From assembly GCA_963702895.1 (NCBI GenBank), contig OY969767.1, positions 288,001 to 352,000 on the forward strand: a stretch of 64,000 nucleotides of DNA, written 5' to 3'. This document shows positions 1 through 64,000 of this stretch, piece by piece; the stretch's first letter is position 1, and each line of letters opens with the position of its first letter. Origin of the DNA: an uncultured Elusimicrobia bacterium. GTDB lineage: Bacteria; Elusimicrobiota; Elusimicrobia; 2-01-FULL-59-12. Under the pieces are notes generated by a model. That model was given only the letters and a program-made list of their open reading frames with translations. It did no database searches and was not told where the DNA came from. The position numbers and the translations under genes were made by a program.

Positions 1-554
1 CGTGTGGCGCCCAGGGAATACGCCACCTCACGAAAAGAGACAGGTATCGCGCGAAGCGATTCTTCTGTCGCGACCACTACGGTGGGCAGCGTAAGGAGCG
101 CCATGGTGAGCGCGGCCCATAGGATCGCAGGCTGGCCCCAGACCATGGCCCCACCGAAAAAGAACCGGTCGATCCCCCGCCCCACGAACTGGATAAAAAA
201 TCCTAATCCAAAGAGCCCGTATACGATGGCGGGCACACCAGCAAGGTTCTGGATGGCCAATCGGACGAGCTCCACCAGGCGAGAGCCTTTCGGCGCGTAT
301 TCATGGAGATAGATCGCTGTCATCACGCCAAGGGGAATGACAAAAAGGGTCATGAGCGTCACCAGAAAAAGGGTCCCGAAAATGGCCGGGAAAATACCGC
401 CGGCGGTCATGCCCAGCTCGGGGGAACTCACGAGGAATTTCCAGCTCAGCATGGCCCAACCGTGGATGGCGATATTGCCGAGAATAAGCGCCACCATGAT
501 GACGATGGCCAAGGCGCAGAGGCCGGTGAGCGCGACAAAGGCTTTCCCGATCAT
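1..554 (-). CDS. pstA: Phosphate ABC transporter permease PstA (partial, runs off window start)
   Basis: Not in ORF track. Manual translation from ATG at 554 (TAATG overlap with pstC stop) gives MIGKAFVALTGL...AIYLHEYA...NLAGVPAIVYGLFGLGFF...LPTVVVATEESLRAIPVSFREVAYSLGAT, which are PstA motifs. Confidence 0.93.
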   Translation of the reverse strand, partial: MIGKAFVALTGLCALAIVIMVALILGNIAIHGWAMLSWKFLVSSPELGMTAGGIFPAIFGTLFLVTLMTLFVIPLGVMTAIYLHEYAPKGSRLVELVRLAIQNLAGVPAIVYGLFGLGFFIQFVGRGIDRFFFGGAMVWGQPAILWAALTMALLTLPTVVVATEESLRAIPVSFREVAYSLGAT

Positions 555-1534
555 TACACGCCCAGCACTTTCTTTTGGAGACGCTTCACGAACCAATGCC
601 CAAAGAGGTTCAGGACGAAAGTAAAGATAAAGAGCATCGTTCCCACAAAAAAGAGGGTGTGGTAATGCGCGCTCCCCACAACCACCTCGCCTAGTTCCGC
701 TGCGATCGTGGCCGAAAGCGTCCGGATGGGTTTCTCGAGTGTCCACGTGTAAACGGGCGCGTTGCCTGAAGACATGAGGACAATCATGGTCTCCCCGATC
801 GCGCGGCCGAATCCCAGGACGCAAGCGGCCAGAATCCCGGGCAGCGCCGCGGGGAAGACGACGCGCCAGGCGGTTTGCCAGCTCGAGGCTCCCATCGCGA
901 TGGACGCTTCGCGGTAGCTGCGTGGAACAGCCGTGAGCGCGTCATCGGCCACCGTGAAAACGATCGGAATGACGGCCAGCCCAAGAGCAATGCCGGCATT
1001 GATGGCGTTCAGTCGGTAGACGACTCCAAAGAGGTTTTGGACATAGCTGGCCATGACCATGAGGGCGAAAAAACCAAGCACGACCGACGGGATGCCGGCC
1101 AAGAGTTCGATCACGGGTTTCAGGACCTCTTTCATCCAGTTGGGCGCGAATTCCGACGTGAAGAGCGCCGCCCCTAGCGCCAAAGGGGTCGCAAAGAGCA
1201 TGGCGACAAAGGTCGCCTTGAGCGTCCCAATAAACAGGGGATAAAGGGAATATTTTGGAATGAGAGACACAGGTTGCCAGGAAAAGCGTCCATCTTGCGG
1301 AAGAAATAACAGGCGCCAATTCGATTCTTTTTGGATTTCTTCAGAGAGTAAGATCGGGAGCGCTTCTTTGCCGATAAAGACGAAAATGAGGAGCAGCCCG
1401 ATGATGGCGACAAAAGCGCTGGCATAAATCACGCCCTCCACGAGGGCTTCGATCCAGGCTAGGCGTGAAGGTTGTGACGGAGCGCTTGCTAGCGGTGCCG
1501 CTTGGCGAGGGGAAAGTATCCCACCTCTTGGCAT
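554..1534 (-). CDS. pstC: Phosphate ABC transporter permease PstC (operon 1)
   Basis: LAGIPSVVLGFF, EASIAMGAS (EAA loop), GRAIGETM motifs. Start uncertain (ATG 1534 vs TTG 1564). Confidence 0.93.
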   Translation of the reverse strand: MPRGGILSPRQAAPLASAPSQPSRLAWIEALVEGVIYASAFVAIIGLLLIFVFIGKEALPILLSEEIQKESNWRLLFLPQDGRFSWQPVSLIPKYSLYPLFIGTLKATFVAMLFATPLALGAALFTSEFAPNWMKEVLKPVIELLAGIPSVVLGFFALMVMASYVQNLFGVVYRLNAINAGIALGLAVIPIVFTVADDALTAVPRSYREASIAMGASSWQTAWRVVFPAALPGILAACVLGFGRAIGETMIVLMSSGNAPVYTWTLEKPIRTLSATIAAELGEVVVGSAHYHTLFFVGTMLFIFTFVLNLFGHWFVKRLQKKVLGV

Positions 1535-2472
1535 ATCTTCTGTCCTTCTGGTCCCAGGACCCAATCGATAAAGGTCTTTGCGTTTCCTTCAGGCTTGCCT
1601 GCGATATAAAAAAAGAGAGAGCGCGAAAGAGGATACGTTCCACGTTCCACGTTCCCCATCGATGGCGCAAGCGCGGGGCTTTTGTCATCCTTGCTCACCT
1701 TGAGGAGCTTGGTCCCTTTCGAGTAGGCAATACCCCCGTATCCGATGGCGCGCTTGTCTTTACTGACGGCGTTGATGACAGCCGCAGTGCCTGGCAAACT
1801 CAGGACATCCGGGGCGAAATCCTCATTTTTAAGAACATGTTCTTTGAAGAAGGCGTACGTGCCCGAGTTGTTTTCTCGGCCGTAGGCCACAATGGGCCCA
1901 AGCGGAGAGCCCAGCTCTTCCCAACGCGTCATTTGGCCGGTGTAAATGGCCATGAGTTGCGGCATCGAAATGCTCTCAATTGGATTTAGCTCGTCCACAT
2001 AAACCGACAGACCGTCCAAAGCGACGGCAATTTCGCTCACGTCTCGGCCACGCTTCGCTTTGACCGTCGCTTTTTCTTCCGCCTTCATCGGTCGTGATGC
2101 CTGGGCGATGTCCGTCCCTCCATTAATGAGTGCTGCGATCCCGGTGCCAGAGCCACCGCCGGTCACCTGCACAACGGTCTCCGGGTGGGTCTTCATATAG
2201 GTCTCAGCCCATCGCTGAGCGAGGATGACCATGGTGTCGGAGCCCTTGATGGTGATCGATGCCGCTGCTTGTGCGGGAGCCGCTGCCGAAATCATAACCA
2301 GGAAGAAGGCGACCAGGCGGACCGCCCATCCGCCTCCGCACGGCACCACGCGCTCAGCGCGTGGGGGAATGCTTCGGCGGATGTCCGCCGTAGCCTTGGC
2401 GAAGGCGGTCATAAAAAGATGCCACGGGCTCTGCCCGTGGGGCTGCCATTTTGAAAGACAACATAGTCTCAT
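1489..2472 (-). CDS. pstS: Phosphate-binding periplasmic protein PstS (operon 1)
   Basis: IKGSDT, GGGSGTGI, GRENNSGT, YPLSR motifs. ATG 2472 has a purine-rich RBS. Unusually long N-region before the signal peptide core. Confidence 0.93.
   Translation of the reverse strand: MRLCCLSKWQPHGQSPWHLFMTAFAKATADIRRSIPPRAERVVPCGGGWAVRLVAFFLVMISAAAPAQAAASITIKGSDTMVILAQRWAETYMKTHPETVVQVTGGGSGTGIAALINGGTDIAQASRPMKAEEKATVKAKRGRDVSEIAVALDGLSVYVDELNPIESISMPQLMAIYTGQMTRWEELGSPLGPIVAYGRENNSGTYAFFKEHVLKNEDFAPDVLSLPGTAAVINAVSKDKRAIGYGGIAYSKGTKLLKVSKDDKSPALAPSMGNVERGTYPLSRSLFFYIAGKPEGNAKTFIDWVLGPEGQKICQEVGYFPLAKRHR
2326..2443. repeat. Cluster of nested palindromic elements inside the pstS 5' coding region
   Basis: Hairpins CCACGGGC-TCT-GCCCGTGG (2422-2440), CCGCCGTAGCCTTGGCGAAGGCGG (2385-2408) and CCACGCGC-TCA-GCGCGTGG (2346-2364). 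Confidence 0.65.
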
Positions 2473-2490
2473 AACGTCCCCCTTTTTCCC

Positions 2491-2545
2491 ATTGTAGTTG
2501 CGGTCGGTGACATCAAGATGACAAGTACGTGACAACCGTATGACA
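2491..2545 (-). promoter_or_regulatory. PHO box (four half-sites) and -10 of pstS promoter
   Basis: Minus strand TGTCAT-N5-TGTCAC-N5-TGTCAT-N5-TGTCAC with exact 11-bp period, then 10 nt, then TACAAT. Matches the PhoB consensus half-site TGTCA. Confidence 0.9.
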
Positions 2546-2619
2546 TGGTACAAGATCCTCTCTCGGGGGTGCCATTGTTCAGCGCGTGTTGGATGTGGTC
2601 AGAACAGAATGCAGACTCT

Positions 2620-2785
2620 TAGCCGGGAAACTGCAGTTGCCGTCACCCCGGCGGATTGTTAGCCGGGGTCTATCATCGACGTAAAAATATGATGGATCCC
2701 CCCCTTACGACCGGGGGGGATGACGGTACAAAAAAGTCCCGACGTCTCAGTCGATAAAGAACGTTCAACAGAACTTTTCCGGTTA
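2620..2785. mobile_element. MITE/REP-like palindromic element, copy A
   Basis: Core CCGTCACCCCGGC..GCCGGGGTCTATCAT..ATGATGGATCCC..GGGATGACGG inside terminal inverted repeats TAGCCGGGAAA..TTTTCCGGTTA. Homologous copies at 27372, 29941, 37519, 41812. Confidence 0.85.
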
Positions 2786-2831
2786 GTGATGAAGGGCTGC
2801 GGTCGCGGGTTCGGGAGAGTCGGTCGAGGCG

Positions 2832-3512
2832 CTAGGGAGTCGGGAGAGCAACTTGACTCTCCGCATGGTGGCGGATATCTTTTCCTGCAATCACAAAGAC
2901 AACGTCCTCAGCGATGTTCGTGGCATGGTCGGCGATGCGTTCCAGGTTTCGCGAAATCAGGATGAGATCAATCGCGCGCTTGATGGTGGTTGGGTCTGAG
3001 ATCATATAGGTCAAGAGTTCCCGAAAGACTTGCAGCTTGAGATCGTCCACCTGATCGTCGCGGACCAGAACCGAACGAGCGAGATTCTCATCCCGATTAA
3101 CAAACGAGTCCAGAGCGTCTTTCAACATGGCGCTGGCGATTTGTGCCATGCGCGGGACATCGATCAGGGGCTTCAGCGGTGGCTCTTCCAAGAGATATTC
3201 TGTTGTCTGGCTGATATTGACCGCTTGATCGCCGATTCGTTCGAGGTCCGAATTGATTTTCATCGCGGCGGTGATAAACCGGAGATCAGACGCCGCGGGC
3301 TGGTGGAGGGCGATCATCCGGAGGCACCGCTCATCGATCTCAATCTGGAGTTTGTTGACGTCCTCTTCCTGCCGGTATACGGTTCGGGTCAGTTCGCGCT
3401 TGCGCTCGGTCAGAGCTTTGATGGCGATATGGATCATGGTCTCCGTCAGGCTCCCCATCGAAAGGATGCGCTCTTTAACCTGCTGTAAATCCTGGTCAAA
3501 ATGTCGTTCCAT
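2832..3512 (-). CDS. phoU: Phosphate signalling protein PhoU
   Basis: QPAASDLR, DLERIGD, NLERIADHATNIAE motifs. Confidence 0.97.
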   Translation of the reverse strand: MERHFDQDLQQVKERILSMGSLTETMIHIAIKALTERKRELTRTVYRQEEDVNKLQIEIDERCLRMIALHQPAASDLRFITAAMKINSDLERIGDQAVNISQTTEYLLEEPPLKPLIDVPRMAQIASAMLKDALDSFVNRDENLARSVLVRDDQVDDLKLQVFRELLTYMISDPTTIKRAIDLILISRNLERIADHATNIAEDVVFVIAGKDIRHHAESQVALPTP

Positions 3513-4315
3513 TATCCGAACCTCCCTGTGATGTAATCTTCGGTAAGTGGGTTAGAAGGGTTTGTGAAAATCTTTTCCGTCCGGTCGAATTCGGCGAGCC
3601 CCCCCAGGTACATGAAGCCGGTGTAGTCGGAGATTCGCCCTGCTTGTTGCATATTGTGCGTGACGATGAGGATTGTGACCTTCTTTTTAAGCTCACTGAT
3701 CAGTTCTTCGATCTTGGCTGTCGCGATCGGGTCTAGGGCGGAGGTCGGCTCATCAAAAAGGAGGATCTCCGGGTCTGTCGCCAGGGCGCGCGCGATACAG
3801 AGCCGCTGCTGCTGTCCCCCGGAAAGCGCGAACGCCTGCTGGTACAGACGGTCTTTGACCTCGTCCCACAAGGCTGCGTCGACGAGCGCTTTCTCAACAC
3901 GGTCATCCAGCTCCATTTTAGGCATAGACTCTCTGATCCTAACGCCATAGGCGACGTTCTCATGTATGGTTTTGGGAAAAGGATTCGGCTTTTGGAAGAC
4001 CATGCTGGCGCGCATGCGAACCTCGATGGGATCAACCTCAGGCCCTACCAGATTCACATTATCGGGATGGAGAATGATTTCTCCCTCGTATCGGTTGCCA
4101 GGGTAGAGATCATGCATCCGGTTGAAGCAGCGCAGGAATGTTGTTTTGCCGCATCCGGAAGGTCCGATCAAGGCGGTCACTTTCTTTTCGGTGATGGTGA
4201 CCGATAGGTTTTTTAAGGCTTGGTAGTTGCCGTAATGGAAACTAAAGTCTCTCACTTCGGCCTTGATGCTCGTTGGGGTGGTCGCCGGTCTCTCCAGACG
4301 TTCTGTTCCTACCAT
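3512..4315 (-). CDS. pstB: Phosphate ABC transporter ATP-binding protein PstB
   Basis: [40 protein letters not shown]-terminal YITGRFG. Confidence 0.97.
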
Positions 4316-5217
4316 TTGATATTCCTCCGCGTGCGATAGCGCAAATAAATGGCCATGCCGTTCATGAGCAGCGTCATCGCCATGACCACCAGGCCTGCGG
4401 CCGCTGCGTTTAAATGAAAAGACGCCTGTGGTCGTGACACCCAGTTAAAAATCTGTATGGGCAAAACGGTGTAAGGTGAGCGGAGCCACTCGAACGAAAG
4501 AAAAGGGAACTGCCCTTGAATGGGCGAAGGCGGCAGAAAGGCGATGTAGGTCAGGGCGCCGATGGTGATCAGGGGCGCGCTCTCCCCTATGGCACGAGAC
4601 AGGCCGATGATGACGCCCGTGAGGATGCCACCCGATGAGTAGGGGAGTACATGATGCTTGAGGGTTTGCCACCGGGTCGCGCCGAGGGCGTAGGCGGCTT
4701 CCCGGATACTGCCAGGGATAGCGCGAACCGCTTCGCGCGTCGCGATAATGACAATGGGAAGAATCAAGAGCGCAAGCGTCAAGCCTGCCGTGATGACGCT
4801 TTGCCCAAGCCGGAATTGGTATACAAAGAGCCCTAAAGCCATCAGGCCATAGACGATAGACGGAACGCCGGCGAGATTGGCGATATTGATCTCAATCACG
4901 TGGGTGAGCCAGTTCTTGCGAGCATATTCTTCGAGATAAAGCCCGGCGGCGACCCCCAGAGGAACAGCGCTCAAAGCGGTCACGAGCATCACCACGAGCG
5001 TCCCCACCCAGGCCGACAAGATTCCGGCTTTGTTGGCAAAACGCGACGGGTAGGAAAAGAAGAACTTAAGGGAAAGTCTCGGGAAGCCGTCCATGGCCAG
5101 ATTGATTAGAAGCGCCATTAAGGTCACCAGGCACACCAGGAGACAAATGAGTCCGAGAAAAGAAAAGGCCTTGTCCCACCGCTTTCTTCGTGAGATGCCG
5201 ACGCGAAGGTCTTTCAT
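4309..5217 (-). CDS. pstA: Phosphate ABC transporter permease PstA (operon 2)
   Basis: [25 protein letters not shown]. Likely start MKDLRV at 5217 overlapping the pstC stop (TGATG). Confidence 0.93.
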
Positions 5218-6221
5218 CAATACACTTCCCGATAACGGCGCTTGAGCAAAAACCCAATAATGTTGAAGACGAGGGTCATCAACATCAGCGTGAGGCCGGC
5301 GACGAAAATGGTTTGATACCCCACGCTTCCATGCGGCAAATCTCCCAGTGCGACCTGGACAATGTAGGCCGTGATCGTCGCGGCCTGTTCCATGGGGTTC
5401 CAGGTCAGTTGCGGCTGCATGCCGGCCGCGATCGCCACCACCATGGTTTCTCCGATGGCGCGCGAAAACGCCAGCACGTAGGCCGATGAGATGCCCGAGG
5501 CCGCTGCGGGGACCACGACGCGCAAGGCAGTCTGGAACTTGGTCGCTCCGACCGCATAGGAGGCCTCTCTCAAGTCCATCGGGACCGATTTCATCGCGTC
5601 CTCGCTCATCGAACTGACGTAAGGAATGATCATCACGCCGAGAACAAGGCCGGCGCTCAGCATATTGAAACTGGGCAGCCCCGGGATCATCTTCTGGAGG
5701 AGCGGTGTCACAAAGAGGAGCGCAAAATAACCGAACACCACCGTGGGCACAGCGCTCAGAAGTTCTAGAAAGGGCTTGGTCACTTCGCGAAGTTTGGGCG
5801 GGGCATATTCGCTCAAGTAAATTGCCGCGATCGTCCCAACGGGAATGGAGAAGAGCAGGGCGATGCCTGCTGTCACCAGAGTCCCGGACAGAAGGGGAAG
5901 AATGCCGTAGTGCGGCTCGCTGAAGAGCGGCGTCCACTGAGTGTCGGTGAGGAACTCCACAATGGAGACCTGGCGAAAAAACCGCATGGACTCTGTCAGC
6001 AAAATCCCAACAATTCCTATGGTGACAAAGATCGATGAAGCCGCTGCCAAGAGCAAAGCCACTTCAATCAATCGTTCGCGTATTTGTTGAGCGCGGCTAT
6101 GCCTGCGTCTCAAAGGTGGGCGGACGGGAAGATCCACCTTCAGAGGCGCGCCGGGCGGTGTCGTCCGGCGCGCCAGAGAAGAGGGTGTAACGGGCTTCTC
6201 CATCACGATGGAGTCAGCCAT
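5217..6221 (-). CDS. pstC: Phosphate ABC transporter permease PstC (operon 2)
   Basis: WTPLFSEPHYGILPL, VPTVVFGYFAL, SRAIGETMVV. Confidence 0.93.
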   Translation of the reverse strand: MADSIVMEKPVTPSSLARRTTPPGAPLKVDLPVRPPLRRRHSRAQQIRERLIEVALLLAAASSIFVTIGIVGILLTESMRFFRQVSIVEFLTDTQWTPLFSEPHYGILPLLSGTLVTAGIALLFSIPVGTIAAIYLSEYAPPKLREVTKPFLELLSAVPTVVFGYFALLFVTPLLQKMIPGLPSFNMLSAGLVLGVMIIPYVSSMSEDAMKSVPMDLREASYAVGATKFQTALRVVVPAAASGISSAYVLAFSRAIGETMVVAIAAGMQPQLTWNPMEQAATITAYIVQVALGDLPHGSVGYQTIFVAGLTLMLMTLVFNIIGFLLKRRYREVY

Positions 6222-6228
6222 GGAACGT

Positions 6229-7227
6229 TCAGCTCACGAGCCGCTTGGCTAGAATCTCGTGGATATTCAGCCCCACGGCATTCTTGCCGCCAAAGGCGGT
6301 GCCGGTCTTTCCCTCTTGGGCTCGGGACTGGATTTTCTGATACGCCTTCTCATCCAGAGGGACATATTTCACTTCTTTGACGAGTCGTTTGGCGTTCTGG
6401 AGGTAGAACTCGACAAACTGTTTCACTTCTGGCTTCGTCAGCGACTTCTTGCTCACGTAGATGAAGATAGGCCGAGACAGAGGCGCGTAGGTCCCGTTAT
6501 CGACGTTAGCCATGGAAGGTTCCACGGCCCCCTTGCCGCCGTCCACTTTGAGGGCCTTCAGTTTGTCCTGATTTTCAATGTAGTAGGCAAACCCGAAGTA
6601 ACCCAGAGCGTGGGGGTCCTTCGCCACGCCTTGGACGAGCACGTTATCATCTTCGCTTGCCGTATAATCGCCTCGGCTGGCTTTCGATTTCCCATTGATG
6701 GCTTCGGTGAAGTAATCAAAGGTGCCAGAGTCCGATCCGGGGCCAAAGAGAGACAGCTTCTGATTCGGCCAGGAGGCTTTGACGTCGCTCCACTTGCTCA
6801 CGGCTCCCTGAGCGGTCGGTTCCCACATTCGCTTGAGCTCGGCGACGGTTATGGAGTCAAGGAAGGTGTTCTGTTTGCTCGTGACGACTGTTAGAGCATC
6901 ATAAGCAACAGGCAGTTCAATGTATTGAATACCGCTCTCCCAGCATCCATCCATCTCCTTCTTGGAAATGGGCCGCGACGCGTCCGAAATGTCGATTTCA
7001 CCCCGACAGAACTTCTTGAAGCCGCCTCCCGTTCCCGATATTCCCACGGTCACCTTGGTGCCGGGGTTTGCTTTCAGGAATTCCTCCGCGACCGCTTCCG
7101 TGATGGGGTACACCGTACTGGAGCCGTCTATTTTAATGATGGGACTCTCGGCGGAGCTTGGTGAGATCCCCAAGGGAGCCACGAAGGCTGCGCAGAGCAA
7201 GCTTCTGAGCCACTGTTCTATTCTCAT
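6229..7227 (-). CDS. pstS: Phosphate-binding protein PstS (operon 2, SphX/PstS-like subtype)
   Basis: IDGSSTVYPI, GTGGGFKKFC, SGTFDYFTE, SEDDNVLV, YAPLSRP. AAGGAG RBS before ATG 7227. Confidence 0.95.
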   Translation of the reverse strand: MRIEQWLRSLLCAAFVAPLGISPSSAESPIIKIDGSSTVYPITEAVAEEFLKANPGTKVTVGISGTGGGFKKFCRGEIDISDASRPISKKEMDGCWESGIQYIELPVAYDALTVVTSKQNTFLDSITVAELKRMWEPTAQGAVSKWSDVKASWPNQKLSLFGPGSDSGTFDYFTEAINGKSKASRGDYTASEDDNVLVQGVAKDPHALGYFGFAYYIENQDKLKALKVDGGKGAVEPSMANVDNGTYAPLSRPIFIYVSKKSLTKPEVKQFVEFYLQNAKRLVKEVKYVPLDEKAYQKIQSRAQEGKTGTAFGGKNAVGLNIHEILAKRLVS

Positions 7228-7256
7228 CGTATTTCTCCTTTTCAAAGTTGTGCTCA

Positions 7257-8450
7257 TTAGAATTTAAAGACCGCATCGATTTGGAGCCGATTGATATTGG
7301 CGGGTCGATGCGTGGTGGAAGCCGCATAGGGGTAGCTGGTGTTGATGAACGGATTGGTCCTCTCCGTGATGAAATACTTGGTCTGGAGAGTGAAGAAATC
7401 CGTGAAGGCGTGCGCCAGCCAGAAGATGTAACCCTTGCGGTTGGTTCCCCCGTTGCCCCAGTCCGAGTCTGCGAAGTCCGAGAGGGTGGCATTGGCTTCG
7501 GAATACTTATGGAAGACGCCGCCTTCCGTCTGGCCCGCGGTCTTGGCGCTTCCCACGATGAGGCCGAATTGATAACCCGTATCGAAACCATTGGCCCTCT
7601 TCGAATCGACATTTCGAACGAAGTCCGCCTGCACGCGCATCGGAACCAGGGCCTGGAAACCAACTTCGGTCATCAGGTGCAGCATATTAAACTCACCGGC
7701 CAGTCGAGTTCCCTGCCCGTTGACGCGGGTGTTGTCGCCCTGAATGACGGTGGAATCGAACGCTCCCGTTGAGTGCAGAACGCTCTGGGTCTCGTTGGTC
7801 ACGTTGTAGTTGGCCACAGCCAAATTCCAGCGCACTCCTCCTCCGAGTTTGGTTCGTACCCCAATTTGGTTTCCAAAGAGCCATGGGTCTTTCTTGCTGG
7901 TGCTTATTTCATTGACGGGAGCCTGCATGAAGTTACCAAAGACGTTCACAATATCATTGACGTCATAGGAGGCTTGTTCTGAAAATCCCTCGGGGTTCAG
8001 GTCTCCGTCCCAAATCAGATCACTGGAATAGAGGCGCCAGAAGGGATTTTCTTGCTTTCCGGCATGGACCTTGAACAAATCCCCACCCTTATAAGTCACA
8101 TAAGCCTGATCGATGTAGATATTTTTTTGATTCCAGCCATTGCTGAAGGTTTGATTGGTCGAAGTCTGCTCTCCCGTTCCGGAAGCCAGGCGGAAGGTGG
8201 CCATCCATTTGTCCATCTCCGCTTTGACGCCAAAACGAAGCCGCATTCTCTGCCGGTGACGGTCATCCGCACCGGGAATCAGAAAAGACTCCTGACGAAG
8301 ACGCAAATCGCCGCCAAACGTCAACTTATTCGTGCTGCTCGTGGAGCCCTCCATGGCTGCTCCGTATAAAGAGCCAACGCTTTGGACAGCCACAAACATG
8401 GCGCCCAGGATGACCCATTTATAGGATTTGATTCTGCTCATTAAGTTCAT
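7257..8450 (-). CDS. Putative outer-membrane porin upstream of pstS (likely phosphate uptake)
   Basis: Signal peptide, FGGDLRLRQE/RQRMRLR, DQAY, WDGDLNPEG, SDFADSD..GGTN, C-terminal beta-signal RLQIDAVFKF. AAGGAG RBS before 8450. Confidence 0.8.
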   Translation of the reverse strand: MNLMSRIKSYKWVILGAMFVAVQSVGSLYGAAMEGSTSSTNKLTFGGDLRLRQESFLIPGADDRHRQRMRLRFGVKAEMDKWMATFRLASGTGEQTSTNQTFSNGWNQKNIYIDQAYVTYKGGDLFKVHAGKQENPFWRLYSSDLIWDGDLNPEGFSEQASYDVNDIVNVFGNFMQAPVNEISTSKKDPWLFGNQIGVRTKLGGGVRWNLAVANYNVTNETQSVLHSTGAFDSTVIQGDNTRVNGQGTRLAGEFNMLHLMTEVGFQALVPMRVQADFVRNVDSKRANGFDTGYQFGLIVGSAKTAGQTEGGVFHKYSEANATLSDFADSDWGNGGTNRKGYIFWLAHAFTDFFTLQTKYFITERTNPFINTSYPYAASTTHRPANINRLQIDAVFKF

Positions 8451-8523
8451 TTTCTGGTTTCTCCTTTTTTTGTCCGAGTTAGTTCGGACGTCGTTTCTTC
8501 CCATTATTTACCTATGATGAGAA

Positions 8524-8568
8524 TGACGGGCGGCACCCGCGAAAAGGGGAAAAGGGTGCCGCCCGTCA
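8524..8568. terminator. 15-bp perfect GC-rich hairpin (terminator, attenuator or processing site)
   Basis: TGACGGGCGGCACCC (8524-8538) / GGGTGCCGCCCGTCA (8554-8568). No clean U-tract. Confidence 0.5.
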
Positions 8569-8671
8569 ATAGTGTTACTACCCCTCGATTCCCCTTTTTT
8601 CATGTCACTGAATCCTTGCTTGACCAAATCGGTGGGACCCGAAACCAGCCCCTCCTTTGTAGCGCGCTTGG

Positions 8672-8908
8672 CTAGGCAGCCTCTCGTAGTTTCTTCAGGC
8701 TTGTTTCAATGAGTCCCAGCTGGCAGCGCAGGGCGCCCTCTTCGAGGTCGCCCAAGTCCAGCTCGTCCATGACGCCGTTTAAGATCTCGATCTGGCGCTG
8801 GACAGCGGCGCGCACGTATTCTTTCCGATTCTCTTGTATACCTGTACATCTTTCATCCCGTTCGCGGGCTGCCCATACGAGCGCCAGCGGGGGTATTGTT
8901 GTCACCAT
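8672..8908 (-). CDS. Small hypothetical helical protein (78 aa)
   Basis: AAGGAGG RBS before ATG 8908, PHO-like boxes upstream, same strand as neighbours. Confidence 0.65.
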   Translation of the reverse strand: MVTTIPPLALVWAARERDERCTGIQENRKEYVRAAVQRQIEILNGVMDELDLGDLEEGALRCQLGLIETSLKKLREAA

Positions 8909-8987
8909 GCCAGTGACCTCCTTGCATTTATGTATTTTCATTCGTCTCATTTTAAGCGGCCTGGGTTTCAAGATCTATAGTTGCTAG

Positions 8988-9015
8988 GTAAAACCTGAAT
9001 GACGGGTATGTGACG
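8988..9015 (-). promoter_or_regulatory. PHO-box-like direct repeat upstream of small ORF/porin-pst operon
   Basis: CGTCAC-N5-CGTCAT-TCAGG-TTTTAC, 11-bp period. Confidence 0.7.
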
Positions 9016-9017
9016 AC

Positions 9018-10313
9018 CTAAGCGGCGCTGGGAGTGGATTCGAGACATATCAAATCCTTTGCTTTTTTGAAGGCATCCAGCGCTTGGAGGATGTCATCGC
9101 ACGTATGTGTGGCCATGACGCTCACCCGTATCCGTGCCATCCCCTTCTTGACTGCAGGAAAAGCAACGGGGCTCACGTAGATGCCGTAAAGATGCAGCGC
9201 CCTCGTCAATTGATAAGCCTTGAGTTCGTCGCCCACGATCACGGGGATAATGGGTGTTTCACTCTCCCCTGTATCGAACCCCATGCTCTGGAGACCTTGG
9301 CGTAATAAATGGGTGTTTTCCCATAACCGGATAAGCCACTCCGGTTCCGACTCAATCACATCCATCGCCGTAATCAAGGAGGCGCAGGTTGCGGGCGGCA
9401 GAGCGGCGCTAAAAACGAAACCACGCGCCGTGTGTTTGAGAAACGTGATGAGATCTTTGGGTCCCGCCGCAAAGCCTCCAAGTCCGCCCAGTCCTTTACT
9501 CAGAGTCCCCATGACAATATCGATCTGGCCGTGGAGGCCAAAATGTTCCGGTGTCCCGCGACCCCTTGCTCCCAGGACACCGGTGGAATGAGCCTCATCA
9601 ATCATGACGAGCGACTTGTATTTTCTCGCCAAGCGATAAATCTCCGGCAGGTTGCAGATATCCCCATCCATGCTGTAGACCCCATCCACAATGATGATCA
9701 GGTTGCCTTGGCCTGAGGCCTCACGCAGTTTCGTTTCTAAATCGGCCATGTCATTGTGGTTAAAGACACGAAAGGGCATTTTCGAAAACCGTAGCCCGTC
9801 CAGAAGGCTCGCATGAATACGCTCGTCAATGACAGCAATGTCCGTTGTCCGGTTTAAGAAAGTGGAGACCGTCGCTAGGTTGGAAACATACCCAGAGCTA
9901 TAAGCGATAGCGGCTTCTGTGCCTTTAAATTGGGCCAGGCGGGCTTCCAATTCTTCATGGATCCCAAAGGTGCCTCCCAGGAGTCGGACGGACCCGGCGC
10001 CGACGCCGAATTTTTCGATGGCTTTTATGGCGGCAGCTTTGACACGGGGGTGGTTGGTTAGACCTAAATAGTTATTCGAGCCGAACATCAGCATCTTCTG
10101 ACTGTTTACGAAAATATGCGCATCGGAGGAAGACTCCAGCTTCCGCATATAGAAGTAAAGACCTTCGGCCTTGAGACTGTCGGGGATACTGTTATAGGCG
10201 TGAACCTTATCATAAATAGGATACTGGATTGGATTCAGTGGTGGAAAGTCGGCAGGATGAATGACCTCCAGAGGTCTTTGCAGATCTGTAAGGGGCAACG
10301 TCTGTGCGTTCAA
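9018..10313 (-). CDS. PLP-dependent alpha-oxoamine synthase (SPT/BioF/Kbl family)
   Basis: FGSNNYLGL, HASLLDG, HND, DGVYSMDGD, DEAH, GTLSK (PLP lysine). TTG start with GGGAGG RBS. Confidence 0.92.
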   Translation of the reverse strand: MNAQTLPLTDLQRPLEVIHPADFPPLNPIQYPIYDKVHAYNSIPDSLKAEGLYFYMRKLESSSDAHIFVNSQKMLMFGSNNYLGLTNHPRVKAAAIKAIEKFGVGAGSVRLLGGTFGIHEELEARLAQFKGTEAAIAYSSGYVSNLATVSTFLNRTTDIAVIDERIHASLLDGLRFSKMPFRVFNHNDMADLETKLREASGQGNLIIIVDGVYSMDGDICNLPEIYRLARKYKSLVMIDEAHSTGVLGARGRGTPEHFGLHGQIDIVMGTLSKGLGGLGGFAAGPKDLITFLKHTARGFVFSAALPPATCASLITAMDVIESEPEWLIRLWENTHLLRQGLQSMGFDTGESETPIIPVIVGDELKAYQLTRALHLYGIYVSPVAFPAVKKGMARIRVSVMATHTCDDILQALDAFKKAKDLICLESTPSAA

Positions 10314-10393
10314 ATGGGTCCTCCCGTTATGTAAGTGCCCTCCCTTTCACATTGATTTTAAAAGGTGAACTGAAAATAACCCATAACAGACAA

Positions 10394-10421
10394 GTAAAAC
10401 CTGGATGACGACGGGGTGACG
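10394..10421 (-). promoter_or_regulatory. PHO-box-like direct repeat upstream of alpha-oxoamine synthase
   Basis: CGTCAC-N5-CGTCAT-CCAGG-TTTTAC, nearly identical to 8988-9015. Confidence 0.7.
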
Positions 10422-10450
10422 CTGCGGGGAAAGGCTTGTGCCCTCTCGTA

Positions 10451-13400
10451 CTAGGCGCTGGCCAGGAGCCCACGCCGAAGCGGTCTAATGTGTTGCTGAT
10501 CAGGCCCGGAAGGAGGGGGAAAAGACGGGGCGCTCGCTCCCAGACCGCCGCTGGGAGGTGGCTCCCGCAAACCGGATTCACCGGCGGGGCTTCTTGGGTG
10601 CAGAGTAAAGAGATCTTTCAGACTGAAACGACCGTCTAGAATGTGATCGGGATCGATCGTTGGGGGGGTGGCCCCTTCGCCCTCCGTATAGGATCCCGTG
10701 CGGATCCCGATGTCGCCCAAAAAATAATCAAGGTTAACCATTTCCCGTTTAAGGCGCTCGAGTTCATAGAACTTTCGCGACAGATCATTTTGGGAGGCTT
10801 TGATCCGGTTAAGTTCCTCTCTTTTCGCCTCCAGGTCCGATTCCAACCGTTTGAGGGGCAGCCCCCGGCGCAGGAGCTTCCAAAGACGGCCGAGAAGCCA
10901 GGGACCCTCGGGGGGCGCTGTCACAAAGTCCAACCCCGTCCTTGTCAGTTCCCGCCATCCGTTCCCGAGCTCCTGCTCCAGCGCGCGGCGGCGCTGCATC
11001 AAAGGCTGAAATTCCTCACCCAGGGCTTGCTGCTTGGCCTTGATAAGGGCTTCCACCGGCGGCTGGCTCAATTCACGGATCCCCACAAGGGCCGCCATGG
11101 GATTGAGGAATTCGCTGGGGACATGCACCCGCGTCCCGGCGGCCTGCCGAAGAAAAAGCCAATCCCCAGGGGTGGCCGAGGAGACGATGAAGGCGTCTCG
11201 ATCGCGCATGATTTTGGAATGGGGATTCATATCCTCCAGAGCCATAAAACGGACTCGATGGGCAAACCTCCTTGGAAGACGCCCCGGGATATTGTCTTTC
11301 AAGAAGGAGAAAAACTTTGGATGGGTTTTGCCCGCATCCACCATGATCACGCGGCCGCGCGTCAATTGCAGCCAGAACCCGATTTCCCGGGTAGCCTGCC
11401 GGAAATTGACGGTGTTTTCACAGGTCAGATACACATCGCGGTCGCCGAGAATCGGTTCCCCCGGGAACCAGCTGATCAACTCCGAAAGCAAGTCATACCC
11501 TTTCTCATAGGCCATCTTCAGCTGCAGAACGCTGGTGGTTGGCTGTCCCTGCTCATTCCGGTTATATCGATCCCTTAAGGTCACCTCCGGCGTATGAGGT
11601 CTCCACTCCCGAAGGTCTTTCAGCAAGGCGGCAGAAGCCTCGACCCACTCCTTGGTCCCGCGCAGGGTCAAGGCATAGCCGACGGTCCTGACAATATTGT
11701 GATCACCGGCCAACGCCTCAGGGTTTTTTTTGTTTCCCGTCTTGACATCTGTTGTGCTGAGTAAATCGGGGAGCTTTTCGAGGAACTCCGTCCAGGTCGC
11801 CTGTTCATAAGGACCGACCGCGAGTTCCCAGTACCGGATGATTTGCTTACGCCAGAAAGGATCGTGCAATCCTTCAAAGACATAATGCAAGAGATCGAAA
11901 ACCTCGCCCGCCCTTTCCTGCGCGCGGAATCCACCGAAAGCGTCCGGGTCCAAGCTGGGAAGCCGTTCCTGCAGCGCATCGAGGGCCTGCCGAACAAGGC
12001 CCGCGTTCTCCATTCCATTGATGTTCGCGATCATTTCCGCGTTGCCGGAACGCAGAAGTGCGATCAAGGTATGGGAAGGAAAGTCCAGCATAAGGGATTT
12101 GGCTTCTTCCGCCCTGGCCCATTCCAGGTGCTCATACCGCTGCTCCTTGGTCAGGGCCTCTACGTCAATATTCTTTTTCTCGCGGAGCATTTTGAAATGC
12201 TCTTCGTCTGCCGCGAGGGGCCTCGGCGTGCTGGGATAAATGGGAAAGTGGAGTGACCGGCTTCGGCGAAGTTGAACGCGAAAGGCGTTAAGGAACGTTC
12301 GCGTCTTATCGGATAACGGATAAACCCCGTTGGGGGCCGCTTTCGCCGCGTCCGCGTCGGCGGCGACCAGTTGGCGGTGAGCGGCGTCTGCAATCTGACG
12401 GGCAAAACCGAAATAGGCTTCCATAAACGGCTCGTACTCCAGCTTGTTGTTAGGATAAAGCACGGTTGATTCATAAATTCTTTTGAGCTCGGCCATCGCG
12501 TTTCGTCCTGTTTGGGCTTCAAACAGATTCTTGCTGTTGCCTCCCAAAAGAGTTTGCAGGAAAAACCGATGATAAAGATTCCACCAGGTCGTGGCGATCA
12601 GTTTGCCCCAACCTTCCGCGATGGCGATGACCAGCCACCCCGCGATCAGAAACCCGAAAGCGAACGCGGCGGCGCCGGCCAGCGGGTTGCTGAGGAAAGG
12701 CGCCATCATCGGGTGCGTCAAGAAAACGCGGAGCGCCTCCTCGCGCGTATCCGCAGGAGAACGCAGCCACAAGCCCACCATACCGCCGAGGATGACCAGG
12801 ACCCAGAAAAAGGTGCGCGTCTTGGACCCCGCCGCCGCTTCCTGGGTCGGCATCTGGTAATGCTCGTCCAGAAGGAAGGCTTGCCATCGGCTCACGCCGT
12901 TTCGCTGGAAGCGCCGGTAAAGTCTCATTCTTTCAGTCAATTTGATCTTTTTCTTCCAGAGAGAAGTCATTTTCTGTACGGGGGTGAGATAGGACCGTTG
13001 CTGGCCCTGATGCCAATAGACCTCGTATTCCAAGGTGGTGGTCTTGAGAGCACGCGCGAACTGCTCCAATTGATTCGCACTCTGCCGGGTGGACGGTGCG
13101 GGCTGCGAAACGACTGCCAGCCCCGAGGGCTGAGGCACCTCCTCGAGATCGCTCGGAAGCGGCATCTGGAACGTTCCCGAGACTGAGCCATCCCCGGCGG
13201 GCAGGGGGGACGAGTAGTCTGCCTTTCGGAAAATGGCGCTCGCCGCCAGTCCCGAAACCGCCAATGCGACGAACGGGGCGCTGGGATAAATCAATAAGAC
13301 AAAGAGAAATGGAATGCTCAGGCGCAGCACCCAGTCGCTGAAGAGTGGACCGGCCCGCCGAACCTCCGGATTGATCAGGATGCGCCATTGGTTCGACCGA

Positions 13401-16400
13401 CGTTCCCACCAGGTGATCCCTCGCTGGCCGGAACGAATGCTCAGCCACGGAACAGCCCATCGCCCCTGTCGCCACGCCGTCAGTCCGTGTCCCAGTTCAT
13501 GAACCCCTACGCTTAAGGCGTAGCCTGCGGCCAAAGACCCGGCGTGCCACCCCCCGCCGGCGGCATAGCTGGCCAGGGACAACCCCAGTGTGACCGCGGC
13601 GGCCACCGTCAACCGGCCTCCCTTGAGCTGCGATCCGGCGAGAAGACCTTCGGAGGGAGTCGGCGCTCCGATCAGGCGTCCGATCAGACGATAGAGAGAC
13701 GATCGGGCGCCCGAACGGCCGAGGTCGATCCGCACCAGCGAACGCGTCATCGGCAGACCCGGTGGAAACAGCTTTTGCGCCTCGGCCAGAGGCAGGGTCC
13801 GTTCCGCCTGAAATTCATAGAGATCGTAGAGCCGATCCAGGCTCTTGCTGCCCACAATCTCGAAATCCACCGGTACCGGGAGCGCCGCGGACCGCACGCC
13901 GACTTTATCTTTGAGGGATAGGTTCTGAGCCTGTGCGTAAAAGGAAACGCGCACGCGGACGTTGGGCCCGAGCGGAACGAGCGCGTCTTCACCCGGGTAA
14001 TTCGGATGCCGCCGGGCAAGGGGGTAATGGTTGTAGCGGAACGACTCAGCGGGCTGCACCCGGCTTCCCTTCGCCGATCCTCCCGATTGCTCGACGTTTT
14101 GGATGCTGCGCGAAAGTTCCGCTTTCCGGGTTTCCAGCCGTCCCAGCTGCGCGTTCAATCTTTCCAGGAATTCCACCCCCCATTCACTCTGCGGATAGGC
14201 TTGCCGGTGCTGCTCCACGCTGGCCTTGAGCGTCCGCAGGCTCACTTCCAAGCGGGCGGTCGCTTCATACTGCTCCTGGAGGGGCCGGAGAAGGGCGGAA
14301 TACGGCGGGTGCGTAGGGTTTCCCGGAAGGATCGTGGCATAGCCGAGGGTCACATTTTGCGGGGTTTCGATCAGGCGGTTACCCTTGTCGTCGTGGAGAC
14401 CCCTGAATTGATAGGCCCCGGATCCCAAATCATCGTTGGGAACCCGAACAATCAGCTCGACGGACAGGATGGCATCTCGTCCCATGGCGGGGTTCGTCAG
14501 CTCGGGCCCACTGTAGTTTTCCCGTCTCGTTTCCTGCACGAAATTGGGGTCACCCGGCCGCACGAATTCGACGATATCCTTCAACGGGATAGGAAGTTCA
14601 TTTTGATCAGGTCCCACAATATGCAGAAAGGTCGTTTCCTTGGATCGCTGCCAGGCCTGCTCCAAGGCGAACGCGTCCAGGGGGGTCAGCCTCAACTGCA
14701 GATGCCGATGATTGGGGAATTCTTGAGTAAACAAAGCGACGGGGACGCCGGCTTTCAGGTCGGTCCCCTCCGTGAGGACTCCCGCTTCCAGAAGAATATG
14801 GATTGTTGAAACGGCCCCCTTCCCGCCAACCTTTTGATTCGCGTCCAAAAGCTCGGGATTGAACGGGATGTTGCGCTGCTCCCGTTTCAGGAGCAAAGCG
14901 TTCAAATGCAGGCCGCGCTCGCGAAGGGTGTGCCGCAGACTCTGTTCCTCGAAGGATTCCGCCGGTTGCCCGGTCTCGGCCGCCGTCTGGGCGGACAGGG
15001 CCCTGGCATTAAGATAGCGTTCGTGGAGGCCTTCGATTTCGTTCAGGACGAGGTGGATCGCGTGATCCACGGACGACTCCGGATTGGCGCGAACACGGAT
15101 GAGAGCGTCCGCGTGCGGATCGGCCGCGGAGCGAAGGCGCCCCGAGGCCACGACGTCGGTTCCGTCCAGATCACGCAAGTTCCGGCTGACTTGTTCCAAA
15201 CGACGGTGAAGCGAAGCGTCCAACGGGTCGTAGGCGACAAACAGACGCGGCCCGCCCTTCTGGAAAGTTTCGGAACGGTGGAGCTTGACCTGTGTGACGA
15301 CGCCCGCTTCCGGGGGCGCCCAGGTCACAGGAATTCGCACCGGCTGGACACCGACTCCGTTATTCACGGACGCCATCTGTCGCAAAGTCTGTGGTTCGGC
15401 GCGACCAGGCGGCTCCGGGGAGGTCGCCGCGGCCTCCTGACCCCGAAAGGGGAGCAGGAAGGAGAGCGCGGCAAGTCCCGCGGCGCCCAGGAACCACCGC
15501 CGGTCACGGCTCACGGGGGTCCGGCCGAGGAATTCGATGGATCCCCATAACATGACAAAGAGAGGCACCAGAGACAGCCAAGGCATGGGAGAACACACCC
15601 AACTGACCACGCTGGCGACCCCCAGGCCGTAGAGCCTCCGCCTGTTTCCAACACCCAGGGTCGGAACGAGGCTTATGAAAGAGGCGGCGCCCAACACCAT
15701 AGCCGCGCCTTGAAGCCATCGAGGATGCGCCGCCAGAATTGCCACATAACTCATCCACGGAATAACGTTCAGGGTGCTGCGAATCAGCACAGCAGCTGTT
15801 AGAGGAATGAGAATCCATGGTAAGAGGTTCTTGCCGTTCTTGGAGTTCCCGTTGGGATGGCTTGCAGGCGCTGCTTCACGTGGGATTTTGCCTGATTTCC
15901 AATAATGCCGGATCGCTAAAACCGCCACGACCAGCAAGAAAATCCCGCCGGCCACGAGGGCCATATGCCAGGCGTCCTGGAAGATCCAGCCGCTCATGTG
16001 ATGGATGGCTTCCGTCCAGTTGGAAAAGATCGAGCCGGATCCCGTCGTGTCGAAACCTGCATCCGACGGCTGCGGTTGCATGGAAACAGCCGGAGGCGGA
16101 GAAACATTGCTTACGGGGAGCTGGGTCATGGGAGGCGACACAGAGGGGGCCTCGGCAAACGAGGGGGGCACGCCCGCTTGAGAAACCGGGGTTGCCGCGG
16201 CAGGCTGGGGCACGGCCGCGGGAGCGGACGGTCCGGCAGAGAAGCTGGGATCAAGGCCGCGGGCGATCTCGGGGTCGTAAGACCCCACATGCAGCGCGCC
16301 CGGTTGAATAAGGTCGGGATTCGAAATCCCATTTTCTTGAGTGATGGACGCTACGAGATCGTTGATTTCCCGTCCCGAGAGCGCTTTCCCAGGATGCTGC

Positions 16401-18751
16401 TTCTTGAGAATATCGACCGCGATACCCCACAGCGTATTCGCCGAATGGCCTGTTTGATAGTGGCCCACCGTGACATCGACCGCGACCTTCTGGGCGATGT
16501 CCGCCAGGGGGCCTCCGTTCATGACTTGGCCTGCGACCTTGGCCGCCGCCGCGACGGGGTGAGCGGAAAATGTGTGCGCGGAAGCCGCGGAGGGGAAAAT
16601 CATGCCCAGGACCGTCATCAGGGTCGGGGGCAGAATCCAACGGATGGTGCGTGCGGCAGATTTTTTTACGGGTGTCGGAGCCTGCGGCCCCGGCGGGTTC
16701 ACCGGGTTGGGTGTCGAAGGGGAGGAAGGATCGATCCGCGCGATGACCGCCATGTAATGCTCCGCGAGCGCGGCCTGCAATTCGTCCTGGTACTCCATCG
16801 TATAAAGCTCCATCAATCGGGCCGCGGCGTGAGCCGCTTCGAGATGCCGCATATATTCTTGCCTTAATTGCTGGAGCCTCAGCCAAAGCAGGTCGCGATC
16901 GGCGGCCACCCTCCGGGTATCAGCCTGAACCGCCGCAAGCCATTGCCGTTCCGCCAGTGCGATCCGATTGCGTGTGGCGGCCAGCTGCACCCAGGCATTT
17001 TGCCGTTGCGCTCGGGCTAACAGAAACTCTCCCCGCACCCGGGCTCGCTCCTCTTGGATCTGATCGTCGATCACCCTCTGCCGAAGGGAGGCCTCGACGA
17101 TCCATTCGTCCAGGCTGCGCCGGGTGGACCTGTCGGGCACCTGGACATCGTAATTCAACAAAGACGCAATGAAAGGGAGGCTGCCCAGCGACAGGTGAAC
17201 ACCGGCTCGCCATGTGGGCTCTTTCTTCAACTCCAGAAGCCGTTTGGTAACGACTTCGAGCATTTCCTTCTGCAGCTCCAGCCGTCGCTCCAGCGGGGAC
17301 TTCCCCAGTGGCCTATCGGCGGGTACAGGGGAGAAGATTCGGTCGAGATCGGCCTCCGTCGGGGGGATCCCGTCGGTTTCGGAACCCGTCGTGCCCGGTG
17401 GAAATCCGTCCAAAGCGGGGGGATGGTAGGCCGCCTCGGCCGCCTGGATCGCCTGATGGGAAGGCAAAGTGGACAGATGGGGGACATTGAAGGGAGCACC
17501 TTCCTCTCTCAGAACCCCCGGGACGAGGCCTGATCGCTCCAGCAGGCTGGCGTCCATCCTCCAGGAGACCCTTTCAGGATGGAGCGGGCTGGCGGCCGCC
17601 CCTGCCAGCGCTTGCTCGGAATCCGCCACTGCCCCGAGCCAGCGCACACGGAGCCGCTCCAGAGCGCCGTGCGCGGATGCCAGATCGGCGGCAGATTTTT
17701 CGGCATCCCGTGCCAATTCCAAGAGCCGGGCCGGGCTTCTCCCTTCCTGAGAGACGGATCCCTTTTCGCGATTTTCGACGAATCGGCTGATCCCGGCCTC
17801 GTAGCCCATTTCTCGCAGGCGTTCGGCCTCGATGCGGTAAGCCAGCGCGGACCGCAGGGCGTCCGCATGCGCCTCTTGAACGGTCTGGGCCAGATCGGCA
17901 TAGGCTTTGTAGATCTCAAAAGCTTGCGCATGTTCGCGCAGGTATTCGGCTTCGACCGTGTTCTTGGACACCCACTGCACCCCGGAGAGGATTTTCATGG
18001 CGCCATCGGCCAATCGGCGCCAGAAGCTCCTGCCGCCGCCCTCGTCCTCGGCGGTGCTGCCCAGAATCTGTGTCTGTCTTTTCGGAGACGCCACAGAAAG
18101 ACCGGGGAAAAGGATCGCCTGGCCGATCGTGGATTGCGGCCCGACGAAAGCCACGCCGGGCGCGTGCAGCCGGTCCAGGCCCATCTGGAAGTATTTATCT
18201 TCGCCAAGCTGTATCCCGAGCAAGGCTTGCCACGCCGCGCGATGCTCATAAAACTTTGCGCTCACTCTCGGATTGGCATGGATCACCTGCTGGAGGAGTT
18301 GGGAAAGCTTCCGGGCTTGAGCCATATCCGGAGCGAGATGCCAGGCTCCTTTCCATTGCTCCTCGGTCAGGAGAATGTTTTCCCGATGGATGAACGGCCC
18401 CTCCGGAACGGGCAGGCGAGCGACCGGAGGTCGTTTGGATGGAGCGCTTTGCGGCTCGGCGAAGGGCGCGGCGACAAAGATACTTCCCAGGAGAACCAAC
18501 GTGGCAAGAGTCCTGGAGTTGCGCAGGGAGTCTGGCCGAAACACACTGGCAGCAAGGCGGGAGACCAGTGCCTGACGGTCAAACGCTTGGCTGGCGAAGT
18601 CGAGCTGAGCGGGCGCCCGGCCCTGGCGGAAGTTGACGGCAACGGCTGCCCAGATCGGATCCGTGCTGAGGAGGCAAAACGAGAGCAATAAGGATACTGC
18701 TTTTCGTGAGAGGCAACGGGACTTTGCAACGGTTCTCATCATAGTGAACAT
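10451..18751 (-). CDS. Giant 2766-aa multidomain envelope protein (TolC-like, LysM, TM, adaptor/MFP-like, HExxH TM, unknown C-terminal domain)
   Basis: 8.3-kb uninterrupted ORF with signal-like N-terminus. LysM TLWGIA..NGISNPDLIQPG, VHELGH..AGP, several TM clusters. Other domain calls are by pattern only. Confidence 0.8.
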   Translation of the reverse strand: MFTMMRTVAKSRCLSRKAVSLLLSFCLLSTDPIWAAVAVNFRQGRAPAQLDFASQAFDRQALVSRLAASVFRPDSLRNSRTLATLVLLGSIFVAAPFAEPQSAPSKRPPVARLPVPEGPFIHRENILLTEEQWKGAWHLAPDMAQARKLSQLLQQVIHANPRVSAKFYEHRAAWQALLGIQLGEDKYFQMGLDRLHAPGVAFVGPQSTIGQAILFPGLSVASPKRQTQILGSTAEDEGGGRSFWRRLADGAMKILSGVQWVSKNTVEAEYLREHAQAFEIYKAYADLAQTVQEAHADALRSALAYRIEAERLREMGYEAGISRFVENREKGSVSQEGRSPARLLELARDAEKSAADLASAHGALERLRVRWLGAVADSEQALAGAAASPLHPERVSWRMDASLLERSGLVPGVLREEGAPFNVPHLSTLPSHQAIQAAEAAYHPPALDGFPPGTTGSETDGIPPTEADLDRIFSPVPADRPLGKSPLERRLELQKEMLEVVTKRLLELKKEPTWRAGVHLSLGSLPFIASLLNYDVQVPDRSTRRSLDEWIVEASLRQRVIDDQIQEERARVRGEFLLARAQRQNAWVQLAATRNRIALAERQWLAAVQADTRRVAADRDLLWLRLQQLRQEYMRHLEAAHAAARLMELYTMEYQDELQAALAEHYMAVIARIDPSSPSTPNPVNPPGPQAPTPVKKSAARTIRWILPPTLMTVLGMIFPSAASAHTFSAHPVAAAAKVAGQVMNGGPLADIAQKVAVDVTVGHYQTGHSANTLWGIAVDILKKQHPGKALSGREINDLVASITQENGISNPDLIQPGALHVGSYDPEIARGLDPSFSAGPSAPAAVPQPAAATPVSQAGVPPSFAEAPSVSPPMTQLPVSNVSPPPAVSMQPQPSDAGFDTTGSGSIFSNWTEAIHHMSGWIFQDAWHMALVAGGIFLLVVAVLAIRHYWKSGKIPREAAPASHPNGNSKNGKNLLPWILIPLTAAVLIRSTLNVIPWMSYVAILAAHPRWLQGAAMVLGAASFISLVPTLGVGNRRRLYGLGVASVVSWVCSPMPWLSLVPLFVMLWGSIEFLGRTPVSRDRRWFLGAAGLAALSFLLPFRGQEAAATSPEPPGRAEPQTLRQMASVNNGVGVQPVRIPVTWAPPEAGVVTQVKLHRSETFQKGGPRLFVAYDPLDASLHRRLEQVSRNLRDLDGTDVVASGRLRSAADPHADALIRVRANPESSVDHAIHLVLNEIEGLHERYLNARALSAQTAAETGQPAESFEEQSLRHTLRERGLHLNALLLKREQRNIPFNPELLDANQKVGGKGAVSTIHILLEAGVLTEGTDLKAGVPVALFTQEFPNHRHLQLRLTPLDAFALEQAWQRSKETTFLHIVGPDQNELPIPLKDIVEFVRPGDPNFVQETRRENYSGPELTNPAMGRDAILSVELIVRVPNDDLGSGAYQFRGLHDDKGNRLIETPQNVTLGYATILPGNPTHPPYSALLRPLQEQYEATARLEVSLRTLKASVEQHRQAYPQSEWGVEFLERLNAQLGRLETRKAELSRSIQNVEQSGGSAKGSRVQPAESFRYNHYPLARRHPNYPGEDALVPLGPNVRVRVSFYAQAQNLSLKDKVGVRSAALPVPVDFEIVGSKSLDRLYDLYEFQAERTLPLAEAQKLFPPGLPMTRSLVRIDLGRSGARSSLYRLIGRLIGAPTPSEGLLAGSQLKGGRLTVAAAVTLGLSLASYAAGGGWHAGSLAAGYALSVGVHELGHGLTAWRQGRWAVPWLSIRSGQRGITWWERRSNQWRILINPEVRRAGPLFSDWVLRLSIPFLFVLLIYPSAPFVALAVSGLAASAIFRKADYSSPLPAGDGSVSGTFQMPLPSDLEEVPQPSGLAVVSQPAPSTRQSANQLEQFARALKTTTLEYEVYWHQGQQRSYLTPVQKMTSLWKKKIKLTERMRLYRRFQRNGVSRWQAFLLDEHYQMPTQEAAAGSKTRTFFWVLVILGGMVGLWLRSPADTREEALRVFLTHPMMAPFLSNPLAGAAAFAFGFLIAGWLVIAIAEGWGKLIATTWWNLYHRFFLQTLLGGNSKNLFEAQTGRNAMAELKRIYESTVLYPNNKLEYEPFMEAYFGFARQIADAAHRQLVAADADAAKAAPNGVYPLSDKTRTFLNAFRVQLRRSRSLHFPIYPSTPRPLAADEEHFKMLREKKNIDVEALTKEQRYEHLEWARAEEAKSLMLDFPSHTLIALLRSGNAEMIANINGMENAGLVRQALDALQERLPSLDPDAFGGFRAQERAGEVFDLLHYVFEGLHDPFWRKQIIRYWELAVGPYEQATWTEFLEKLPDLLSTTDVKTGNKKNPEALAGDHNIVRTVGYALTLRGTKEWVEASAALLKDLREWRPHTPEVTLRDRYNRNEQGQPTTSVLQLKMAYEKGYDLLSELISWFPGEPILGDRDVYLTCENTVNFRQATREIGFWLQLTRGRVIMVDAGKTHPKFFSFLKDNIPGRLPRRFAHRVRFMALEDMNPHSKIMRDRDAFIVSSATPGDWLFLRQAAGTRVHVPSEFLNPMAALVGIRELSQPPVEALIKAKQQALGEEFQPLMQRRRALEQELGNGWRELTRTGLDFVTAPPEGPWLLGRLWKLLRRGLPLKRLESDLEAKREELNRIKASQNDLSRKFYELERLKREMVNLDYFLGDIGIRTGSYTEGEGATPPTIDPDHILDGRFSLKDLFTLHPRSPAGESGLREPPPSGGLGASAPSFPPPSGPDQQHIRPLRRGLLASA

Positions 18752-18893
18752 TCGTAACAGCTTGGAGCTCTTGGATCTGGAATGCTATTCAGTTTCATTC
18801 CTCGGATTCTAGCCGAGCATTGGAAAAGGAGGAATGGGTCGAACGTCTAAAAGATTTGGACTGCAAGGCCTTGGAAACCGATAGGTCATTTTG

Positions 18894-19169
18894 TCACGCC
18901 GCTGTCAACTCGCGCGCGGCCTGGTCAGTCTCTTTGGCGCAGACAGGAACACAAGACTGGCTATGGAGTGCGGGTGAAAATAATTTTACGCCGCGGAGTT
19001 CATTGTGCAGCCACAGAAAAGGCGTACGACTCCTTGCCGGGGATCGTCCCCACGCCACGATTTTCCAAGAAAGCTCATCCAGGATGACCTCATCTCCCAG
19101 GCGAATCCTGACCCCTTCCAAATACCACAGTTCGTTAAACTCCAGCAAAGCTAACCTTTGTCTCTTCAT
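18894..19169 (-). CDS. Small hypothetical protein (91 aa) preceding the giant gene
   Basis: GGGGG RBS before ATG, lies between a PHO-like box and the giant gene, ends in AA like its neighbours. Confidence 0.45.
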   Translation of the reverse strand: MKRQRLALLEFNELWYLEGVRIRLGDEVILDELSWKIVAWGRSPARSRTPFLWLHNELRGVKLFSPALHSQSCVPVCAKETDQAARELTAA

Positions 19170-19301
19170 CTTGACCCCCGATTTTTGGATTACTTCCGTC
19201 GTCGTTCGGCTCAGAAACCAGCGAGGACGTTGCTGAAAATAAGCGGAAGCGAAATACGGATGATTCTAGTTGTTCGGCTATGTCCGGCCTATGGCAAGCG
19301 T

Positions 19302-19329
19302 GTAAATTCGAAGTGACAGCGAATTGACA
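19302..19329 (-). promoter_or_regulatory. PHO-box-like direct repeat upstream of the 91-aa ORF/giant gene
   Basis: TGTCAA-TTCGC-TGTCAC-TTCGA-ATTTAC, 11-bp period. Confidence 0.7.
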
Positions 19330-19403
19330 TGTTGAGAGCGCAAAGAGGAGCGACGGGATTGGGGGTGTGTGAGCTTGCCAAAATAAGGACTATTGTATTT
19401 GTC

Positions 19404-19434
19404 GAAGAAAAGTCCCGGTCCCTAAAGACCGGGG
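19404..19434 (-). terminator. Rho-independent terminator of phoB-phoR-Cys-rich operon
   Basis: Minus strand CCCGGTC-TTTAGG-GACCGGG followed by ACTTTTCTTC, 30 nt after the stop. Confidence 0.7.
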
Positions 19435-19463
19435 ATATTCATGGGCGATGGCGGGTGAGGCGA

Positions 19464-19940
19464 TTATTTCATATCGATATCGTCCTCGTGCGCCTGGCTA
19501 CTCGGGGAGATGTTCCCATCATGCTTCTTGCCGCCGTGGGAACGCTTCCCATAGCGCATGGGCTTGCGAAGTATTTCTTTACATCCTGCGGAGATCTTGT
19601 CGTCATAAGCTCTTAAACAGGCAATTTGGCGGCCTTCGCCAGGGGTGACATTCGCGCAATAGCGCTTGATGTCCGCCTGGCAGGCGGCCTGGAGTTCCTT
19701 CCCCCTTTCTTCAAGCCGCTGTTGTCCTTTCGCCATCGTGTGCTTGCAAGGTTCGGAAAGCTCAGGCTCATGAGCTTTCATACAGTCATGGATCGCCCCA
19801 GCGCCTGGCGTGACGTCTCCACAAAGCTTCTTCACATCCTCACGGCAAGCCCCTCCCTCCTCCTCGGCAAAAGCCGGTCGGATCGTCATGACGAGGCCAA
19901 CCGTCAGGCTCATGAGGAACGCCATCATCCTTTTCTTCAT
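19464..19940 (-). CDS. Secreted cysteine-rich repeat protein (GLG1/Cys_rich_FGFR-like, 2 repeats)
   Basis: Signal peptide and two ACxxDxKxxCxxVTPGxGxxxxCxxA..SxxC repeats. CAGGAGG RBS. Confidence 0.8.
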   Translation of the reverse strand: MKKRMMAFLMSLTVGLVMTIRPAFAEEEGGACREDVKKLCGDVTPGAGAIHDCMKAHEPELSEPCKHTMAKGQQRLEERGKELQAACQADIKRYCANVTPGEGRQIACLRAYDDKISAGCKEILRKPMRYGKRSHGGKKHDGNISPSSQAHEDDIDMK

Positions 19941-19979
19941 ACTTACGACCTCCTGGGGTCTGATTGGATCGATATCATC

Positions 19980-21719
19980 TTAGACGGACTTCTGGGAAAG
20001 AAGGTCTTGAGCCAGCGGAAGCGACAATTCAAAGATTGTGCCTTCGTTGAGCGTGCTCTTGACGGTAATGTCACCCTTATGGGCCTCGACCAGGTGCTTC
20101 ACAATCGCAAGGCCAAGCCCTGTCCCAGGAATTTCATGGGAGCGATCTTTGTTTCCCCGATAAAAGCGTTCAAAAATACGCGGTAAATCATCCGGCGCGA
20201 TGCCTCTGCCGGTGTCACGAATTCGTATCGATAAGCGATCGTCATGGGCCGCGGCGCTGACCCAAACCTCTCCGCCCGATTTATTGAACTTGACCGCATT
20301 TTCCAGGAGGTTCATGAAAATCTGGACCAATTTTTCGCGGTCCGCGAGAACCTTGGGGAGCGTTTTGGGAAGATCGACATGGAGAGACACGTTTTTGGCT
20401 TTGGCCATCGGGGTGAGAGCTTTAAGGATGCGTTCGATCGACTCCGCCGGAGCCACAGGCTCCAGGAGATAGCTGACCCGCTCCGCCTCGATCGCCGAGA
20501 GATCCAGCACGTCATCAATCAAGCGGGAAAGATTGTTCGCATGGTCCAGGATGATCTTCGTAAAGTCATGGCTGTTTTTCGGATCCTTGAGCGCCCCCTC
20601 GAGGAGTGTTTCCGCGTAACCCTTAATGGAGGTGAGGGGTGTTTTGAGCTCATGGGAAACATTGGCGACAAACTCCCGCCGGACACCTTCGAGTTTTCGT
20701 AATTCCGTCACATCATGGAGCGCCACCACGGCGCCTGTCTGCCCTTCGCCATAGTTGACAGAGACTGCTTGCAGCGAGACGATGCGTTCCTGCGGCGTAT
20801 GCAGCGTGATCTCCCGGCTTGGCGTTGGTTTCCCGAGGAGCGCTTGCTCCACGAGTTCTGTTAAGGGGCGATGCCTCAGAACCTCGACCAAGGGCCGGCC
20901 TGTGAGCCCTTCAGCTGGCAGATTAAAAAGGGATCGTGCCGACGGGTTTAAAAAGAGCAATCGCCCTTGGTGGTCCACTGCCAAAATGCTCTCCACGAGA
21001 GCGGAAAGGATAGCGTTCTGCTGCCTGCGCTCAAGAGCCAAGTCGCGAACCTTGGTTTCAATGCGGCGTGTCATCTCGTTGTATGTTTTCGCCAAGCGGC
21101 CGAGGTCATCCCCCGGTCCGGATCCGACCAGGGACAGCACGCTTCGGAGCGGTTCGCTGATTTTTCTCATGGTGATCCACGCCACGATCAGCGCAACGAG
21201 GAACGCGACGGCGCCCGCCATGAGCAAGTTCTTTTGAAATGAAAAAAGCCTCTGCTGGACTTCGGTCAGCGGCAAGGCAAGGCGCAGGACCCCTTTTCCT
21301 TGGGATAAGGGAAGGGCCACATAAAGCATGTCTTGACGAAGCGTCCTGCTGTGGCGGAGGGATTGACCTTGTCCTTGAGCGAGGGCAGCCTGAACCTCGG
21401 GCCGCGTCGCATGATTGTCCATGAGCAGCACTTCATCCCTTGATTTTTCTGAATCTGCTTGGACGGTTCCATCCGCACCGATCACCGTAATGCGACAGCC
21501 GGTCAGGCCCGCCTCGGATTTGGACCATTCTGTCAAAGCTTGCGGATCCTGGGGAAGCGTCTTGGCGAGAAGGCGGACCTGCGTGGCGAGGGATTGCTCG
21601 AGGTGTCGAAGATAGGTCGCTTTCAGGAGTGGCAACAAAGGAATGGCTGCGCAGGCCAGGGTCACCACCACCACGAAGAAATAACTCGCCGTGAGGCGTT
21701 TAAAAAAGGAAATTCTCAT
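19980..21719 (-). CDS. phoR: Phosphate regulon sensor histidine kinase PhoR
   Basis: 2 TM, DNHATRPEV sensor motif, HAMP, PAS, EFVANVSHELKTPLT, ERFYR, GTGLGL. Confidence 0.92.
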   Translation of the reverse strand: MRISFFKRLTASYFFVVVVTLACAAIPLLPLLKATYLRHLEQSLATQVRLLAKTLPQDPQALTEWSKSEAGLTGCRITVIGADGTVQADSEKSRDEVLLMDNHATRPEVQAALAQGQGQSLRHSRTLRQDMLYVALPLSQGKGVLRLALPLTEVQQRLFSFQKNLLMAGAVAFLVALIVAWITMRKISEPLRSVLSLVGSGPGDDLGRLAKTYNEMTRRIETKVRDLALERRQQNAILSALVESILAVDHQGRLLFLNPSARSLFNLPAEGLTGRPLVEVLRHRPLTELVEQALLGKPTPSREITLHTPQERIVSLQAVSVNYGEGQTGAVVALHDVTELRKLEGVRREFVANVSHELKTPLTSIKGYAETLLEGALKDPKNSHDFTKIILDHANNLSRLIDDVLDLSAIEAERVSYLLEPVAPAESIERILKALTPMAKAKNVSLHVDLPKTLPKVLADREKLVQIFMNLLENAVKFNKSGGEVWVSAAAHDDRLSIRIRDTGRGIAPDDLPRIFERFYRGNKDRSHEIPGTGLGLAIVKHLVEAHKGDITVKSTLNEGTIFELSLPLAQDLLSQKSV

Positions 21720-22408
21720 TCTGTATCAAATCGGTAGCCGACGTTCTTGACGGTAATGACTCGCTTGGCTTCCAATCCCAGCTTATCACGCAGGCGGGCG
21801 ATGTGCTGATCGATCGTGCGAGTATCGATTTCAAAGGAGGGGTCATGGCCCCAAACCTTTTCCAGTAGCTGGTCGCGCGTGAGCGCCTTGCCACGGGCTT
21901 GGGCCAGAATTTTCAGGAACTCAAATTCTTTCGAACTCAAGGCCACAGGTTTTCCTTTGACCATCACGGTATAGCGCGAAAAATCAATTTCTAGGGCGCC
22001 GGCCTTGATGGAAGAAGTGGAGATTTCCGATGTCATCTTCGACCTGCGCAGCACCGTCTTGACGCGAGCCAGAAGCTCACGCACGCTAAACGGCTTGGTC
22101 ATATAATCATCCGCGCCCAATTCGAGGCCTAAGATGCGGTCCACTTCCTCTTTTTTGGCCGTGAGCATGATGATGGGGACATGGGATTCGTTCCGAAGGG
22201 CCCGGCAGACCTGCATGCCGTCCATTCGAGGGAGCATCAAGTCCAGGATGAGCAGATCAGGGCGTTCCTCTCTTGCTAGTTCGAGGCCGGCTTGTCCGTC
22301 CAAGGCCGTTAGGACGCTGTAGCCTTCCTTCTCAAGGTTGTATTTTAAGAGTCGGACGATATCTTTTTCGTCCTCAATGACCAGGATCTTAGGTTTCATG
22401 CGGCTCAT
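21716..22408 (-). CDS. phoB: Phosphate regulon response regulator PhoB/PhoP (OmpR family)
   Basis: LDLMLP, GADDYMTKPFS, winged helix RTIDQHIARLR..GYRF. Overlaps phoR start. Confidence 0.9.
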   Translation of the reverse strand: MSRMKPKILVIEDEKDIVRLLKYNLEKEGYSVLTALDGQAGLELAREERPDLLILDLMLPRMDGMQVCRALRNESHVPIIMLTAKKEEVDRILGLELGADDYMTKPFSVRELLARVKTVLRRSKMTSEISTSSIKAGALEIDFSRYTVMVKGKPVALSSKEFEFLKILAQARGKALTRDQLLEKVWGHDPSFEIDTRTIDQHIARLRDKLGLEAKRVITVKNVGYRFDTE

Positions 22409-22435
22409 GAATTTTACATAAGTTACCTCTTGGGC

Positions 22436-22452
22436 ATGACAATGGTATGACA
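22436..22452 (-). promoter_or_regulatory. PHO box upstream of phoB (autoregulation)
   Basis: TGTCAT-ACCAT-TGTCAT on minus strand. TAAAAT at 22411-22416. Confidence 0.8.
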
Positions 22453-22479
22453 GAATTCTGGGAGCGCTCTGCTCAAGGA

Positions 22480-22705
22480 ATAGGCCGCTATCTTGTAGTC
22501 AGGGCGAGAAGGTGATTCCGAGTTCGGGGAGGAGCTCACGGCCAACGTCGAGTGCGTCTTCTGGCGCGGTGTCGCTCCTTGCGTGTTTTTCGTTTACATG
22601 ACGAGCCGCGCGATGGAGTTCACGAAAAGACTCATGAAGATGATCAACGCGGCATGCAACGAGGCTTGCCCCCAACCGAGCGCTCCTTCGAGGCCCCTCG
22701 ACCCA
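22480..22705 (-). pseudogene. Decayed duplicate of the 3' end of the PAS-PAS membrane gene
   Basis: Colinear (offset 2470, no indels) with 24950-25175: SRGLEGALGWGQASLHAALIIFMSLFVNSIARLVM*TKNTQ..QK..KIAAY, with in-frame TAA at 22594-22596. Confidence 0.88.
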
Positions 22706-22782
22706 GGGCGTGCACGGTCTCCCAGGGCTCTCCATCCGGACTGTTGCCGCGCGATGATCTATAATTTCGCCACATTCATCTC

Positions 22783-24945
22783 ATGACGGCATTTTTTTCC
22801 CTCACGATCTTCTGCAGTGCCTTTTTGCTCTTCTGTGTGCAGCCCATGCTGGCGAAGATGATCCTTCCTTTTCTGGGAGGATCGCCCCAGGTATGGAACA
22901 CCTGCATGGTGTTCTTTCAGACGGTTCTTCTGGCAGCCTATGCCTATGTCTATGTCCTGAGCTCCCGGGCGTCCGTTCGTCGACAGATCCTGGCGCATTG
23001 CTTTCTCATGCTCATGGCGCTTTGGGCACTTCCCGCGCTCTTTTCGAAGGATCTATACCCTCTGGTGGGCGCGAACCCAACGCTCTGGCTTCTCCAGAGG
23101 CTTGCCCTCTGGATCGGGGCGCCGTTCTTTGTAATCTCCGCGACCGCTCCGCTTCTGCAGAGTTGGTTTTCCCGTACGGATCACGCGCGCAGTCGCGATC
23201 CTTACTTCCTCTACAGCGCCAGCAACGCGGGCAGTTTGCTGGGCCTCTTGTCCTATCCCTTTCTCATCGAGCGCTATAGCGCACTCCGTGCTCAAAACAC
23301 GGGCTGGCGCATGGGATTTGTGGCGCTCATGATCGGAGTGGGGCTATGCGGCCTGTGGTCGATCCTTCGAGCCAAAGCGCCTTCTGTCAATGAGGGGATA
23401 AGTCCGCAAACCGATCCTCCCTTACGATCGACGCTGCCGATGCGGTTCCGATGGGTCCTCCTGGCCTTTGTTCCTTCCAGCTGGATGCTCAGCGTCACCA
23501 CGTATCTGACCACAGACGTCGCCTCGATCCCGCTTTTCTGGGTCATACCCTTGGCGATCTATTTAGTGACTTTGATTTGGGCCTTTTCAGGAAGGCATGA
23601 CGAACTGGGCAGAAAGGCTGTCATTCGTTGGACTCCCATCGTCCTGTTGCCCCTCGTCTATACCATGGTGGGAGAGGCCATCGGATCACTGAAAATTCTG
23701 GCCCCCCTTCACTTGCTGGCCTTTTTCCTGGGTGCGCTCCTGTGCCACCAGGAGCTTGCTCTGAAGCGGCCTCCCGTGTCTTTGCTGGCGGAGTACTATC
23801 TTTGGATCTCGCTAGGGGGCGCCTTGGGAGGGCTGGCGAATGCTCTTGTTGCGCCACAAATTTTCCCCGGCATTTGGGAATACCCCCTGATTCTGATCGT
23901 TGCCTTCGCCTTAGTGAAGAGAAATCCGTCCTGGGAGGCCATTCCTTCCAGACGAAAGGACATTCTCTACCCTATCCTGCTGGTCGCGTTCGCGTGGGGT
24001 CTCATTGAGATAGTGGAGAGCCGATTCGCGTTTGGCCTGGCGATCGCGGCATGCATCAGCTTCATACGAAGCCCTTTGCGATTGGCCTTGGGTGTGATGG
24101 GCTTATTTTGGGTGGCATTCTTTCACGAAGGCACACAGAAGCTCACGATTCATCGCGAGCGGACATTTTTTGGCGTTTATAAAATCACGCATACAAAGGA
24201 CTATGAGTATCGCCAGCTCATCCATGGGACCACCCTGCACGGTTCCCAGAGCCTCCGGCCCGCCATGATGGATTTTCCTGCGGACTACTATCACGCGGAT
24301 GGTCCGGCGGGCCAGGTCTTTCGCGCCTATAAGAAGACCTCAATGGGCAGGGATGCGGCGGCGATAGGGCTCGGGACGGGGAGTCTCGTGAAGTACGGAA
24401 AACCGGGAGGGACTTGGACTTTTTATGAAATTGACCCGGCGGTCGAGCGCATAGCGCGCCATCCAAAATATTTCACCTACCTGAAGCGAAGCCCGGTCCC
24501 TTTCCAGGTGATTCTGGGCGATGCCCGTCTTTCCCTGCGGGAGGCTCCATCGGAAGCCTACTCGATGATGATTATCGATGCCTTTGGATCAGACGCGATT
24601 CCTGTCCATTTGCTCACCCTGGAGGCCATGGAACTCTATCTTTCGAAATTGAAGCCAGGGGGTCTTCTGCTCTATCACATCAGCAATCGGCATCTGGATC
24701 TGTCGCCTGTGATCGGAAACCTGGCCCACAAGCTTCGATGCGTGGCACTCCGGCAAAGAGATCAGGAAGAGCGAATCATCAATGCTCGGGGTCTCAAGTC
24801 TTCTTCCGATTGGATTGTTGTGGCGCGCGACCGGAAGGACTTAGCGCTCTTAAGCCATGATTCGCGATGGAAGTTCTTGCTCGATCAGCCAGGGCACCGC
24901 TTGTGGACGGATGATTATTCCAACGTGATCGGGGTACTGAAATAA
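22783..24945 (+). CDS. Fused multi-TM/spermidine synthase-like SAM-dependent transferase
   Basis: FLLFCVQP..K..LP.LGG.PQVW, DPYFLYSASNAGS, HGTTLHGSQ, IGLGTG, FYEIDP, GDAR, DAF, WTDDYSN. Confidence 0.88.
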   Translation: MTAFFSLTIFCSAFLLFCVQPMLAKMILPFLGGSPQVWNTCMVFFQTVLLAAYAYVYVLSSRASVRRQILAHCFLMLMALWALPALFSKDLYPLVGANPTLWLLQRLALWIGAPFFVISATAPLLQSWFSRTDHARSRDPYFLYSASNAGSLLGLLSYPFLIERYSALRAQNTGWRMGFVALMIGVGLCGLWSILRAKAPSVNEGISPQTDPPLRSTLPMRFRWVLLAFVPSSWMLSVTTYLTTDVASIPLFWVIPLAIYLVTLIWAFSGRHDELGRKAVIRWTPIVLLPLVYTMVGEAIGSLKILAPLHLLAFFLGALLCHQELALKRPPVSLLAEYYLWISLGGALGGLANALVAPQIFPGIWEYPLILIVAFALVKRNPSWEAIPSRRKDILYPILLVAFAWGLIEIVESRFAFGLAIAACISFIRSPLRLALGVMGLFWVAFFHEGTQKLTIHRERTFFGVYKITHTKDYEYRQLIHGTTLHGSQSLRPAMMDFPADYYHADGPAGQVFRAYKKTSMGRDAAAIGLGTGSLVKYGKPGGTWTFYEIDPAVERIARHPKYFTYLKRSPVPFQVILGDARLSLREAPSEAYSMMIIDAFGSDAIPVHLLTLEAMELYLSKLKPGGLLLYHISNRHLDLSPVIGNLAHKLRCVALRQRDQEERIINARGLKSSSDWIVVARDRKDLALLSHDSRWKFLLDQPGHRLWTDDYSNVIGVLK

Positions 24946-24949
24946 GGTC

Positions 24950-26284
24950 TTAAGCGGCGATTTTATTTCCGGAATCGGAGGCGGGTTCTGCCTTCACCAA
25001 AGGATCACCAACCAAGCCAAGGCGCTGCTTCTGGGGAGGTGCCACGGCTTGCGGGTTTTTCATTTGCATGACCAGGCGCGCGATGGAGTTCACGAAGAGA
25101 CTGATGAACATGATGAAAGCGGCATGCAAAGACGCTTGCCCCCACCCGACCGGGCCTTCGAGGCCTCTGGACCAGTAAATTCCTAAGAGAGCCGCCGATG
25201 AAAGGGCGGCCGTGATGAGCGTCCGCTTCTGGCTCGCATAGAGAGCGGTCGCCACGGGCGTCAGCACAAAGAGCAGCCACATCGGCCCCCAGAATGTCCC
25301 CAGCAGATAGACCAAGAGAACATTGGCCAGAAAATTGGTGACGAGGCGCGTATTGCCAACCGGCACGGCCCATTCCACTTTCTTCTTGGCGAGATAAGCC
25401 GACATCTCATTAAAAATCCCCAGAAAGACGACCAGACCCACCGCTGTCCACTTCGTTTTGGCCTCGGCAAAGCCAAGGAAAAGCGAAGAAACCACAAGGC
25501 TCAGGGCAAAAGGCGTAAAGAAGCGGTCGACGATGCGAATGAATTCGGCCTTGAGTGGAAGCGGGATATACCGGGTGATGTCCTGGAAAGTCATCCCGAC
25601 GCCGATAGGCTGTCCCTGAGGGTTTCTGAGAATTAACGTTCCATAGCCCAGCGTGACTTTTTCGCCATCCGGCTTGCGCGTGGTGATCTCCTGGCGGTTC
25701 ACGGCATTCAGGTTTTCGCAGGTGGCCAGCAGCACCCGGTAGACCTGCGGGTGTTCCGAGAGCGCCCGATGGCAGGCTTCACCAGGCTCCAAGTCGCTTT
25801 TAAGGCCAAGAATCTTTCGCGCCATTTCGTTGACGCCTCGTATGCGCCCCTGGACATCGACAAAAATCAAGCCGCCCGGCATGTTTTTTAGAGCGATATT
25901 TAAAAACTTCTCAGAGTCCATAAGAGGAATGAGGCGCGTGATGTCCTGAAAGGTCATGGCGACGCCAAAGGGTTCACTCGACGCGTTTTTCATGATCACG
26001 GTGCTGTAGCCGATGACCATGGATTGGCCATCGGGCCTCTGGGTCACGAGCTCCTGACGCGAAGCCCCTGTCAGCTCGGTGCAGGTACTCAAGAGCATTT
26101 TGACGATCTTGGGATATGGGTCCAGCGCTGTTTTAATATGGTCACCGGCACAAACATTTCCGGTCAAGCCCAGGAGCAGTTCGGCTGTCTCATTGATCGC
26201 TCGGATCCGGCCGCGGAGGTCGATCAAGATCAATCCGCCGGGCAGGTTTTTAAAGGCAGCATCCAGAAATTGCTGATTGTCCAT
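24950..26284 (-). CDS. Tandem PAS-PAS protein with C-terminal multi-pass membrane domain and no output domain
   Basis: Two near-duplicate PAS units (KN[LM]PGGLI..D..GRIR..N...MTFQDITR.IPL) followed by about 6 hydrophobic helices. GGAGG RBS before ATG 26284. Confidence 0.8.
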   Translation of the reverse strand: MDNQQFLDAAFKNLPGGLILIDLRGRIRAINETAELLLGLTGNVCAGDHIKTALDPYPKIVKMLLSTCTELTGASRQELVTQRPDGQSMVIGYSTVIMKNASSEPFGVAMTFQDITRLIPLMDSEKFLNIALKNMPGGLIFVDVQGRIRGVNEMARKILGLKSDLEPGEACHRALSEHPQVYRVLLATCENLNAVNRQEITTRKPDGEKVTLGYGTLILRNPQGQPIGVGMTFQDITRYIPLPLKAEFIRIVDRFFTPFALSLVVSSLFLGFAEAKTKWTAVGLVVFLGIFNEMSAYLAKKKVEWAVPVGNTRLVTNFLANVLLVYLLGTFWGPMWLLFVLTPVATALYASQKRTLITAALSSAALLGIYWSRGLEGPVGWGQASLHAAFIMFISLFVNSIARLVMQMKNPQAVAPPQKQRLGLVGDPLVKAEPASDSGNKIAA

Positions 26285-26482
26285 CCCATCCTCCGTATAA
26301 GCCCCTTGAGGGGGCGGGCATCGCTGGGATGGTCCCGACCCCTCGAGTCCTGTTGGGGACGGGACCATGACTGAGGGGAGTCTATCTCCCGCGTAGAAAG
26401 CACGCAATGGAGAATGTGGGGTCTTAAGGGATGTTAACTTCTTAGACGGAGAAGCAAGTTGCGTTGAGATGCGGCAGGAGGG

Positions 26483-27208
26483 TTAAAGGATGCAGGAGGC
26501 TGGCAGGTGCAGCGTAAAACGGGTCCATTTGCCTTCTTCGGACTCGACATGGATGGAGCCGCCATGCAATTCAAGGATCCGCTTGCAGATCCAAAGGCCA
26601 AGGCCGGTGCCGTGCTTGCGGTCTTTGGTCGGAACCGCTTGAATGAACTTTTGAAACAGTTTCGAGAGTTCTTCCTTGGGGATGCCGCGGCCGGTGTCCT
26701 GCACGACGAGGTCCAAACCGTCGCCGTGGAGCTCCACGCCGATGGTCACTTTCCCATGGTCCGGCGTGAACTTGTAGGCATTCCAGATGAGGTTGTTCAG
26801 AACGCGCTTCATCCAGAAGGTGTCGATGATCAGCTTTTTCCCGAAGGTGTTGCCGTCGCGATAAATCGCCATCTCGCGTTGTTTGAAGGCAGCGGAATAA
26901 AAATCGATGGTCTCCGCGAGCAGCTTGTCGAGGTCCGTCTGTTCCTTGTTGAGCTTGACGTCGCTGTTCTCGAGCGTGGAGGACTGCAAAAGGTTTTCCG
27001 TCATGAGAATGAGGTCTTCCAGGGGAGGCACAGAGCGCTGCAGGAGGACCATCTGCTCTGGATTGAGGCAGCCCATCAGGCCGCTTAAGAGGAGCTGGAG
27101 ATTCCCTTTGATGACCGTTAAAGGTGTGCGCAGATCATGCACGACGCTTTGAACAGCGTCCTGTCGCATGAGGTTTGAGGCTGGCGATGCCGTGTTCCCG
27201 TATAACAT
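26483..27208 (-). CDS. Sensor-less histidine kinase (HisKA + HATPase only)
   Basis: HDLRTPLT at residue 24, NLIWNAYKFT, DTGRGI, GTGLGL. No TM or sensor domain. Confidence 0.9.
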   Translation of the reverse strand: MLYGNTASPASNLMRQDAVQSVVHDLRTPLTVIKGNLQLLLSGLMGCLNPEQMVLLQRSVPPLEDLILMTENLLQSSTLENSDVKLNKEQTDLDKLLAETIDFYSAAFKQREMAIYRDGNTFGKKLIIDTFWMKRVLNNLIWNAYKFTPDHGKVTIGVELHGDGLDLVVQDTGRGIPKEELSKLFQKFIQAVPTKDRKHGTGLGLWICKRILELHGGSIHVESEEGKWTRFTLHLPASCIL

Positions 27209-27226
27209 ATATCTTTCCTTGCACTG

Positions 27227-27281
27227 AGGTTATCAGAGGCATGTTACGGTGATGTGACGATCAGGTAAACGCTATGTTAAA
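27227..27281 (-). promoter_or_regulatory. OmpR/PhoB-type four-repeat operator plus -10
   Basis: TTTAAC-N5-GTTTAC-N5-CGTCAC-N5-CGTAAC, 10 nt, TAACCT. Same geometry as the pstS promoter. Confidence 0.65.
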
Positions 27282-27371
27282 TGTCGGCGAAGAAACTGTC
27301 ATGGACTGCCTTCTGGCGAGCGAAGCGTTTTTTTCTTTGAATAGAAGGAGAAATAACGGTCCCTGGACGAT

Positions 27372-27587
27372 TAGCCGGGAAAGCTTAGTTAGGCCGTCAC
27401 CCCGGCGGTCGTCAGCCGGCCCTCCACACATCCGGCGGGCCGGGTCGCCAGGTGTGTGGAGACCCGGGGTCTATCATCGTCGTAAGAGGAATGATGGATC
27501 CCCCCCTTACGGCCGGGGGGGATGACGGCACAGAAAAGTGCATCAGGGCCGGAGGATAAAGCTCTTCCAAAGGATGATTTCGGGTTA
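27372..27587. mobile_element. MITE/REP-like palindromic element, copy B (with nested hairpin insertion)
   Basis: Same core and TIRs as copy A. Extra CTCCACACA..GGTGTGTGGAG hairpin at about 27420-27462. Confidence 0.82.
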
Positions 27588-27633
27588 GAAGACCTCGTTA
27601 TGACATCTGGGGGAAGACTTTTCGGGGATTTTA

Positions 27634-28152
27634 CTAGTGAATCACGCCGATTTTGCGGATGGCGGTGGCGATGCCTTGAGGGGTCTCAACTTCAATCTGA
27701 GCCAGGTAGCCGCCTTTGGAGACTTTCTGACCGGCCTCGTTGGTCCCGTCCCAGAGAAAGGAGTTCGCTCCGGATCGGGAACCCTCCTGTCCGGGTGAGA
27801 ATTCCCAGCGCCGCACGCGAAAACCCAGAAGGTCATAGAGCGTCACCCGAACAGGAGCGTCCCGGTCCAGGACGTAGGAGACCCGAGTCTGGCCCTCCGG
27901 CCCGGGTTTCCGCGAATCAAAAGGGTTGGGGGCGTTTGTGACCTCGGACAAGAGAGCCCGCGGGAGCGCAGGGGGTGTCGTTCGATGCACCGTTGGAATG
28001 TTCGAGCGCATCCCAGGAAGATGAATCAATGGATTTCCCGGGACATAGGCCATGGCGACCTCATCCACGACGGCTCTTTGCTCTGTTGTCCCGAAACAAG
28101 TCCCCGCCAGCAGTGGCACGAGGATCCCTATATAGGCCATTGATTTTTTCAC
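27634..28152 (-). CDS. Secreted protein with FlgD-like Ig C-terminal domain
   Basis: Signal peptide, NAPNPF, LYDLLG..VR, WDGTNEAGQKVSKGGY. Confidence 0.8.
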   Translation of the reverse strand: MKKSMAYIGILVPLLAGTCFGTTEQRAVVDEVAMAYVPGNPLIHLPGMRSNIPTVHRTTPPALPRALLSEVTNAPNPFDSRKPGPEGQTRVSYVLDRDAPVRVTLYDLLGFRVRRWEFSPGQEGSRSGANSFLWDGTNEAGQKVSKGGYLAQIEVETPQGIATAIRKIGVIH

Positions 28153-28204
28153 GATGTCAGTCTAGCCTATGAATGTTACAAGAGGATGTCGTCCATAGGC
28201 GAAA

Positions 28205-28234
28205 TTGACAAGAGGTTCAAAAAACGCCTAGAAT
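28205..28234 (+). promoter_or_regulatory. Sigma70-type promoter for HNH-ACT-def
   Basis: TTGACA-N18-TAGAAT. Confidence 0.6.
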
Positions 28235-28245
28235 GCGAGCCGTTT

Positions 28246-28845
28246 ATGTCTGCTGATGTGTTGGTCTTAAATCGCAATTTCTGCGCTGTGCACATCGCCA
28301 ATTGGCGGCGTGCCCTTTCCCTGGTGTACTTAGACCACGCCCGTGTCGTTGACCAAGAATACCGCACCTATAATTTTGAGGATTGGCGAGAGCTTTCGCA
28401 GCTCATCGACGATCATCCTTCCGGCTATGTCACAACACCTCGCTTCCGGCTTGCCATCCCCGAAGTGATCGTCCTGCAGCGCTATGACAAAATGCCCGCG
28501 GGCGAGGTGAAATTCACGCGCCGCAATATTTATGAGCATTACGGGTACCGATGCTGTTACTGCGGCACACGGTTCAGCACCCACGAACTAAATCTTGAAC
28601 ATGTCCTTCCCAAATCGCGCGGCGGCAAGACGGACTGGAATAATATTGTGACGGCCTGTGTGCCCTGCAATTTGCGTAAAGCCGACAAGCTTCCTGAAGA
28701 AGTCAACATGAGACTTCTCATCCGGCCGTCTCGCCCCAGGTGGAAGGGGAGCGCGACGCTCGTTCTCAAGGCGCCTTTTAAGATGAAAGCCTCCTGGCAG
28801 CGCTTCATCGATAACGTATACTGGAATACCGAGCTCGAACCTTAA
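28246..28845 (+). CDS. HNH endonuclease
   Basis: VLVLN, FTRRNI, CCYCG, EHVLPKSRGGKTDWNNIVTACVPCNLRK. Confidence 0.92.
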   Translation: MSADVLVLNRNFCAVHIANWRRALSLVYLDHARVVDQEYRTYNFEDWRELSQLIDDHPSGYVTTPRFRLAIPEVIVLQRYDKMPAGEVKFTRRNIYEHYGYRCCYCGTRFSTHELNLEHVLPKSRGGKTDWNNIVTACVPCNLRKADKLPEEVNMRLLIRPSRPRWKGSATLVLKAPFKMKASWQRFIDNVYWNTELEP

Positions 28846-28852
28846 ATCGACC

Positions 28853-29398
28853 ATGGCCCCATCTATTTATCTCATCGTCGCCTTCGGAAAAGACCGTCCG
28901 GGAATTGTGGCGGCTGTGTCCCGTGTGCTTTTTGAGGGGGGCGCCAATATCGAGGACGCGAGCATGACCCGTTTGGGGGGGGAGTTTGCCATGATGCTCG
29001 TGGCCTCCTTCCCATCGGCGAAAAACCGTGGCCTGACAACCAAAGGTTTGGCAGCGCTGAAGAAACAAATGGGTTTGGACGTTTCCCTCAAGCCTCTAAC
29101 GTCGGCGGATGTGCATCGAAAGTACCTGGAACCGCCTCACTATCTCTTGTCGGTCTATGGGATCGATCATCCCGGCATTGTGGCGGATATCACGCGCGCC
29201 CTGGCCAAGCACAAGATCAACGTGACCGATCTACAGACCAAAGTAACAGGGGGGCAGAAACCGTTGTATGTGATGCTCTTGGAGCTCGCCGCACCGCCCT
29301 CCGCTGATATGGAAGGTGTGCGCGCTGATCTCGATGACCTCAGGCAGAAGCTGAAAGTCGAAATCTCCCTGCAGGACATCGAGCCGGTTGCCCTCTAG
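28853..29398 (+). CDS. Tandem ACT-domain protein (GcvR-like)
   Basis: GKDRPGIV..NIEDASMTRLGGEFAMM and GIDHPGIV..NVTDL. Confidence 0.88.
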   Translation: MAPSIYLIVAFGKDRPGIVAAVSRVLFEGGANIEDASMTRLGGEFAMMLVASFPSAKNRGLTTKGLAALKKQMGLDVSLKPLTSADVHRKYLEPPHYLLSVYGIDHPGIVADITRALAKHKINVTDLQTKVTGGQKPLYVMLLELAAPPSADMEGVRADLDDLRQKLKVEISLQDIEPVAL

Positions 29399-29406
29399 CG
29401 GCGGCT

Positions 29407-29910
29407 GTGATGCCACTCGACGTCCTTCAAGTTCCCCACCCGCTTCTTAAAACAAGGGCCCACCTGGTCGAACCTCACACCCCTGGCCTGCAAGAATTGA
29501 TCGATCGCCTTTTCGACACCCTGTACTTCCACCCACGGTGTGTGGGGATCGCGGCCAATCAAGTGGGCAAACCTTGGCGCCTGTTTGTCGCCGACGCTTC
29601 GAGGATCGACAAGCCTGGGACGCGCCATGGCCGGGTGGTGGTCCTCAACCCCTGGGTTGTGAAACGCGAAGGCCTTCACCTTCATCGAGAAGGCTGTTTA
29701 AGCGTCCCGGATTATACGGGCAATGTGCTTCGCTCGACGGCTGTGGTGGTCCATGGCAAGGACCGGGGAGGCAATGTCCTTGAGATCAAAGCGGACGGGT
29801 TTGAAGCGATGGTCTTTCAGCACGAGATTGACCACTTGGACGGCAAGGTGTTTCTGGATTGTGTAGGGAGCCTCGAGACGGACGTCTTCCGCCGCAAGAA
29901 GTACAGTTAA
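29407..29910 (+). CDS. def: Peptide deformylase
   Basis: GIAANQVG, EGCLS, QHEIDHLDG. Confidence 0.96.
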   Translation: MMPLDVLQVPHPLLKTRAHLVEPHTPGLQELIDRLFDTLYFHPRCVGIAANQVGKPWRLFVADASRIDKPGTRHGRVVVLNPWVVKREGLHLHREGCLSVPDYTGNVLRSTAVVVHGKDRGGNVLEIKADGFEAMVFQHEIDHLDGKVFLDCVGSLETDVFRRKKYS

Positions 29911-29940
29911 CCCTGGATCTTCTGTTGATAATCATCTCGA

Positions 29941-30062
29941 CGTCACCCCGGCAAGTCGTAAGCCGGGGTCTATGATTGATAGGAAAGACATGATGGATCC
30001 GACACACTGCGGTCGGACGCCTGTTGTGTGGCGTCCCGGCTTACGACCTGCCGGGATGACGG
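29941..30062. mobile_element. Palindromic element, copy C (core only, nested insertion)
   Basis: CGTCACCCCGGC..GCCGGGGTCTAT..TGATGGATCC[GACACAC..TGTGTGGCGT]CCCGGC..GCCGGGATGACGG between convergent genes. Confidence 0.8.
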
Positions 30063-30073
30063 CACTAAGTTTT

Positions 30074-30736
30074 CTATTTTCGACGTTCGCTTCTCAGGTA
30101 AGCCCGGAGACCTGCTTTGGCGAAGGGGTTCCGTGTCGATCGCAGCGCCTTCTGCAAAGACATCCACTGATAGGATTCAATTTCTTCTCGTTCTAAGACG
30201 ATCCTTCCCGCTCCACGCTTGCCGAGAAAAACAAAACTGATCATATAACCGCCGCTGCGTCGAAAAACATCGCTGAAGACGCCCAGCAGCCGTCCGAGCC
30301 GGACCCGGACCCCTAACTCCTCATAGGCCTCCCGTCGGGCGCATTCCGCAGGGTGCTCCCCGTACCCCACAAAGCCTCCGGGAAGGTTCCAATATCCGCG
30401 GGTGAGTCCGCGCGCGGCCTTGACCATGAGGACTTTTCCATTTTCCACGATCGCGACTTTGGCGGCCGCGCGGGGCAGGCTGCGGTTGACCGCTCGCTGG
30501 ACCACAGGGGCCACATCCGCTCGTCCGATCACATCGTCCTTATGCATCCAATGGAACGGATGGCGCTTTAAGTGCGGCTTGCAGAAGAGGACCTGCCCTT
30601 CCCGGAACGGCATCCTGAATAAAGTCTGGATGCGGCAGGGGAGTTCGCGGCGACGCGATGGAAACGTCCAGCGCTTTCCGCGCTTGAGCAGGAAGATCTG
30701 TCCGTCACACTCGAGGTAGTAGTAAGTCTTTCGCAT
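30074..30736 (-). CDS. NUDIX hydrolase
   Basis: Nudix box GGFVGYGEHPAECARREAYEELG. Confidence 0.88.
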   Translation of the reverse strand: MRKTYYYLECDGQIFLLKRGKRWTFPSRRRELPCRIQTLFRMPFREGQVLFCKPHLKRHPFHWMHKDDVIGRADVAPVVQRAVNRSLPRAAAKVAIVENGKVLMVKAARGLTRGYWNLPGGFVGYGEHPAECARREAYEELGVRVRLGRLLGVFSDVFRRSGGYMISFVFLGKRGAGRIVLEREEIESYQWMSLQKALRSTRNPFAKAGLRAYLRSERRK

Positions 30737-31676
30737 GATAGGTGATGATGAGATCGGCGCCCGCTCGGCGGATGCCCGTGAGAATTTCGGTGACGGTCCT
30801 CTTCTCGTCGATCAATCCCTTCTCGGCGGCCGCTTTGACCATGGCGTACTCCCCGGACACGTTGTAAGCGGCAATCGGGATGTGAAAACTTTCTTTGACA
30901 CGTCGGATGATGTCGAGATAAGCTAACGCGGGTTTCACCATGATGATGTCGGCCCCCTCTGCGATATCTTCGGCAACCTCGCGGAGCGCTTCCTCAGCGT
31001 TGGCGGGATTCATCTGGTAGGTCTGTCGATTGCCGAACCGGGGCGCGCTTTCGGCGGCTTCTCGGAAGGGCCCGTAGAACGCGGAGGCATACTTCGCTGA
31101 ATAACTCATGATGAGCTTCTGATGGAACCCCTTTTGATCCAAAGCTTTACGGATGGTCATCACCATGCCATCCATCATGCCCGAAGGCGCGATCACATCC
31201 GCCCCTGCGCGTGCCTGAGCGACGGCGGTCCGGGCGATCAGGCGCAGGGTTGCGTCATTGTCGACATCGCCGTTTCGGATAATCCCGCAATGGCCATGGG
31301 ATGTGTATTCACAGAAGCAGAGGTCCGCGGCCACAAGCATCTCCGGTAGGGCCGCTTTGAGCGCTCGAATCGCCTGCTGAACGATGCCTCGAGCGGCGTA
31401 AGCCTCACGTCCGCGCGCGTCTTTTCTGGAAGGAATGCCAAAGAGGAGCACGGAGGAGATCCCTCGGCGAAATAAGGATCTCGCCTCTTGAATCAGGAGA
31501 TCGATGGACAGTTGGTATTGGCCAGGCATCGATCCAATCGGCAAACGAACGTTCCGGCCAGGCCGAACAAAAAAAGGTGCGATAATGCGACGCACAGGAA
31601 GCTCTGATTCCTGAAGCCTGGTACGGACGAGGGAGTTAACGCGCAAGCGCCGTAATCGGGTGGCGGGGAATGCCAT
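30705..31676 (-). CDS. hemB: Porphobilinogen synthase (Zn-dependent ALAD)
   Basis: DLCFCEYTSHGHCG, APSGMMDG, SAFYGPFREA, MVKPA, AYNVSGEY. Confidence 0.97.
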   Translation of the reverse strand: MAFPATRLRRLRVNSLVRTRLQESELPVRRIIAPFFVRPGRNVRLPIGSMPGQYQLSIDLLIQEARSLFRRGISSVLLFGIPSRKDARGREAYAARGIVQQAIRALKAALPEMLVAADLCFCEYTSHGHCGIIRNGDVDNDATLRLIARTAVAQARAGADVIAPSGMMDGMVMTIRKALDQKGFHQKLIMSYSAKYASAFYGPFREAAESAPRFGNRQTYQMNPANAEEALREVAEDIAEGADIIMVKPALAYLDIIRRVKESFHIPIAAYNVSGEYAMVKAAAEKGLIDEKRTVTEILTGIRRAGADLIITYHAKDLLLPRV

Positions 31677-31737
31677 ACCCGGATTTTACAAAACTGGTTG
31701 TTTTTTAAACGTTCGCAGGATAGACTGGCATAGCTGA

Positions 31738-33813
31738 ATGATACGTTCGAGAGTCTTCGCTGTTGGGCTTCTTTTCCTTGCCGCCGCCTCCATGGTGGCG
31801 GTGGGCGTCTGGAATTTTACTCAAAACAAAAAGCATGCCTCTTCTGTTCATGAACAGTGGGCTGCGCGTGTCGCGCAGCGCATCGTGGCCGAGCGTAGGA
31901 CCATCACCATTTGGCTGGAAGACCTCCAAGGCTTAAGAAAAGAAGAGATCCGTCGCGAGCTCTTCCAGCAACCGGACTTTATCGGAGCTTATTGGTTTAA
32001 CGTCAAATCCCATGAATTTGAAAAGTGGGTTTCTCCCGACTACAAGAAACTGTTCGAGACAGGACCAGACCCCCGTCTGATCATCGCTCAGCTCAGAGCG
32101 ACCGAGACGCAGCAGATGCAATTCGGCCCTATGATGGTGTTTCAGCCGCATCTTTGTGTCTCGGCTGCCGTTCCCATCGACCGGCGCTATGCCCTGGTCG
32201 TCATTCAAAGCGCGCCTGGCGTGACGAAAATTCTCAAAGAGGAGTCGGCTTGGTCGCGCGTGCATAGTTATATGTTTGACCCGGGAGGGCAACCCCTCTA
32301 TACCGGTGGGGACCGGTCCGTGATCGATCCGTCGATGCCAGGCCTCTTGCAGCGGGCCTCAGGCGCTGAGCGGTCCGGCAGGTTTCCTCTCCGTCGCCGT
32401 TTCAGCTGGCAATGGCTGGGTACGTTTCATGTGGATCCCGAGCTGGGCGCGGTTCTCGTCGTGCTGGAAGCGACACCCTGGGTCTACTACCCGTCGCTTC
32501 TTTTTGTGGCCTGCCTGGCCGCCATCATTTGGCTCGGCGCCTTGCCCTGGAAAGCAGTCGAAGAGATCCGCCGAGGCCGGGAAGCGGCCGCCTTATCGGA
32601 CTTTGCCAAGCGAGTCGAGAAGTATGTCCGCGGGAAAGAACTTGCTCTGCAGGAGCCGCCCTACCCCTTTCGTGAACTTCTTCCCATTGTTCATTCGCTT
32701 CGATGGCTCGTGCCCGAGTGGAAGAAAGCGGAGGCCTATCCGAAGGAGTACGGACTGGAGCGACGATTGCTCTTGCTTCTCATCGAATCCCTCCCCGAAG
32801 GGATTCTCTTCTTCAACGCGCAAGGGTCTCTCCAGATGGGCAATGAGCTCGGCAAAGTGTTTTTCGCTCTGCAGCAGGAAGCCGGACGTGAGTACAAAAT
32901 GGTTTCCGGGGTTAAGATCCCGCGCGGTTTTCTTGAGCCTTATGCCGAGCCCGTCTTTACCGACCAGCAGAAGAACCTGGGAAAGGAAGTGGAAGTGGCT
33001 TGGGCGGATGGCAAGCATCTTTACCGTGTCTGGGTCGAGGCCGTGGAGGTGGACGAGAAGATCCAGGGGTATATCGTGGTCATTCGGGACATCACCTTTC
33101 GTAAACAGTGGGATTACGTCCAGGAGCAAGTGCTTTCAGGGATCACGCATGACCTTCGCGGGCCGCTTTCCGCCATCATGGGGTACATCGATCTGCTCAA
33201 GCGGCAGATCAAGGACGGCCCTCCCAAGGCGCTGGAGTACCTTGGAATGGCGCGGGACGCGGGCAATCGCTTAACGCAGATGATTTCAGATATTTTGGAT
33301 GTCGTGCGATTTGAACAGGGGAAAATTGAGATGGTGGTGCAATCCGTCTCGGTGGACGGTATCTTTGAGCGTATTCGAAACATTTTTGGCGTGACGTCGA
33401 GTCAGAAAGGCGTGACGCTTGTGCTGCAGATGGCCAACTCGGGCATCAAGGTCACCAGTGACCCTCGACTCTTGGAGCGTGTGCTGGACAACCTCGTGGG
33501 CAATGCCATCAAATTTACCCCGCCGGGAGGAACGATTACGATCAAATCCACCCGCCAAGGCCAAGGAACCCACTTTTCAGTGGCCGACACCGGGCGGGGG
33601 ATCCCCAAGGAAGCTCAGTCGCGTATCTTTGATAAATTCCAGCAGGTGCGCCCGGGAGACCGCTCCGGCGGGTATGGACTGGGACTTGCGGTTGTGAAAT
33701 TTATCATCGAAGCCCACAAGGGCGAGATTCGTGTGGAGTCCGAACTCGATAAAGGGAGCACCTTTAGTTTTTATATTCCTGACCAAGCGGTCAGCGCGCA
33801 AGAGAGCGCATGA
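31738..33813 (+). CDS. Membrane sensor histidine kinase with PAS-like domain
   Basis: 2 TM flanking an extracytoplasmic domain, THDLRGPL, NLVGNAIKFT, GYGLGL. Confidence 0.9.
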   Translation: MIRSRVFAVGLLFLAAASMVAVGVWNFTQNKKHASSVHEQWAARVAQRIVAERRTITIWLEDLQGLRKEEIRRELFQQPDFIGAYWFNVKSHEFEKWVSPDYKKLFETGPDPRLIIAQLRATETQQMQFGPMMVFQPHLCVSAAVPIDRRYALVVIQSAPGVTKILKEESAWSRVHSYMFDPGGQPLYTGGDRSVIDPSMPGLLQRASGAERSGRFPLRRRFSWQWLGTFHVDPELGAVLVVLEATPWVYYPSLLFVACLAAIIWLGALPWKAVEEIRRGREAAALSDFAKRVEKYVRGKELALQEPPYPFRELLPIVHSLRWLVPEWKKAEAYPKEYGLERRLLLLLIESLPEGILFFNAQGSLQMGNELGKVFFALQQEAGREYKMVSGVKIPRGFLEPYAEPVFTDQQKNLGKEVEVAWADGKHLYRVWVEAVEVDEKIQGYIVVIRDITFRKQWDYVQEQVLSGITHDLRGPLSAIMGYIDLLKRQIKDGPPKALEYLGMARDAGNRLTQMISDILDVVRFEQGKIEMVVQSVSVDGIFERIRNIFGVTSSQKGVTLVLQMANSGIKVTSDPRLLERVLDNLVGNAIKFTPPGGTITIKSTRQGQGTHFSVADTGRGIPKEAQSRIFDKFQQVRPGDRSGGYGLGLAVVKFIIEAHKGEIRVESELDKGSTFSFYIPDQAVSAQESA

Positions 33814-34618
33814 CGCGAAGCATGGGGCGGTGAATCTTCCCGTTGGTGGCGAGCGTCTGTTGCCCGTAAATAGAAAAGCGCTTCCCCGAAAAATCGGATA
33901 GCTTCCCGCCCGCTTCTTCTACGATGAGCTTGCCCGCCGCGACATCCCAGGGTTTCAGACGCCACTCCCAGTAGCCGTCGACGCGTCCGCAAGCGACCCA
34001 GCACAGGTCCAGGGCGGCTGCTCCCGCGCGGCGGATCCCCTGTATGCGTTGCATAAACGCTTTGACATAACTCAGGTACAGATCAACTCGTTCCCGCCGG
34101 TCGTAGGGGAACCCCGTCAGCAGCAAAGATTTCGAGAGTCGCTTCGTGCCGGAAACCGCCAGACGCTGCCTCCGTCCTTTGCGGACCAGCCATGCGCCGC
34201 GGCCTTTTTCTGCCCAGAAGAGCTCATCGCGGCAGGGGTCGTAGACGCCACCCAGAACGACGACACCGCGGTGTTCAAAGCCAATAGAGACACAGACCTG
34301 AGGATAGCGATGCGCGAAATTGGTCGTTCCATCGAGTGGATCGACGATCCATTTGCACGGGGACCCCTGCGTGGTGGGGCTGGATTCCTCTGTAAGCAAG
34401 TCGTGATCGGGGAAGCGCTTCTGGATGGTGTCCCGGACGATGCGGTCGGCGGCATGATCCACCCACGTCACGAGATTGATGGCGCTTCCCCCCTTAAAGG
34501 CAACCTTTTTGGGCCGATCGATATTCTCAAGGATCAGTTTGCCAGCGCGCCGGAGGGCCTTGAAGAGGGTCTTGTGAAGCGAAGAGCGAAGGGGGAAGGG
34601 TGAAGGGTGTTCGTTCAT
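33791..34618 (-). CDS. suhB: Inositol monophosphatase family protein
   Basis: WIVDPLDGTTNFAH, GAAALDL, WDVAAG. Start at ATGA overlap with hemD stop. Confidence 0.9.
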   Translation of the reverse strand: MNEHPSPFPLRSSLHKTLFKALRRAGKLILENIDRPKKVAFKGGSAINLVTWVDHAADRIVRDTIQKRFPDHDLLTEESSPTTQGSPCKWIVDPLDGTTNFAHRYPQVCVSIGFEHRGVVVLGGVYDPCRDELFWAEKGRGAWLVRKGRRQRLAVSGTKRLSKSLLLTGFPYDRRERVDLYLSYVKAFMQRIQGIRRAGAAALDLCWVACGRVDGYWEWRLKPWDVAAGKLIVEEAGGKLSDFSGKRFSIYGQQTLATNGKIHRPMLRVMRSLAR

Positions 34619-34662
34619 AAAGGAACTTTTTGGTTCTTCGCTTTTCGCTCTTCGCGCTTCGC
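34575..34662. repeat. Inverted heptamer-like tandem repeats across the hemD/suhB junction
   Basis: GAAGCGAAGAGCGAAG (34576-34591) opposite TTCGCTTTTCGCTCTTCGCGCTTCGC (34637-34662). Confidence 0.5.
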
Positions 34663-35511
34663 ATAGTGTTTCATGATGGCATGCGCGAGGGCCTCGATGG
34701 TATAGCGGGACGCCCTGATGGTGGGGCGCACGCCGTAGCCGCGCAGGGTTTCGGCCGTGATCGGGCCGATCACGGCCGCCTTCATATGCTGGAACACTTT
34801 CTTTCGTTCTGGAGCGCTCCAATGCCTCATAAAACCATCGACGGTCGAGGAGGAGGTGAACGTCACCAGATCGATGTCTCCCACCGAAAAGCGCTGACGA
34901 AGATCTTGGGCGAGGCGTTGGGGCTTGAGCGTCCGGTAGACCGTGGCGATGGTGACTTTGGCGCCTCGCCGCCGGAGCGTGTTGGGCAAAACGTCACGGG
35001 CCTCCTGGGCCCGAGCGATCAGCACTCGCTGAGCTCGCACCTTCCCCAGGGCATCGGCGAGGGCCTCCGCACGATAGTCCTCTGGGAAAATATCGACTTT
35101 GAGGCCAAGGGCCTCGAGTCTCGCGCTGGTCTTGGGCCCAATGGCGCCGATCCGGATGCCCTCGAGCTCGCTGAGCTTCCGGCCCATTTCTTTCATCCGA
35201 TTGAAAAACATCGCGACGCCGTTGACGCTGGTGAAGAGGATCCAGTCGAAGGCCGAAAGGTGGCCGAGCGCGCGGTCGACCGGGGCCCATGTGGGCGGTG
35301 GGACAATTTCAATGGTGGGCAGCAAGATCACGTCCGCCCCAGCTTCTTCGAGGAGATGGACAAATTCAGGCGCTTGACCTGAGGCGCGCGTCACGACAAT
35401 TTTCTTGCCCAAGAGCGGGTGGGTGCCCAACGAGCGTCCCTTTCGGAGAATCTCGGCACCCTTGCCGATCAGGACATCGGCTTTCGATAGCGCTTGGCGT
35501 CCTTTCTTCAT
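34615..35511 (-). CDS. hemD: Uroporphyrinogen-III synthase
   Basis: IVVTRA, FDWILFTSVNGV, AIGPKT, VYRT, FTSSSTV, IGPITA. Confidence 0.93.
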   Translation of the reverse strand: MKKGRQALSKADVLIGKGAEILRKGRSLGTHPLLGKKIVVTRASGQAPEFVHLLEEAGADVILLPTIEIVPPPTWAPVDRALGHLSAFDWILFTSVNGVAMFFNRMKEMGRKLSELEGIRIGAIGPKTSARLEALGLKVDIFPEDYRAEALADALGKVRAQRVLIARAQEARDVLPNTLRRRGAKVTIATVYRTLKPQRLAQDLRQRFSVGDIDLVTFTSSSTVDGFMRHWSAPERKKVFQHMKAAVIGPITAETLRGYGVRPTIRASRYTIEALAHAIMKHYAKREERKAKNQKVPL

Positions 35512-35620
35512 CGAGAATCGAGTTTATCCCATTTCCTTATCGCTGCGCAATTCGGGGGGTGGATCATCCCCTTCATTTCTCAGGGAGAGGGGGATGTCAA
35601 AACACGCTATACTTGCCACC

Positions 35621-36787
35621 ATGAAACAGCACCAGCAGACAGGGGACAGGGGAAAGAAAACGGCATTGGACAAGAAATCTGAAAGATTAAGGCAGAGAAA
35701 CGAAAGCAGAGAAGAGAAAGCAAAACGCTCGGTTTTCCATTCTTTGCTTTCGTCGGTCTGCTTTGTTGTTATTCTCCTGTCCCCTCTGCCCTTTCCCCTC
35801 TCCCCTGCCTTTGCGCGCGCCGGCTGCTCTCACGAAGCGGATTGGAAAGTCGCGGCCGCGGCGGAGTGTCTTGAGAAAAAGGACGTGGGGTGCGCGAAGC
35901 TCAAGCTTGAGCCGGTGCTTTCGCGCGAGCCCGGCTGCGGCTCGGCCCTCTTTGTGAAGGGCTGGATCGTTCAATATTTTGACGGCAACGAGGCGGATGG
36001 CCTGGCCATGCAAGAAAAGGCCATGCGCATGGATCCACGCCTTCAAAACTTCTGGCAGGAACGTGGGAAAGCGATCGAATCGAATCTCACGAGCCAAGCT
36101 TTTTCTCATTTTGACCTCCAGTTCTACGGCGCTGAAAATCGGGCGAAAGCCTGGGACGCCGTCCGGTACTTGAATGAAATGTACATGGACTTAAGCGGGC
36201 TCTTCGGGGAGGTCCCTCCCCGGCGCATTCCCGTCGTGGTCTTCACAGCAGGGGAATTCGTCGACGCATGGAGGGCGCCATTTATCGGCGGCTTCTTTGA
36301 CCGGCAAGACGGCAAAATACGGATCCGGGTCGATGAGCTCCCGGGGGGTGACGAGGAGTTTCGTCACCGGGCGCGCCACGAAATGACGCATGCGTATGTG
36401 TATCAGCTTTATCCCCATGCGATCCCCTCCTGGGCTTCCGAAGGGATTGCGGAGTTCTGCGCGCGCCACGGCGTGTCGCAGGGGTTCTGGAAGGACAAGC
36501 GGCTTGAAGAAATCCGCAAGATCCGAAAAAGCCACGAATGGCTCACCCTCGAGGAGATTCAGGACCTGATCTCCAAGAAACGCGGCTCGCTTCTTTCCAT
36601 GCAGCTGGCCTACATGGAGTCCGAGGCCCTGGTCATCTGGATCGCCAAAGAAAGAGGCGATTCCTGGTTTCCGCGGGTCCTCCGCCACCTCCGCGAGAAG
36701 GGGGGAAGCTTTGACGAGGCTTTCAAGGTTGTCTTGGGGGTTTCTCCAGCAACGGAGCTGGAGCACCTTCGTCACGCCTGGGAGTGA
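35621..36787 (+). CDS. Secreted TPR-like/zinc metallopeptidase (MA clan) protein
   Basis: HEMTH..PSWASEGIAE..AYMES gluzincin-like motifs. TATACT 7 nt before ATG 35621. Confidence 0.75.
   Translation: MKQHQQTGDRGKKTALDKKSERLRQRNESREEKAKRSVFHSLLSSVCFVVILLSPLPFPLSPAFARAGCSHEADWKVAAAAECLEKKDVGCAKLKLEPVLSREPGCGSALFVKGWIVQYFDGNEADGLAMQEKAMRMDPRLQNFWQERGKAIESNLTSQAFSHFDLQFYGAENRAKAWDAVRYLNEMYMDLSGLFGEVPPRRIPVVVFTAGEFVDAWRAPFIGGFFDRQDGKIRIRVDELPGGDEEFRHRARHEMTHAYVYQLYPHAIPSWASEGIAEFCARHGVSQGFWKDKRLEEIRKIRKSHEWLTLEEIQDLISKKRGSLLSMQLAYMESEALVIWIAKERGDSWFPRVLRHLREKGGSFDEAFKVVLGVSPATELEHLRHAWE
35636..35807. repeat. Nested heptamer inverted repeats within N-terminal coding region
   Basis: CAGGGGA-CAGGGGA-AAG vs CTTTCCCCTCTCCCCTG. 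Inner GCAGAGAAACGAAAGCAGAGAA..TTCTTTGCTTTCGT..CTGC. Inner part is similar to 41228-41305. Confidence 0.6.
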
Positions 36788-39705
36788 AGGGTTTCGAACA
36801 GCACTTCAGCGGGATGTTGGGGCAAGAGGCCTGTCGCTTGACGGATCTGTTCCCGGCAAGAAAAGCCGCTGGCGACAACCCGTGCTGCGGGTCCCGCCTT
36901 ACGGAGCGATGGCAGGAGCGCGCGTTCCCCTATCCTGAGCGAGAGCTCCCTGTGCGACTTTTCGAACCCAAAAGCGCCCGCCATGCCGCAGCAGCCGGAT
37001 TCCGGTTCTTCCACGCGATAGCCTAAGCGTTCCAGCAACAGACGGTCCGTGTCGCCGGTGAGCACAGATTTATGGTGGCAATGAGTCTGCAGCACGAGGG
37101 GGGCCGAGGAAGGGGGCCGAGGAAGCGGAGATGGGAGGAGCCCCTTCTTCAATAGGAATTCGCTCAAGAGGAAACTCTGCCGGCTGAGTTGGATGGCGAG
37201 CGGGTCCTTAGGGAAAAAATTCAGGAGTTCATCTCGGAAAACGGAGGCGCACCCGGGCTCCAGGAAGATCACGGGGGTGCCCGCTTCAATTTCAGTTTTC
37301 AAGGCTTTCAAAATCTTCACAAGCTGACTTTTGGCCTGGTCGAGGAAACCATGGTCATAGAGAGGCCTTCCGCAGCAGAGACCCGGCTTGGGTAGCTTGA
37401 CCTGAAGCCCCAATCGTTCGAGGGCCTGGACCGCACTTTGGCCGATGCCAGGCTCCAGATAATTCATGAAGGTATCCGGCCATAACACGACGGTGTCAGA
37501 CCTAGCAGGTGGGGTGGACGTCATCCCGGCATGCCATAAGCCGGGATCCATGGATTCCGGCTTACGCCGGAATGACGGCTTAGAGCGCTCTTGAAACCAG
37601 TGGGTGAAAGACGTAATGGCAAGTTGAGGGATCTTTCGTTCCGGACTGATCCCGGCAGCCCACTTGAGGAGCTGCTGGAAGCCCGGTGCCTGAGCGACGA
37701 GGTTGGCGACTCGGGGCATATGGGACCCCAACTTCAGCCACTGGTGCGCCCATCCCAGGGTATAGGCTGTTCGCGGTCTTAAGCGGCCTTGGTAGTAATG
37801 AGCGAGAAATTCGGCTTTGTAGCTTGCCATGTCGACGTTGGTGGGGCAGTCGCTCTTACAGCCTTTGCAGGAGAGGCAATCGTCGAGCGCGTCTTTCACC
37901 TCCGGGCTTTTCCAGCCTTGCGTGAGGGTCTCACCTTTGAGCATTTCAAAGAGCAAGTGCGCACGGCCCCGCGTGGAGTGTTTTTCTTCCCGGGTCGCCT
38001 GGTAAGAAGGACACATGAGCCCACCCTCTTCCCGCCGGCATTGACCAACACCGACACAGCGCAAAGACGCCCGGGCGAAGCTGCTTTGGTCCCCCGGATA
38101 AGCGAAATGGGTGGAGACCGGAGTTGGCTTATACGACAGACCGTAACGGAGGTCGTCGATGATCGCTTTGGGACGGACCATCTTTCCCGGGTTCATCCGA
38201 TCGCGGGGATCCCAGATCGCTTTAAATTCTTCAAGGGCTTGGATGAGTTCCGGCCCGAACATCTTGGGAAGGAGTTCGGCCCTGGCCTGGCCATCTCCAT
38301 GCTCTCCTGAGATCGACCCGCCATGAGCCACCACGAGGTCCGTGGCTTCATCCAGAAATCGCCTGAAGTCCCGGATGCCGTCGCCAGAGTCCAGGTCAAA
38401 GTCGATGCGCGTGTGAACGCAGCCGTCCCCGAAATGACCGTAAAAAGCGCCCCGGTACCCATGTTCGTTATAGAGATCACGGAGCTTCCTTAAATAGGAA
38501 GCGAGCTGTTCAGGCGGAACGGCTGCGTCTTCCCAACCTTCATAGCGGTCACGAGACCCTGGAATGAAGGCGGTCGCAGCCAGGGCCGATTCCCGGATGC
38601 GCCAGAGATCAGCAGCTTCAGCGGGGGTGCAAAGAAGTGACGATAGGGCCCCATGAGTGGAATGGAGAAGTCGTCCCGCGAAGGCTTTGGCTTCGGCCGG
38701 TTCCTTTGCGCCGAACTCCACAAGCAGCCATGCCCTCCCCGGTGGGAGTTGACTGATTTTGGCTTCATAGCCCTGATAGCGGCGAAGGCCATCCGTCATC
38801 TCAAAGTCAAAACCTTCCAGGCCGAGAGGTTTGTACTGAAGGATATGAGGCACAGCGCCCGCCGCGTCGTAAACGGTGGGATAGCCGAGGACCAAAAGTT
38901 GGCGCGCGCGCGGGCTCTCCACCAAGCGGAGCTTCGCCCTGAGCGTGGTGACACAGGTGCCCTCGCTGCCGACGAGCGCGCGCGCGACATGAAACCCTTT
39001 TTCCGGCAAGAGCTCATCGAGGTTATAGCCGGAGACGCGCCGGGGGATCTTGGGATAGCGCTCACGGATGAGCTTGGCATACCGGTCGCGAAGGGCCTTG
39101 AGCTTGGCGTAAACCTCACCCTGGGGGCCCCCGGCGCGAAGGATCTCTTCCAGCTCCGCCTCGGTTGTGGCCCCCACTTCAAGGCGCAGGCCCTCGTAGG
39201 TCACGATATCCAGGCGCTCGACGTTATCGACGGTCTTGCCCCAGGCCACAGCGTGGACGCCGCAGGAGTTATTGCCGATCATGCCGCCCAGCGTGCAGCG
39301 CGAATGGCTGGCCGGGTCCGGTCCAAAGGTGAGCCCGTGCCGTTCCGCATCGCGGCGCAGGCTGTCCAGGATCACGCCAGGCTCGACCCAGGCGGTGCGC
39401 CCGGTGGGATCAAGCTCCAGGATATGATGCAGGTGTTTTGTGAAATCCAGGATGACGGCGGTGTTGCAGCCTTGTCCGGCGAGGCTTGTCCCCGCGCCGC
39501 GGCTGAGGACCGGCGCATCATGCTGGCGGCAGATCTCCAACGCCTTGAGGACGTCCTCGACCGAACGCGGGAGAACGACCCCGATCGGGACCTGTCGGTA
39601 GTTGGAGGCGTCCGTCGCGTAAAGGGCCTTGGCCTGGACGTCAAAATATACTTCACCACGGAGGGACGCTCTCAGATCGTTTTCGAGTTGAGAAGGGGCG
39701 GGCAG
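36772..39705 (-). CDS. FAD-binding and Fe-S-binding oxidoreductase (GlcD/GlcF fusion, YdiJ-like); start unresolved
   Basis: RGAGTSLAGQ, GGMIGNNSCG, GEHGDG, CVGVGQC, CLSCKGCKSDCP, CCG motifs. Conserved YATDASNY lies upstream of the ORF-track start at 39540. Confidence 0.88.
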   Translation of the reverse strand: MPAPSQLENDLRASLRGEVYFDVQAKALYATDASNYRQVPIGVVLPRSVEDVLKALEICRQHDAPVLSRGAGTSLAGQGCNTAVILDFTKHLHHILELDPTGRTAWVEPGVILDSLRRDAERHGLTFGPDPASHSRCTLGGMIGNNSCGVHAVAWGKTVDNVERLDIVTYEGLRLEVGATTEAELEEILRAGGPQGEVYAKLKALRDRYAKLIRERYPKIPRRVSGYNLDELLPEKGFHVARALVGSEGTCVTTLRAKLRLVESPRARQLLVLGYPTVYDAAGAVPHILQYKPLGLEGFDFEMTDGLRRYQGYEAKISQLPPGRAWLLVEFGAKEPAEAKAFAGRLLHSTHGALSSLLCTPAEAADLWRIRESALAATAFIPGSRDRYEGWEDAAVPPEQLASYLRKLRDLYNEHGYRGAFYGHFGDGCVHTRIDFDLDSGDGIRDFRRFLDEATDLVVAHGGSISGEHGDGQARAELLPKMFGPELIQALEEFKAIWDPRDRMNPGKMVRPKAIIDDLRYGLSYKPTPVSTHFAYPGDQSSFARASLRCVGVGQCRREEGGLMCPSYQATREEKHSTRGRAHLLFEMLKGETLTQGWKSPEVKDALDDCLSCKGCKSDCPTNVDMASYKAEFLAHYYQGRLRPRTAYTLGWAHQWLKLGSHMPRVANLVAQAPGFQQLLKWAAGISPERKIPQLAITSFTHWFQERSKPSFRRKPESMDPGLWHAGMTSTPPARSDTVVLWPDTFMNYLEPGIGQSAVQALERLGLQVKLPKPGLCCGRPLYDHGFLDQAKSQLVKILKALKTEIEAGTPVIFLEPGCASVFRDELLNFFPKDPLAIQLSRQSFLLSEFLLKKGLLPSPLPRPPSSAPLVLQTHCHHKSVLTGDTDRLLLERLGYRVEEPESGCCGMAGAFGFEKSHRELSLRIGERALLPSLRKAGPAARVVASGFSCREQIRQATGLLPQHPAEVLFETLHSQA
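37519..37577. repeat. Palindromic element core translated within the oxidoreductase
   Basis: CGTCATCCCGGC..GCCGGGATCCA-TGGATTCCGGC..GCCGGAATGACG, encoding SFRRKPESMDPGLWHAGMT. Confidence 0.85.
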
Positions 39706-39773
39706 AGGTTTGAGAGAATCCGCGCTCCCGGGTCGCTGACGGGTCCAGCCATCGTGTCCGATAACGATTGGTG

Positions 39774-40805
39774 TTACTCCACTTCTTTCAGAGCTTTGAT
39801 GATCTGCGAAGGGCTCGGAAGCAGGTTCTTCAATTTCTTCGGAAGGTGAGCCATGACGCGGTAAGTGGCAACGCCGATAGGTTTATGCGAGTCTTTCAGG
39901 GCGTACTCCACAATGGTTCTATCTTTAGACCGGCATAGGATAATTCCGATGGGGGGATTTTCACCCTTCAGGCGAACCCGCTGGTCAAGAGCCGCCAGAT
40001 AAAATTGCATTTTGCCGACATAGTCAGGGACAAAGTCGCCGACTTTAAGCTCCAAGGCGACCAGGGCTTTGAGAGCCCGGTGAAAAAGCAGCAGATCGAT
40101 GAAGTATTCCTTGTTATGGAACTCCAGGCGATATTGGCTGCCGACAAAGGAGAACATTCCTCCCATTTCAGCCAGGAAACGTTCCATCTTGGCCAGGATG
40201 GCCCGCTCAAGCTCTCGCTCACTATGTTCTCCTCCAAGCTCCAGAAAATCAAATGTGTACTCATCTCGAACCGCCAGTCTGCCTTGTTTACGAAGCTCGG
40301 GGGAAAGGCTTTTGTGGAAATTAGTCTGGCCCGTCATGGTTTTTTCATACGACCGATTGTCAATCTGGTGGATCAATACGTCTTTGGTCCAGCCATACTT
40401 TCTTGTCATCCGAATGTAGAATTCCCGTTCCATATCGTCCTTGCAGCGCTCCATAATGATGAGATTGTGAGACCATCCTATTTCTCGCACCAAGGGTGCG
40501 AGTTTTTCCCGTCTAGAATAGGTCTCAAAGAATATACGCGCGCGCCAGAGATTGGACGATGAAAATCCCTTGATTCCTGGGAATTCGCGTTGCAGGTCGC
40601 CGGCCAGCGTTTCGACGACTGATTTGCCCCATTGCTCTCGGGATATCCGGGTAGAAATCATTTGACCCACATCCCAGTACATTAGGATCAGTTCCTTGTT
40701 GACGGCCTTTAAGGCGACATACTGGGCGGAGCGAATTCTTTCTTTGATCGCCCCGAGGAGAGCTCTATAGTCGTTGGGAAGACGCGATTTCGTCATGGAG
40801 GCCAT
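39774..40805 (-). CDS. YhcG/DUF1016 PD-(D/E)XK nuclease family protein
   Basis: VNKELILMYWDVG, GFSSSNL, GWSHN, Y.FDFL, IDLLLFHR.L..LVALELK, GKMQFYL. Confidence 0.92.
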   Translation of the reverse strand: MASMTKSRLPNDYRALLGAIKERIRSAQYVALKAVNKELILMYWDVGQMISTRISREQWGKSVVETLAGDLQREFPGIKGFSSSNLWRARIFFETYSRREKLAPLVREIGWSHNLIIMERCKDDMEREFYIRMTRKYGWTKDVLIHQIDNRSYEKTMTGQTNFHKSLSPELRKQGRLAVRDEYTFDFLELGGEHSERELERAILAKMERFLAEMGGMFSFVGSQYRLEFHNKEYFIDLLLFHRALKALVALELKVGDFVPDYVGKMQFYLAALDQRVRLKGENPPIGIILCRSKDRTIVEYALKDSHKPIGVATYRVMAHLPKKLKNLLPSPSQIIKALKEVE

Positions 40806-40902
40806 ATTTTAACCTTTTCAGGCAGGCTCGGCGGCGGGGTGTCGGTTTTTTCAATCCAGTGCGTCTATTCCGTCCTCTGCATAGTGTTTGCTGTGGCGAG
40901 AG

Positions 40903-41158
40903 TGGCCCTGATCGGACTCCCGCCTCCGCCAAGGCTGCGGCGGGCAAGCGAACCACAAAAATGGCCTTGGCCGGACTCGAACCGGCACGGACCTATAGGG
41001 TCCAACGGATTTTAAGTCCGTTGCGTCTACCATTCCGCCACAAGGCCATTCATTTTGTGCGCTTGCCCTCCGTAGCTTTGCGAAGGAGGGTCTACCAATT
41101 CCCCGCCACTGAGTCGTTGGCGGGCCCGCCGCGTTGTAGTGGCGGGCGCCACAGGGCC
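40903..41158 (-). other. Split, insertion-interrupted tRNA-like shell surrounding tRNA-Leu
   Basis: 5' GGCCCTG-TGGCG[ins]GAATTGGTAGA[ins]CGCACAAAA ... TTTTGTG-GTTCG[ins]AGTCCG-AT-CAGGGCC-A 3'. Confidence 0.75.
40962..41047 (-). tRNA. tRNA-Leu (anticodon UAA), CCA not encoded
   Basis: GGCCTTG/CAAGGCC acceptor, GGCGGAATGGTAGACGC D-arm, ACGGA-CTTAAAA-TCCGT anticodon arm, long variable arm, GGTTCGAGTCC. Confidence 0.96.
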
Positions 41159-41227
41159 ACATGGACAACAAGTGTACATCTAGGGGACGCTCCTCACAAA
41201 CTCACATTCCATCGAGAAGAGAGCCCC

Positions 41228-41305
41228 CAAAGCAGAGACACGAAAGCAAAAAGCAGATAGCAAAACGTTTTGCTTTCGGCGTCCTGCGATCGTTGCTCTG
41301 CTTTG
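41228..41305. repeat. Heptamer-based imperfect inverted repeat
   Basis: CAAAGCAGAG..CTCTGCTTTG enclosing CGAAAGCAAAA..TTTTGCTTTCG. Resembles 35692-35765. Confidence 0.6.
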
Positions 41306-41370
41306 AATGGTCTGCTTTGACGGCTGATCAGACCATGATCACAGCGAAGCGGTTTTGTGAGGGACGTCCC

Positions 41371-41667
41371 TTAGAATTTGTAGGCGATGGCGCCGACGAA
41401 GCGAATGCGACCGTCCTGGGTGTTGAAAATGGGCTGGAACTCCGTCTGACTGGGAGCGCTCAGCACTTCACCGCGCAGACCCCTCATCCAACGCAAGACT
41501 TTGGCGGGCGTGACGGTTTTATCGGCGCTGGCCTCCCAACGGAGATTTTGTTCGTAGGTTTCATCTCGCAGGAGCGGGACTCTGCTCCGCAAAGTTGGGG
41601 CTGCCCAAAGGGCTTGCGTTCCCGCAAGGACGATCATTGAGCTCAAGATGACGAGAATCCGTTTCAT
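41371..41667 (-). CDS. Small secreted hypothetical protein
   Basis: Signal peptide MKRILVILSSMIVLAGTQALWA, RBS AAGGGGG, C-terminal beta-strand-like VGAIAYKF. Confidence 0.65.
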   Translation of the reverse strand: MKRILVILSSMIVLAGTQALWAAPTLRSRVPLLRDETYEQNLRWEASADKTVTPAKVLRWMRGLRGEVLSAPSQTEFQPIFNTQDGRIRFVGAIAYKF

Positions 41668-41811
41668 AGCCAGATCCCCCCTTCCAGTACCTCTCTATCC
41701 CCGCATCTTAAGCCATGTCAACACATCGATAACTCAACTCAATAATGCCTAAAACTGATATAGAAATAGAAGATCTATTCAGCGTGCTGTTAAATTCTTT
41801 TAAATGAGCGT

Positions 41812-41975
41812 TAACCGGAATTCCCCAGTTCGTCACCCCGGCGGATTGTTAGCCGGGGTCTATCATAGACGTAAGAGTAATGATGGATCCCGGCTGACGG
41901 CATGCCGGGATGACGGCACAAACAGGTTGAACTCTGACGGACGATAGATTGAATGTGACTGAAGATTTCCGGTTG
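41812..41975. mobile_element. MITE/REP-like palindromic element, copy D
   Basis: TAACCGGAA..TTCCGGTTG termini. First 36 nt of core identical to copy A. Confidence 0.85.
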
Positions 41976-42016
41976 AGCGCACCTGGTGTCAGGAGTGGGG
42001 TGCTATACTTAAGCCG

Positions 42017-42553
42017 ATGATGCGCCGATGGACCTTACTAGGATGTCTGGTCGCAACCTGCTGGATGCTTCCGGGGCCGCCGAGAGGCCTGGCGTCGGGT
42101 GCGAACGTGAAGGTTTATTCCGTCGCCAAGAAAGGAATCATTACCGTGGAAAAAGTGGTCAAGTCTGACGCGCAGTGGAAAAACATCTTAACGCCTGAAC
42201 AATACGAAATCACCCGCAAGAAAGGGACCGAGCGCTCCTGTTCCGGTGCCTTTTGGAAGCATCATCAGGAGGGCGTATACCGGTGTGTGTGCTGCGGCAA
42301 CGACCTGTTCCAATCGAAGAAGAAATTTGACTCCAGCACAGGCTGGCCCAGCTTCTTTGATCCCGTGGCGCCGCAAAATATCCATACGGAACTGGACAAC
42401 AGTTTTGGGATGCGGCGGACCGAGGTCTTGTGCGCCCGCTGTGACGCCCATCTCGGCCACGTCTTTGAGGATGGCCCCAAGCCCACGGGACTTCGCTACT
42501 GCATCAATTCCGCAGCGCTTGTTTTTGTTTCGGCTGACAAGATTGGAAAGTGA
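42017..42553 (+). CDS. msrB: Peptide-methionine (R)-S-oxide reductase MsrB, signal-peptide bearing
   Basis: [37 protein letters not shown], two CxxC. Confidence 0.96.
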
Positions 42554-42600
42554 GCTTGGTGAGGCTGTCTCACGGAGAGCTGGGGCGATGGGTGGTCTGG

Positions 42601-43014
42601 CTATTTCGGCGGAGCGGCGTCTGATATCGCGGAGACCTTCGTAACGAAGTATCTGGTTTCACCGAAGCAGTTGGTGGGGATGCCGGGGTGATGTTCGTAG
42701 GTGAGCGAAAGGCGCTGTCCCGCGCGCTGCATGAGTTCTTGGGCGATCTTCTCATCACGGACGCTGAAGTGAAAGATTTCGGGCATGGCGCCGGGTAAAT
42801 TGACCATCGCCAGCTCCCCTTCCCAGGTTTTACAGAGCCAGCCCTTCTTGGAAATCTTCTGGAGATAGCCTGCCCGCTCACCCATCGAGTAAACATAGTG
42901 AAGGGTTCCCCAGGTCCAAACCACAAGCCCGAGCACCCCCAGCGCCACGAGCGAGAGCGCCCCTTTCTTGATTTTACGGAGGATATTCTGTGCGGGAGTT
43001 ATTTCTTGTTCCAC
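42601..43014 (-). CDS. Conserved membrane-anchored hypothetical protein
   Basis: TM then YS.GERAG...K.SKKG..CKTWEGEL..CFGET.YF. GTG start with TATAAC 6 nt upstream. Confidence 0.75.
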   Translation of the reverse strand: MEQEITPAQNILRKIKKGALSLVALGVLGLVVWTWGTLHYVYSMGERAGYLQKISKKGWLCKTWEGELAMVNLPGAMPEIFHFSVRDEKIAQELMQRAGQRLSLTYEHHPGIPTNCFGETRYFVTKVSAISDAAPPK

Positions 43015-43218
43015 GGGCTCGTTATAGCGTTTTTGCTGCCTGTTTGACAAGCGTCCGAATCAAATCGTCCAAAATGTTGCCGAAGACCCCAAAAGGGTCC
43101 CAGAAGGCCTAGGTAAATGCGAAATGTACGAGTTTTTCAGGAATTTCTCTAAAAATCAGATAATTTTGGTTTTTATTGGGACCTAACTAAGATAAAATAG
43201 CCGTAGGAGATACAAGCT

Positions 43219-45165
43219 ATGAAAAAAGTCCTTTTAACGAGCATTTGCCGGCCTATCGGCGAGAAGTATGGTGACGCGCCCAGTGTAGGCTATGAGCTGC
43301 TCTATGGTCAGGTGACGCGCGCCCAGGGCCTTTTCAGCCCGCGTGCCAACCATATCCATTTTTCTCTTGAATACATAGGGGAAAACCTGGATTCCCCGGT
43401 CACCATCCTCCAATATCCCAGCCGCCGGGAGCTCATCCGGGAGCTCCGTCAAGGCTATGACGTGATCGGCGTCTCGTTCATTCTGGCCACCTTTCATCGC
43501 ATGAAGGAAGTCGTGGCCCTGATCCGCGAACACGCGCCGGAAGCCAAGATCGTCCTGGGAGGCTACGGGACTGTGCTCTCCGATGAGGTGCTGGCTCCCT
43601 ATGGCGACGCCTTCTGCCGCGAAGAAGGGGTGGAGTTTATGCGGCGATACCTGGGGGAACCGCCGCTTCCCATGCCTTACCGCCATCCGCTCGTGGTGAG
43701 CCGTTTACGCATCTTTGGTCAGGAGATATCGCGTACGGGGATGGTCTTTGCCGGGCTCGGTTGCCCGAACGGCTGCGACTTCTGCTGCACCTCCTATTTT
43801 TTCAAGCGCAAGCACATCAAGCTTCTGCCCACAGGCCGCGACATCTACAACACGATCGAGCGCTACCTGGACATGGAACCGGAGATGTCGATTGTCGTGA
43901 TCGACGAGGACTTCCTGCTGAACAAGAAACGGGCGATGGAATTCCGCGACTGCGTCATGGCCGGCGGGCGGGCGCTTTCCGTTTTCGTTTTTTCCAGCAT
44001 CCGCGCCATCAGCCAATACACCGTGACCGAAATCCTGGAAATGGGCATCGATGGGTTCTGGATCGGCTATGAAGGGACCCGCTCGGGCTATGCGAAACAG
44101 TCCGGCCGGTCCACCGAGGAGATCTTCCGCGAATTTCGCGAGCACGGGATCTCGATTCTGGCCTCCATGATCGTGGGCTTTCCTTACCAGACGCCCGAAA
44201 TCATCCGGGAAGAGCGCGCGGGTCTTTTCGCGCTCAAGCCCACGCTGGGCCAATTTCTCATCTATGGCCCCACGCCTGGAACCCCGTTTTATGAACGCAT
44301 CGTGGAACAGAACCTCCTGCACAAGGATCTCGTGGATGACCGCGAGCGCTACTACCACTCCTGTACGGGCTTCCGCGCGATGGTGCAGCACCCGAGCATG
44401 AGCCCGGCGCAGATTGAAGACCTCCAGAGCGAGTGTTTTGAAGAGGATTTCCGCCGCCTGGGGCCCTCGATGTACCGCTCGATCGAAACTTGGATTCTGG
44501 GCTATACCAAGCTCAAGGAGAGCCCTCTGCCCGCCCTGCAGAGGAAAGCCAAGCGTTTTGCCTTTGAAATCCGCCGCGCTTACCCGGTGTTTCTGGCCGG
44601 GCGCGTACTGGGCCCGACCGCGGAGGTACGGTCCTGGATCGGCGAGCTGGAGAAACGGGCGTACCAGACGCTGGGCAATCCGTCCTGGGTAGAGCGCATC
44701 AAGTCCGTCGCGGCGCTGGGTCTTGCCGCGTTCAACGGTCTTGCGCTCAAGCTTGGCCTGTTTCAGCACCCCTCTTTACTCCGCCATACGTTTCGTATGC
44801 CGGAGGAATCCGTTCCCGCGAAACTTTGGCGAAGGCTTCGCCGCGAAGACCCGGAAGGCCATGCCGTGCATGTGGAACTGCGCCCAGAGTCCACGGTCTG
44901 GGTTCGTATTGAAGGGTATCTCGCTCAGTCTGGCGCGGATCGACTCGCAGACCAGCTTCGTAAAGCCCTGGCCCAGCGCCGGGAGCTGCTCGTTCTGGAC
45001 CTTCACCGCCTGAAAGCCTCCGAAGAGCAAGCCTTGTCGCGCCTGGCTGCCACGCTCTCCGAGTACGGTGAGCGTATTCGCGTGGTCTTGCCAGACACGT
45101 ATCAATTTTCAGCCTTTTCCTCTTTGAGTGGATTCCGGCCCACCTGCCTGAGCCTGTCGGAATAG
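43219..45165 (+). CDS. Cobalamin-binding-domain radical SAM protein with STAS-like C-terminal domain
   Basis: DVIGVS..IVLGGYG, CPNGCDFC, IDEDFL, P.PGTP. AGGAG RBS. Confidence 0.85.
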   Translation: MKKVLLTSICRPIGEKYGDAPSVGYELLYGQVTRAQGLFSPRANHIHFSLEYIGENLDSPVTILQYPSRRELIRELRQGYDVIGVSFILATFHRMKEVVALIREHAPEAKIVLGGYGTVLSDEVLAPYGDAFCREEGVEFMRRYLGEPPLPMPYRHPLVVSRLRIFGQEISRTGMVFAGLGCPNGCDFCCTSYFFKRKHIKLLPTGRDIYNTIERYLDMEPEMSIVVIDEDFLLNKKRAMEFRDCVMAGGRALSVFVFSSIRAISQYTVTEILEMGIDGFWIGYEGTRSGYAKQSGRSTEEIFREFREHGISILASMIVGFPYQTPEIIREERAGLFALKPTLGQFLIYGPTPGTPFYERIVEQNLLHKDLVDDRERYYHSCTGFRAMVQHPSMSPAQIEDLQSECFEEDFRRLGPSMYRSIETWILGYTKLKESPLPALQRKAKRFAFEIRRAYPVFLAGRVLGPTAEVRSWIGELEKRAYQTLGNPSWVERIKSVAALGLAAFNGLALKLGLFQHPSLLRHTFRMPEESVPAKLWRRLRREDPEGHAVHVELRPESTVWVRIEGYLAQSGADRLADQLRKALAQRRELLVLDLHRLKASEEQALSRLAATLSEYGERIRVVLPDTYQFSAFSSLSGFRPTCLSLSE

Positions 45166-45232
45166 CAAGCGTCCGAACACCTGCGTCCCCAACGGCGAAA
45201 GCGATGGACTCTAGGACGAAAGAGTTTTGATT

Positions 45233-46357
45233 TTAGAAGGGACGTCTTCCGCTTAAGAGGTTCAGAATATCGTCGGGGTTCTGGCTGTCCTGCGGATAAG
45301 ACACCAAATGCACTTTGAGGACGAGAGGAATTTGAGTCAAGTTGGCGAGGCTCGCGTCCTGGACTTTTTGCTCCAGGCGCAAGAGGACGCTTTTGGCCTC
45401 CGGCAGCGAAGTTGAAAAGACCGCAATCCAGAGCGCTCCCCCGCGCTGAATCACGAAATCAGAATCGTCTCGGAGCGAGGCTTTCAGTTGGGCCTCAAAA
45501 TAATTCAAGAGAGTATTCGACGCATCTCTTCCTAAGGCCGCGCGCAGGTCCCGCCAGTTTTGGATGCGGATCTCTGCGATGGAAAGCGCTTTGGCCGTTT
45601 CATCGGCCTTCTTCATCAGGCGCAACGCTTCCCGGCGAAAAATCTCCTCCGGGCTCATGCGCGGCAGCGTGATCAAAAAACAGGCGCCCCCCTGAGGCAT
45701 ATTTTCAACGCGGATCGATCCCCCGTGAAGCAAGATCAGTCGCCTGCAGAGGGCGAGCCCGAGCCCTGCGCCATCGTCCTCAGGGCGGCTGGGCGTTTGA
45801 AAACGTTTAAATTGCCCAAACACTTCCGGGAGGTCCTTTTTCTGAAACCCTGGCCCGGTGTCCGCCACCCAGAGTGTCACCACATCGCTTTCTTCGCGGG
45901 CGCCCAAGGTGATCTGGCCGGTGGGGGTGAATTTCACAGCGTTATGAACGAGGTTGGTGAGGACTTGGACAATTTTATCGCGATCCACAAATCCTTCCAT
46001 CCGGGTGTGAGGCATGTCCAGCTCAATGGAAAGTCCCCGTTCAGCGGCCAACGGTTCAAAGGATTTTGCGATGTCCTTCAAGAGCATCGTCCATTCAACG
46101 CGCTGGGCGTGAAGGTCCAGACGTCCCGCTTCCGACTTGTTGACCTCGAGCAGCTGGTTCACAATTCGGATCATGCGCTCGATGTTGTTTAAGGTCGCCT
46201 TGAGCAGCTCCTTTTGCTCCGCTGCGACTTCGCCCAACATGCCCTCGGCGATCAACTTGACGGAGGCTTTGATCACGGTCAAAGGGGCCCGGAGCTCATG
46301 CGACACCGTCAAGAGAAGTTCTGTTCCCGCTGCCTCGGATGAAAGCGTATCGCTCAT
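45233..46357 (-). CDS. Sensor-less histidine kinase with degenerate GGDEF-like C-terminal domain
   Basis: SHELRAPL near N-terminus, NAVKFT, GAGLGL. C-terminal LSIAEIRIQNW..LRDDSDFVIQRGGAL..SYPQD. Confidence 0.85.
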   Translation of the reverse strand: MSDTLSSEAAGTELLLTVSHELRAPLTVIKASVKLIAEGMLGEVAAEQKELLKATLNNIERMIRIVNQLLEVNKSEAGRLDLHAQRVEWTMLLKDIAKSFEPLAAERGLSIELDMPHTRMEGFVDRDKIVQVLTNLVHNAVKFTPTGQITLGAREESDVVTLWVADTGPGFQKKDLPEVFGQFKRFQTPSRPEDDGAGLGLALCRRLILLHGGSIRVENMPQGGACFLITLPRMSPEEIFRREALRLMKKADETAKALSIAEIRIQNWRDLRAALGRDASNTLLNYFEAQLKASLRDDSDFVIQRGGALWIAVFSTSLPEAKSVLLRLEQKVQDASLANLTQIPLVLKVHLVSYPQDSQNPDDILNLLSGRRPF

Positions 46358-46367
46358 TTCACTCTCC

Positions 46368-46422
46368 AGCATAGGACACCTATGTAACGTGCGGGTAAAT
46401 ACTCTGTTACGGGGATGTAACT
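46368..46422 (-). promoter_or_regulatory. OmpR/PhoB-type four-repeat operator plus -10
   Basis: AGTTAC-N5-CGTAAC-N5-ATTTAC-N5-CGTTAC, 10 nt, TATGCT. Confidence 0.65.
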
Positions 46423-46527
46423 TGTTGAATGCCGTCCATGGCCAACGGCGACTTCTCGGAAGAGGGATTCCCTTGGGCGAGGAAGACCCGAGCAAACAGG
46501 ACGTTCCCCGGTTATACTTGAGTCCTG

Positions 46528-47241
46528 ATGATTTCCATCATTGTTCCTGCTCATAACGAGGCTTTTGAGATTGGGCATACGCTGACTTCGATTCTGGACG
46601 CGGCCAAGGCGCTGGGGCGGCCCTTCGAGGTGATTGTGGTCAATGACGCTTCCACGGACGCGACGGCTCAGGTGGCGCAAGAGGCGGGCGTCCGCGTGCT
46701 TGAGGTGGGCATAAGGAAAATCTCCGCGGTCCGCAATGCGGGCGCCCGGGCGGCCCAAGGGGAAATTCTGTTCTTTGTGGACGCCGATACACGGATTTCC
46801 GAAGGGGTCCTGCGCGGCGCGCTGCTGGCCCTGGAGCGCGGGGCTGTGGGTGGAGGCGCCTGGGTGAATTTCTCCGAGCCCATGGGCTGGGTCATTTGTC
46901 TTGGGATCCGTCTCTTTACGCTGGTCTACATGCGTCTCTTGGGTTGGGCGGCCGGCTGTTTTGTCTTTTCCCGGAAAGACGCTTTTTGGAGGGTGGGTGG
47001 TTTTGACGAGACACTCTACGCTTCCGAAGAAATCGCGCTTTCCCGCGCGCTCAAGAAACAGGGGCGCTTCGTTCTCGTTCATGCGCCCGTCATGACCTCT
47101 GGGCGCAAGATGCGCATGTACTCGCCCTTGATGATCTTTCCGCTCATCTGGAACTTGTTGCGCTACGGTCCTGCTTTCTTGCGGCAGCGCCGGGGCCTCC
47201 AATGGTGGTATGAAGGCAAGCGGGAAAAAACCCGTTCATAA
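46528..47241 (+). CDS. Glycosyltransferase family 2
   Basis: ISIIVPAHNE, VVNDASTD, RNAGA, FVDAD, GGFDE, TSGRK. Confidence 0.92.
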   Translation: MISIIVPAHNEAFEIGHTLTSILDAAKALGRPFEVIVVNDASTDATAQVAQEAGVRVLEVGIRKISAVRNAGARAAQGEILFFVDADTRISEGVLRGALLALERGAVGGGAWVNFSEPMGWVICLGIRLFTLVYMRLLGWAAGCFVFSRKDAFWRVGGFDETLYASEEIALSRALKKQGRFVLVHAPVMTSGRKMRMYSPLMIFPLIWNLLRYGPAFLRQRRGLQWWYEGKREKTRS

Positions 47242-47278
47242 ATGGATTTTGGAAAGAGGGCGGATCAAAACCGACCTG

Positions 47279-47521
47279 CTATTCGACGTCGAACGACACG
47301 ACTTCGACGCGGGAGGCGGGGAAAAAGGTGAGCGTAAGCGGCGCCCCTTCGAGCATCGTTCCTTTGGCCAGGAGCTTGAAGGTTTCCCGGAAGGATTCTT
47401 CGGAGACGCCTAGGTAAAAGCCGATTTTGAGCTGCAGCCGCGTCACGCGCCGGGCGCCTTCCTTCTTCGCGTGCGCCTCGATGCCGCGGATCACCGGCTC
47501 GATCAGGTGCGTTTCATGCAC
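47279..47521 (-). CDS. hypA: Minimal HypA-like nickel metallochaperone lacking the Zn finger
   Basis: MHE N-terminus, RVTRLQLKIG..V..ESF..F..GT.LEGA.L. No cysteines. Confidence 0.8.
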   Translation of the reverse strand: MHETHLIEPVIRGIEAHAKKEGARRVTRLQLKIGFYLGVSEESFRETFKLLAKGTMLEGAPLTLTFFPASRVEVVSFDVE

Positions 47522-48014
47522 GGCAGGCCTCCTCGAGCGCCGCGGTGAGTTCTTCGAGCCGGCGCTGGAGGGGTTCAGAGAGCGGAGCGCCTAAGGTAAG
47601 ATCGTGGGGCTGGATTCCCAGCATATACATCTTCGCCGAGGTGCGCTCCCGCAGGTGCTCGGTGAAGACGCGGGGCGAAAGATCATGCGTCGAAAGCCCG
47701 CCCGCGGCGATCTCGTCGGCACCCATGAGTGCACAATCCCCAGCCTTCCCGCCCAGGTGCATCGCGTCGACGAGGACGAGGGTGTCGGGCTTTTCCCGCG
47801 CGATCCGGCCGATGAAGTTTTCCGGCGTGGTCCCGGCGTCCACGCAAACGGCGGAAATCCGGCCGTTCAATCGCTCCACCAGGAGCGAGCCAAAGCCGTC
47901 ATCCCCCCGCAGGCGGTTTCCCAGGCCGACGAGCACGCATGTCCCGGAAGCGAGCAGCGTCCGGAGAGCTTCGAGAGGAAGGCCGTTCCCTGTCTGAGGG
48001 GGTCCAGGGTCCAT
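47514..48014 (-). CDS. hycI: Hydrogenase maturation endopeptidase (HycI-like)
   Basis: GLGNRLRGDDGFG, AGTTPEN, VDA, STH, GIQP. Confidence 0.9.
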   Translation of the reverse strand: MDPGPPQTGNGLPLEALRTLLASGTCVLVGLGNRLRGDDGFGSLLVERLNGRISAVCVDAGTTPENFIGRIAREKPDTLVLVDAMHLGGKAGDCALMGADEIAAGGLSTHDLSPRVFTEHLRERTSAKMYMLGIQPHDLTLGAPLSEPLQRRLEELTAALEEACRA

Positions 48015-48025
48015 GGTTGGCCGCG

Positions 48026-48631
48026 TCAGGACTGCGTGGTGGCGTAGCGGCAGGGCGCGCAGAGGATCTTCATGCGATCGGCGCGGTTCTGGTCGTTGGA
48101 GGCGGAGACTAAATTTGAATCGATGAGTCCCAGCCTCTGCAGGCTGCTTTGGTAGAGCGTGGGACTGGAGAAGGCGAGCTCGCCCTCCTTTTCGGCGATC
48201 CATTGGAGATGGTCCTTGCAGGCGAAGGCTTCCCCGCACCGCTCGCAGTGCTGCAGCTCTTTCTCGATGGTTTCAAACGATTCCGTGCGGCGGTCGAAGA
48301 ACGAAAGCTCCCAGTCGGTCGTGGTGTGGATGCCCTGGTGGTCGGTAATGCAGGCCGCAACGCACTGGCCGCAGAAGATGCAGGTGTCGGTGTAGTGGAT
48401 CATCCGGCGCACGGAACGGTCCTCCCCCAGCCGGTCCTCGTGGGCGATCGCGCCCACCGGGCAGACCTCCTCGCAGGCGAGGCACCCGACGCACTTGGTT
48501 TCGTCAAAACGCGGCTGGCCCCGGGAGTTTGGGTGCGGCTGGAAGGGCTCCTCTGGAAACGGCGACGTGTAGGGGCCCTTCACGAGCGCCCTCACCGCCT
48601 CCTTCAATTCTCTGAGCTTGGGCCACTTCAT
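48026..48631 (-). CDS. Hydrogenase 4Fe-4S subunit (NuoI/HycF-like)
   Basis: GPYT..FP, RG.P, CVGCLACEEVCP, CIFCGQCVAAC. Confidence 0.88.
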   Translation of the reverse strand: MKWPKLRELKEAVRALVKGPYTSPFPEEPFQPHPNSRGQPRFDETKCVGCLACEEVCPVGAIAHEDRLGEDRSVRRMIHYTDTCIFCGQCVAACITDHQGIHTTTDWELSFFDRRTESFETIEKELQHCERCGEAFACKDHLQWIAEKEGELAFSSPTLYQSSLQRLGLIDSNLVSASNDQNRADRMKILCAPCRYATTQS

Positions 48632-48957
48632 TTTCGCGGATGATCCTCCTCGTAGTCGTCTTTGACCGTGCCCTTCCAGAGCGGGATCCCCGCCCGATGC
48701 GCGCTGCGGGCGATCGCGTGGGCCGCGACCGGGTTGGTGAGGACGATAAAGAGCATGCAGAGCAGCGCCTTCAAGCCGCCCGCCGGCCCCACCACGAGAA
48801 ACGTCCCGAAAAGGATGCTGCAGGTGCCCAGCGTCACGCACTTGGTCGCCGTCTGGAGGCGCAGGTAGAGGTCCGGCATGCGGATGAGGCCAATGCAGCC
48901 GAACAGGTCGAACGCCAGGCCCACGCCGACCAGGATAAATCCTAAGGTCTCACTCAT
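48628..48957 (-). CDS. Mrp/Mnh antiporter subunit G-like
   Basis: GLIRMPDLYLRLQTATKCVTLG, NPVAAHAIAR. Confidence 0.9.
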   Translation of the reverse strand: MSETLGFILVGVGLAFDLFGCIGLIRMPDLYLRLQTATKCVTLGTCSILFGTFLVVGPAGGLKALLCMLFIVLTNPVAAHAIARSAHRAGIPLWKGTVKDDYEEDHPRK

Positions 48958-49321
48958 CGAAGTCCTTTCCTTCCAGGTACTTGCACAGGACCAGCACCGT
49001 GATGAAGCTCTGCAGGGCCCAGGCGATCCCCACGTCAATGTACCAGGTGCGTCCGGTGGAGATGGTCAGGATCGCGCAAAGCCCCGTGATCATCACGCCC
49101 AGAAGATCGACGGCCACCAGGCGGTCCGCCCCCGTCGGGCCCCGCAGAATCCGGAAGAGGCACAGGAAGCAGGCCAGGAGGAGAATGTAGAGCGCTCGCC
49201 CAACGAAGGGAAGGTGCGGCAGCTCTTGGTAGAACAGGAACGGGAACGGCCGGAGAAGAATCAGGGCAATAATGCTCCCCAGCACGAGAGCCCCCAACAG
49301 CCAGCGCCAGAACCTCATCAT
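48950..49321 (-). CDS. Mrp/Mnh antiporter subunit F-like
   Basis: RILRGPTGADRLVAVD, YIDV, KYLEG. Confidence 0.88.
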   Translation of the reverse strand: MMRFWRWLLGALVLGSIIALILLRPFPFLFYQELPHLPFVGRALYILLLACFLCLFRILRGPTGADRLVAVDLLGVMITGLCAILTISTGRTWYIDVGIAWALQSFITVLVLCKYLEGKDFDE

Positions 49322-49821
49322 TCGAAGATCCTCTTGAGCATCCGCTCGAAACGGTGCACCACCCGCTGGATCGCCTGCCCGCCGTCCGCCTCGGAGATGT
49401 ACATGCAATGGACATAAATCAGGCCGCGGTCGGGATCGATATCCATGGTCGTGGTCCCCGGCATGAGGGACACGGAGTTGGCGAGGATCGTCAACCCCAT
49501 GTCCGACTTGAGCTCCGACTTCATTCGCAAGATCGCCGGACGGATCGGCAGTTTCGGATGCAGGACCCGGTAAGCGACATCGAGATTGGCCTTGAAATGC
49601 TCCCACCAGAAATAGGGGAAATAGACGAAGCAGAACATCATGAGCCGCGAGGGCTGCGTGAGGATCCGCGTGGGCTCGCCCACCGGGAGGAATTCCGTCA
49701 TCACCGCCACGAGGAGCGCGACCGAGACGCCCAGGATCAGGGCCTGCACGTTCGGGACCCAGTTCATCAGGATCCAGATGATGTAGCAGCTGATGAAGAG
49801 GATGACGCGACGGCTCGACAT
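49318..49821 (-). CDS. Mrp/Mnh antiporter subunit E-like
   Basis: ANLDVAYRVLHP.LPIRP, LANSVSLMPGT, IYVH. Confidence 0.9.
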   Translation of the reverse strand: MSSRRVILFISCYIIWILMNWVPNVQALILGVSVALLVAVMTEFLPVGEPTRILTQPSRLMMFCFVYFPYFWWEHFKANLDVAYRVLHPKLPIRPAILRMKSELKSDMGLTILANSVSLMPGTTTMDIDPDRGLIYVHCMYISEADGGQAIQRVVHRFERMLKRIFE

Positions 49822-49824
49822 GGG

Positions 49825-51321
49825 TTAGAGACCTCCCAGCATGGCGGCATAGGCCGTTCCATGCAGCAGGACGGCGCTCGCCTGCTCGAGAAACGCTTCC
49901 TTGAGGCCCGGCATCAGGAACAGGCCTCCCACGGCGCAGAGTGTGGCCAGGATCAGCGTCGCGCAGCGCATCGCCAGCGGAACCTCCTGGACGGAGCGCA
50001 GACTTTCCGGCAGCGCGCCGAAATAAACGCATTTCATCGCCCGCGCGAGGTAAGCAAGCGTCACCACGCCCGCCGCGACGGCCACCGCGGCATAACCGAA
50101 GTGGCCCGCCTCAACGGCGGCGATGATGACCAAGAGCTTGCTCCAGAACCCGAGGAAGGGGGGAATCCCGGCGATGGACATCGCCCCAATGAGGCCGGTG
50201 GCCGCGGTGACCGGCATCGGCTGTGCAAGGCCGCCCAGCTTGCGCAGGTCCCGCGTTCCCGTGGCGTAATCGACGGCGCCAGCGTTCAGGAAGAGCAGCG
50301 CCTTTCCCAGCGAATGGTTCAGGAGGTGCAGGACGCCGCCCAGAACGCCGAGCGGCGTCCCCAGCGCGATGCCGAAAACGATGTAGCCGATCTGGCTGAG
50401 CGACGAAAAGGCCAGAAGCCGCTTGTAGTCCCACTGGCCGATCGCGGAGAACGCGCCCACCACCATCGACAGGGCCCCCAGGAACAAGAGCGCCGATCGC
50501 ACCCCCGGAGAAACGCCCAGGACGCAGTAGAGCACCCGGAAGAGCGCGTAGATCCCGAGGACTTTCAGGATCAGGCCGGAGAGCATCGCCGAAATAGGCG
50601 CGGGGGCGGAAGGGTGCGCGTCCGGCAACCAGGCGTGAAAGGGCGCCACCGCCGCTTTTAGCCCGAACCCCGCGATGAACAGGACGGTGACGAGCGTCAC
50701 GACAGGCCCGCCGCCTTTGACTGCCAGGACCGCCGCGACGTCCGCCATGTTGAGCGTGGACACGTGGGCGTAGAGGAAGGCGATGCCCAGGAGAATGAAC
50801 ATTGCTCCGAGGGTGTTCGTCACGCCGTATTTGAACGCCGCCTCGATCTCCTGCCGCTCTGTGCCAAAAGCCACGAGCGCGCAGGCGGCCAGGGACGCGG
50901 CTTCCAGGAAGACGAAGATGTTGAAGATGTCGCCCGTGACCAGGACCCCGTTGATCCCGGCAAGAATCACCAGAAACAGGCTGTAAAACCGCCAGGGCGA
51001 GGTGAAGCGCCGCATATAGGCCGTCGCGTACAGGGCGACCACGGCCGAGACCAGATGGACGATCACCAGCATAAAGGCGGTGAGGCCGTCTTCAATCAGG
51101 AGGATCCCCGCGGGCGGTTTCCAGCCGCCGGGAATGTGATAAAGGATGCCCTGGACCCGGGTCGCCTGGAGGGAAAAGAGCGACAGCGCGAGAAGCCCGG
51201 CCGGCATAAGAACCCCGAGGACTTCCGGGAAATTCCGGACGCGCCGCCCCATCATCGCGATGAGGAAGGCGCCGGTGAGCGGCACGGCCACAAAGAGCGG
51301 GATGAGGTTCGAATCCATCAT
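49825..51321 (-). CDS. Mrp/Mnh subunit D-like proton-translocating subunit
   Basis: GDIFNIFVFLE, KAAVAPFHAWLPDAHPSAP, KRLLAFSS, GIPPFLGFWSK. Confidence 0.92.
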   Translation of the reverse strand: MMDSNLIPLFVAVPLTGAFLIAMMGRRVRNFPEVLGVLMPAGLLALSLFSLQATRVQGILYHIPGGWKPPAGILLIEDGLTAFMLVIVHLVSAVVALYATAYMRRFTSPWRFYSLFLVILAGINGVLVTGDIFNIFVFLEAASLAACALVAFGTERQEIEAAFKYGVTNTLGAMFILLGIAFLYAHVSTLNMADVAAVLAVKGGGPVVTLVTVLFIAGFGLKAAVAPFHAWLPDAHPSAPAPISAMLSGLILKVLGIYALFRVLYCVLGVSPGVRSALLFLGALSMVVGAFSAIGQWDYKRLLAFSSLSQIGYIVFGIALGTPLGVLGGVLHLLNHSLGKALLFLNAGAVDYATGTRDLRKLGGLAQPMPVTAATGLIGAMSIAGIPPFLGFWSKLLVIIAAVEAGHFGYAAVAVAAGVVTLAYLARAMKCVYFGALPESLRSVQEVPLAMRCATLILATLCAVGGLFLMPGLKEAFLEQASAVLLHGTAYAAMLGGL

Positions 51322-51665
51322 CCGCGCAAGTCCTTGATCTGCGTGATATCGAAGGTGCCGTACTTCTCGTAGAGGCGGATGGCCAGCGCCACAAGCAGGA
51401 GCGTCGTCGCCATGCCGATCACGATCGTGGTCAGCACCATCGCCTGCGGCAGCGGGTCGACGAGCGGCACCGGCGACGGCGAGGCCTGGATGGCGCGGTC
51501 CAGAACGGGCGCCCGGCCGTTCATCCGGTAGCCCACCACGATGAACAGGAGGTTCGCGGCGTATTCGCAGATGATGAGGCCCGTGATGATCTTAATGACG
51601 TTGCGCTTGCGCAGCGTGCCGTAGAGGCCAAGGCAGAAAAGGACCAGGCAGAGCAGGTAAATCAC
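51318..51665 (-). CDS. Mrp/Mnh subunit C-like
   Basis: NVIKIITGL, VDPLPQAMVLTTIVIG, YGT.DI. Confidence 0.92.
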   Translation of the reverse strand: MIYLLCLVLFCLGLYGTLRKRNVIKIITGLIICEYAANLLFIVVGYRMNGRAPVLDRAIQASPSPVPLVDPLPQAMVLTTIVIGMATTLLLVALAIRLYEKYGTFDITQIKDLRG

Positions 51666-52120
51666 TTCGATCCTCCCTTGGGGTTCGGCTTGAACAGGAC
51701 CAGCGCCATCACGATCCCGAAGAGGCTCCCCGTGACCAAGAGGTCGATGGCCAGGTTGCAGAACGGCACGATTCCCCCGCTCCAGAACTCGTAGGGCTGC
51801 CCTTTGCCCAGGAAATTGAAAAAGAAATAGCCTTTCTCCATCAGCCCGCCGACCGCGATGCCCACCAGCAACAGGCCTCCGAACGAAGCCATGATCCGGC
51901 AGGCGCCCTGCGTCAGGATCGCGTAGACCACATCCTTCCCGAAGGCCACGAGTAGCAGGACCATGGCCAGCGCCATGATCACGCCGGCGGCGAAGCCGTC
52001 CCCATGCGTGATCTGCCCATGGAAGACGATATAAAACGCGTACAGGAGCATCAGGCGCGAAACCGGCCGGGCGACGGTGCTCACGATGCGCGAGAGGCTG
52101 GAAGTCGGTCGCGGGCTCAT
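51662..52120 (-). CDS. Mrp/Mnh subunit B-like
   Basis: HGQITHGDGFAAG (variant of HG..PGGGFQGG), SGG.VP..N.AI. Confidence 0.85.
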   Translation of the reverse strand: MSPRPTSSLSRIVSTVARPVSRLMLLYAFYIVFHGQITHGDGFAAGVIMALAMVLLLVAFGKDVVYAILTQGACRIMASFGGLLLVGIAVGGLMEKGYFFFNFLGKGQPYEFWSGGIVPFCNLAIDLLVTGSLFGIVMALVLFKPNPKGGSK

Positions 52121-52665
52121 TCGTCCGCCTCCGGAGCCTGCTCGCCGGGCCGCGCTTTCCCTTCGCGCCGCAGGATGGCCAGGGCCCCCAGGAACGCCGC
52201 GAAGAGCGCCGTGGCCTCGCCCATGCGGTCGTAGGCGCGGTAGTTCAGGGATACCGCCGCGACGAGATTGGTCGCGCCGGTCTGCGCGAGCCCCTCCTGC
52301 AGATACGTCGAAGCGACGCGCAGCGCCGGGTAGCCGAAGGCCGGCAGTTCCGCGATCGCCTTCCAGGCCGCGCCCAGGAACGCGATCACGAAAAACACCG
52401 CGATGCCGGTGTTCAAGACCCACCGTCCTGAGGTGGAAAAGGGAAGGTCTTTCCGGATGGTCGCCCGGATGAGGATGATCAGGCACAGGATTTCGATGAT
52501 CAACTGCGTGATGGCGACATCCGGCGCCTTCAGGATGAGAAAGGCCACCGAGAGCCCGAGGCCCACGGCGCTCACCGAGACCGCGCTGGAGAGCAAATCC
52601 TCCATCTCGATCGCCGCGAACGCCGTCACGATCATGAATCCCATCAGAAGATACAGTTCAATCAT
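52117..52665 (-). CDS. MbhD/MbhE-like membrane subunit (MrpA C-terminal related)
   Basis: DLLSSA, APDVAITQ, GATNLVAAV.LNYRAYD..GEA. Confidence 0.85.
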   Translation of the reverse strand: MIELYLLMGFMIVTAFAAIEMEDLLSSAVSVSAVGLGLSVAFLILKAPDVAITQLIIEILCLIILIRATIRKDLPFSTSGRWVLNTGIAVFFVIAFLGAAWKAIAELPAFGYPALRVASTYLQEGLAQTGATNLVAAVSLNYRAYDRMGEATALFAAFLGALAILRREGKARPGEQAPEADE

Positions 52666-52668
52666 CGT

Positions 52669-54321
52669 CTACCTCGCCAACATCGCCAGCAGCACCGCCG
52701 CGCCCAGCAGGCACCAGGCCAAATACGTCGGCAGAATGCCGTTGTGCAGGTACTGAAAAAATTGGTGGACATGCCGCACGGCTCGGCCGCCGGCCTCATA
52801 GGGGTCGAAGCGCCGCTCTTCCGCCCACGCGTAAAGGGATTTCAACGGGCCGAGATCCTGGATCGTCTTGTAGAACTCCGTGCCGGAGACGCGCATCTCC
52901 GGGTGCTCGGCGACGCTCTCGCCTCCCACGAAAGGATCGGTCACGCGCACCCCCGCGCGCCGGCCCAGGAGGTAAATGAGAAAGCCCGCGGCCAGGCCGG
53001 CCAGGAGCAGGCCCGTCGCCAGGCCGGGGTTCCAGAAGCCCGGGTATTGAACGGTCTCGTGAAGGCTGGGATTAATCAACCAACGCAGCGGCACCTGGAA
53101 GGCAAAGACGCCGAAAAGAACACACAGAAGCGCCAAGACCACGCAGGGGACCCACATCCGCGGCGAAGGGTCCAACTTGAACGGGAGACGTCCATGCCAG
53201 GCCGCAGCCGGCTGGCCCAGGAAGACGGCGTGGATGATTTTCATGAAGCTGGCCAGCGTCAAGGCGCTTCCGAACATGGCCGCGGTGAGCCACACGATCC
53301 ACAGCGGACTGCCGCCGCGGCCGGTCTCGATGATGCCCTGATAGATCATCCACTTGGAGGCAAATCCGTTTAAAGGCGGAACGCCCGCGATCGCCATCGC
53401 TGCCACGAGCGAAGTGACGAAGGTGATGGGCATCAGGCGGCTGAGGCCGCCGAGCTCAGAGAGGCTCGAGGTGCCCGTCTTCTGCTCGACGGAACCAGCG
53501 CCGAGGAAAAGGCAGGATTTGTAAAGGGCATTGTTCAGCATGTGGAAGAGCCCGCCCGCCACGCCGACGGGAATCCCAGTGCCGATTCCCATCATCATGT
53601 AGCCAACCTGGCTGACCGCATGGTAGCCGAGGAGCCGTTTGAGGTCATGCTGGACGAGCGCCATCATCACCCCCGCCACGAGGGTGAGGCTTCCGACCCC
53701 CATCAGGACCCCGTTCAAGGCCGGCGAGAGACTGAACATCTGAAGCGAGAGGCGGACCAGGAAATAGATGCCGAGCAGCTTATCTACAGAAGCGGGCAAG
53801 AAAGCTGTGACCGGGATTGGCGCGTCCTCCGCGACATCCGGCACCCAGGAGTGAAACGGCATCGCGCCGGCCTTGGCCAGGGCCCCCGCGGCCAGACACA
53901 GATAGGCCAGCGCCTCGGCCCAGGTGGCGGTCGGCAGATGGATTTGGTCCATAGAGAGGGTCCCCGCGAGCTTCCCCACGAGCCCGATCCCCAGGATCAT
54001 GAGGGCGTCGGTTCCCCCGATGATGATGAGCGCCTTCGCGGCGGTCGCCGGCGTGCGCACGCGGTCGCCGAAACCGACCAGGATATAAAGGAGAAAGGCG
54101 AGGAACCCCCAGAAAACCAAGAGGATCACAAGGTGATTGGCGAAGACGGCGCCGAGACCGGCGGCAAACGTCAGGGAGAGATACACGTTGTAGCCCCGGC
54201 GGCGGGGCGCCTCCATCGGGATGCCGGAAGAGTAAAGGAGGGTGAGCAGCGTGAAAAAGCCGAGGAAGGCGGCGATGAAGAGCGAGAGCGCGTCCACCCG
54301 GAAAAGGGCGCCGGTGTTCAT
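52669..54321 (-). CDS. NuoL/MrpA-like proton-translocating hydrogenase subunit
   Basis: KAGAMPFHSWVPD, KRLLGYHAVSQVGY, GVPPLNGFASKW. Confidence 0.9.
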   Translation of the reverse strand: MNTGALFRVDALSLFIAAFLGFFTLLTLLYSSGIPMEAPRRRGYNVYLSLTFAAGLGAVFANHLVILLVFWGFLAFLLYILVGFGDRVRTPATAAKALIIIGGTDALMILGIGLVGKLAGTLSMDQIHLPTATWAEALAYLCLAAGALAKAGAMPFHSWVPDVAEDAPIPVTAFLPASVDKLLGIYFLVRLSLQMFSLSPALNGVLMGVGSLTLVAGVMMALVQHDLKRLLGYHAVSQVGYMMMGIGTGIPVGVAGGLFHMLNNALYKSCLFLGAGSVEQKTGTSSLSELGGLSRLMPITFVTSLVAAMAIAGVPPLNGFASKWMIYQGIIETGRGGSPLWIVWLTAAMFGSALTLASFMKIIHAVFLGQPAAAWHGRLPFKLDPSPRMWVPCVVLALLCVLFGVFAFQVPLRWLINPSLHETVQYPGFWNPGLATGLLLAGLAAGFLIYLLGRRAGVRVTDPFVGGESVAEHPEMRVSGTEFYKTIQDLGPLKSLYAWAEERRFDPYEAGGRAVRHVHQFFQYLHNGILPTYLAWCLLGAAVLLAMLAR

Positions 54322-55505
54322 ACTGGCAGCCCCGCGGAGCGGCGGAGTTCTTCGGTCTTGGCCTGGCAGAGTTTCACGAGGTCGTCGCCGTTCATCAACT
54401 TCTGACCGGCCGTGTTGCGCACAGCCAGGCGCTCGGTGCAGCAATAGCAGGGGTCGATCGCAGCCAGGATAATGGCGGCATCCGAGATCGTCGCTCCCAG
54501 CATGGTCGCCTTATAAGTCGGCAGGTTCATAAAGGTCGGCGCGCGGACCTTGTGGCGGACGGGGCGGTTCGTCCCGTCGCTGCGCACGTAATGGAACGTC
54601 TCTCCCCGCGGCGCCTCATGCTGGCCGATCCCTTCGCCCACCGGCAGCGTCTTGAACTTGGCGTCGATCTCGCCGGGGGGCAGGTGCGTCAGGAAGTATT
54701 TCACCATCTTGACGGACTCAAAGGTCTCCAGGACGCGCATCAAGAGCTTCTCAAAAACGTCGCCCTTTTCGCCGACGATCATCTGCCAGTCCACCTGGTC
54801 ATAGGCCGCGTAGGGGCAGTTTTTCCGGATGTCCTTGGCGACGCCCGAGGCCCGCGCGGTGGGGCCGACGGCGCTGAAGTCGATCGCCGCCTGCTTGGAG
54901 AGGATGCCGACGCCTTTTGTGCGCGCCTGCAGCACCGGATCGTCCATCACGGCCCGGCGCAGCATCTCCAGGGTCGGCATAATGGAATCGAACTTCTTCA
55001 AAACGACCGGGATATCCTCCGCCTTGATGTCGCGCCGCACGCCCCCGGGACGAAACATCCCGTAGTTGTTGCGGTTGCCGGAGAGGATCTCCATCACGTC
55101 CAGAATTTCTTCCCGCAGCTTCCAGGCCCACATGAAAACGGTGTTGTAGCCAAGGAAATGTCCGGCGAGCCCCAGCCACAAGAGATGCGAATGCACGCGC
55201 TCGCTCTCGGCGATGATCACGCGGATGGCCTTGGCGCGCTCGGGGACCTCGATCCCGGCGATGTCCTCGACCGCCTCGACGAAGGCGAACGGGTGGCTGG
55301 TGGAGCAGATCCCGCAAATGCGCTCCACGACGAAGGTGGACTGGTCGTAGGTCTTCATCTCCGAAAGCTTCTCGATGCCGCGGTGGTTGTAGCCGACGTG
55401 CACGTCGATGCCGGTGACCTTTTCACCGTCCACCGTCAGGCTGAAGAACTCCGGTTCTTCCTGGAGCGGATGGTAAGGGCCGATGGGAATAATCGTGCGG
55501 CTCAT
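54318..55505 (-). CDS. Group 4 [NiFe]-hydrogenase large subunit
   Basis: GYNHRGIEK, L1 RICGIC, EAPRGE, L2 DPCYCCTER plus C-terminal extension. Confidence 0.93.
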   Translation of the reverse strand: MSRTIIPIGPYHPLQEEPEFFSLTVDGEKVTGIDVHVGYNHRGIEKLSEMKTYDQSTFVVERICGICSTSHPFAFVEAVEDIAGIEVPERAKAIRVIIAESERVHSHLLWLGLAGHFLGYNTVFMWAWKLREEILDVMEILSGNRNNYGMFRPGGVRRDIKAEDIPVVLKKFDSIMPTLEMLRRAVMDDPVLQARTKGVGILSKQAAIDFSAVGPTARASGVAKDIRKNCPYAAYDQVDWQMIVGEKGDVFEKLLMRVLETFESVKMVKYFLTHLPPGEIDAKFKTLPVGEGIGQHEAPRGETFHYVRSDGTNRPVRHKVRAPTFMNLPTYKATMLGATISDAAIILAAIDPCYCCTERLAVRNTAGQKLMNGDDLVKLCQAKTEELRRSAGLPV

Positions 55506-55972
55506 GAAGCCCCCCGGTCCCGGATCGCCTTCGGGTCCCATTCCTTGTAGTCGCGGCGCAGGGGGTAAACTTCCGCCGGCCACTCGTCCGGCAGGAGGAG
55601 CTTCCGTAGGTCAGGGTGCCCCCGGTAGCGGATGCCCAGGAGCTCGTGGATTTCGCGCTCGACCCAGTTGGCCGCTTCGCAGACCGGCGTGAGCGCATCC
55701 ATCTCCGGGTTGGACTTCGGCAGGCGCACCCGAAGCGAGAGGATCAAATTGATTTCATCCAGCGTGAAGTGATAGAGGACCTCAAAATGCGAGCGCGCGT
55801 CGATCCCTGAGGCGGTATTGAGACGCGCGCCCAGCTCTTGGAACAGGTAGCGGCCGGTTTCGCGGAAGGCCTCCGCGGGGACCTCGACGTAGACGCGCTT
55901 CGCCGAGCGCTCGAAGAGAGCGCTGCTCGGCAGGCGCTTGCGCAGTTCCTTCAGAACCTCGTCGCGTGTCAT
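55502..55972 (-). CDS. Hydrogenase NuoC-like subunit
   Basis: YHF, ANWVEREIHELLGI...GHPD...LL, YPLRRD. Confidence 0.9.
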   Translation of the reverse strand: MTRDEVLKELRKRLPSSALFERSAKRVYVEVPAEAFRETGRYLFQELGARLNTASGIDARSHFEVLYHFTLDEINLILSLRVRLPKSNPEMDALTPVCEAANWVEREIHELLGIRYRGHPDLRKLLLPDEWPAEVYPLRRDYKEWDPKAIRDRGAS

Positions 55973-56427
55973 GGCGCTGCCTTTTCCGCCGGCGGCTTGG
56001 TGCCGGCCTGGCCTTGGACCTTCTGAATGAGCTTGACCACCCCCGCGATGATCGCCTCCGGCCGCGGCGGGCAGCCCGGGATGTAGACGTCCACCGGGAT
56101 CACCTTGTCAATCGGGACCGGGCAGTTGTAGCTGTGGATGAAGAGGCCGCGCGAGAGCGCGCATTCGCCGATCGCCACGACCAGGCACGGCTTGGGCACC
56201 TGCTCGTAGAGGCGTTTCACGCGCTCCATCGATTTCCGATTGGCTGATCCTGTGACAAGCAGGACGTCGGCGTGCCGGGGGCTGCCGGCAAGCAGCATCC
56301 CAAAGCGCTCAATGTCGAAACGCGGCGTCAGGCAGTCCAGGATTTCGATGTCGCAGTTGTTGCAGCTGCCGGTGGACAAGTGATACACCCACGGCGACTT
56401 GAGCAGAGCGCGCAGCGTAATGCTCAT
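55969..56427 (-). CDS. Group 4 hydrogenase small subunit (NuoB-like)
   Basis: GSCNNCDIE, SPRHAD, GECA, IPGCPPRPE. Confidence 0.94.
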   Translation of the reverse strand: MSITLRALLKSPWVYHLSTGSCNNCDIEILDCLTPRFDIERFGMLLAGSPRHADVLLVTGSANRKSMERVKRLYEQVPKPCLVVAIGECALSRGLFIHSYNCPVPIDKVIPVDVYIPGCPPRPEAIIAGVVKLIQKVQGQAGTKPPAEKAAP

Positions 56428-56428
56428 T

Positions 56429-57352
56429 TCAATAGCCTCCCCAAGCGAGGGCGACGGCTGCCAGCGCCACCCCGGTGACCGGTCCCCAAAAGAAGCGGAC
56501 CGCCTGGTCCACGCGGACCCGCGGATTGGTATTGCGGATGACGGTGATCACCGCCACGATGCCAAGGCCCCAGAGCGCGCCCCAGAGAATCCCCCAGCCC
56601 TGCGCGGAAGGGCCTCCCAGGAAGAGAACGATCAGGAAGAGCGGCAGCGTAAAGAGCAGCATGGACCGCATCAGCCGGAAAAGGGCGAGCGGCGCGCCGG
56701 AATACTCCACGAGCAGGCCACCCATGATCTCCGTCTCCGCTTCCGCCGCGTCAAAAGGCACGAGGCCCAGCTTGGCCACGACGCAAAGGAGCGCCACCGC
56801 CAGCGCCAGCATCCCGGACGGATGGGACGCGACGATGCCCGCCTGCGCCTGAGAAGCCACGATCTCGTCCAGGCGCAGCGCGTAGCCCGTCTGGATCACG
56901 GGGACCAGTACCGCCAGGATAAACGGCAGTTCGTAACTGAGGACCATTTTCATCTCCCGCGAGGCGCCGAGGCTCGCGAAGGGATTGGCCGAGGCCAGGG
57001 CTCCCATCATCAGGCTGATGGAAGGCAGGACGAGCAGGTACAGGAGGACGATGATGTCCCCGGAAAAGGTTCCCTCGGGCCGCCAGAGCGCCATGCCGAG
57101 GAGCGCGGACGCCGTCGCCACGCCCGCCACCCCCAGGACCGGGGCGCCGAGGAATACCCATCGCGAGGCGCCGGCGGGGATGAGCGTTTCCTTCCCCAGG
57201 AGCTTCACGAGGTCAATCCAGGGCTGCAAGAGCGGCGGTCCGACGCGGTACTGCACGCGCGCCGTCACCTTGCGGTCGATGGCGCTGGCGAGGAGCCCGC
57301 CGGCAATCGGCAGCATCAGGCCAAAAACGAGAAAGCCAAGGACGATGGTCAT
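56429..57352 (-). CDS. Hydrogenase membrane anchor (NuoH-like)
   Basis: DRKVTARVQYRVGPP.LQP..D.VKL..KE, PFDAAEAETE...G...EYSG. Confidence 0.92.
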   Translation of the reverse strand: MTIVLGFLVFGLMLPIAGGLLASAIDRKVTARVQYRVGPPLLQPWIDLVKLLGKETLIPAGASRWVFLGAPVLGVAGVATASALLGMALWRPEGTFSGDIIVLLYLLVLPSISLMMGALASANPFASLGASREMKMVLSYELPFILAVLVPVIQTGYALRLDEIVASQAQAGIVASHPSGMLALAVALLCVVAKLGLVPFDAAEAETEIMGGLLVEYSGAPLALFRLMRSMLLFTLPLFLIVLFLGGPSAQGWGILWGALWGLGIVAVITVIRNTNPRVRVDQAVRFFWGPVTGVALAAVALAWGGY

Positions 57353-57924
57353 GCCTTCTCCTTGCGCCAGTGGCTCGAGTGGACGATCAGGTGATCGCCT
57401 ACGAGGAACGTGTTTTCGTCCAGCGTCAGGTCGCCGCCTTTCAGGGCGAGAGCGCCGCGTGAGCAGGTCTTCACACAGAGCGGTTCGTCCTTCTGGTCGC
57501 GGCGATCCAGGCAAAAATCACAGTTGTGGAGGAGGTGGGGAAGCTGATCCGGGTAGATCGTGCCGTAGGGGCAGGCGTGCGAACAGGATTTGCAGCTCAC
57601 GCACCGCAAGGGGTGCCGCACGAGGATCTGCCCCTTCTCTTTTTGCTGCTCGAGCGCGTCATGCGGGCAGGCCTTTACGCAGTGCGGCTCGGAGCAGCGG
57701 CGGCAGACAAGCGCATAGGCCGCCAATTCCGAAACGCAGCGGATCCCGTTATTTCCGGGCGCTTGAACATGGGCGTAATAGCTGCAGCCGACTTCGCAGG
57801 CGCCGCAGGCTTCGCGGCGGCACACGTCGAGGTCGATGAAGAGGCGCTGGTCCGGCCCCGGCCGGGGCGCGGCGTTCAGTTGCCCTTGATAGAGCTCTTC
57901 GGTGGCAAGAGGCGTCTTGGACAT
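57349..57924 (-). CDS. Multi-4Fe-4S ferredoxin-like electron-transfer subunit
   Basis: CRRCSEPHCVKACP, CVSCKSCSHACPYG, CDFC..P.CVKTC. Confidence 0.88.
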   Translation of the reverse strand: MSKTPLATEELYQGQLNAAPRPGPDQRLFIDLDVCRREACGACEVGCSYYAHVQAPGNNGIRCVSELAAYALVCRRCSEPHCVKACPHDALEQQKEKGQILVRHPLRCVSCKSCSHACPYGTIYPDQLPHLLHNCDFCLDRRDQKDEPLCVKTCSRGALALKGGDLTLDENTFLVGDHLIVHSSHWRKEKA

Positions 57925-57928
57925 ACGC

Positions 57929-58753
57929 TTAATCCCAGATCTCCGGCAGGTCCCGGATCTGATCGAACCGGAACACCGGACCGTCCTTGCAGGTGTAGTA
58001 GGTCCCCAGGCGGCAATGGCCGCACTTCCCGATCCCGCAGGACATGTTCTTTTCCATTGAGAGGTACATGTTCTTCACCTGGAACCCCATCTCCAGGACT
58101 TTCTTGCTGCCGAATTTCATCATGATCGGCGGCCCGCAGAGCACGGCGATGGCCTCTTTAAAATCCAGGCGCACACTGTCCAGGATCGTGGTCACCACGC
58201 CCACCGGCCCCTTCCAGGTGTCGTCCCCTTTGTCCACGGTGAGCTTGAGGTCCAGGTCCTTGCGCTCGCCCCACCCTTCGATCTCCCGGCGGTAGAGAAA
58301 ATCACTCGGGCTCTTGCAGCCGCCCCGAAACACGAGCTTCTTCAGCTGTCCGCTCATCTCGAAGAAGCTGTACATCAAGCTGCGCAGCGGCGCAAACCCG
58401 CAGCCCCCGCCGAGCACCATGACTTCCTTTCCTTTAAATTCTTCCAGCGGATAGCCATTGCCGAACGGGCCGCGCACTCCGATAACGTCGCCTTTTTTGA
58501 GCTGGTGGATCTGCTCCGTGACTTTGCCCACTTTCATGACGCTCACTTCCAGGACGTCGTCAACCCCTGGCTTCGAGGAGGGCGTAAAGGGCGACTCTCC
58601 AACGCCCGGGACGGTCAACTCAATAAACTGTCCCGTCCGGAAGCGCAAGGGAGTGGCGGGACGAAAACGGATCGTCTTGATCGTCGTCGTCTCGGGGATC
58701 ACCTCGAGCACTTCCGCGCGGACCGGCCGATAGGGATTGAGGGTCTCAGACAT
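57929..58753 (-). CDS. FAD/NAD(P)-binding subunit (AsrB/sulfhydrogenase gamma-like)
   Basis: GQF, RGPFGNG, GGCGFAP, CGPPIMM, MSCGIGKCGHC..CKDGPVF. Confidence 0.92.
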   Translation of the reverse strand: MSETLNPYRPVRAEVLEVIPETTTIKTIRFRPATPLRFRTGQFIELTVPGVGESPFTPSSKPGVDDVLEVSVMKVGKVTEQIHQLKKGDVIGVRGPFGNGYPLEEFKGKEVMVLGGGCGFAPLRSLMYSFFEMSGQLKKLVFRGGCKSPSDFLYRREIEGWGERKDLDLKLTVDKGDDTWKGPVGVVTTILDSVRLDFKEAIAVLCGPPIMMKFGSKKVLEMGFQVKNMYLSMEKNMSCGIGKCGHCRLGTYYTCKDGPVFRFDQIRDLPEIWD

Positions 58754-59807
58754 GGGCTAAATTCTTCATCACGCGCCGGATGTCGATGCGCGCCGGGCAG
58801 GCGGAAATGCAGCGGCCGCAGCCCGTGCAGGCGAGCGTCCCGGACACCTTGGGAAAATAGTCGAACTTCTTCTCGAAACGGTTGCGCAGTCGCGTCCAGA
58901 GGCGTTTCCTGGGGTTGGCGCCGCCCGCGACGCGGGCGTAATCCTTCAGCAGGCAGGAATCCCAGGTCCGGAAGCGGTTGAGCTCCCCTTCCTTCTTCTT
59001 CTGGTCGTAGAGCAGAAAGCAGTGGCAGGTGGGGCAGATCTGCGTGCAGGCTCCGCATTCCACGCAGGTCTTGGCTTCCTCTTCCCAGAGCGGCGCCGTA
59101 TACGCCCGGCCGACCGCGCCGCGGACCTTCTGCTCATCCGGGACCTCGTGCTGCTTCAGATTTTTCTTCACCTGGCCGGCGACGTGGGCGCGCTGTTCGT
59201 CCCGGGCCCGCAGGTCCTCAGGATCGACTGTGCCGAAAAGCGCGGGGTCCTCCTTCAGGAGGTTTTCTCCCTTCGCGGAGCCCGCTTCCACCACGAAGCC
59301 TTTGGGAACGGAGGATAAGTTCAAATCGAAGTGTCCGACGGGATGCGGCTCCACGCCGACCGCGAGGCAAAAGCAGGTGTCGATCGCCGTCGTGCAGTCC
59401 GCGCTGATGAGAAGCGTCTCTTCACGGTTGCGGGAATAGAAGGGGTCGGGCGAGTCCGGGTTGTAGAAGACAAAATCCTGGACGAGAAAGCCTTTCAAGT
59501 CGCAGGCCTTGGCGCCGATGATCGCGATGGGTTTTTTCCGAGAGGAGGGGCAATCGCTCTCGAAGTTCACCGCCACGCGCTCGCGGGCCTGGAGGAAGAA
59601 GGACTTCAAGGGTTCCGCGGTCCTCACTTCGCCGATCACGGGCTCCGCTGCGCTCAGGGGATAACGCTCGAAATGGCGGTGCCCCTTTCGGAGGACCGGC
59701 ACATAAACTTGATAGCGCGCGGCAAGATGGTCCAGAAAACGAGAGAGGTCGGTCTCGCGAAGCATCGCGAGCTTCTGCGTGGCGCCGCCCGGCCGCGTCT
59801 CCTTCAT
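58746..59807 (-). CDS. 4Fe-4S subunit (AsrA/sulfhydrogenase beta-like)
   Basis: ACD, C....TCFC, CVECGACTQICPTCHCF, WDSC, CTGCGRCISACP. Confidence 0.92.
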   Translation of the reverse strand: MKETRPGGATQKLAMLRETDLSRFLDHLAARYQVYVPVLRKGHRHFERYPLSAAEPVIGEVRTAEPLKSFFLQARERVAVNFESDCPSSRKKPIAIIGAKACDLKGFLVQDFVFYNPDSPDPFYSRNREETLLISADCTTAIDTCFCLAVGVEPHPVGHFDLNLSSVPKGFVVEAGSAKGENLLKEDPALFGTVDPEDLRARDEQRAHVAGQVKKNLKQHEVPDEQKVRGAVGRAYTAPLWEEEAKTCVECGACTQICPTCHCFLLYDQKKKEGELNRFRTWDSCLLKDYARVAGGANPRKRLWTRLRNRFEKKFDYFPKVSGTLACTGCGRCISACPARIDIRRVMKNLAHV

Positions 59808-60047
59808 TTGCTGCTCCCCTCCGGGAGGCGTTGAGTCTTCCGCTTCATGAAATCCTCTTCAGCGTCACGATTCTCGATCAGGGACGGTTCGTTGACAAGA
59901 AGACAAATGGCCTGCGCGTCAACGCGTTAAGCCGAATTTTATTGGATCGAATAAAGGCCGAGTATGATCTATGTCATGTAGGCGGGCTCCGCACGCTCCG
60001 CGAAGCAAGCGTGGGAAACAGGTCACGGCAAACAGCGGACGGAAAGG

Positions 60048-60698
60048 TTATTCCACTTCGATCTGGACTTCGTTGTGACGCAGGAACCACAGCGTATAGG
60101 GCGAGTTGTACCGAGCGAATATCGGTTCGCCTCTGGCTTTGAGGCCTTGCGCGGCAATCCATTGAAGGAGCGCCATCTTTTTCCCTTCATACCGAGATTC
60201 AGACCAGCCTCCGGAGTAGGTGATCACGGCGACTTTCCGCGCCGGGACCTGGCGAAGAGTGACCGCTGAATCGTTCGGCTTGGGGGCGGTCTCGGCGGTG
60301 TAGATCGCCGGAAGCGCAAAGGAGACGAGGTAGCCCTTTTCAGAAGGGGACTGGGAAACGGGCGCGGTCATCGCGATCTTTTCCGAAGAGCCTTGAGACT
60401 GCATGCCCACAGGAGCCGTCATGGGGATTTCTTTCTGGCCCTGGTTTTGGCCCTGAATATAGCGAAAGAGTTTCCAGAAAGCGATATTGCCCGCTTCCTT
60501 GAACGAGGCGATCACTTCCGTTTCCGCGACGGCATAGGACGCCGCCAGCCGCAGTTCAAAATCTCCATCACTCTGGACGACGCTGAATTTCGGCTGTTCG
60601 ATTCCCATCACAGCCCCCGTGAAGAGCATGAGCGGAACAAAGACAAGCAACTTTCTCAGCAAAGCGAACGGGATCCTGTCACACCGCCTTCGAAGCAC
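60048..60698 (-). CDS. SOUL-family heme-binding protein
   Basis: IEQPKF.V, AF..LFRYI.G.N, IPMTAPV, F.LP, ARYN.P..RHNEV. Start uncertain. Confidence 0.88.
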   Translation of the reverse strand: MLRRRCDRIPFALLRKLLVFVPLMLFTGAVMGIEQPKFSVVQSDGDFELRLAASYAVAETEVIASFKEAGNIAFWKLFRYIQGQNQGQKEIPMTAPVGMQSQGSSEKIAMTAPVSQSPSEKGYLVSFALPAIYTAETAPKPNDSAVTLRQVPARKVAVITYSGGWSESRYEGKKMALLQWIAAQGLKARGEPIFARYNSPYTLWFLRHNEVQIEVE

Positions 60699-61348
60699 TA
60701 GCGGGATTCGATCAGCTGCTCGGCCGGGAAGCGCACCTTGGCAGCCGCGGCGTACTGGTCGGACGCGTCACGATAGCCCAGCGCGCAAACCACGACGGCG
60801 GAAAAGCCTTTGGCTTCAAGACCCAGAATACGGCTGTAGGCCTGCGGGTCAAAGCCTTCCATCGGGCAGGCGTCGACGCCTAAGAGCGCCGCGCTCATCA
60901 GGAGTGTTCCCAGCGCGATATAAGCCTGCCGCGCCGCCCACTCGCGCTGCATCCCCTTGCGCGGCCCATTGATCAGGTCTCCCAGCATCATCTCCGAATA
61001 GGCCGTGAGGGAGTCGACCGGGACGCCCCGGACTTTCGCGACCTGGGCGATGAACTTGGCCACGTCGGCCGCGGTGAGATGATGGGGAACGGCGAACACC
61101 ACGAGGTGCGAAGCCTCCACGATCTGCGGCTGGTTCCAGGAAACGGCTTGGAGCTCTTTGCGCAAGGCGGGGTCCCGCACGTCAACCAAGCGCCAGGGCT
61201 GAAGGCCGTAGGAGGAAGGGCTCAAGACCACCGCGTCGCGCAACGAGGCCCATGTTTCCGCGGGGATCTTTCGTTTTGAATCAAACTTTTTGGTGGCGTA
61301 GCGCCACTGAAGTTGCGCGAGCAGCTGATCTTTCGAAATGAAACTCAT
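60698..61348 (-). CDS. Nitroreductase family NAD(P)H oxidoreductase
   Basis: WRYATKKFD, SPSSYGLQPW, NQPQI, CPMEGF, ALGYR, KVR. Confidence 0.93.
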   Translation of the reverse strand: MSFISKDQLLAQLQWRYATKKFDSKRKIPAETWASLRDAVVLSPSSYGLQPWRLVDVRDPALRKELQAVSWNQPQIVEASHLVVFAVPHHLTAADVAKFIAQVAKVRGVPVDSLTAYSEMMLGDLINGPRKGMQREWAARQAYIALGTLLMSAALLGVDACPMEGFDPQAYSRILGLEAKGFSAVVVCALGYRDASDQYAAAAKVRFPAEQLIESR

Positions 61349-61593
61349 AAAGGATTCCTTTCTTGGCTCATCTTAGGGTTTGGCGTTTTGCGGCCACGGC
61401 TCGCGTGTTGTAACACCTGCCGTATGGAAATGGTTCCTGACGGGTCACCGGGGGACCGCCCCATAAGAAGAAGGAACGGTCATGCCAAGAGTCAAACGTC
61501 CTCCCCCTTACGTTCTGCTGTAGACGCCCATGAGGCTCGCTTGGGCGAGGATATGGCCTTTCATCGCGGCTTCCAGCGGAGCCTTTGTTCCAA

Positions 61594-62016
61594 CTATTTC
61601 AGCTGGCGAAGGATCTGGCTGCCTTTGTCCGCGTCGGCCGCGTTGTCAAAGGCAATGACGACTGAACATTGCTTGCCGAGAACGTGCGCGGAGATGGCGC
61701 GCAGATTCAGGCCCGCGGCCCCTAACGCCTGGGTGATTTGATGCCCAAGTCCCGGTCGATTGTCCGCCGTCGCGCGCAGACCTACGACGTCCTGCCTCGG
61801 AGCAAATCCCGCGCGCCGCGCGGCCTCTTCCTGTTTCCCTGACTTGATCGGCGACACAAACAGGATGGCTTTGCCCAACTTGTCCGGCTGCCGGCGGGCG
61901 AGGGCAAACTGCAGGTCCGCGCCGGCTTCGGCCAGGACGCTGAAGAGTCCCGTCGTCGCCCCGGGCTTATCGTCCAACTCCGCGGTCCAAATGTCGATTT
62001 TCTCAATGGTGATCAT
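61594..62016 (-). CDS. Tandem ACT-domain protein
   Basis: DDKPG...L.EAGADL and DNRPGLG..I..ALG.AGLNL. AAGGAGG RBS. Confidence 0.82.
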   Translation of the reverse strand: MITIEKIDIWTAELDDKPGATTGLFSVLAEAGADLQFALARRQPDKLGKAILFVSPIKSGKQEEAARRAGFAPRQDVVGLRATADNRPGLGHQITQALGAAGLNLRAISAHVLGKQCSVVIAFDNAADADKGSQILRQLK

Positions 62017-62148
62017 GGATAGCCTCCTTTGGCTGGAAAGGTCCGGATGATGACCCTATTAAAGCGCTTCAGGACGTGGAAGAAAAGAGGGCAGGGGGAG
62101 AAAGGGGATCGCCGGCATCACGGCAGCCCATCGTGCGAACCGAAGTCC

Positions 62149-62736
62149 TCAGAGCGCCATTCCGAAACCGATGGAGACTAACGTGCCATTTTTGTAAGAA
62201 AGGAAGCCGCGTCCGTTCGTCCCTTCGTCGGGGTCCCAAAACGTTTGGGTCTCAGTCTCTCCGGACTTTTTCGTGTTGGGCTTGGCCCAGTCAAGATGAA
62301 GCCCGCTTTTGGTCGTGGCTTCTTTTAATTGGCGGACCGCCTCGGTTTCGTTCTTAAATCCATTCTTCGTCGTTAGAGAGATCACGCTCGTTTCGGGAGG
62401 AAGCGATTCGGCGCTGTAGGTGGTCCCATCTTGGAAGTGGTAGACCACAGACCCGAATTGGCCTTCCTCCGTCGTCGCCGTAATTTTTGCTTCGCAGGCG
62501 GCTGGAAGCCCCGCTTGGCTGAGCGCGAAGCGGAAAAGGACCTCTTCGAGGATCGCGTCTTGCCGGGCCTGGACCCACGCGCGATTCTTTTCGCCCGTGC
62601 ATGGGACGAGAGAGGTTCTATCCAACAGCTCAGCCGGAGTTTTACGCCGAGGGGAGTCCGCAAAAGCGGTCGTAGCGGTTAAGCTCCCTGCCAGCATCAG
62701 GATCCAAACGGTATTTCGGCAATGGATTTCGTTCAC
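62149..62736 (-). CDS. Secreted hypothetical protein
   Basis: Signal-like WILMLAGSLTATTAFA after GTG 62736. TAAAAT 10 nt upstream. Confidence 0.55.
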   Translation of the reverse strand: MNEIHCRNTVWILMLAGSLTATTAFADSPRRKTPAELLDRTSLVPCTGEKNRAWVQARQDAILEEVLFRFALSQAGLPAACEAKITATTEEGQFGSVVYHFQDGTTYSAESLPPETSVISLTTKNGFKNETEAVRQLKEATTKSGLHLDWAKPNTKKSGETETQTFWDPDEGTNGRGFLSYKNGTLVSIGFGMAL

Positions 62737-62922
62737 AGCGAGACCAATTTTATCATTCCAAGAACCTCGTTCTCCGAATTGGATGTCGCGGGATAGCGAC
62801 AAATCATACAGAACCGCCGGTCGATCCGGCGGACCGTCCTTACGGATCTCCTGTGACCTCTTACCGACGGTGTCGTGAATATTCTTCGGGTTTTTGCATC
62901 TAAGGAGTAGAGGAGGTGGAGT

Positions 62923-63102
62923 ATGAACCCACTGGATCAACAGATTGAAGCGGTTGTGAGCGTCTTGAGAGCCCATGGAGCGGTGGTCGGAATTGACCCC
63001 ACGGCGCCGGATGACGTTAAAAAGGCCTTTCTTGAAGTGCTCTTGAATTGCCCTGAGTGCAGGGAGGTCATCCTGGGTGACCATGATGGCTGCGCGAACT
63101 GA
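62923..63102 (+). CDS. Small 59-aa CxxC protein (below ORF-track cutoff)
   Basis: AGGAGGT RBS. MNPLDQQIEAVVSVLRAHGAVVGIDPTAPDDVKKAFLEVLLNCPECREVILGDHDGCAN. Confidence 0.6.
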   Translation: MNPLDQQIEAVVSVLRAHGAVVGIDPTAPDDVKKAFLEVLLNCPECREVILGDHDGCAN

Positions 63103-63142
63103 GGCCGGGCGAGGCCTTGGTGCTTAAATCCAAGGGCCTAAA

Positions 63143-64000
63143 ATGACTCAGAAATCGTCTGCCAAGGCGATCGTCGTCAGGCCGCGCGCTCTGCCACAGA
63201 ATAAGATCGTCTCCAGCCTTTTCAAAGACGTCAGCGCTCTCATCGAATCCGCCAGACAACAGGTGGCGGCTGCCGTCAACGCCAGCCTTGTGTTGCGGAA
63301 CTGGCATATTGGCCAAAGAGTTCGCCGGGATATTCTCGGGCTTGAACGCGCAGAATACGGGAAGCGGATTGTCTCGACGCTGTCCAGACAATTAACCCTG
63401 AGGTGCGGTCCCGGCTACTCCAGGGCGAATCTCTTCCATATGATCCACATGGTCGAGATGTTCCCGGATTCTGAAATTGTCTCGACACTGTCTAGACAAT
63501 TAGGCTGGTCCCATTTTCTCGAGATTCTCTATCTGAACGATCCCCTCCAGCGTGATTTCTATGCTGAGTTGTGTCGCGTCGAGCAATGGAGCGTGCGGAC
63601 TCTTCGCCATAAGATCAGAGGGATGCTGTTTGAGCGCACAGGCCTTTCGAAAAGACCGGCCGATGTCGCCAAAGGAGAGCTCATGAAGCTGCGCGAGAGT
63701 GACAAGTTGACTCCCGATCTTGTTTTCAGAGATCCCTACTTTCTGGATTTTCTCGATCTCCGGGGCGCTTACAGTGAAAAGGATCTGGAGGGGGCTATTC
63801 TTCGGGAACTGGAGCGCTTCCTTGTCGAACTGGGCACAGACTTCACCTTTGTGGCGAGACAGAAGCGCATGCGCCTCGGCAACAAAGATTATCACCTCGA
63901 TCTGCTGTTCTTCCATCGCCGCCTGCGGGCTTTGGTGGCGATCGAGCTCAAACTAGATCGTTTCGAGCCGGCAGATATGGGGCAGATGGAATTTTATTTG
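63143..64000 (+). CDS. YhcG/DUF1016 PD-(D/E)XK nuclease family protein (partial, runs off window end)
   Basis: Manual translation: IESARQQ..AVN..L..W.IG, RAEYG, LGWSHF, WSVRTL, DPYFLDFL, DLLFFHRRLR.LVAIELK, GQMEFYL. Confidence 0.92.
   Translation, partial: MTQKSSAKAIVVRPRALPQNKIVSSLFKDVSALIESARQQVAAAVNASLVLRNWHIGQRVRRDILGLERAEYGKRIVSTLSRQLTLRCGPGYSRANLFHMIHMVEMFPDSEIVSTLSRQLGWSHFLEILYLNDPLQRDFYAELCRVEQWSVRTLRHKIRGMLFERTGLSKRPADVAKGELMKLRESDKLTPDLVFRDPYFLDFLDLRGAYSEKDLEGAILRELERFLVELGTDFTFVARQKRMRLGNKDYHLDLLFFHRRLRALVAIELKLDRFEPADMGQMEFYL

Follow-up and report, generated by a model that had tools for sequence, protein, structure and literature searches.

Our analysis of a 64,000-nucleotide stretch of an uncultured Elusimicrobia genome (the window) confirmed that a very long open reading frame is a real, conserved single gene, in which a TolC-like channel, a LysM-like module, two adaptor units and membrane anchors are joined in one chain (Table 1). 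We consider it about an even bet (probability 0.5) that a trimer of this protein builds a wall-anchored trans-envelope duct that is matured by the signal peptidases of the host; the gene would then encode a duct of the tripartite type in a single chain. An earlier note on this DNA had proposed a single-gene export machine spanning the envelope. The part of this proposal that stands is that a single conserved chain unites the TolC and adaptor folds, whereas an energising transporter could not be recognised.

Table 1. Features of the giant gene and its upstream region (window positions; res, residues of the protein)
Feature	Position	Strand	Basis
Giant gene, P0001, 2,766 aa	10451..18751	-	ORF call and homologues
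Leader shared by the family, res 1-62: hydrophobic stretch up to DP, then F..QAL-type motif	18566..18751	-	Leader profile, alignment
Putative internal signal peptide before channel domain, res 77-98	18458..18523	-	Sequence pattern
Predicted TolC/OEP-type outer-membrane-factor (OMF) protomer, res 146-659, both helical repeats	16775..18316	-	AF2 and fold searches
Amphipathic beta-hairpin candidate, repeat 2, res 513-539	17135..17215	-	Alternation conserved in 9 aligned sequences; no strands in model
Signal-peptide-like segment before LysM, res 696-725, ASA followed by H	16577..16666	-	Sequence pattern
LysM-like domain with insertion, res 763-823	16283..16465	-	Pfam, profile match
Inner-membrane helix cluster, res 929-1104; last helix is the adaptor signal-anchor	15440..15967	-	Hydropathy, flanking charge
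Adaptor unit 1, res 1128-1461: beta-barrel, split lipoyl, helical hairpin	14369..15370	-	AF2, Foldseek, VIA
Adaptor unit 2, res 1464-1680: hairpin and beta-barrel, reduced lipoyl	13712..14362	-	VIA, DSSP
Optional M50-like cassette, res 1714-1846	13214..13612	-	Pfam, alignments
Conserved segment, probably cytoplasmic, and two membrane helices, res 1890-2050	12602..13084	-	Alignments; side from charge
Predicted cytoplasmic C-terminal region, res 2060-2720, with a helical and an alpha/beta domain and a coiled coil	10592..12574	-	No family match; weak GT-B C-domain lead in hhalign
Basic non-polar tail ending LLASA	10451..10483	-	Alignment of C-termini
Pho-box-like array GTCA-n7-GTCA-n7-TTTAC, 579 bp upstream of giant gene	19291..19330	-	Matrix scan

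The host genome (2.72 Mb) is assembled as one contig and 98% complete, and the reading frame runs from 18751 to 10451 on the minus strand without internal stops. An identical protein is also encoded on a 24-kb contig from another assembly source, possibly derived from the same reads. The motifs by which the modules had originally been picked out are all present, within about 70 bases of their first assignments: LLQQVIHANP is at 18298, SPLERRLE at 17299, APPEAGVVTQV at 15319, LKAGVPV at 14758, VHELGH at 13504 and AGP at 13354, and the LysM-like NTLWG..NPDLIQPG lies at 16438-16321. A full HMMER search with residues 121-690 recovered 15 proteins at E<=0.001, the giant protein itself (P0001) among them; their records are from NCBI, JGI, ENA and Logan. 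Five homologues, belonging to three source collections, are full-length and colinear (P0003, P0004 and P0006 with about 30-37% identity, P0012 and P0013 with about 22%). P0007 and P0010 correspond to these throughout, save for a reduced C-terminal part; P0009, a fragment, has no LysM, P0005 stops soon after the channel domain, and five further matches are small fragments. Scans for the genomic loci of the homologues had no hit. The survey of homologues bears out the proposed architecture: the order of OMF, membrane and adaptor regions is constant in all nine long sequences, at pairwise identities of 18-44%, and the second adaptor barrel can be aligned in eight of them, P0009 being cut short. 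An assembly chimera or a chance read-through is effectively refuted, because the five full-length homologues keep the module order; moreover, GC3 is even along the gene (0.66-0.72). Word-index protein searches matched only P0001 itself or P0003. The gene is rare: the channel domain was without a match when 400 further genomes from the phylum were searched, as were the C-terminal part and a four-sequence profile in 11 genomes of the order, which indicates that the gene is accessory. With a stricter filter, the only match among 60 relatives was to LysM, in one of them.

Curated Pfam or NCBIfam cut-offs were reached by no module. OEP and HlyD gave no match at all, M50 (E 0.001-0.03, 14-19 bits) and LysM (E 0.19) matched below the Pfam cut-offs, and PDB sequence and profile searches with the giant protein found nothing significant. 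The fold assignments therefore rest on structure prediction. For residues 121-690, an AF2 model based on 15 sequences had a pLDDT of 71 and a pTM of 0.72. Among the Foldseek matches listed for this model, which extend to rank 43, all are OMFs. The six best matches in the VIA search were VceC, TolC, CusC, an OprM-type chain, CmeC and MtrE; OMF entries reached Z 12-14.9 with 328-350 residues aligned at an rmsd of 4.6-5.9, compared with Z 9.7 for the best non-OMF. The ESM Atlas also pointed to OEP, with a low recognition score, and profile tests of the OEP and adaptor parts against the ordinary members encoded in the genome were weak (E about 0.01). In the model, residues 146-659 form a duplicated helical alpha-barrel protomer of the TolC/OEP class. 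AF2, Foldseek and VIA agree on this fold, and the two TolC-pattern helical repeats described earlier are both present, although together they make up one protomer and not two units.

The adaptor region (residues 1121-1700) was modelled from nine sequences with a pLDDT of 75, and among the top 50 Foldseek matches listed all are adaptors, with E down to 7e-7. Unit 1 (model positions 8-341) could be aligned with 212-228 residues of MacA, MexA and AcrA (Z 5-7.4), and unit 2 (344-560) with ZneB, Spr0693, AcrA and MexA over 181-194 residues (Z 7.3-9.1; in VIA, ZneB reached Z 9.1 with 186 residues aligned at an rmsd of 5.8, Spr0693 Z 8.5 and AcrA Z 7.5). Since these Z values are middling and a wide search independent of Foldseek gave only generic hairpins among the matches listed, Foldseek carries most of the weight here. 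Unit 1 has the hairpin, the split lipoyl and the beta-barrel; a profile alignment recovers its lipoyl half as well (E 0.007), and the tip of its hairpin retains the G..S..E pattern of ordinary adaptors. In unit 2, hairpin and barrel align, the lipoyl is reduced according to DSSP, the hairpin tip has no conserved Gly, and the profile match of the barrel alone is not significant. The split lipoyl-like motifs around a helical hairpin were thus rightly taken for an adaptor, and the second hairpin reported with them exists as well but is part of a second adaptor unit that had been missed. Generic coiled coils, which the earlier note had named as the outcome that would undo its assignments, were not obtained: the fragments model as TolC and adaptor folds. 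Structure prediction shows the three folds and their order in the chain, and the models support one OMF protomer and two adaptor units in a single conserved protein.

This composition recalls the tripartite pumps. In the literature, AcrAB-TolC is described as a 3:6 assembly of OMF and adaptors with tip-to-tip docking (PMC5404916, PMC4446572, PMC8277102), and both a two-adaptor pump, TriABC, and an adaptor that occurs naturally as a fused dimer, DSY0927, are known (PMC4446572). Like these pumps, the giant protein combines OMF and adaptor folds in a 1:2 proportion with an N-terminal membrane anchor on the adaptor. Its sequence is 5-18% identical to those of the solved structures that the fold searches listed. 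In contrast to them, it has the OMF and both adaptors in one chain, includes a LysM module and has no recognisable ABC, RND or MFS transporter. Two non-identical adaptor units per OMF protomer are shared with TriABC-OpmH and DSY0927 as presented there, but in those systems OMF and transporter each have a gene of their own. The giant protein therefore resembles the duct half of a tripartite system without being a member, as no energised transporter is recognisable. Among the papers listed in literature searches, where coverage was thin for subscription papers, there was neither a natural OMF-adaptor fusion nor a bacterial polyprotein with internal signals.

In the duct that we propose, the internal signal would export the channel domain and signal peptidase I, or II in the homologue with a lipobox, would free its N-terminus, after which the domain would trimerise in the outer membrane. 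Both adaptors of each chain, on their own inner-membrane anchor, would dock tip to tip on the channel, and LysM would pin the assembly to peptidoglycan. Three copies of the chain would supply three TolC-like protomers and six adaptor hairpins, so that the chain itself would fix the 3:6 ratio. The base of the duct may be formed by the last helices of the chain together with its cytoplasmic domain, or by a transporter encoded elsewhere. In each of the eight sequences that include their N-terminus, the segment ahead of the channel domain is signal-like by its pattern; it has a lipobox in P0013, a near-lipobox in P0012 and Pro at -3 in P0001, and would represent a Sec or lipoprotein signal that is internal instead of N-terminal. 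The host genome has three SPase I genes, one SPase II gene and BamA-family genes, as well as ClpX and Prc. The SPase I paralogues are located at G000 C1 1446884, 1271500 and 2592834, and the genome is rich in internal signal-like segments. Tat export, for which RRWFL at residue 1084 was considered, was rejected, as the 98% complete genome has no TatC.

The second signal-like segment, before LysM, is found in all eight LysM-bearing members, with Ala at -1 in seven and Pro at -6 in six. Its hydropathy (KD 1.69-2.11) overlaps that of segments within the OMF (1.23-1.95), and it has an inside-type charge although it follows an exported domain without a stop-transfer helix. Hydropathy and charge revealed no helix that would return the chain to the cytoplasm between the channel and this signal, which conflicts with a simple one-pass membrane insertion. 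The LysM domain itself has the right motifs, with a profile match to a LysM chain (E 0.21) that is likewise below cut-off, and is placed in the periplasm because the helix following it has an outside-to-inside charge in all eight members. The subsequent helix cluster comprises about six helices in P0001 and two in P0007 and P0010. It appears about equally likely that the channel stays tethered through LysM and a 90-residue Pro/Ala linker or that it is released at the second signal: P0009, where a single weak segment (KD 1.54) joins the OMF to an outside-to-inside helix, fits a tether, and the conserved cleavage-site pattern fits cutting.

These successive inside-type signals without an intervening stop-transfer also fit a different fate of the chain, in which an unknown host protease cuts upstream of each internal signal and channel, LysM piece and adaptors act separately or with ordinary pumps; with a strictly alternating topology, the OMF-like domain would even be left in the cytoplasm. 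The signal, LysM and membrane helix behave as a removable cassette, absent from P0009 and present in an otherwise unrelated long protein of genome G028, and the family-wide leader and ssrA-like tail, with ClpX and Prc in the genome, are in line with such cutting. We nevertheless consider it quite unlikely: the linker ahead of the LysM signal has no conserved cut motif, this signal is so marginally hydrophobic that it could pass into the periplasm, P0009 links its OMF to the next helix through that one weak segment, and the fixed 1:2 ratio suggests joint function.

Both beta-hairpin regions of the channel domain had a pLDDT below 50 and no strands in the AF2 model, the region in repeat 1 has an insertion of about 60 residues between short strand candidates, and a two-copy complex prediction of the domain scored 0.00 against a mark of 0.42, with the fold uncertain. 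A non-conducting strut or sensor with a degenerate barrel, that is, a rigid periplasmic stalk which ties the inner membrane, wall and outer membrane together or relays a signal to the cytoplasmic domain, would account for the missing strands and the atypical first hairpin, for the LysM domain and for the absence of a recognisable motor, in a genome that already has seven ordinary OEP genes. However, the strand candidates of repeat 2 are strictly amphipathic across nine divergent sequences, and the strands of trimeric barrels are often disordered when a monomer is modelled. We thus regard a strut or sensor as unlikely, and an open membrane barrel, as judged from the aligned sequences, as plausible.

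The earlier note had also suggested a self-processed polyprotein, on account of an M50 metallopeptidase module. The HExxH motif does lie in a membrane helix and is followed by a GP motif (HELGH at residues 1751-1755, AGP at 1800, candidate third ligand D1845), as expected for Peptidase M50, but the Pfam match of 19 bits is below the cut-off of 27.2. In M50 proteases the third-ligand Asp lies in an NxxPxxxxDG motif; the Asp is retained in all three cassettes, whereas the NxxP part is absent. Only P0001, P0012 and P0013 among the eight long members have the cassette, P0003, P0004, P0006, P0007 and P0010 having one plain helix at its position, and self-processing is therefore not a core property. 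Similar cassettes occur in unrelated long proteins of this genome and its relatives, which makes them look like swappable cargo. One 3,012-aa family member (G000 C1 788797-797835, plus strand) has two M50-like HExxH cassettes in tandem. Modules without an ABC transporter that combine M50, HlyD and OEP have been published: in Kamneva et al. 2015 (PMC4452313), a secondary module consists of SecA_DEAD, Peptidase_M50/HlyD, HlyD and OEP. The giant protein shares with it several adaptors, OEP, a weak M50 domain and the lack of an ABC transporter, but that module is an operon instead of one gene, and M50 is optional in the giant's family. This precedent and the HExxH, GP and downstream Asp in all three cassette-bearing members argue for an active intramembrane protease with the polyprotein or its cargo leader as substrate, a reading which we consider very improbable given the missing cassettes and NxxP and the weak Pfam match. 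The cassette may be an active protease, and it is dispensable for the system.

Six members conserve about 800 residues at the C-terminus, and two others do so in part. These residues had no family match in Pfam, NCBIfam and protein searches, and residues 2050-2730 gave no usable match in the ESM Atlas. At the sensitivity used, SecA_DEAD, which is part of the published module, was rejected for the alpha/beta domain (score 18.6, within 30 shuffles), and so were a nucleotidyltransferase and GT-A. In hhalign, where four families were compared, the GT-B C-domain scored 22.3 and so exceeded every one of 150 column shuffles (top 21.8). Since the reversed control was nearly as high (20.7) and four families had been tried, this colinear resemblance without the catalytic glutamates is a weak lead only. 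Pfam, NCBIfam, conserved P-loops and helix count revealed no ABC, RND or MFS transporter in the chain, and the only transporter among the flanking genes scanned is the Pst importer; a transporter partner encoded in trans is possible. A self-contained secretion machine, in which a homotrimer forms the path from cytoplasm to surface without such a motor, is fed or gated by the cytoplasmic domain (possibly a degenerate, nucleotide-sugar-binding GT-B half) and releases its channel at the internal signal peptides, is at best a tentative reading.

The giant protein also belongs to a genome-wide family with a common leader and an AA-type tail, which had been overlooked. Among ORFs of at least 1,400 aa, 17 of 33 end in [ASTN]A, compared with 41 of 649 ORFs of 400-800 aa; 21 genes with the common leader and tail were chosen by eye, and a leader profile derived from the homologues found four of them, all long or mid-sized ORFs other than the giant, at E<=6e-4 among 9,029. 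The giant has both the shared N-terminal leader and the non-polar tail, and the last two residues are AA or SA in each of the eight members whose C-terminus is complete. Its tail resembles the tmRNA tag of the genome, which ends LAA, and such a tail may act as a degron. Very long multi-domain proteins with signal and membrane segments are known in Omnitrophota and Elusimicrobiota, and their cleavage was left open there (10.1101/2023.11.21.568195; 10.64898/2026.06.07.730766). The giant is like those proteins in its bead-on-a-string modules, many membrane helices and open cleavage question, but is much shorter and carries a transport duct as cargo; 'TolC' appears in neither main text, the supplements, which may list such a fusion, aside.

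The gene is flanked by phoB/phoR-like genes, a porin, pst genes and phoU. The Pho-box-like array upstream of it precedes a 91-aa ORF (18894-19169) that lies between array and giant. In a first matrix built from three Pho-box-like sites, whose top match was an untrained pstS site, the giant's site ranked 44-59 among 5.45 million positions. With a four-site matrix it scored 15.1 bits, which was reached by nine of 1,782 upstream windows, training genes included, while the other 20 hand-picked leader/AA-tail genes scored at most 8.4 bits. A sigma-70 promoter scan found no sites. The giant's box lies 134 bp after a Cys-rich gene, and the porin's box in G007 lies 126 bp after the same gene. This gene (19464-19940, minus strand, between phoR and the giant) encodes a secreted repeat protein (PF00839) and follows phoR in G007 as well. 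Among the pho loci of seven relatives, three join phoR to the porin without a giant and two contigs are uninformative. The locus of G004 has three other leader/AA-tail genes and the same aminotransferase, with two weak boxes and one phosphoesterase domain, and that of G010 another leader/AA-tail gene without a box. The simplest reading is that the giant was inserted behind a pre-existing Pho promoter. Induction by phosphate starvation, as had been suggested, receives moderate support from the site and is somewhat more likely than not, for this genome alone.

Several other features were noted. The leader/AA-tail genes in the relatives (L101 9516-19001 and L107 3-8369 in G004; L105 1439-6379 in G010) have unrelated cargo (GNAT, metallophosphoesterase, PRTase; GHMP kinase, aldose epimerase, NTP transferase). 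GTCA(T/C) half-sites with 11-bp spacing occur at 22453, 9016 and 2546 (minus strand), before phoB, the porin-pst operon and a second pstS, and those before the porin are conserved in relatives. A PLP enzyme resembling BioF, Kbl and serine palmitoyltransferase, all models below cut-off, is encoded at 9018-10313 (minus strand) behind its own strong Pho-box-like array at 10422, and lies beside the porin in G004 (71% identity); one might speculate that it makes a phosphorus-free lipid under starvation. The small ORFs at 8672-8971 and 18894-19169 (minus strand), which had no match in Pfam, are each located directly behind a Pho-box-like site and end in AA, and weak homologues of the former precede the porin in G005 and G001. 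The matrix scan also picked up arrays of 11-bp TATTCA(T/C)-type repeats upstream of two genes (G000 C1 431845-431962 and 1249337-1249444, minus strand). Further away in the window (48000-59800, minus strand), translations judged by eye indicate a membrane-bound hydrogenase or Mrp-like operon with sulfite-reductase-like subunits.

Given the Pho-type promoter, the proposed duct would most likely export or display something that is needed under phosphate limitation. Channels and inner-membrane-anchored adaptors are separate proteins because they reach different membranes by different routes. A conserved fusion of the two would mean either that a channel can assemble despite its link to the inner membrane or that such polyproteins are cut by bacteria at internal signals. 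With 2,766 residues and known folds, the protein offers a small-scale way to ask whether giant proteins in these lineages undergo processing, and it may be an example of a duct that needs no standard motor.

Follow-up and report, generated by a model that had tools for sequence, protein, structure and literature searches.

A tRNA-Leu(TAA) gene nested between the halves of a second tRNA gene in an Elusimicrobia genome, and its counterparts at other tRNA loci

On the minus strand of the window (the whole stretch of 64,000 nucleotides analysed here), an intact tRNA-Leu(TAA) gene is enclosed by the two halves of a second tRNA gene, as the original prediction had proposed; all of the outer and inner pieces are on this strand, at the coordinates which that prediction gave (Table 1). 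The inner gene is the single tRNA gene of the window (ARAGORN, Rfam). No other TAA tRNA was called in the source genome, a single contig of 2.72 Mb (labelled G000; other G numbers are the genomes of relatives), and the long ORFs there contain 3110 TTA codons. The locus is a decayed example of an arrangement found in cleaner form at other tRNAs and in relatives. It seems reasonably probable that the tRNA-Leu(UAA) gene arrived as a hairpin-closed cassette, which split and replaced the resident gene in one step.

Anatomy and decay of the Leu(TAA) locus

Table 1. Features of the nested locus and its neighbours, in window positions
Feature	Positions	Strand	Remark
Upstream neighbour: 98-aa hypothetical protein	41371..41667	-	
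Outer tRNA-Leu 5' half, piece 1 (acceptor 5' strand, D arm start)	41147..41158	-	
45-nt double-hairpin insert in outer D arm	41102..41146	.	family of ~100 genome copies
Outer 5' half, piece 2 (D loop)	41091..41101	-	
29-nt single-hairpin insert with 4-nt tail, in outer D stem 3' strand	41062..41090	.	
Outer 5' half, piece 3 (D stem end, first anticodon-stem bases)	41055..41061	-	
Imperfect inverted repeat, left arm	41048..41054	-	base -1 pairs with inner discriminator
Intact inner tRNA-Leu(TAA), CCA not encoded	40962..41047	-	ARAGORN; Rfam RF00005, 64.4 bits
Inverted repeat, right arm (inner tRNA trailer)	40954..40961	-	
Outer 3' half, piece 1 (T loop start)	40949..40953	-	
30-nt single-hairpin insert in outer T loop	40919..40948	.	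41062-41090 family, opposite orientation
Outer 3' half, piece 2 (T stem and acceptor 3' strands, discriminator A)	40903..40918	-	
Downstream neighbour: DUF1016/YhcG PD-(D/E)XK nuclease gene	39774..40805	-	context; no link to nesting seen

With the three inserts removed, the outer gene retains 30 nt upstream and 21 nt downstream. Scoring these 51 bases without the inserts and the inner tRNA, a check that had been suggested for the locus, identified them as Leu-derived but did not recover a gene: they agree with the intact Leu(TAA) gene of the relative G009 at 47 of 51 positions, with those of G004 and G010 at 46, with the inner gene and two Leu(CAA) genes at 44, and with 236 non-Leu tRNAs at a mean of 33 (maximum 42), while ARAGORN found no gene in the rejoined halves, even with a lowered threshold. 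Since the best scores are those against Leu(TAA) genes, the outer gene would have been a leucine tRNA, most likely of the TAA type. About 34 nt of it, the anticodon and variable arms, are absent, and it is this loss, together with the three palindromic inserts, that makes the halves dead. The two outer acceptor strands nonetheless pair with each other, and compensatory changes set both apart from the inner acceptor, as had been predicted. The last piece of the 5' half (piece 3) is in addition complementary to the right arm of the repeat, and matches the G009 allele in L004.

The outer 3' 17-mer, allowing one mismatch, occurs at 7 places in 5 of 301 genomes of the phylum. The inner allele resembles the genes of G002 (same genus) and G004, and the outer allele that of G009; in the allele alignment, the two rows of insert-bearing outer halves are uninformative. 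Because it is the inner allele, and not the outer, that resembles the gene of the same-genus relative, the outer gene cannot be taken as the older of the two at this locus.

A misassembly of two tRNA loci, the danger named in the original prediction, would be one account of the nesting, and the 5' inner/outer junction is in fact bridged by no contig in the sequencing runs X1-X6 (41044-41133 is covered by none). The 3' junction, by contrast, is bridged by a 149-nt contig from run X2, which comes from another study and matches 40897-41031 with 1 mismatch in 135 nt; separately assembled relatives show the same layout, and G000 contains the outer allele only once. Misassembly is thus extremely improbable. 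A contig from run X1 matches 41134-41384 exactly; runs X3-X6 gave no informative piece, and scans of metagenomes gave 0 matches for the 3' junction and 3 unrelated ones, all without a tRNA, for the 5' junction.

The stretch 40903-41158 is predicted to fold at z=-5.8. In the predicted precursor beginning at the outer start, both acceptor stems form at probability near 1, the inner leader is paired to the trailer, and the anticodon stem is present. This fold, together with the still perfect outer acceptor stem, could be read as a selected precursor RNA, in which the outer halves and hairpins would clamp the inner tRNA, control its processing, or give a second RNA. Arguments against such selection are that the D arm and T loop contain inserts and the anticodon arm is missing; that the fold energy follows from the palindromic parts; that the arms differ between orthologous tRNAs; and that no matching outer pair is found at Leu(TAA) in six relatives (G002, G004, G007, G008, G009, and G010). 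A selected precursor accordingly has a low probability. Of the "Russian-doll" RNA that had been envisaged, the predicted fold with its two acceptor stems stands, but the outer halves are unconserved at this tRNA in the relatives examined and could not be spliced to a tRNA. As relatives do not keep the outer pair, the doll-like fold is read as a by-product, and a functional doll RNA is unlikely. No group I or group II intron core was found in the insert, tRNA being the only Rfam match in the window. A promoter scan at the locus gave no minus-strand site, and a -10-like hexamer at 41171-41176 was recognised by eye only; at other nested loci, promoter-like hexamers (also by eye) precede the outer 5' copy.

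Homologues of the 98-aa upstream protein adjoin Leu(TAA) in four relatives, but in the opposite orientation. An ESM Atlas search with this protein returned hypothetical clusters only, and NCBIfam gave no match above cut-off. Two further repeats were noted nearby. Separating the nested locus from the upstream gene (41160-41370) is an imperfect inverted repeat that belongs to another family; the second, at 41831-41917, is a CGTC-type palindromic repeat, other genome copies of which carry double-hairpin inserts at one fixed point.

Nested and repeat-flanked tRNA genes in the genome and its family

Inverted repeats were scored as complementary runs of at least 7 bases between leader and trailer, with a null from shuffled pairings (500 for G000). 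By this test 16 of the 47 tRNAs of G000 are repeat-flanked (null mean 0.13, maximum 2 in 500), as are 31 of 169 in ten genomes of the family (null mean 0.67, maximum 5; the 169 are a sample of ~370 Rfam matches, chosen without regard to flanks) and 2 of 69 in other families (null 0.53). The repeat is associated with an upstream copy of the 5' part of a tRNA, which accompanies 12 of the 16 in G000 (Fisher p=3.6e-4) and 16 of the 31 in relatives (p=3.5e-6); the remaining 15 in relatives have no 5' copy, 16 tRNAs there have a 5' copy and no repeat, and this test, which requires exact matches, misses the halves of the Leu(TAA) locus itself. The same nesting, looked for at other tRNAs and in relatives as had been proposed, is found genome-wide and family-wide. 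Clean cases in G000 are Ala-CGC, Pro-TGG, Arg-GCG, Gly-GCC, Leu-CAG, Glu-CTC, and Glu-TTC. At Glu-TTC (G000:C1:1666440-1667030) there are two nesting layers around an intact tRNA, each with its own inverted repeat of ~20 bp.

Pieces of tRNA lie on both sides of 35 of 215 tRNAs. At the 27 of these with a repeat score of at least 4 (8 were dropped, by a cut-off chosen after the data had been viewed), there are 12 loci where the 3' copy takes up the tRNA sequence no more than 5 nt from where the 5' copy leaves off (null 5.6, p=0.0024; rho 0.60); the other 15, Leu(TAA) among them, fail this 5-nt test, and the automated junction calls are noisy. Across loci, the split points range from the D loop to the T stem, with spacers of 10-60 nt.

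These variable split points bear on another explanation, that the halves are att scars of integrase-driven islands, later eroded. tRNA genes serve as integration sites, the gene downstream of the nested locus encodes a DUF1016/YhcG protein, and the local gene order around Leu(TAA) differs from that in relatives. Against this, the split points and spacers vary as described, the inverted repeats would be left unexplained, and no integrase was found near Leu(TAA), the nearest tyrosine recombinase (PF00589) match, one of 4 in the genome, being ~39 kb away. The probability of this origin appears very small. The earlier claim that these are no simple att copies stands: the locus has kept both halves, their allele is unlike the inner one, and there is no integrase within ~39 kb.

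The arms themselves have little sequence in common. They share 2.9 of 10 bases between tRNA types, form no sequence family, and mostly differ between orthologues; the conserved terminal inverted repeats that define MITEs are thus lacking. What most repeat-flanked tRNAs do share is a pair between positions -1 and 73, with which the arms begin; it is present at 44 of 47, compared with 68 of 168 others, with the same discriminators as in unflanked genes. The upstream arm is likely to be a fold-back copy of the tRNA's own trailer, made afresh each time; either trimming and extension of a broken DNA strand or a self-priming pre-tRNA cDNA would give it. Three reverse transcriptases and ComEC are present in G000. 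The reverse transcriptases (at G000:C1:230277, 463860, and 1962540) are 507-aa frames, and possibly belong to group II introns.

Some of the tRNA cassettes have a layout in common with small double-hairpin inserts, target-hairpin-reversed target-hairpin-target. At Leu(TAG) of G006, the outer halves, when rejoined by eye, make up a gene of the lineage type, and the allele inside them is divergent, with different anticodon and variable arms; the order of the insert is CG, hairpin, CG, hairpin with tRNA, CG. Leu(TAG) of G007 has the same order, with CAG as the target, and at Ser(GGA) and Pro(TGG) of G001 the order is target, tiny loop, reversed target (with one difference), tRNA hairpin, target. 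At Leu(TAA), no first hairpin with a reversed target could be parsed.

One alternative would dispense with a moving cassette: template switching at the acceptor stem, plus separate short duplications, would produce the nesting, and hairpins would settle in the debris. Many tRNAs do have 3' copies only, often in tandem (Gln-CTG, Phe, Val-GAC), as this would lead one to expect; the absence of a sequence family among the arms, the non-contiguous halves at Leu(TAA), and the match of the inner allele there to its congener G002 also fit. It accounts less well for the correlation between 5'-copy ends and 3'-copy starts, for outer strands that pair with each other through changes compensatory relative to the inner gene, for divergent inner alleles within lineage-type outer genes (G006 Leu-TAG), and for the short target duplications at Leu-TAG of G006 and G007. 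Template switching and duplication are considered a minor but appreciable possibility. The Leu(TAA) locus, taken alone, counts against the arrival of a cassette, as its halves do not rejoin, its repeat is short and imperfect, and no GIY-YIG gene lies beside it; neither an empty site of this exact locus nor a circle was seen.

Hairpin inserts, a candidate nuclease, and a possible mechanism

The three small inserts had been taken as inverted copies of one family. This applies to 41062-41090 and 40919-40948, but not to 41102-41146, which belongs to a double-hairpin family. Single hairpins of the former type occur 11 times in G000 (loop-motif scan), 3 of them adjoining tRNAs. That one of these two inserts had been copied from its counterpart was considered and rejected, as several bases differ and both variants occur elsewhere. 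Members of this single-hairpin family also occur on the flanks of tRNA-adjacent GIY-YIG relatives in two Pseudomonadota records (L187 and L190).

Double hairpins number 103 in G000 by a permissive scan. By hand count, 48 of them are no more than 700 bp from a tRNA, a zone that takes in 8.7% of the DNA outside long ORFs; many of the others sit within other palindromes. Those of one subfamily in the T loops of tRNA copies have a middle dinucleotide that is the reverse complement of a duplicated 2-nt target at 26 of 27 sites, a count that leaves out 8 sites of another subfamily, without target duplication, to which the insert of the nested Leu(TAA) locus belongs. Target, middle, and target read CG/CG/CG at 19 of these sites and CA/TG/CA at 7 (6 Pro copies, which may share origins, and 1 Val), with one decayed exception; a second double-hairpin family in T loops gives CG/CAG/CG at 3 sites. 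This layout would equal that of a linearised dumbbell circle.

Several tRNA copies have a hairpin in place of their anticodon arm or T loop, which offers a parallel for the arms missing at Leu(TAA). In dead Ala, Pro, Thr, and Arg copies of G000, and in L199-L207, the anticodon arm is exactly replaced by one short GC-rich hairpin family. Elsewhere, tRNA-Gln(CTG) has six 3' copies in tandem (G000:C1:2455000-2455544), all with a double hairpin in their T loops. In two genera (G000:C1:1396400-1396558 and L028:1413-1580), tRNA-CAT is followed by one and the same T-arm copy, which contains a double hairpin; the orientation of the insert is opposite between them, and the T stem of the copy agrees with the intact gene in G001 and G005. 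A long tetranucleotide microsatellite directly follows tRNA-Ala(GGC) at G000:C1:1700700-1700830.

A candidate enzyme is suggested by the small GIY-YIG proteins of the genome. Five of the 9 GIY-YIG matches in G000 are within ~600 bp of a tRNA; the tRNA-linked proteins, which lie at other tRNA loci, are 79 and 86 aa long, with PF01541 as their sole domain. The gene for the 79-aa protein adjoins tRNA-Ala(GGC), at G000:C1:1700931-1701170. Relatives of this protein are within 400 bp of a tRNA at 11 of 23 loci across many phyla, and equally close in 19 of 28 cases in the class (two of which are one tandem locus), in the order 5' copy-gene-tRNA or tRNA-gene-3' copy. At Ala(GGC) of G001, the GIY-YIG gene runs into an 18-bp repeat surrounding the tRNA. 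The best PDB matches are UPF0213 proteins, with weak matches to SLX1. The association is incomplete: no GIY-YIG gene was found beside the Leu(TAA) locus, and there is no match to the 79-aa protein at E<=1e-8 in G004, G007, G009, or G010, three of which have nested tRNAs. At G000:C1:1813100-1814010, tRNA-Asn is followed by two units of a GIY-YIG gene and a 3' tRNA copy, with the ORFs reading into the copy.

If the cassette reading is right, a tRNA gene folded as single-stranded DNA would be cut, likely by the tRNA-associated GIY-YIG nuclease, and the break would be repaired with a donor tRNA gene, the upstream arm of which would be a fold-back copy of its own 3' trailer. An outcome would have to include a complete tRNA to survive, since the inner tRNA is the sole UUA reader. 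The outer anticodon and variable arms would have been lost at or after insertion, and hairpin inserts would have gathered later in the dead halves; the inner tRNA would be made from a precursor starting at the outer 5' half. This comes close to the earlier suggestion of a dead isoacceptor rescued by a fresh copy, but differs in that insertion and killing were likely one event. Prior damage is not needed, as Leu(TAG) of G006 and G007 is split without a small insert near the junction; and the inserts probably came after, since killing the sole UUA reader first would likely be lethal and insert-free junctions exist.

More tentatively, and with a probability well short of even, the small inserts, nuclease genes, and nested tRNAs may all belong to one class: dumbbell-shaped single-stranded DNA elements, defined by shape rather than end sequence, and mobilised by a single-domain GIY-YIG protein cutting tRNA genes folded as single-stranded DNA. 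One loop of the dumbbell could contain a few bases, the gene for the nuclease, or an entire tRNA gene. Elements bearing a tRNA could insert into a tRNA gene that is essential and single-copy and leave the host viable; they could also replace tRNA alleles in different lineages, build up several layers, and impose maturation from precursors in which leader and trailer are paired.

If the cassette reading holds, essential tRNA genes in this lineage would have been swapped repeatedly without an integrase, a transposase end, or an intron. This would explain how tRNA alleles turn over, and would suggest a function for a small GIY-YIG group that is widespread but uncharacterised. It would also raise a processing question. 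Pairing of position -1 with the discriminator hinders RNase P and RNase Z, and a third of the tRNAs of G000 would have such a pair. For annotation, it would mean that tRNA fragments beside tRNA genes should not be taken as prophage att sites by default.

Comparison with known systems

By the tests that define them, the nested unit is neither an integrase island, nor an intron-containing or split tRNA, nor a MITE. A literature search that covered few subscription papers did not turn up any account of such nesting among the tRNA genes of bacteria.

Phages, ICEs, and islands are integrative elements that use tRNA genes as insertion sites and rebuild the gene through attP. There too a tRNA gene is split, the incoming sequence restores its function, and a fragment of the old gene stays. 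The nested locus differs in supplying a whole tRNA gene and in having both halves within ~100 nt; nested loci in general have varying split points, no integrase nearby, and an inverted-repeat closure. In place of the single displaced direct-repeat fragment and fixed crossover of integrase-type events, both halves are found and the split points vary.

In split, permuted, and intron-containing tRNAs, too, the tRNA sequence is divided, with an insert close to the anticodon arm. In the present case, no tRNA can be made from the outer pieces, and what interrupts them is another tRNA gene.

REP, BIME, and REPIN sequences with RAYT, and the IS200/IS605 family, provide a different comparison: in the available text of two papers, these are dimeric short hairpins and elements inserting into palindromes, with circular single-stranded intermediates for IS200/IS605, and no tRNA cargo or target is described (PMC3733652, PMC6006769). 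Multi-copy short hairpins, often dimers (the 103 double and 11 single hairpins here), are shared with these systems. Unlike them, the inserts have no terminal GTAG or CGTC tag (ends by eye; GTAG occurs inside loops only), and the one Y1 transposase match in G000 is partial (PF01797, 55 residues, 23.3 bits).

The candidate enzyme can be compared with the Ssn single-stranded DNA nucleases (clade cd10448) associated with NTS/SRM hairpin repeats, described as single-domain GIY-YIG proteins of ~80-100 aa with a proposed mobile origin; the word "tRNA" does not appear in the main text of that paper (PMC11893778). The tRNA-linked single-domain GIY-YIG genes of G000 are of similar size, and also lie by hairpin repeats. 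They lack NTS/SRM flanks, however, and the inserts are not NTS. The tRNA-associated protein is 31% identical to the NTS-flanked one, and stands apart from the NTS-flanked pair in a weak tree (56 rows, 87 columns), in which an NTS-like motif is found beside 2 of the 56 rows, neither of them tRNA-linked. The two Ssn-like genes of G000 itself (G000:C1:543300-543700 and 554230-554640) have NTS-like repeats on both sides.

Finally, the rRNA genes of CPR bacteria contain non-intron GIY-YIG insertion sequences, mostly at the top or base of stem-loops, in a report whose main text likewise does not contain the word "tRNA" (PMC11270868). GIY-YIG genes are again found within a gene for a structured RNA, and three of the GIY-YIG relatives found here (L191, L192, and L197) are in apparent 23S rRNA genes, recognised by eye. 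The difference is that rRNA tolerates the insert, whereas a tRNA does not, and that a replacement gene is present here; in this respect, the nested unit may be likened to a self-repairing tRNA insertion.
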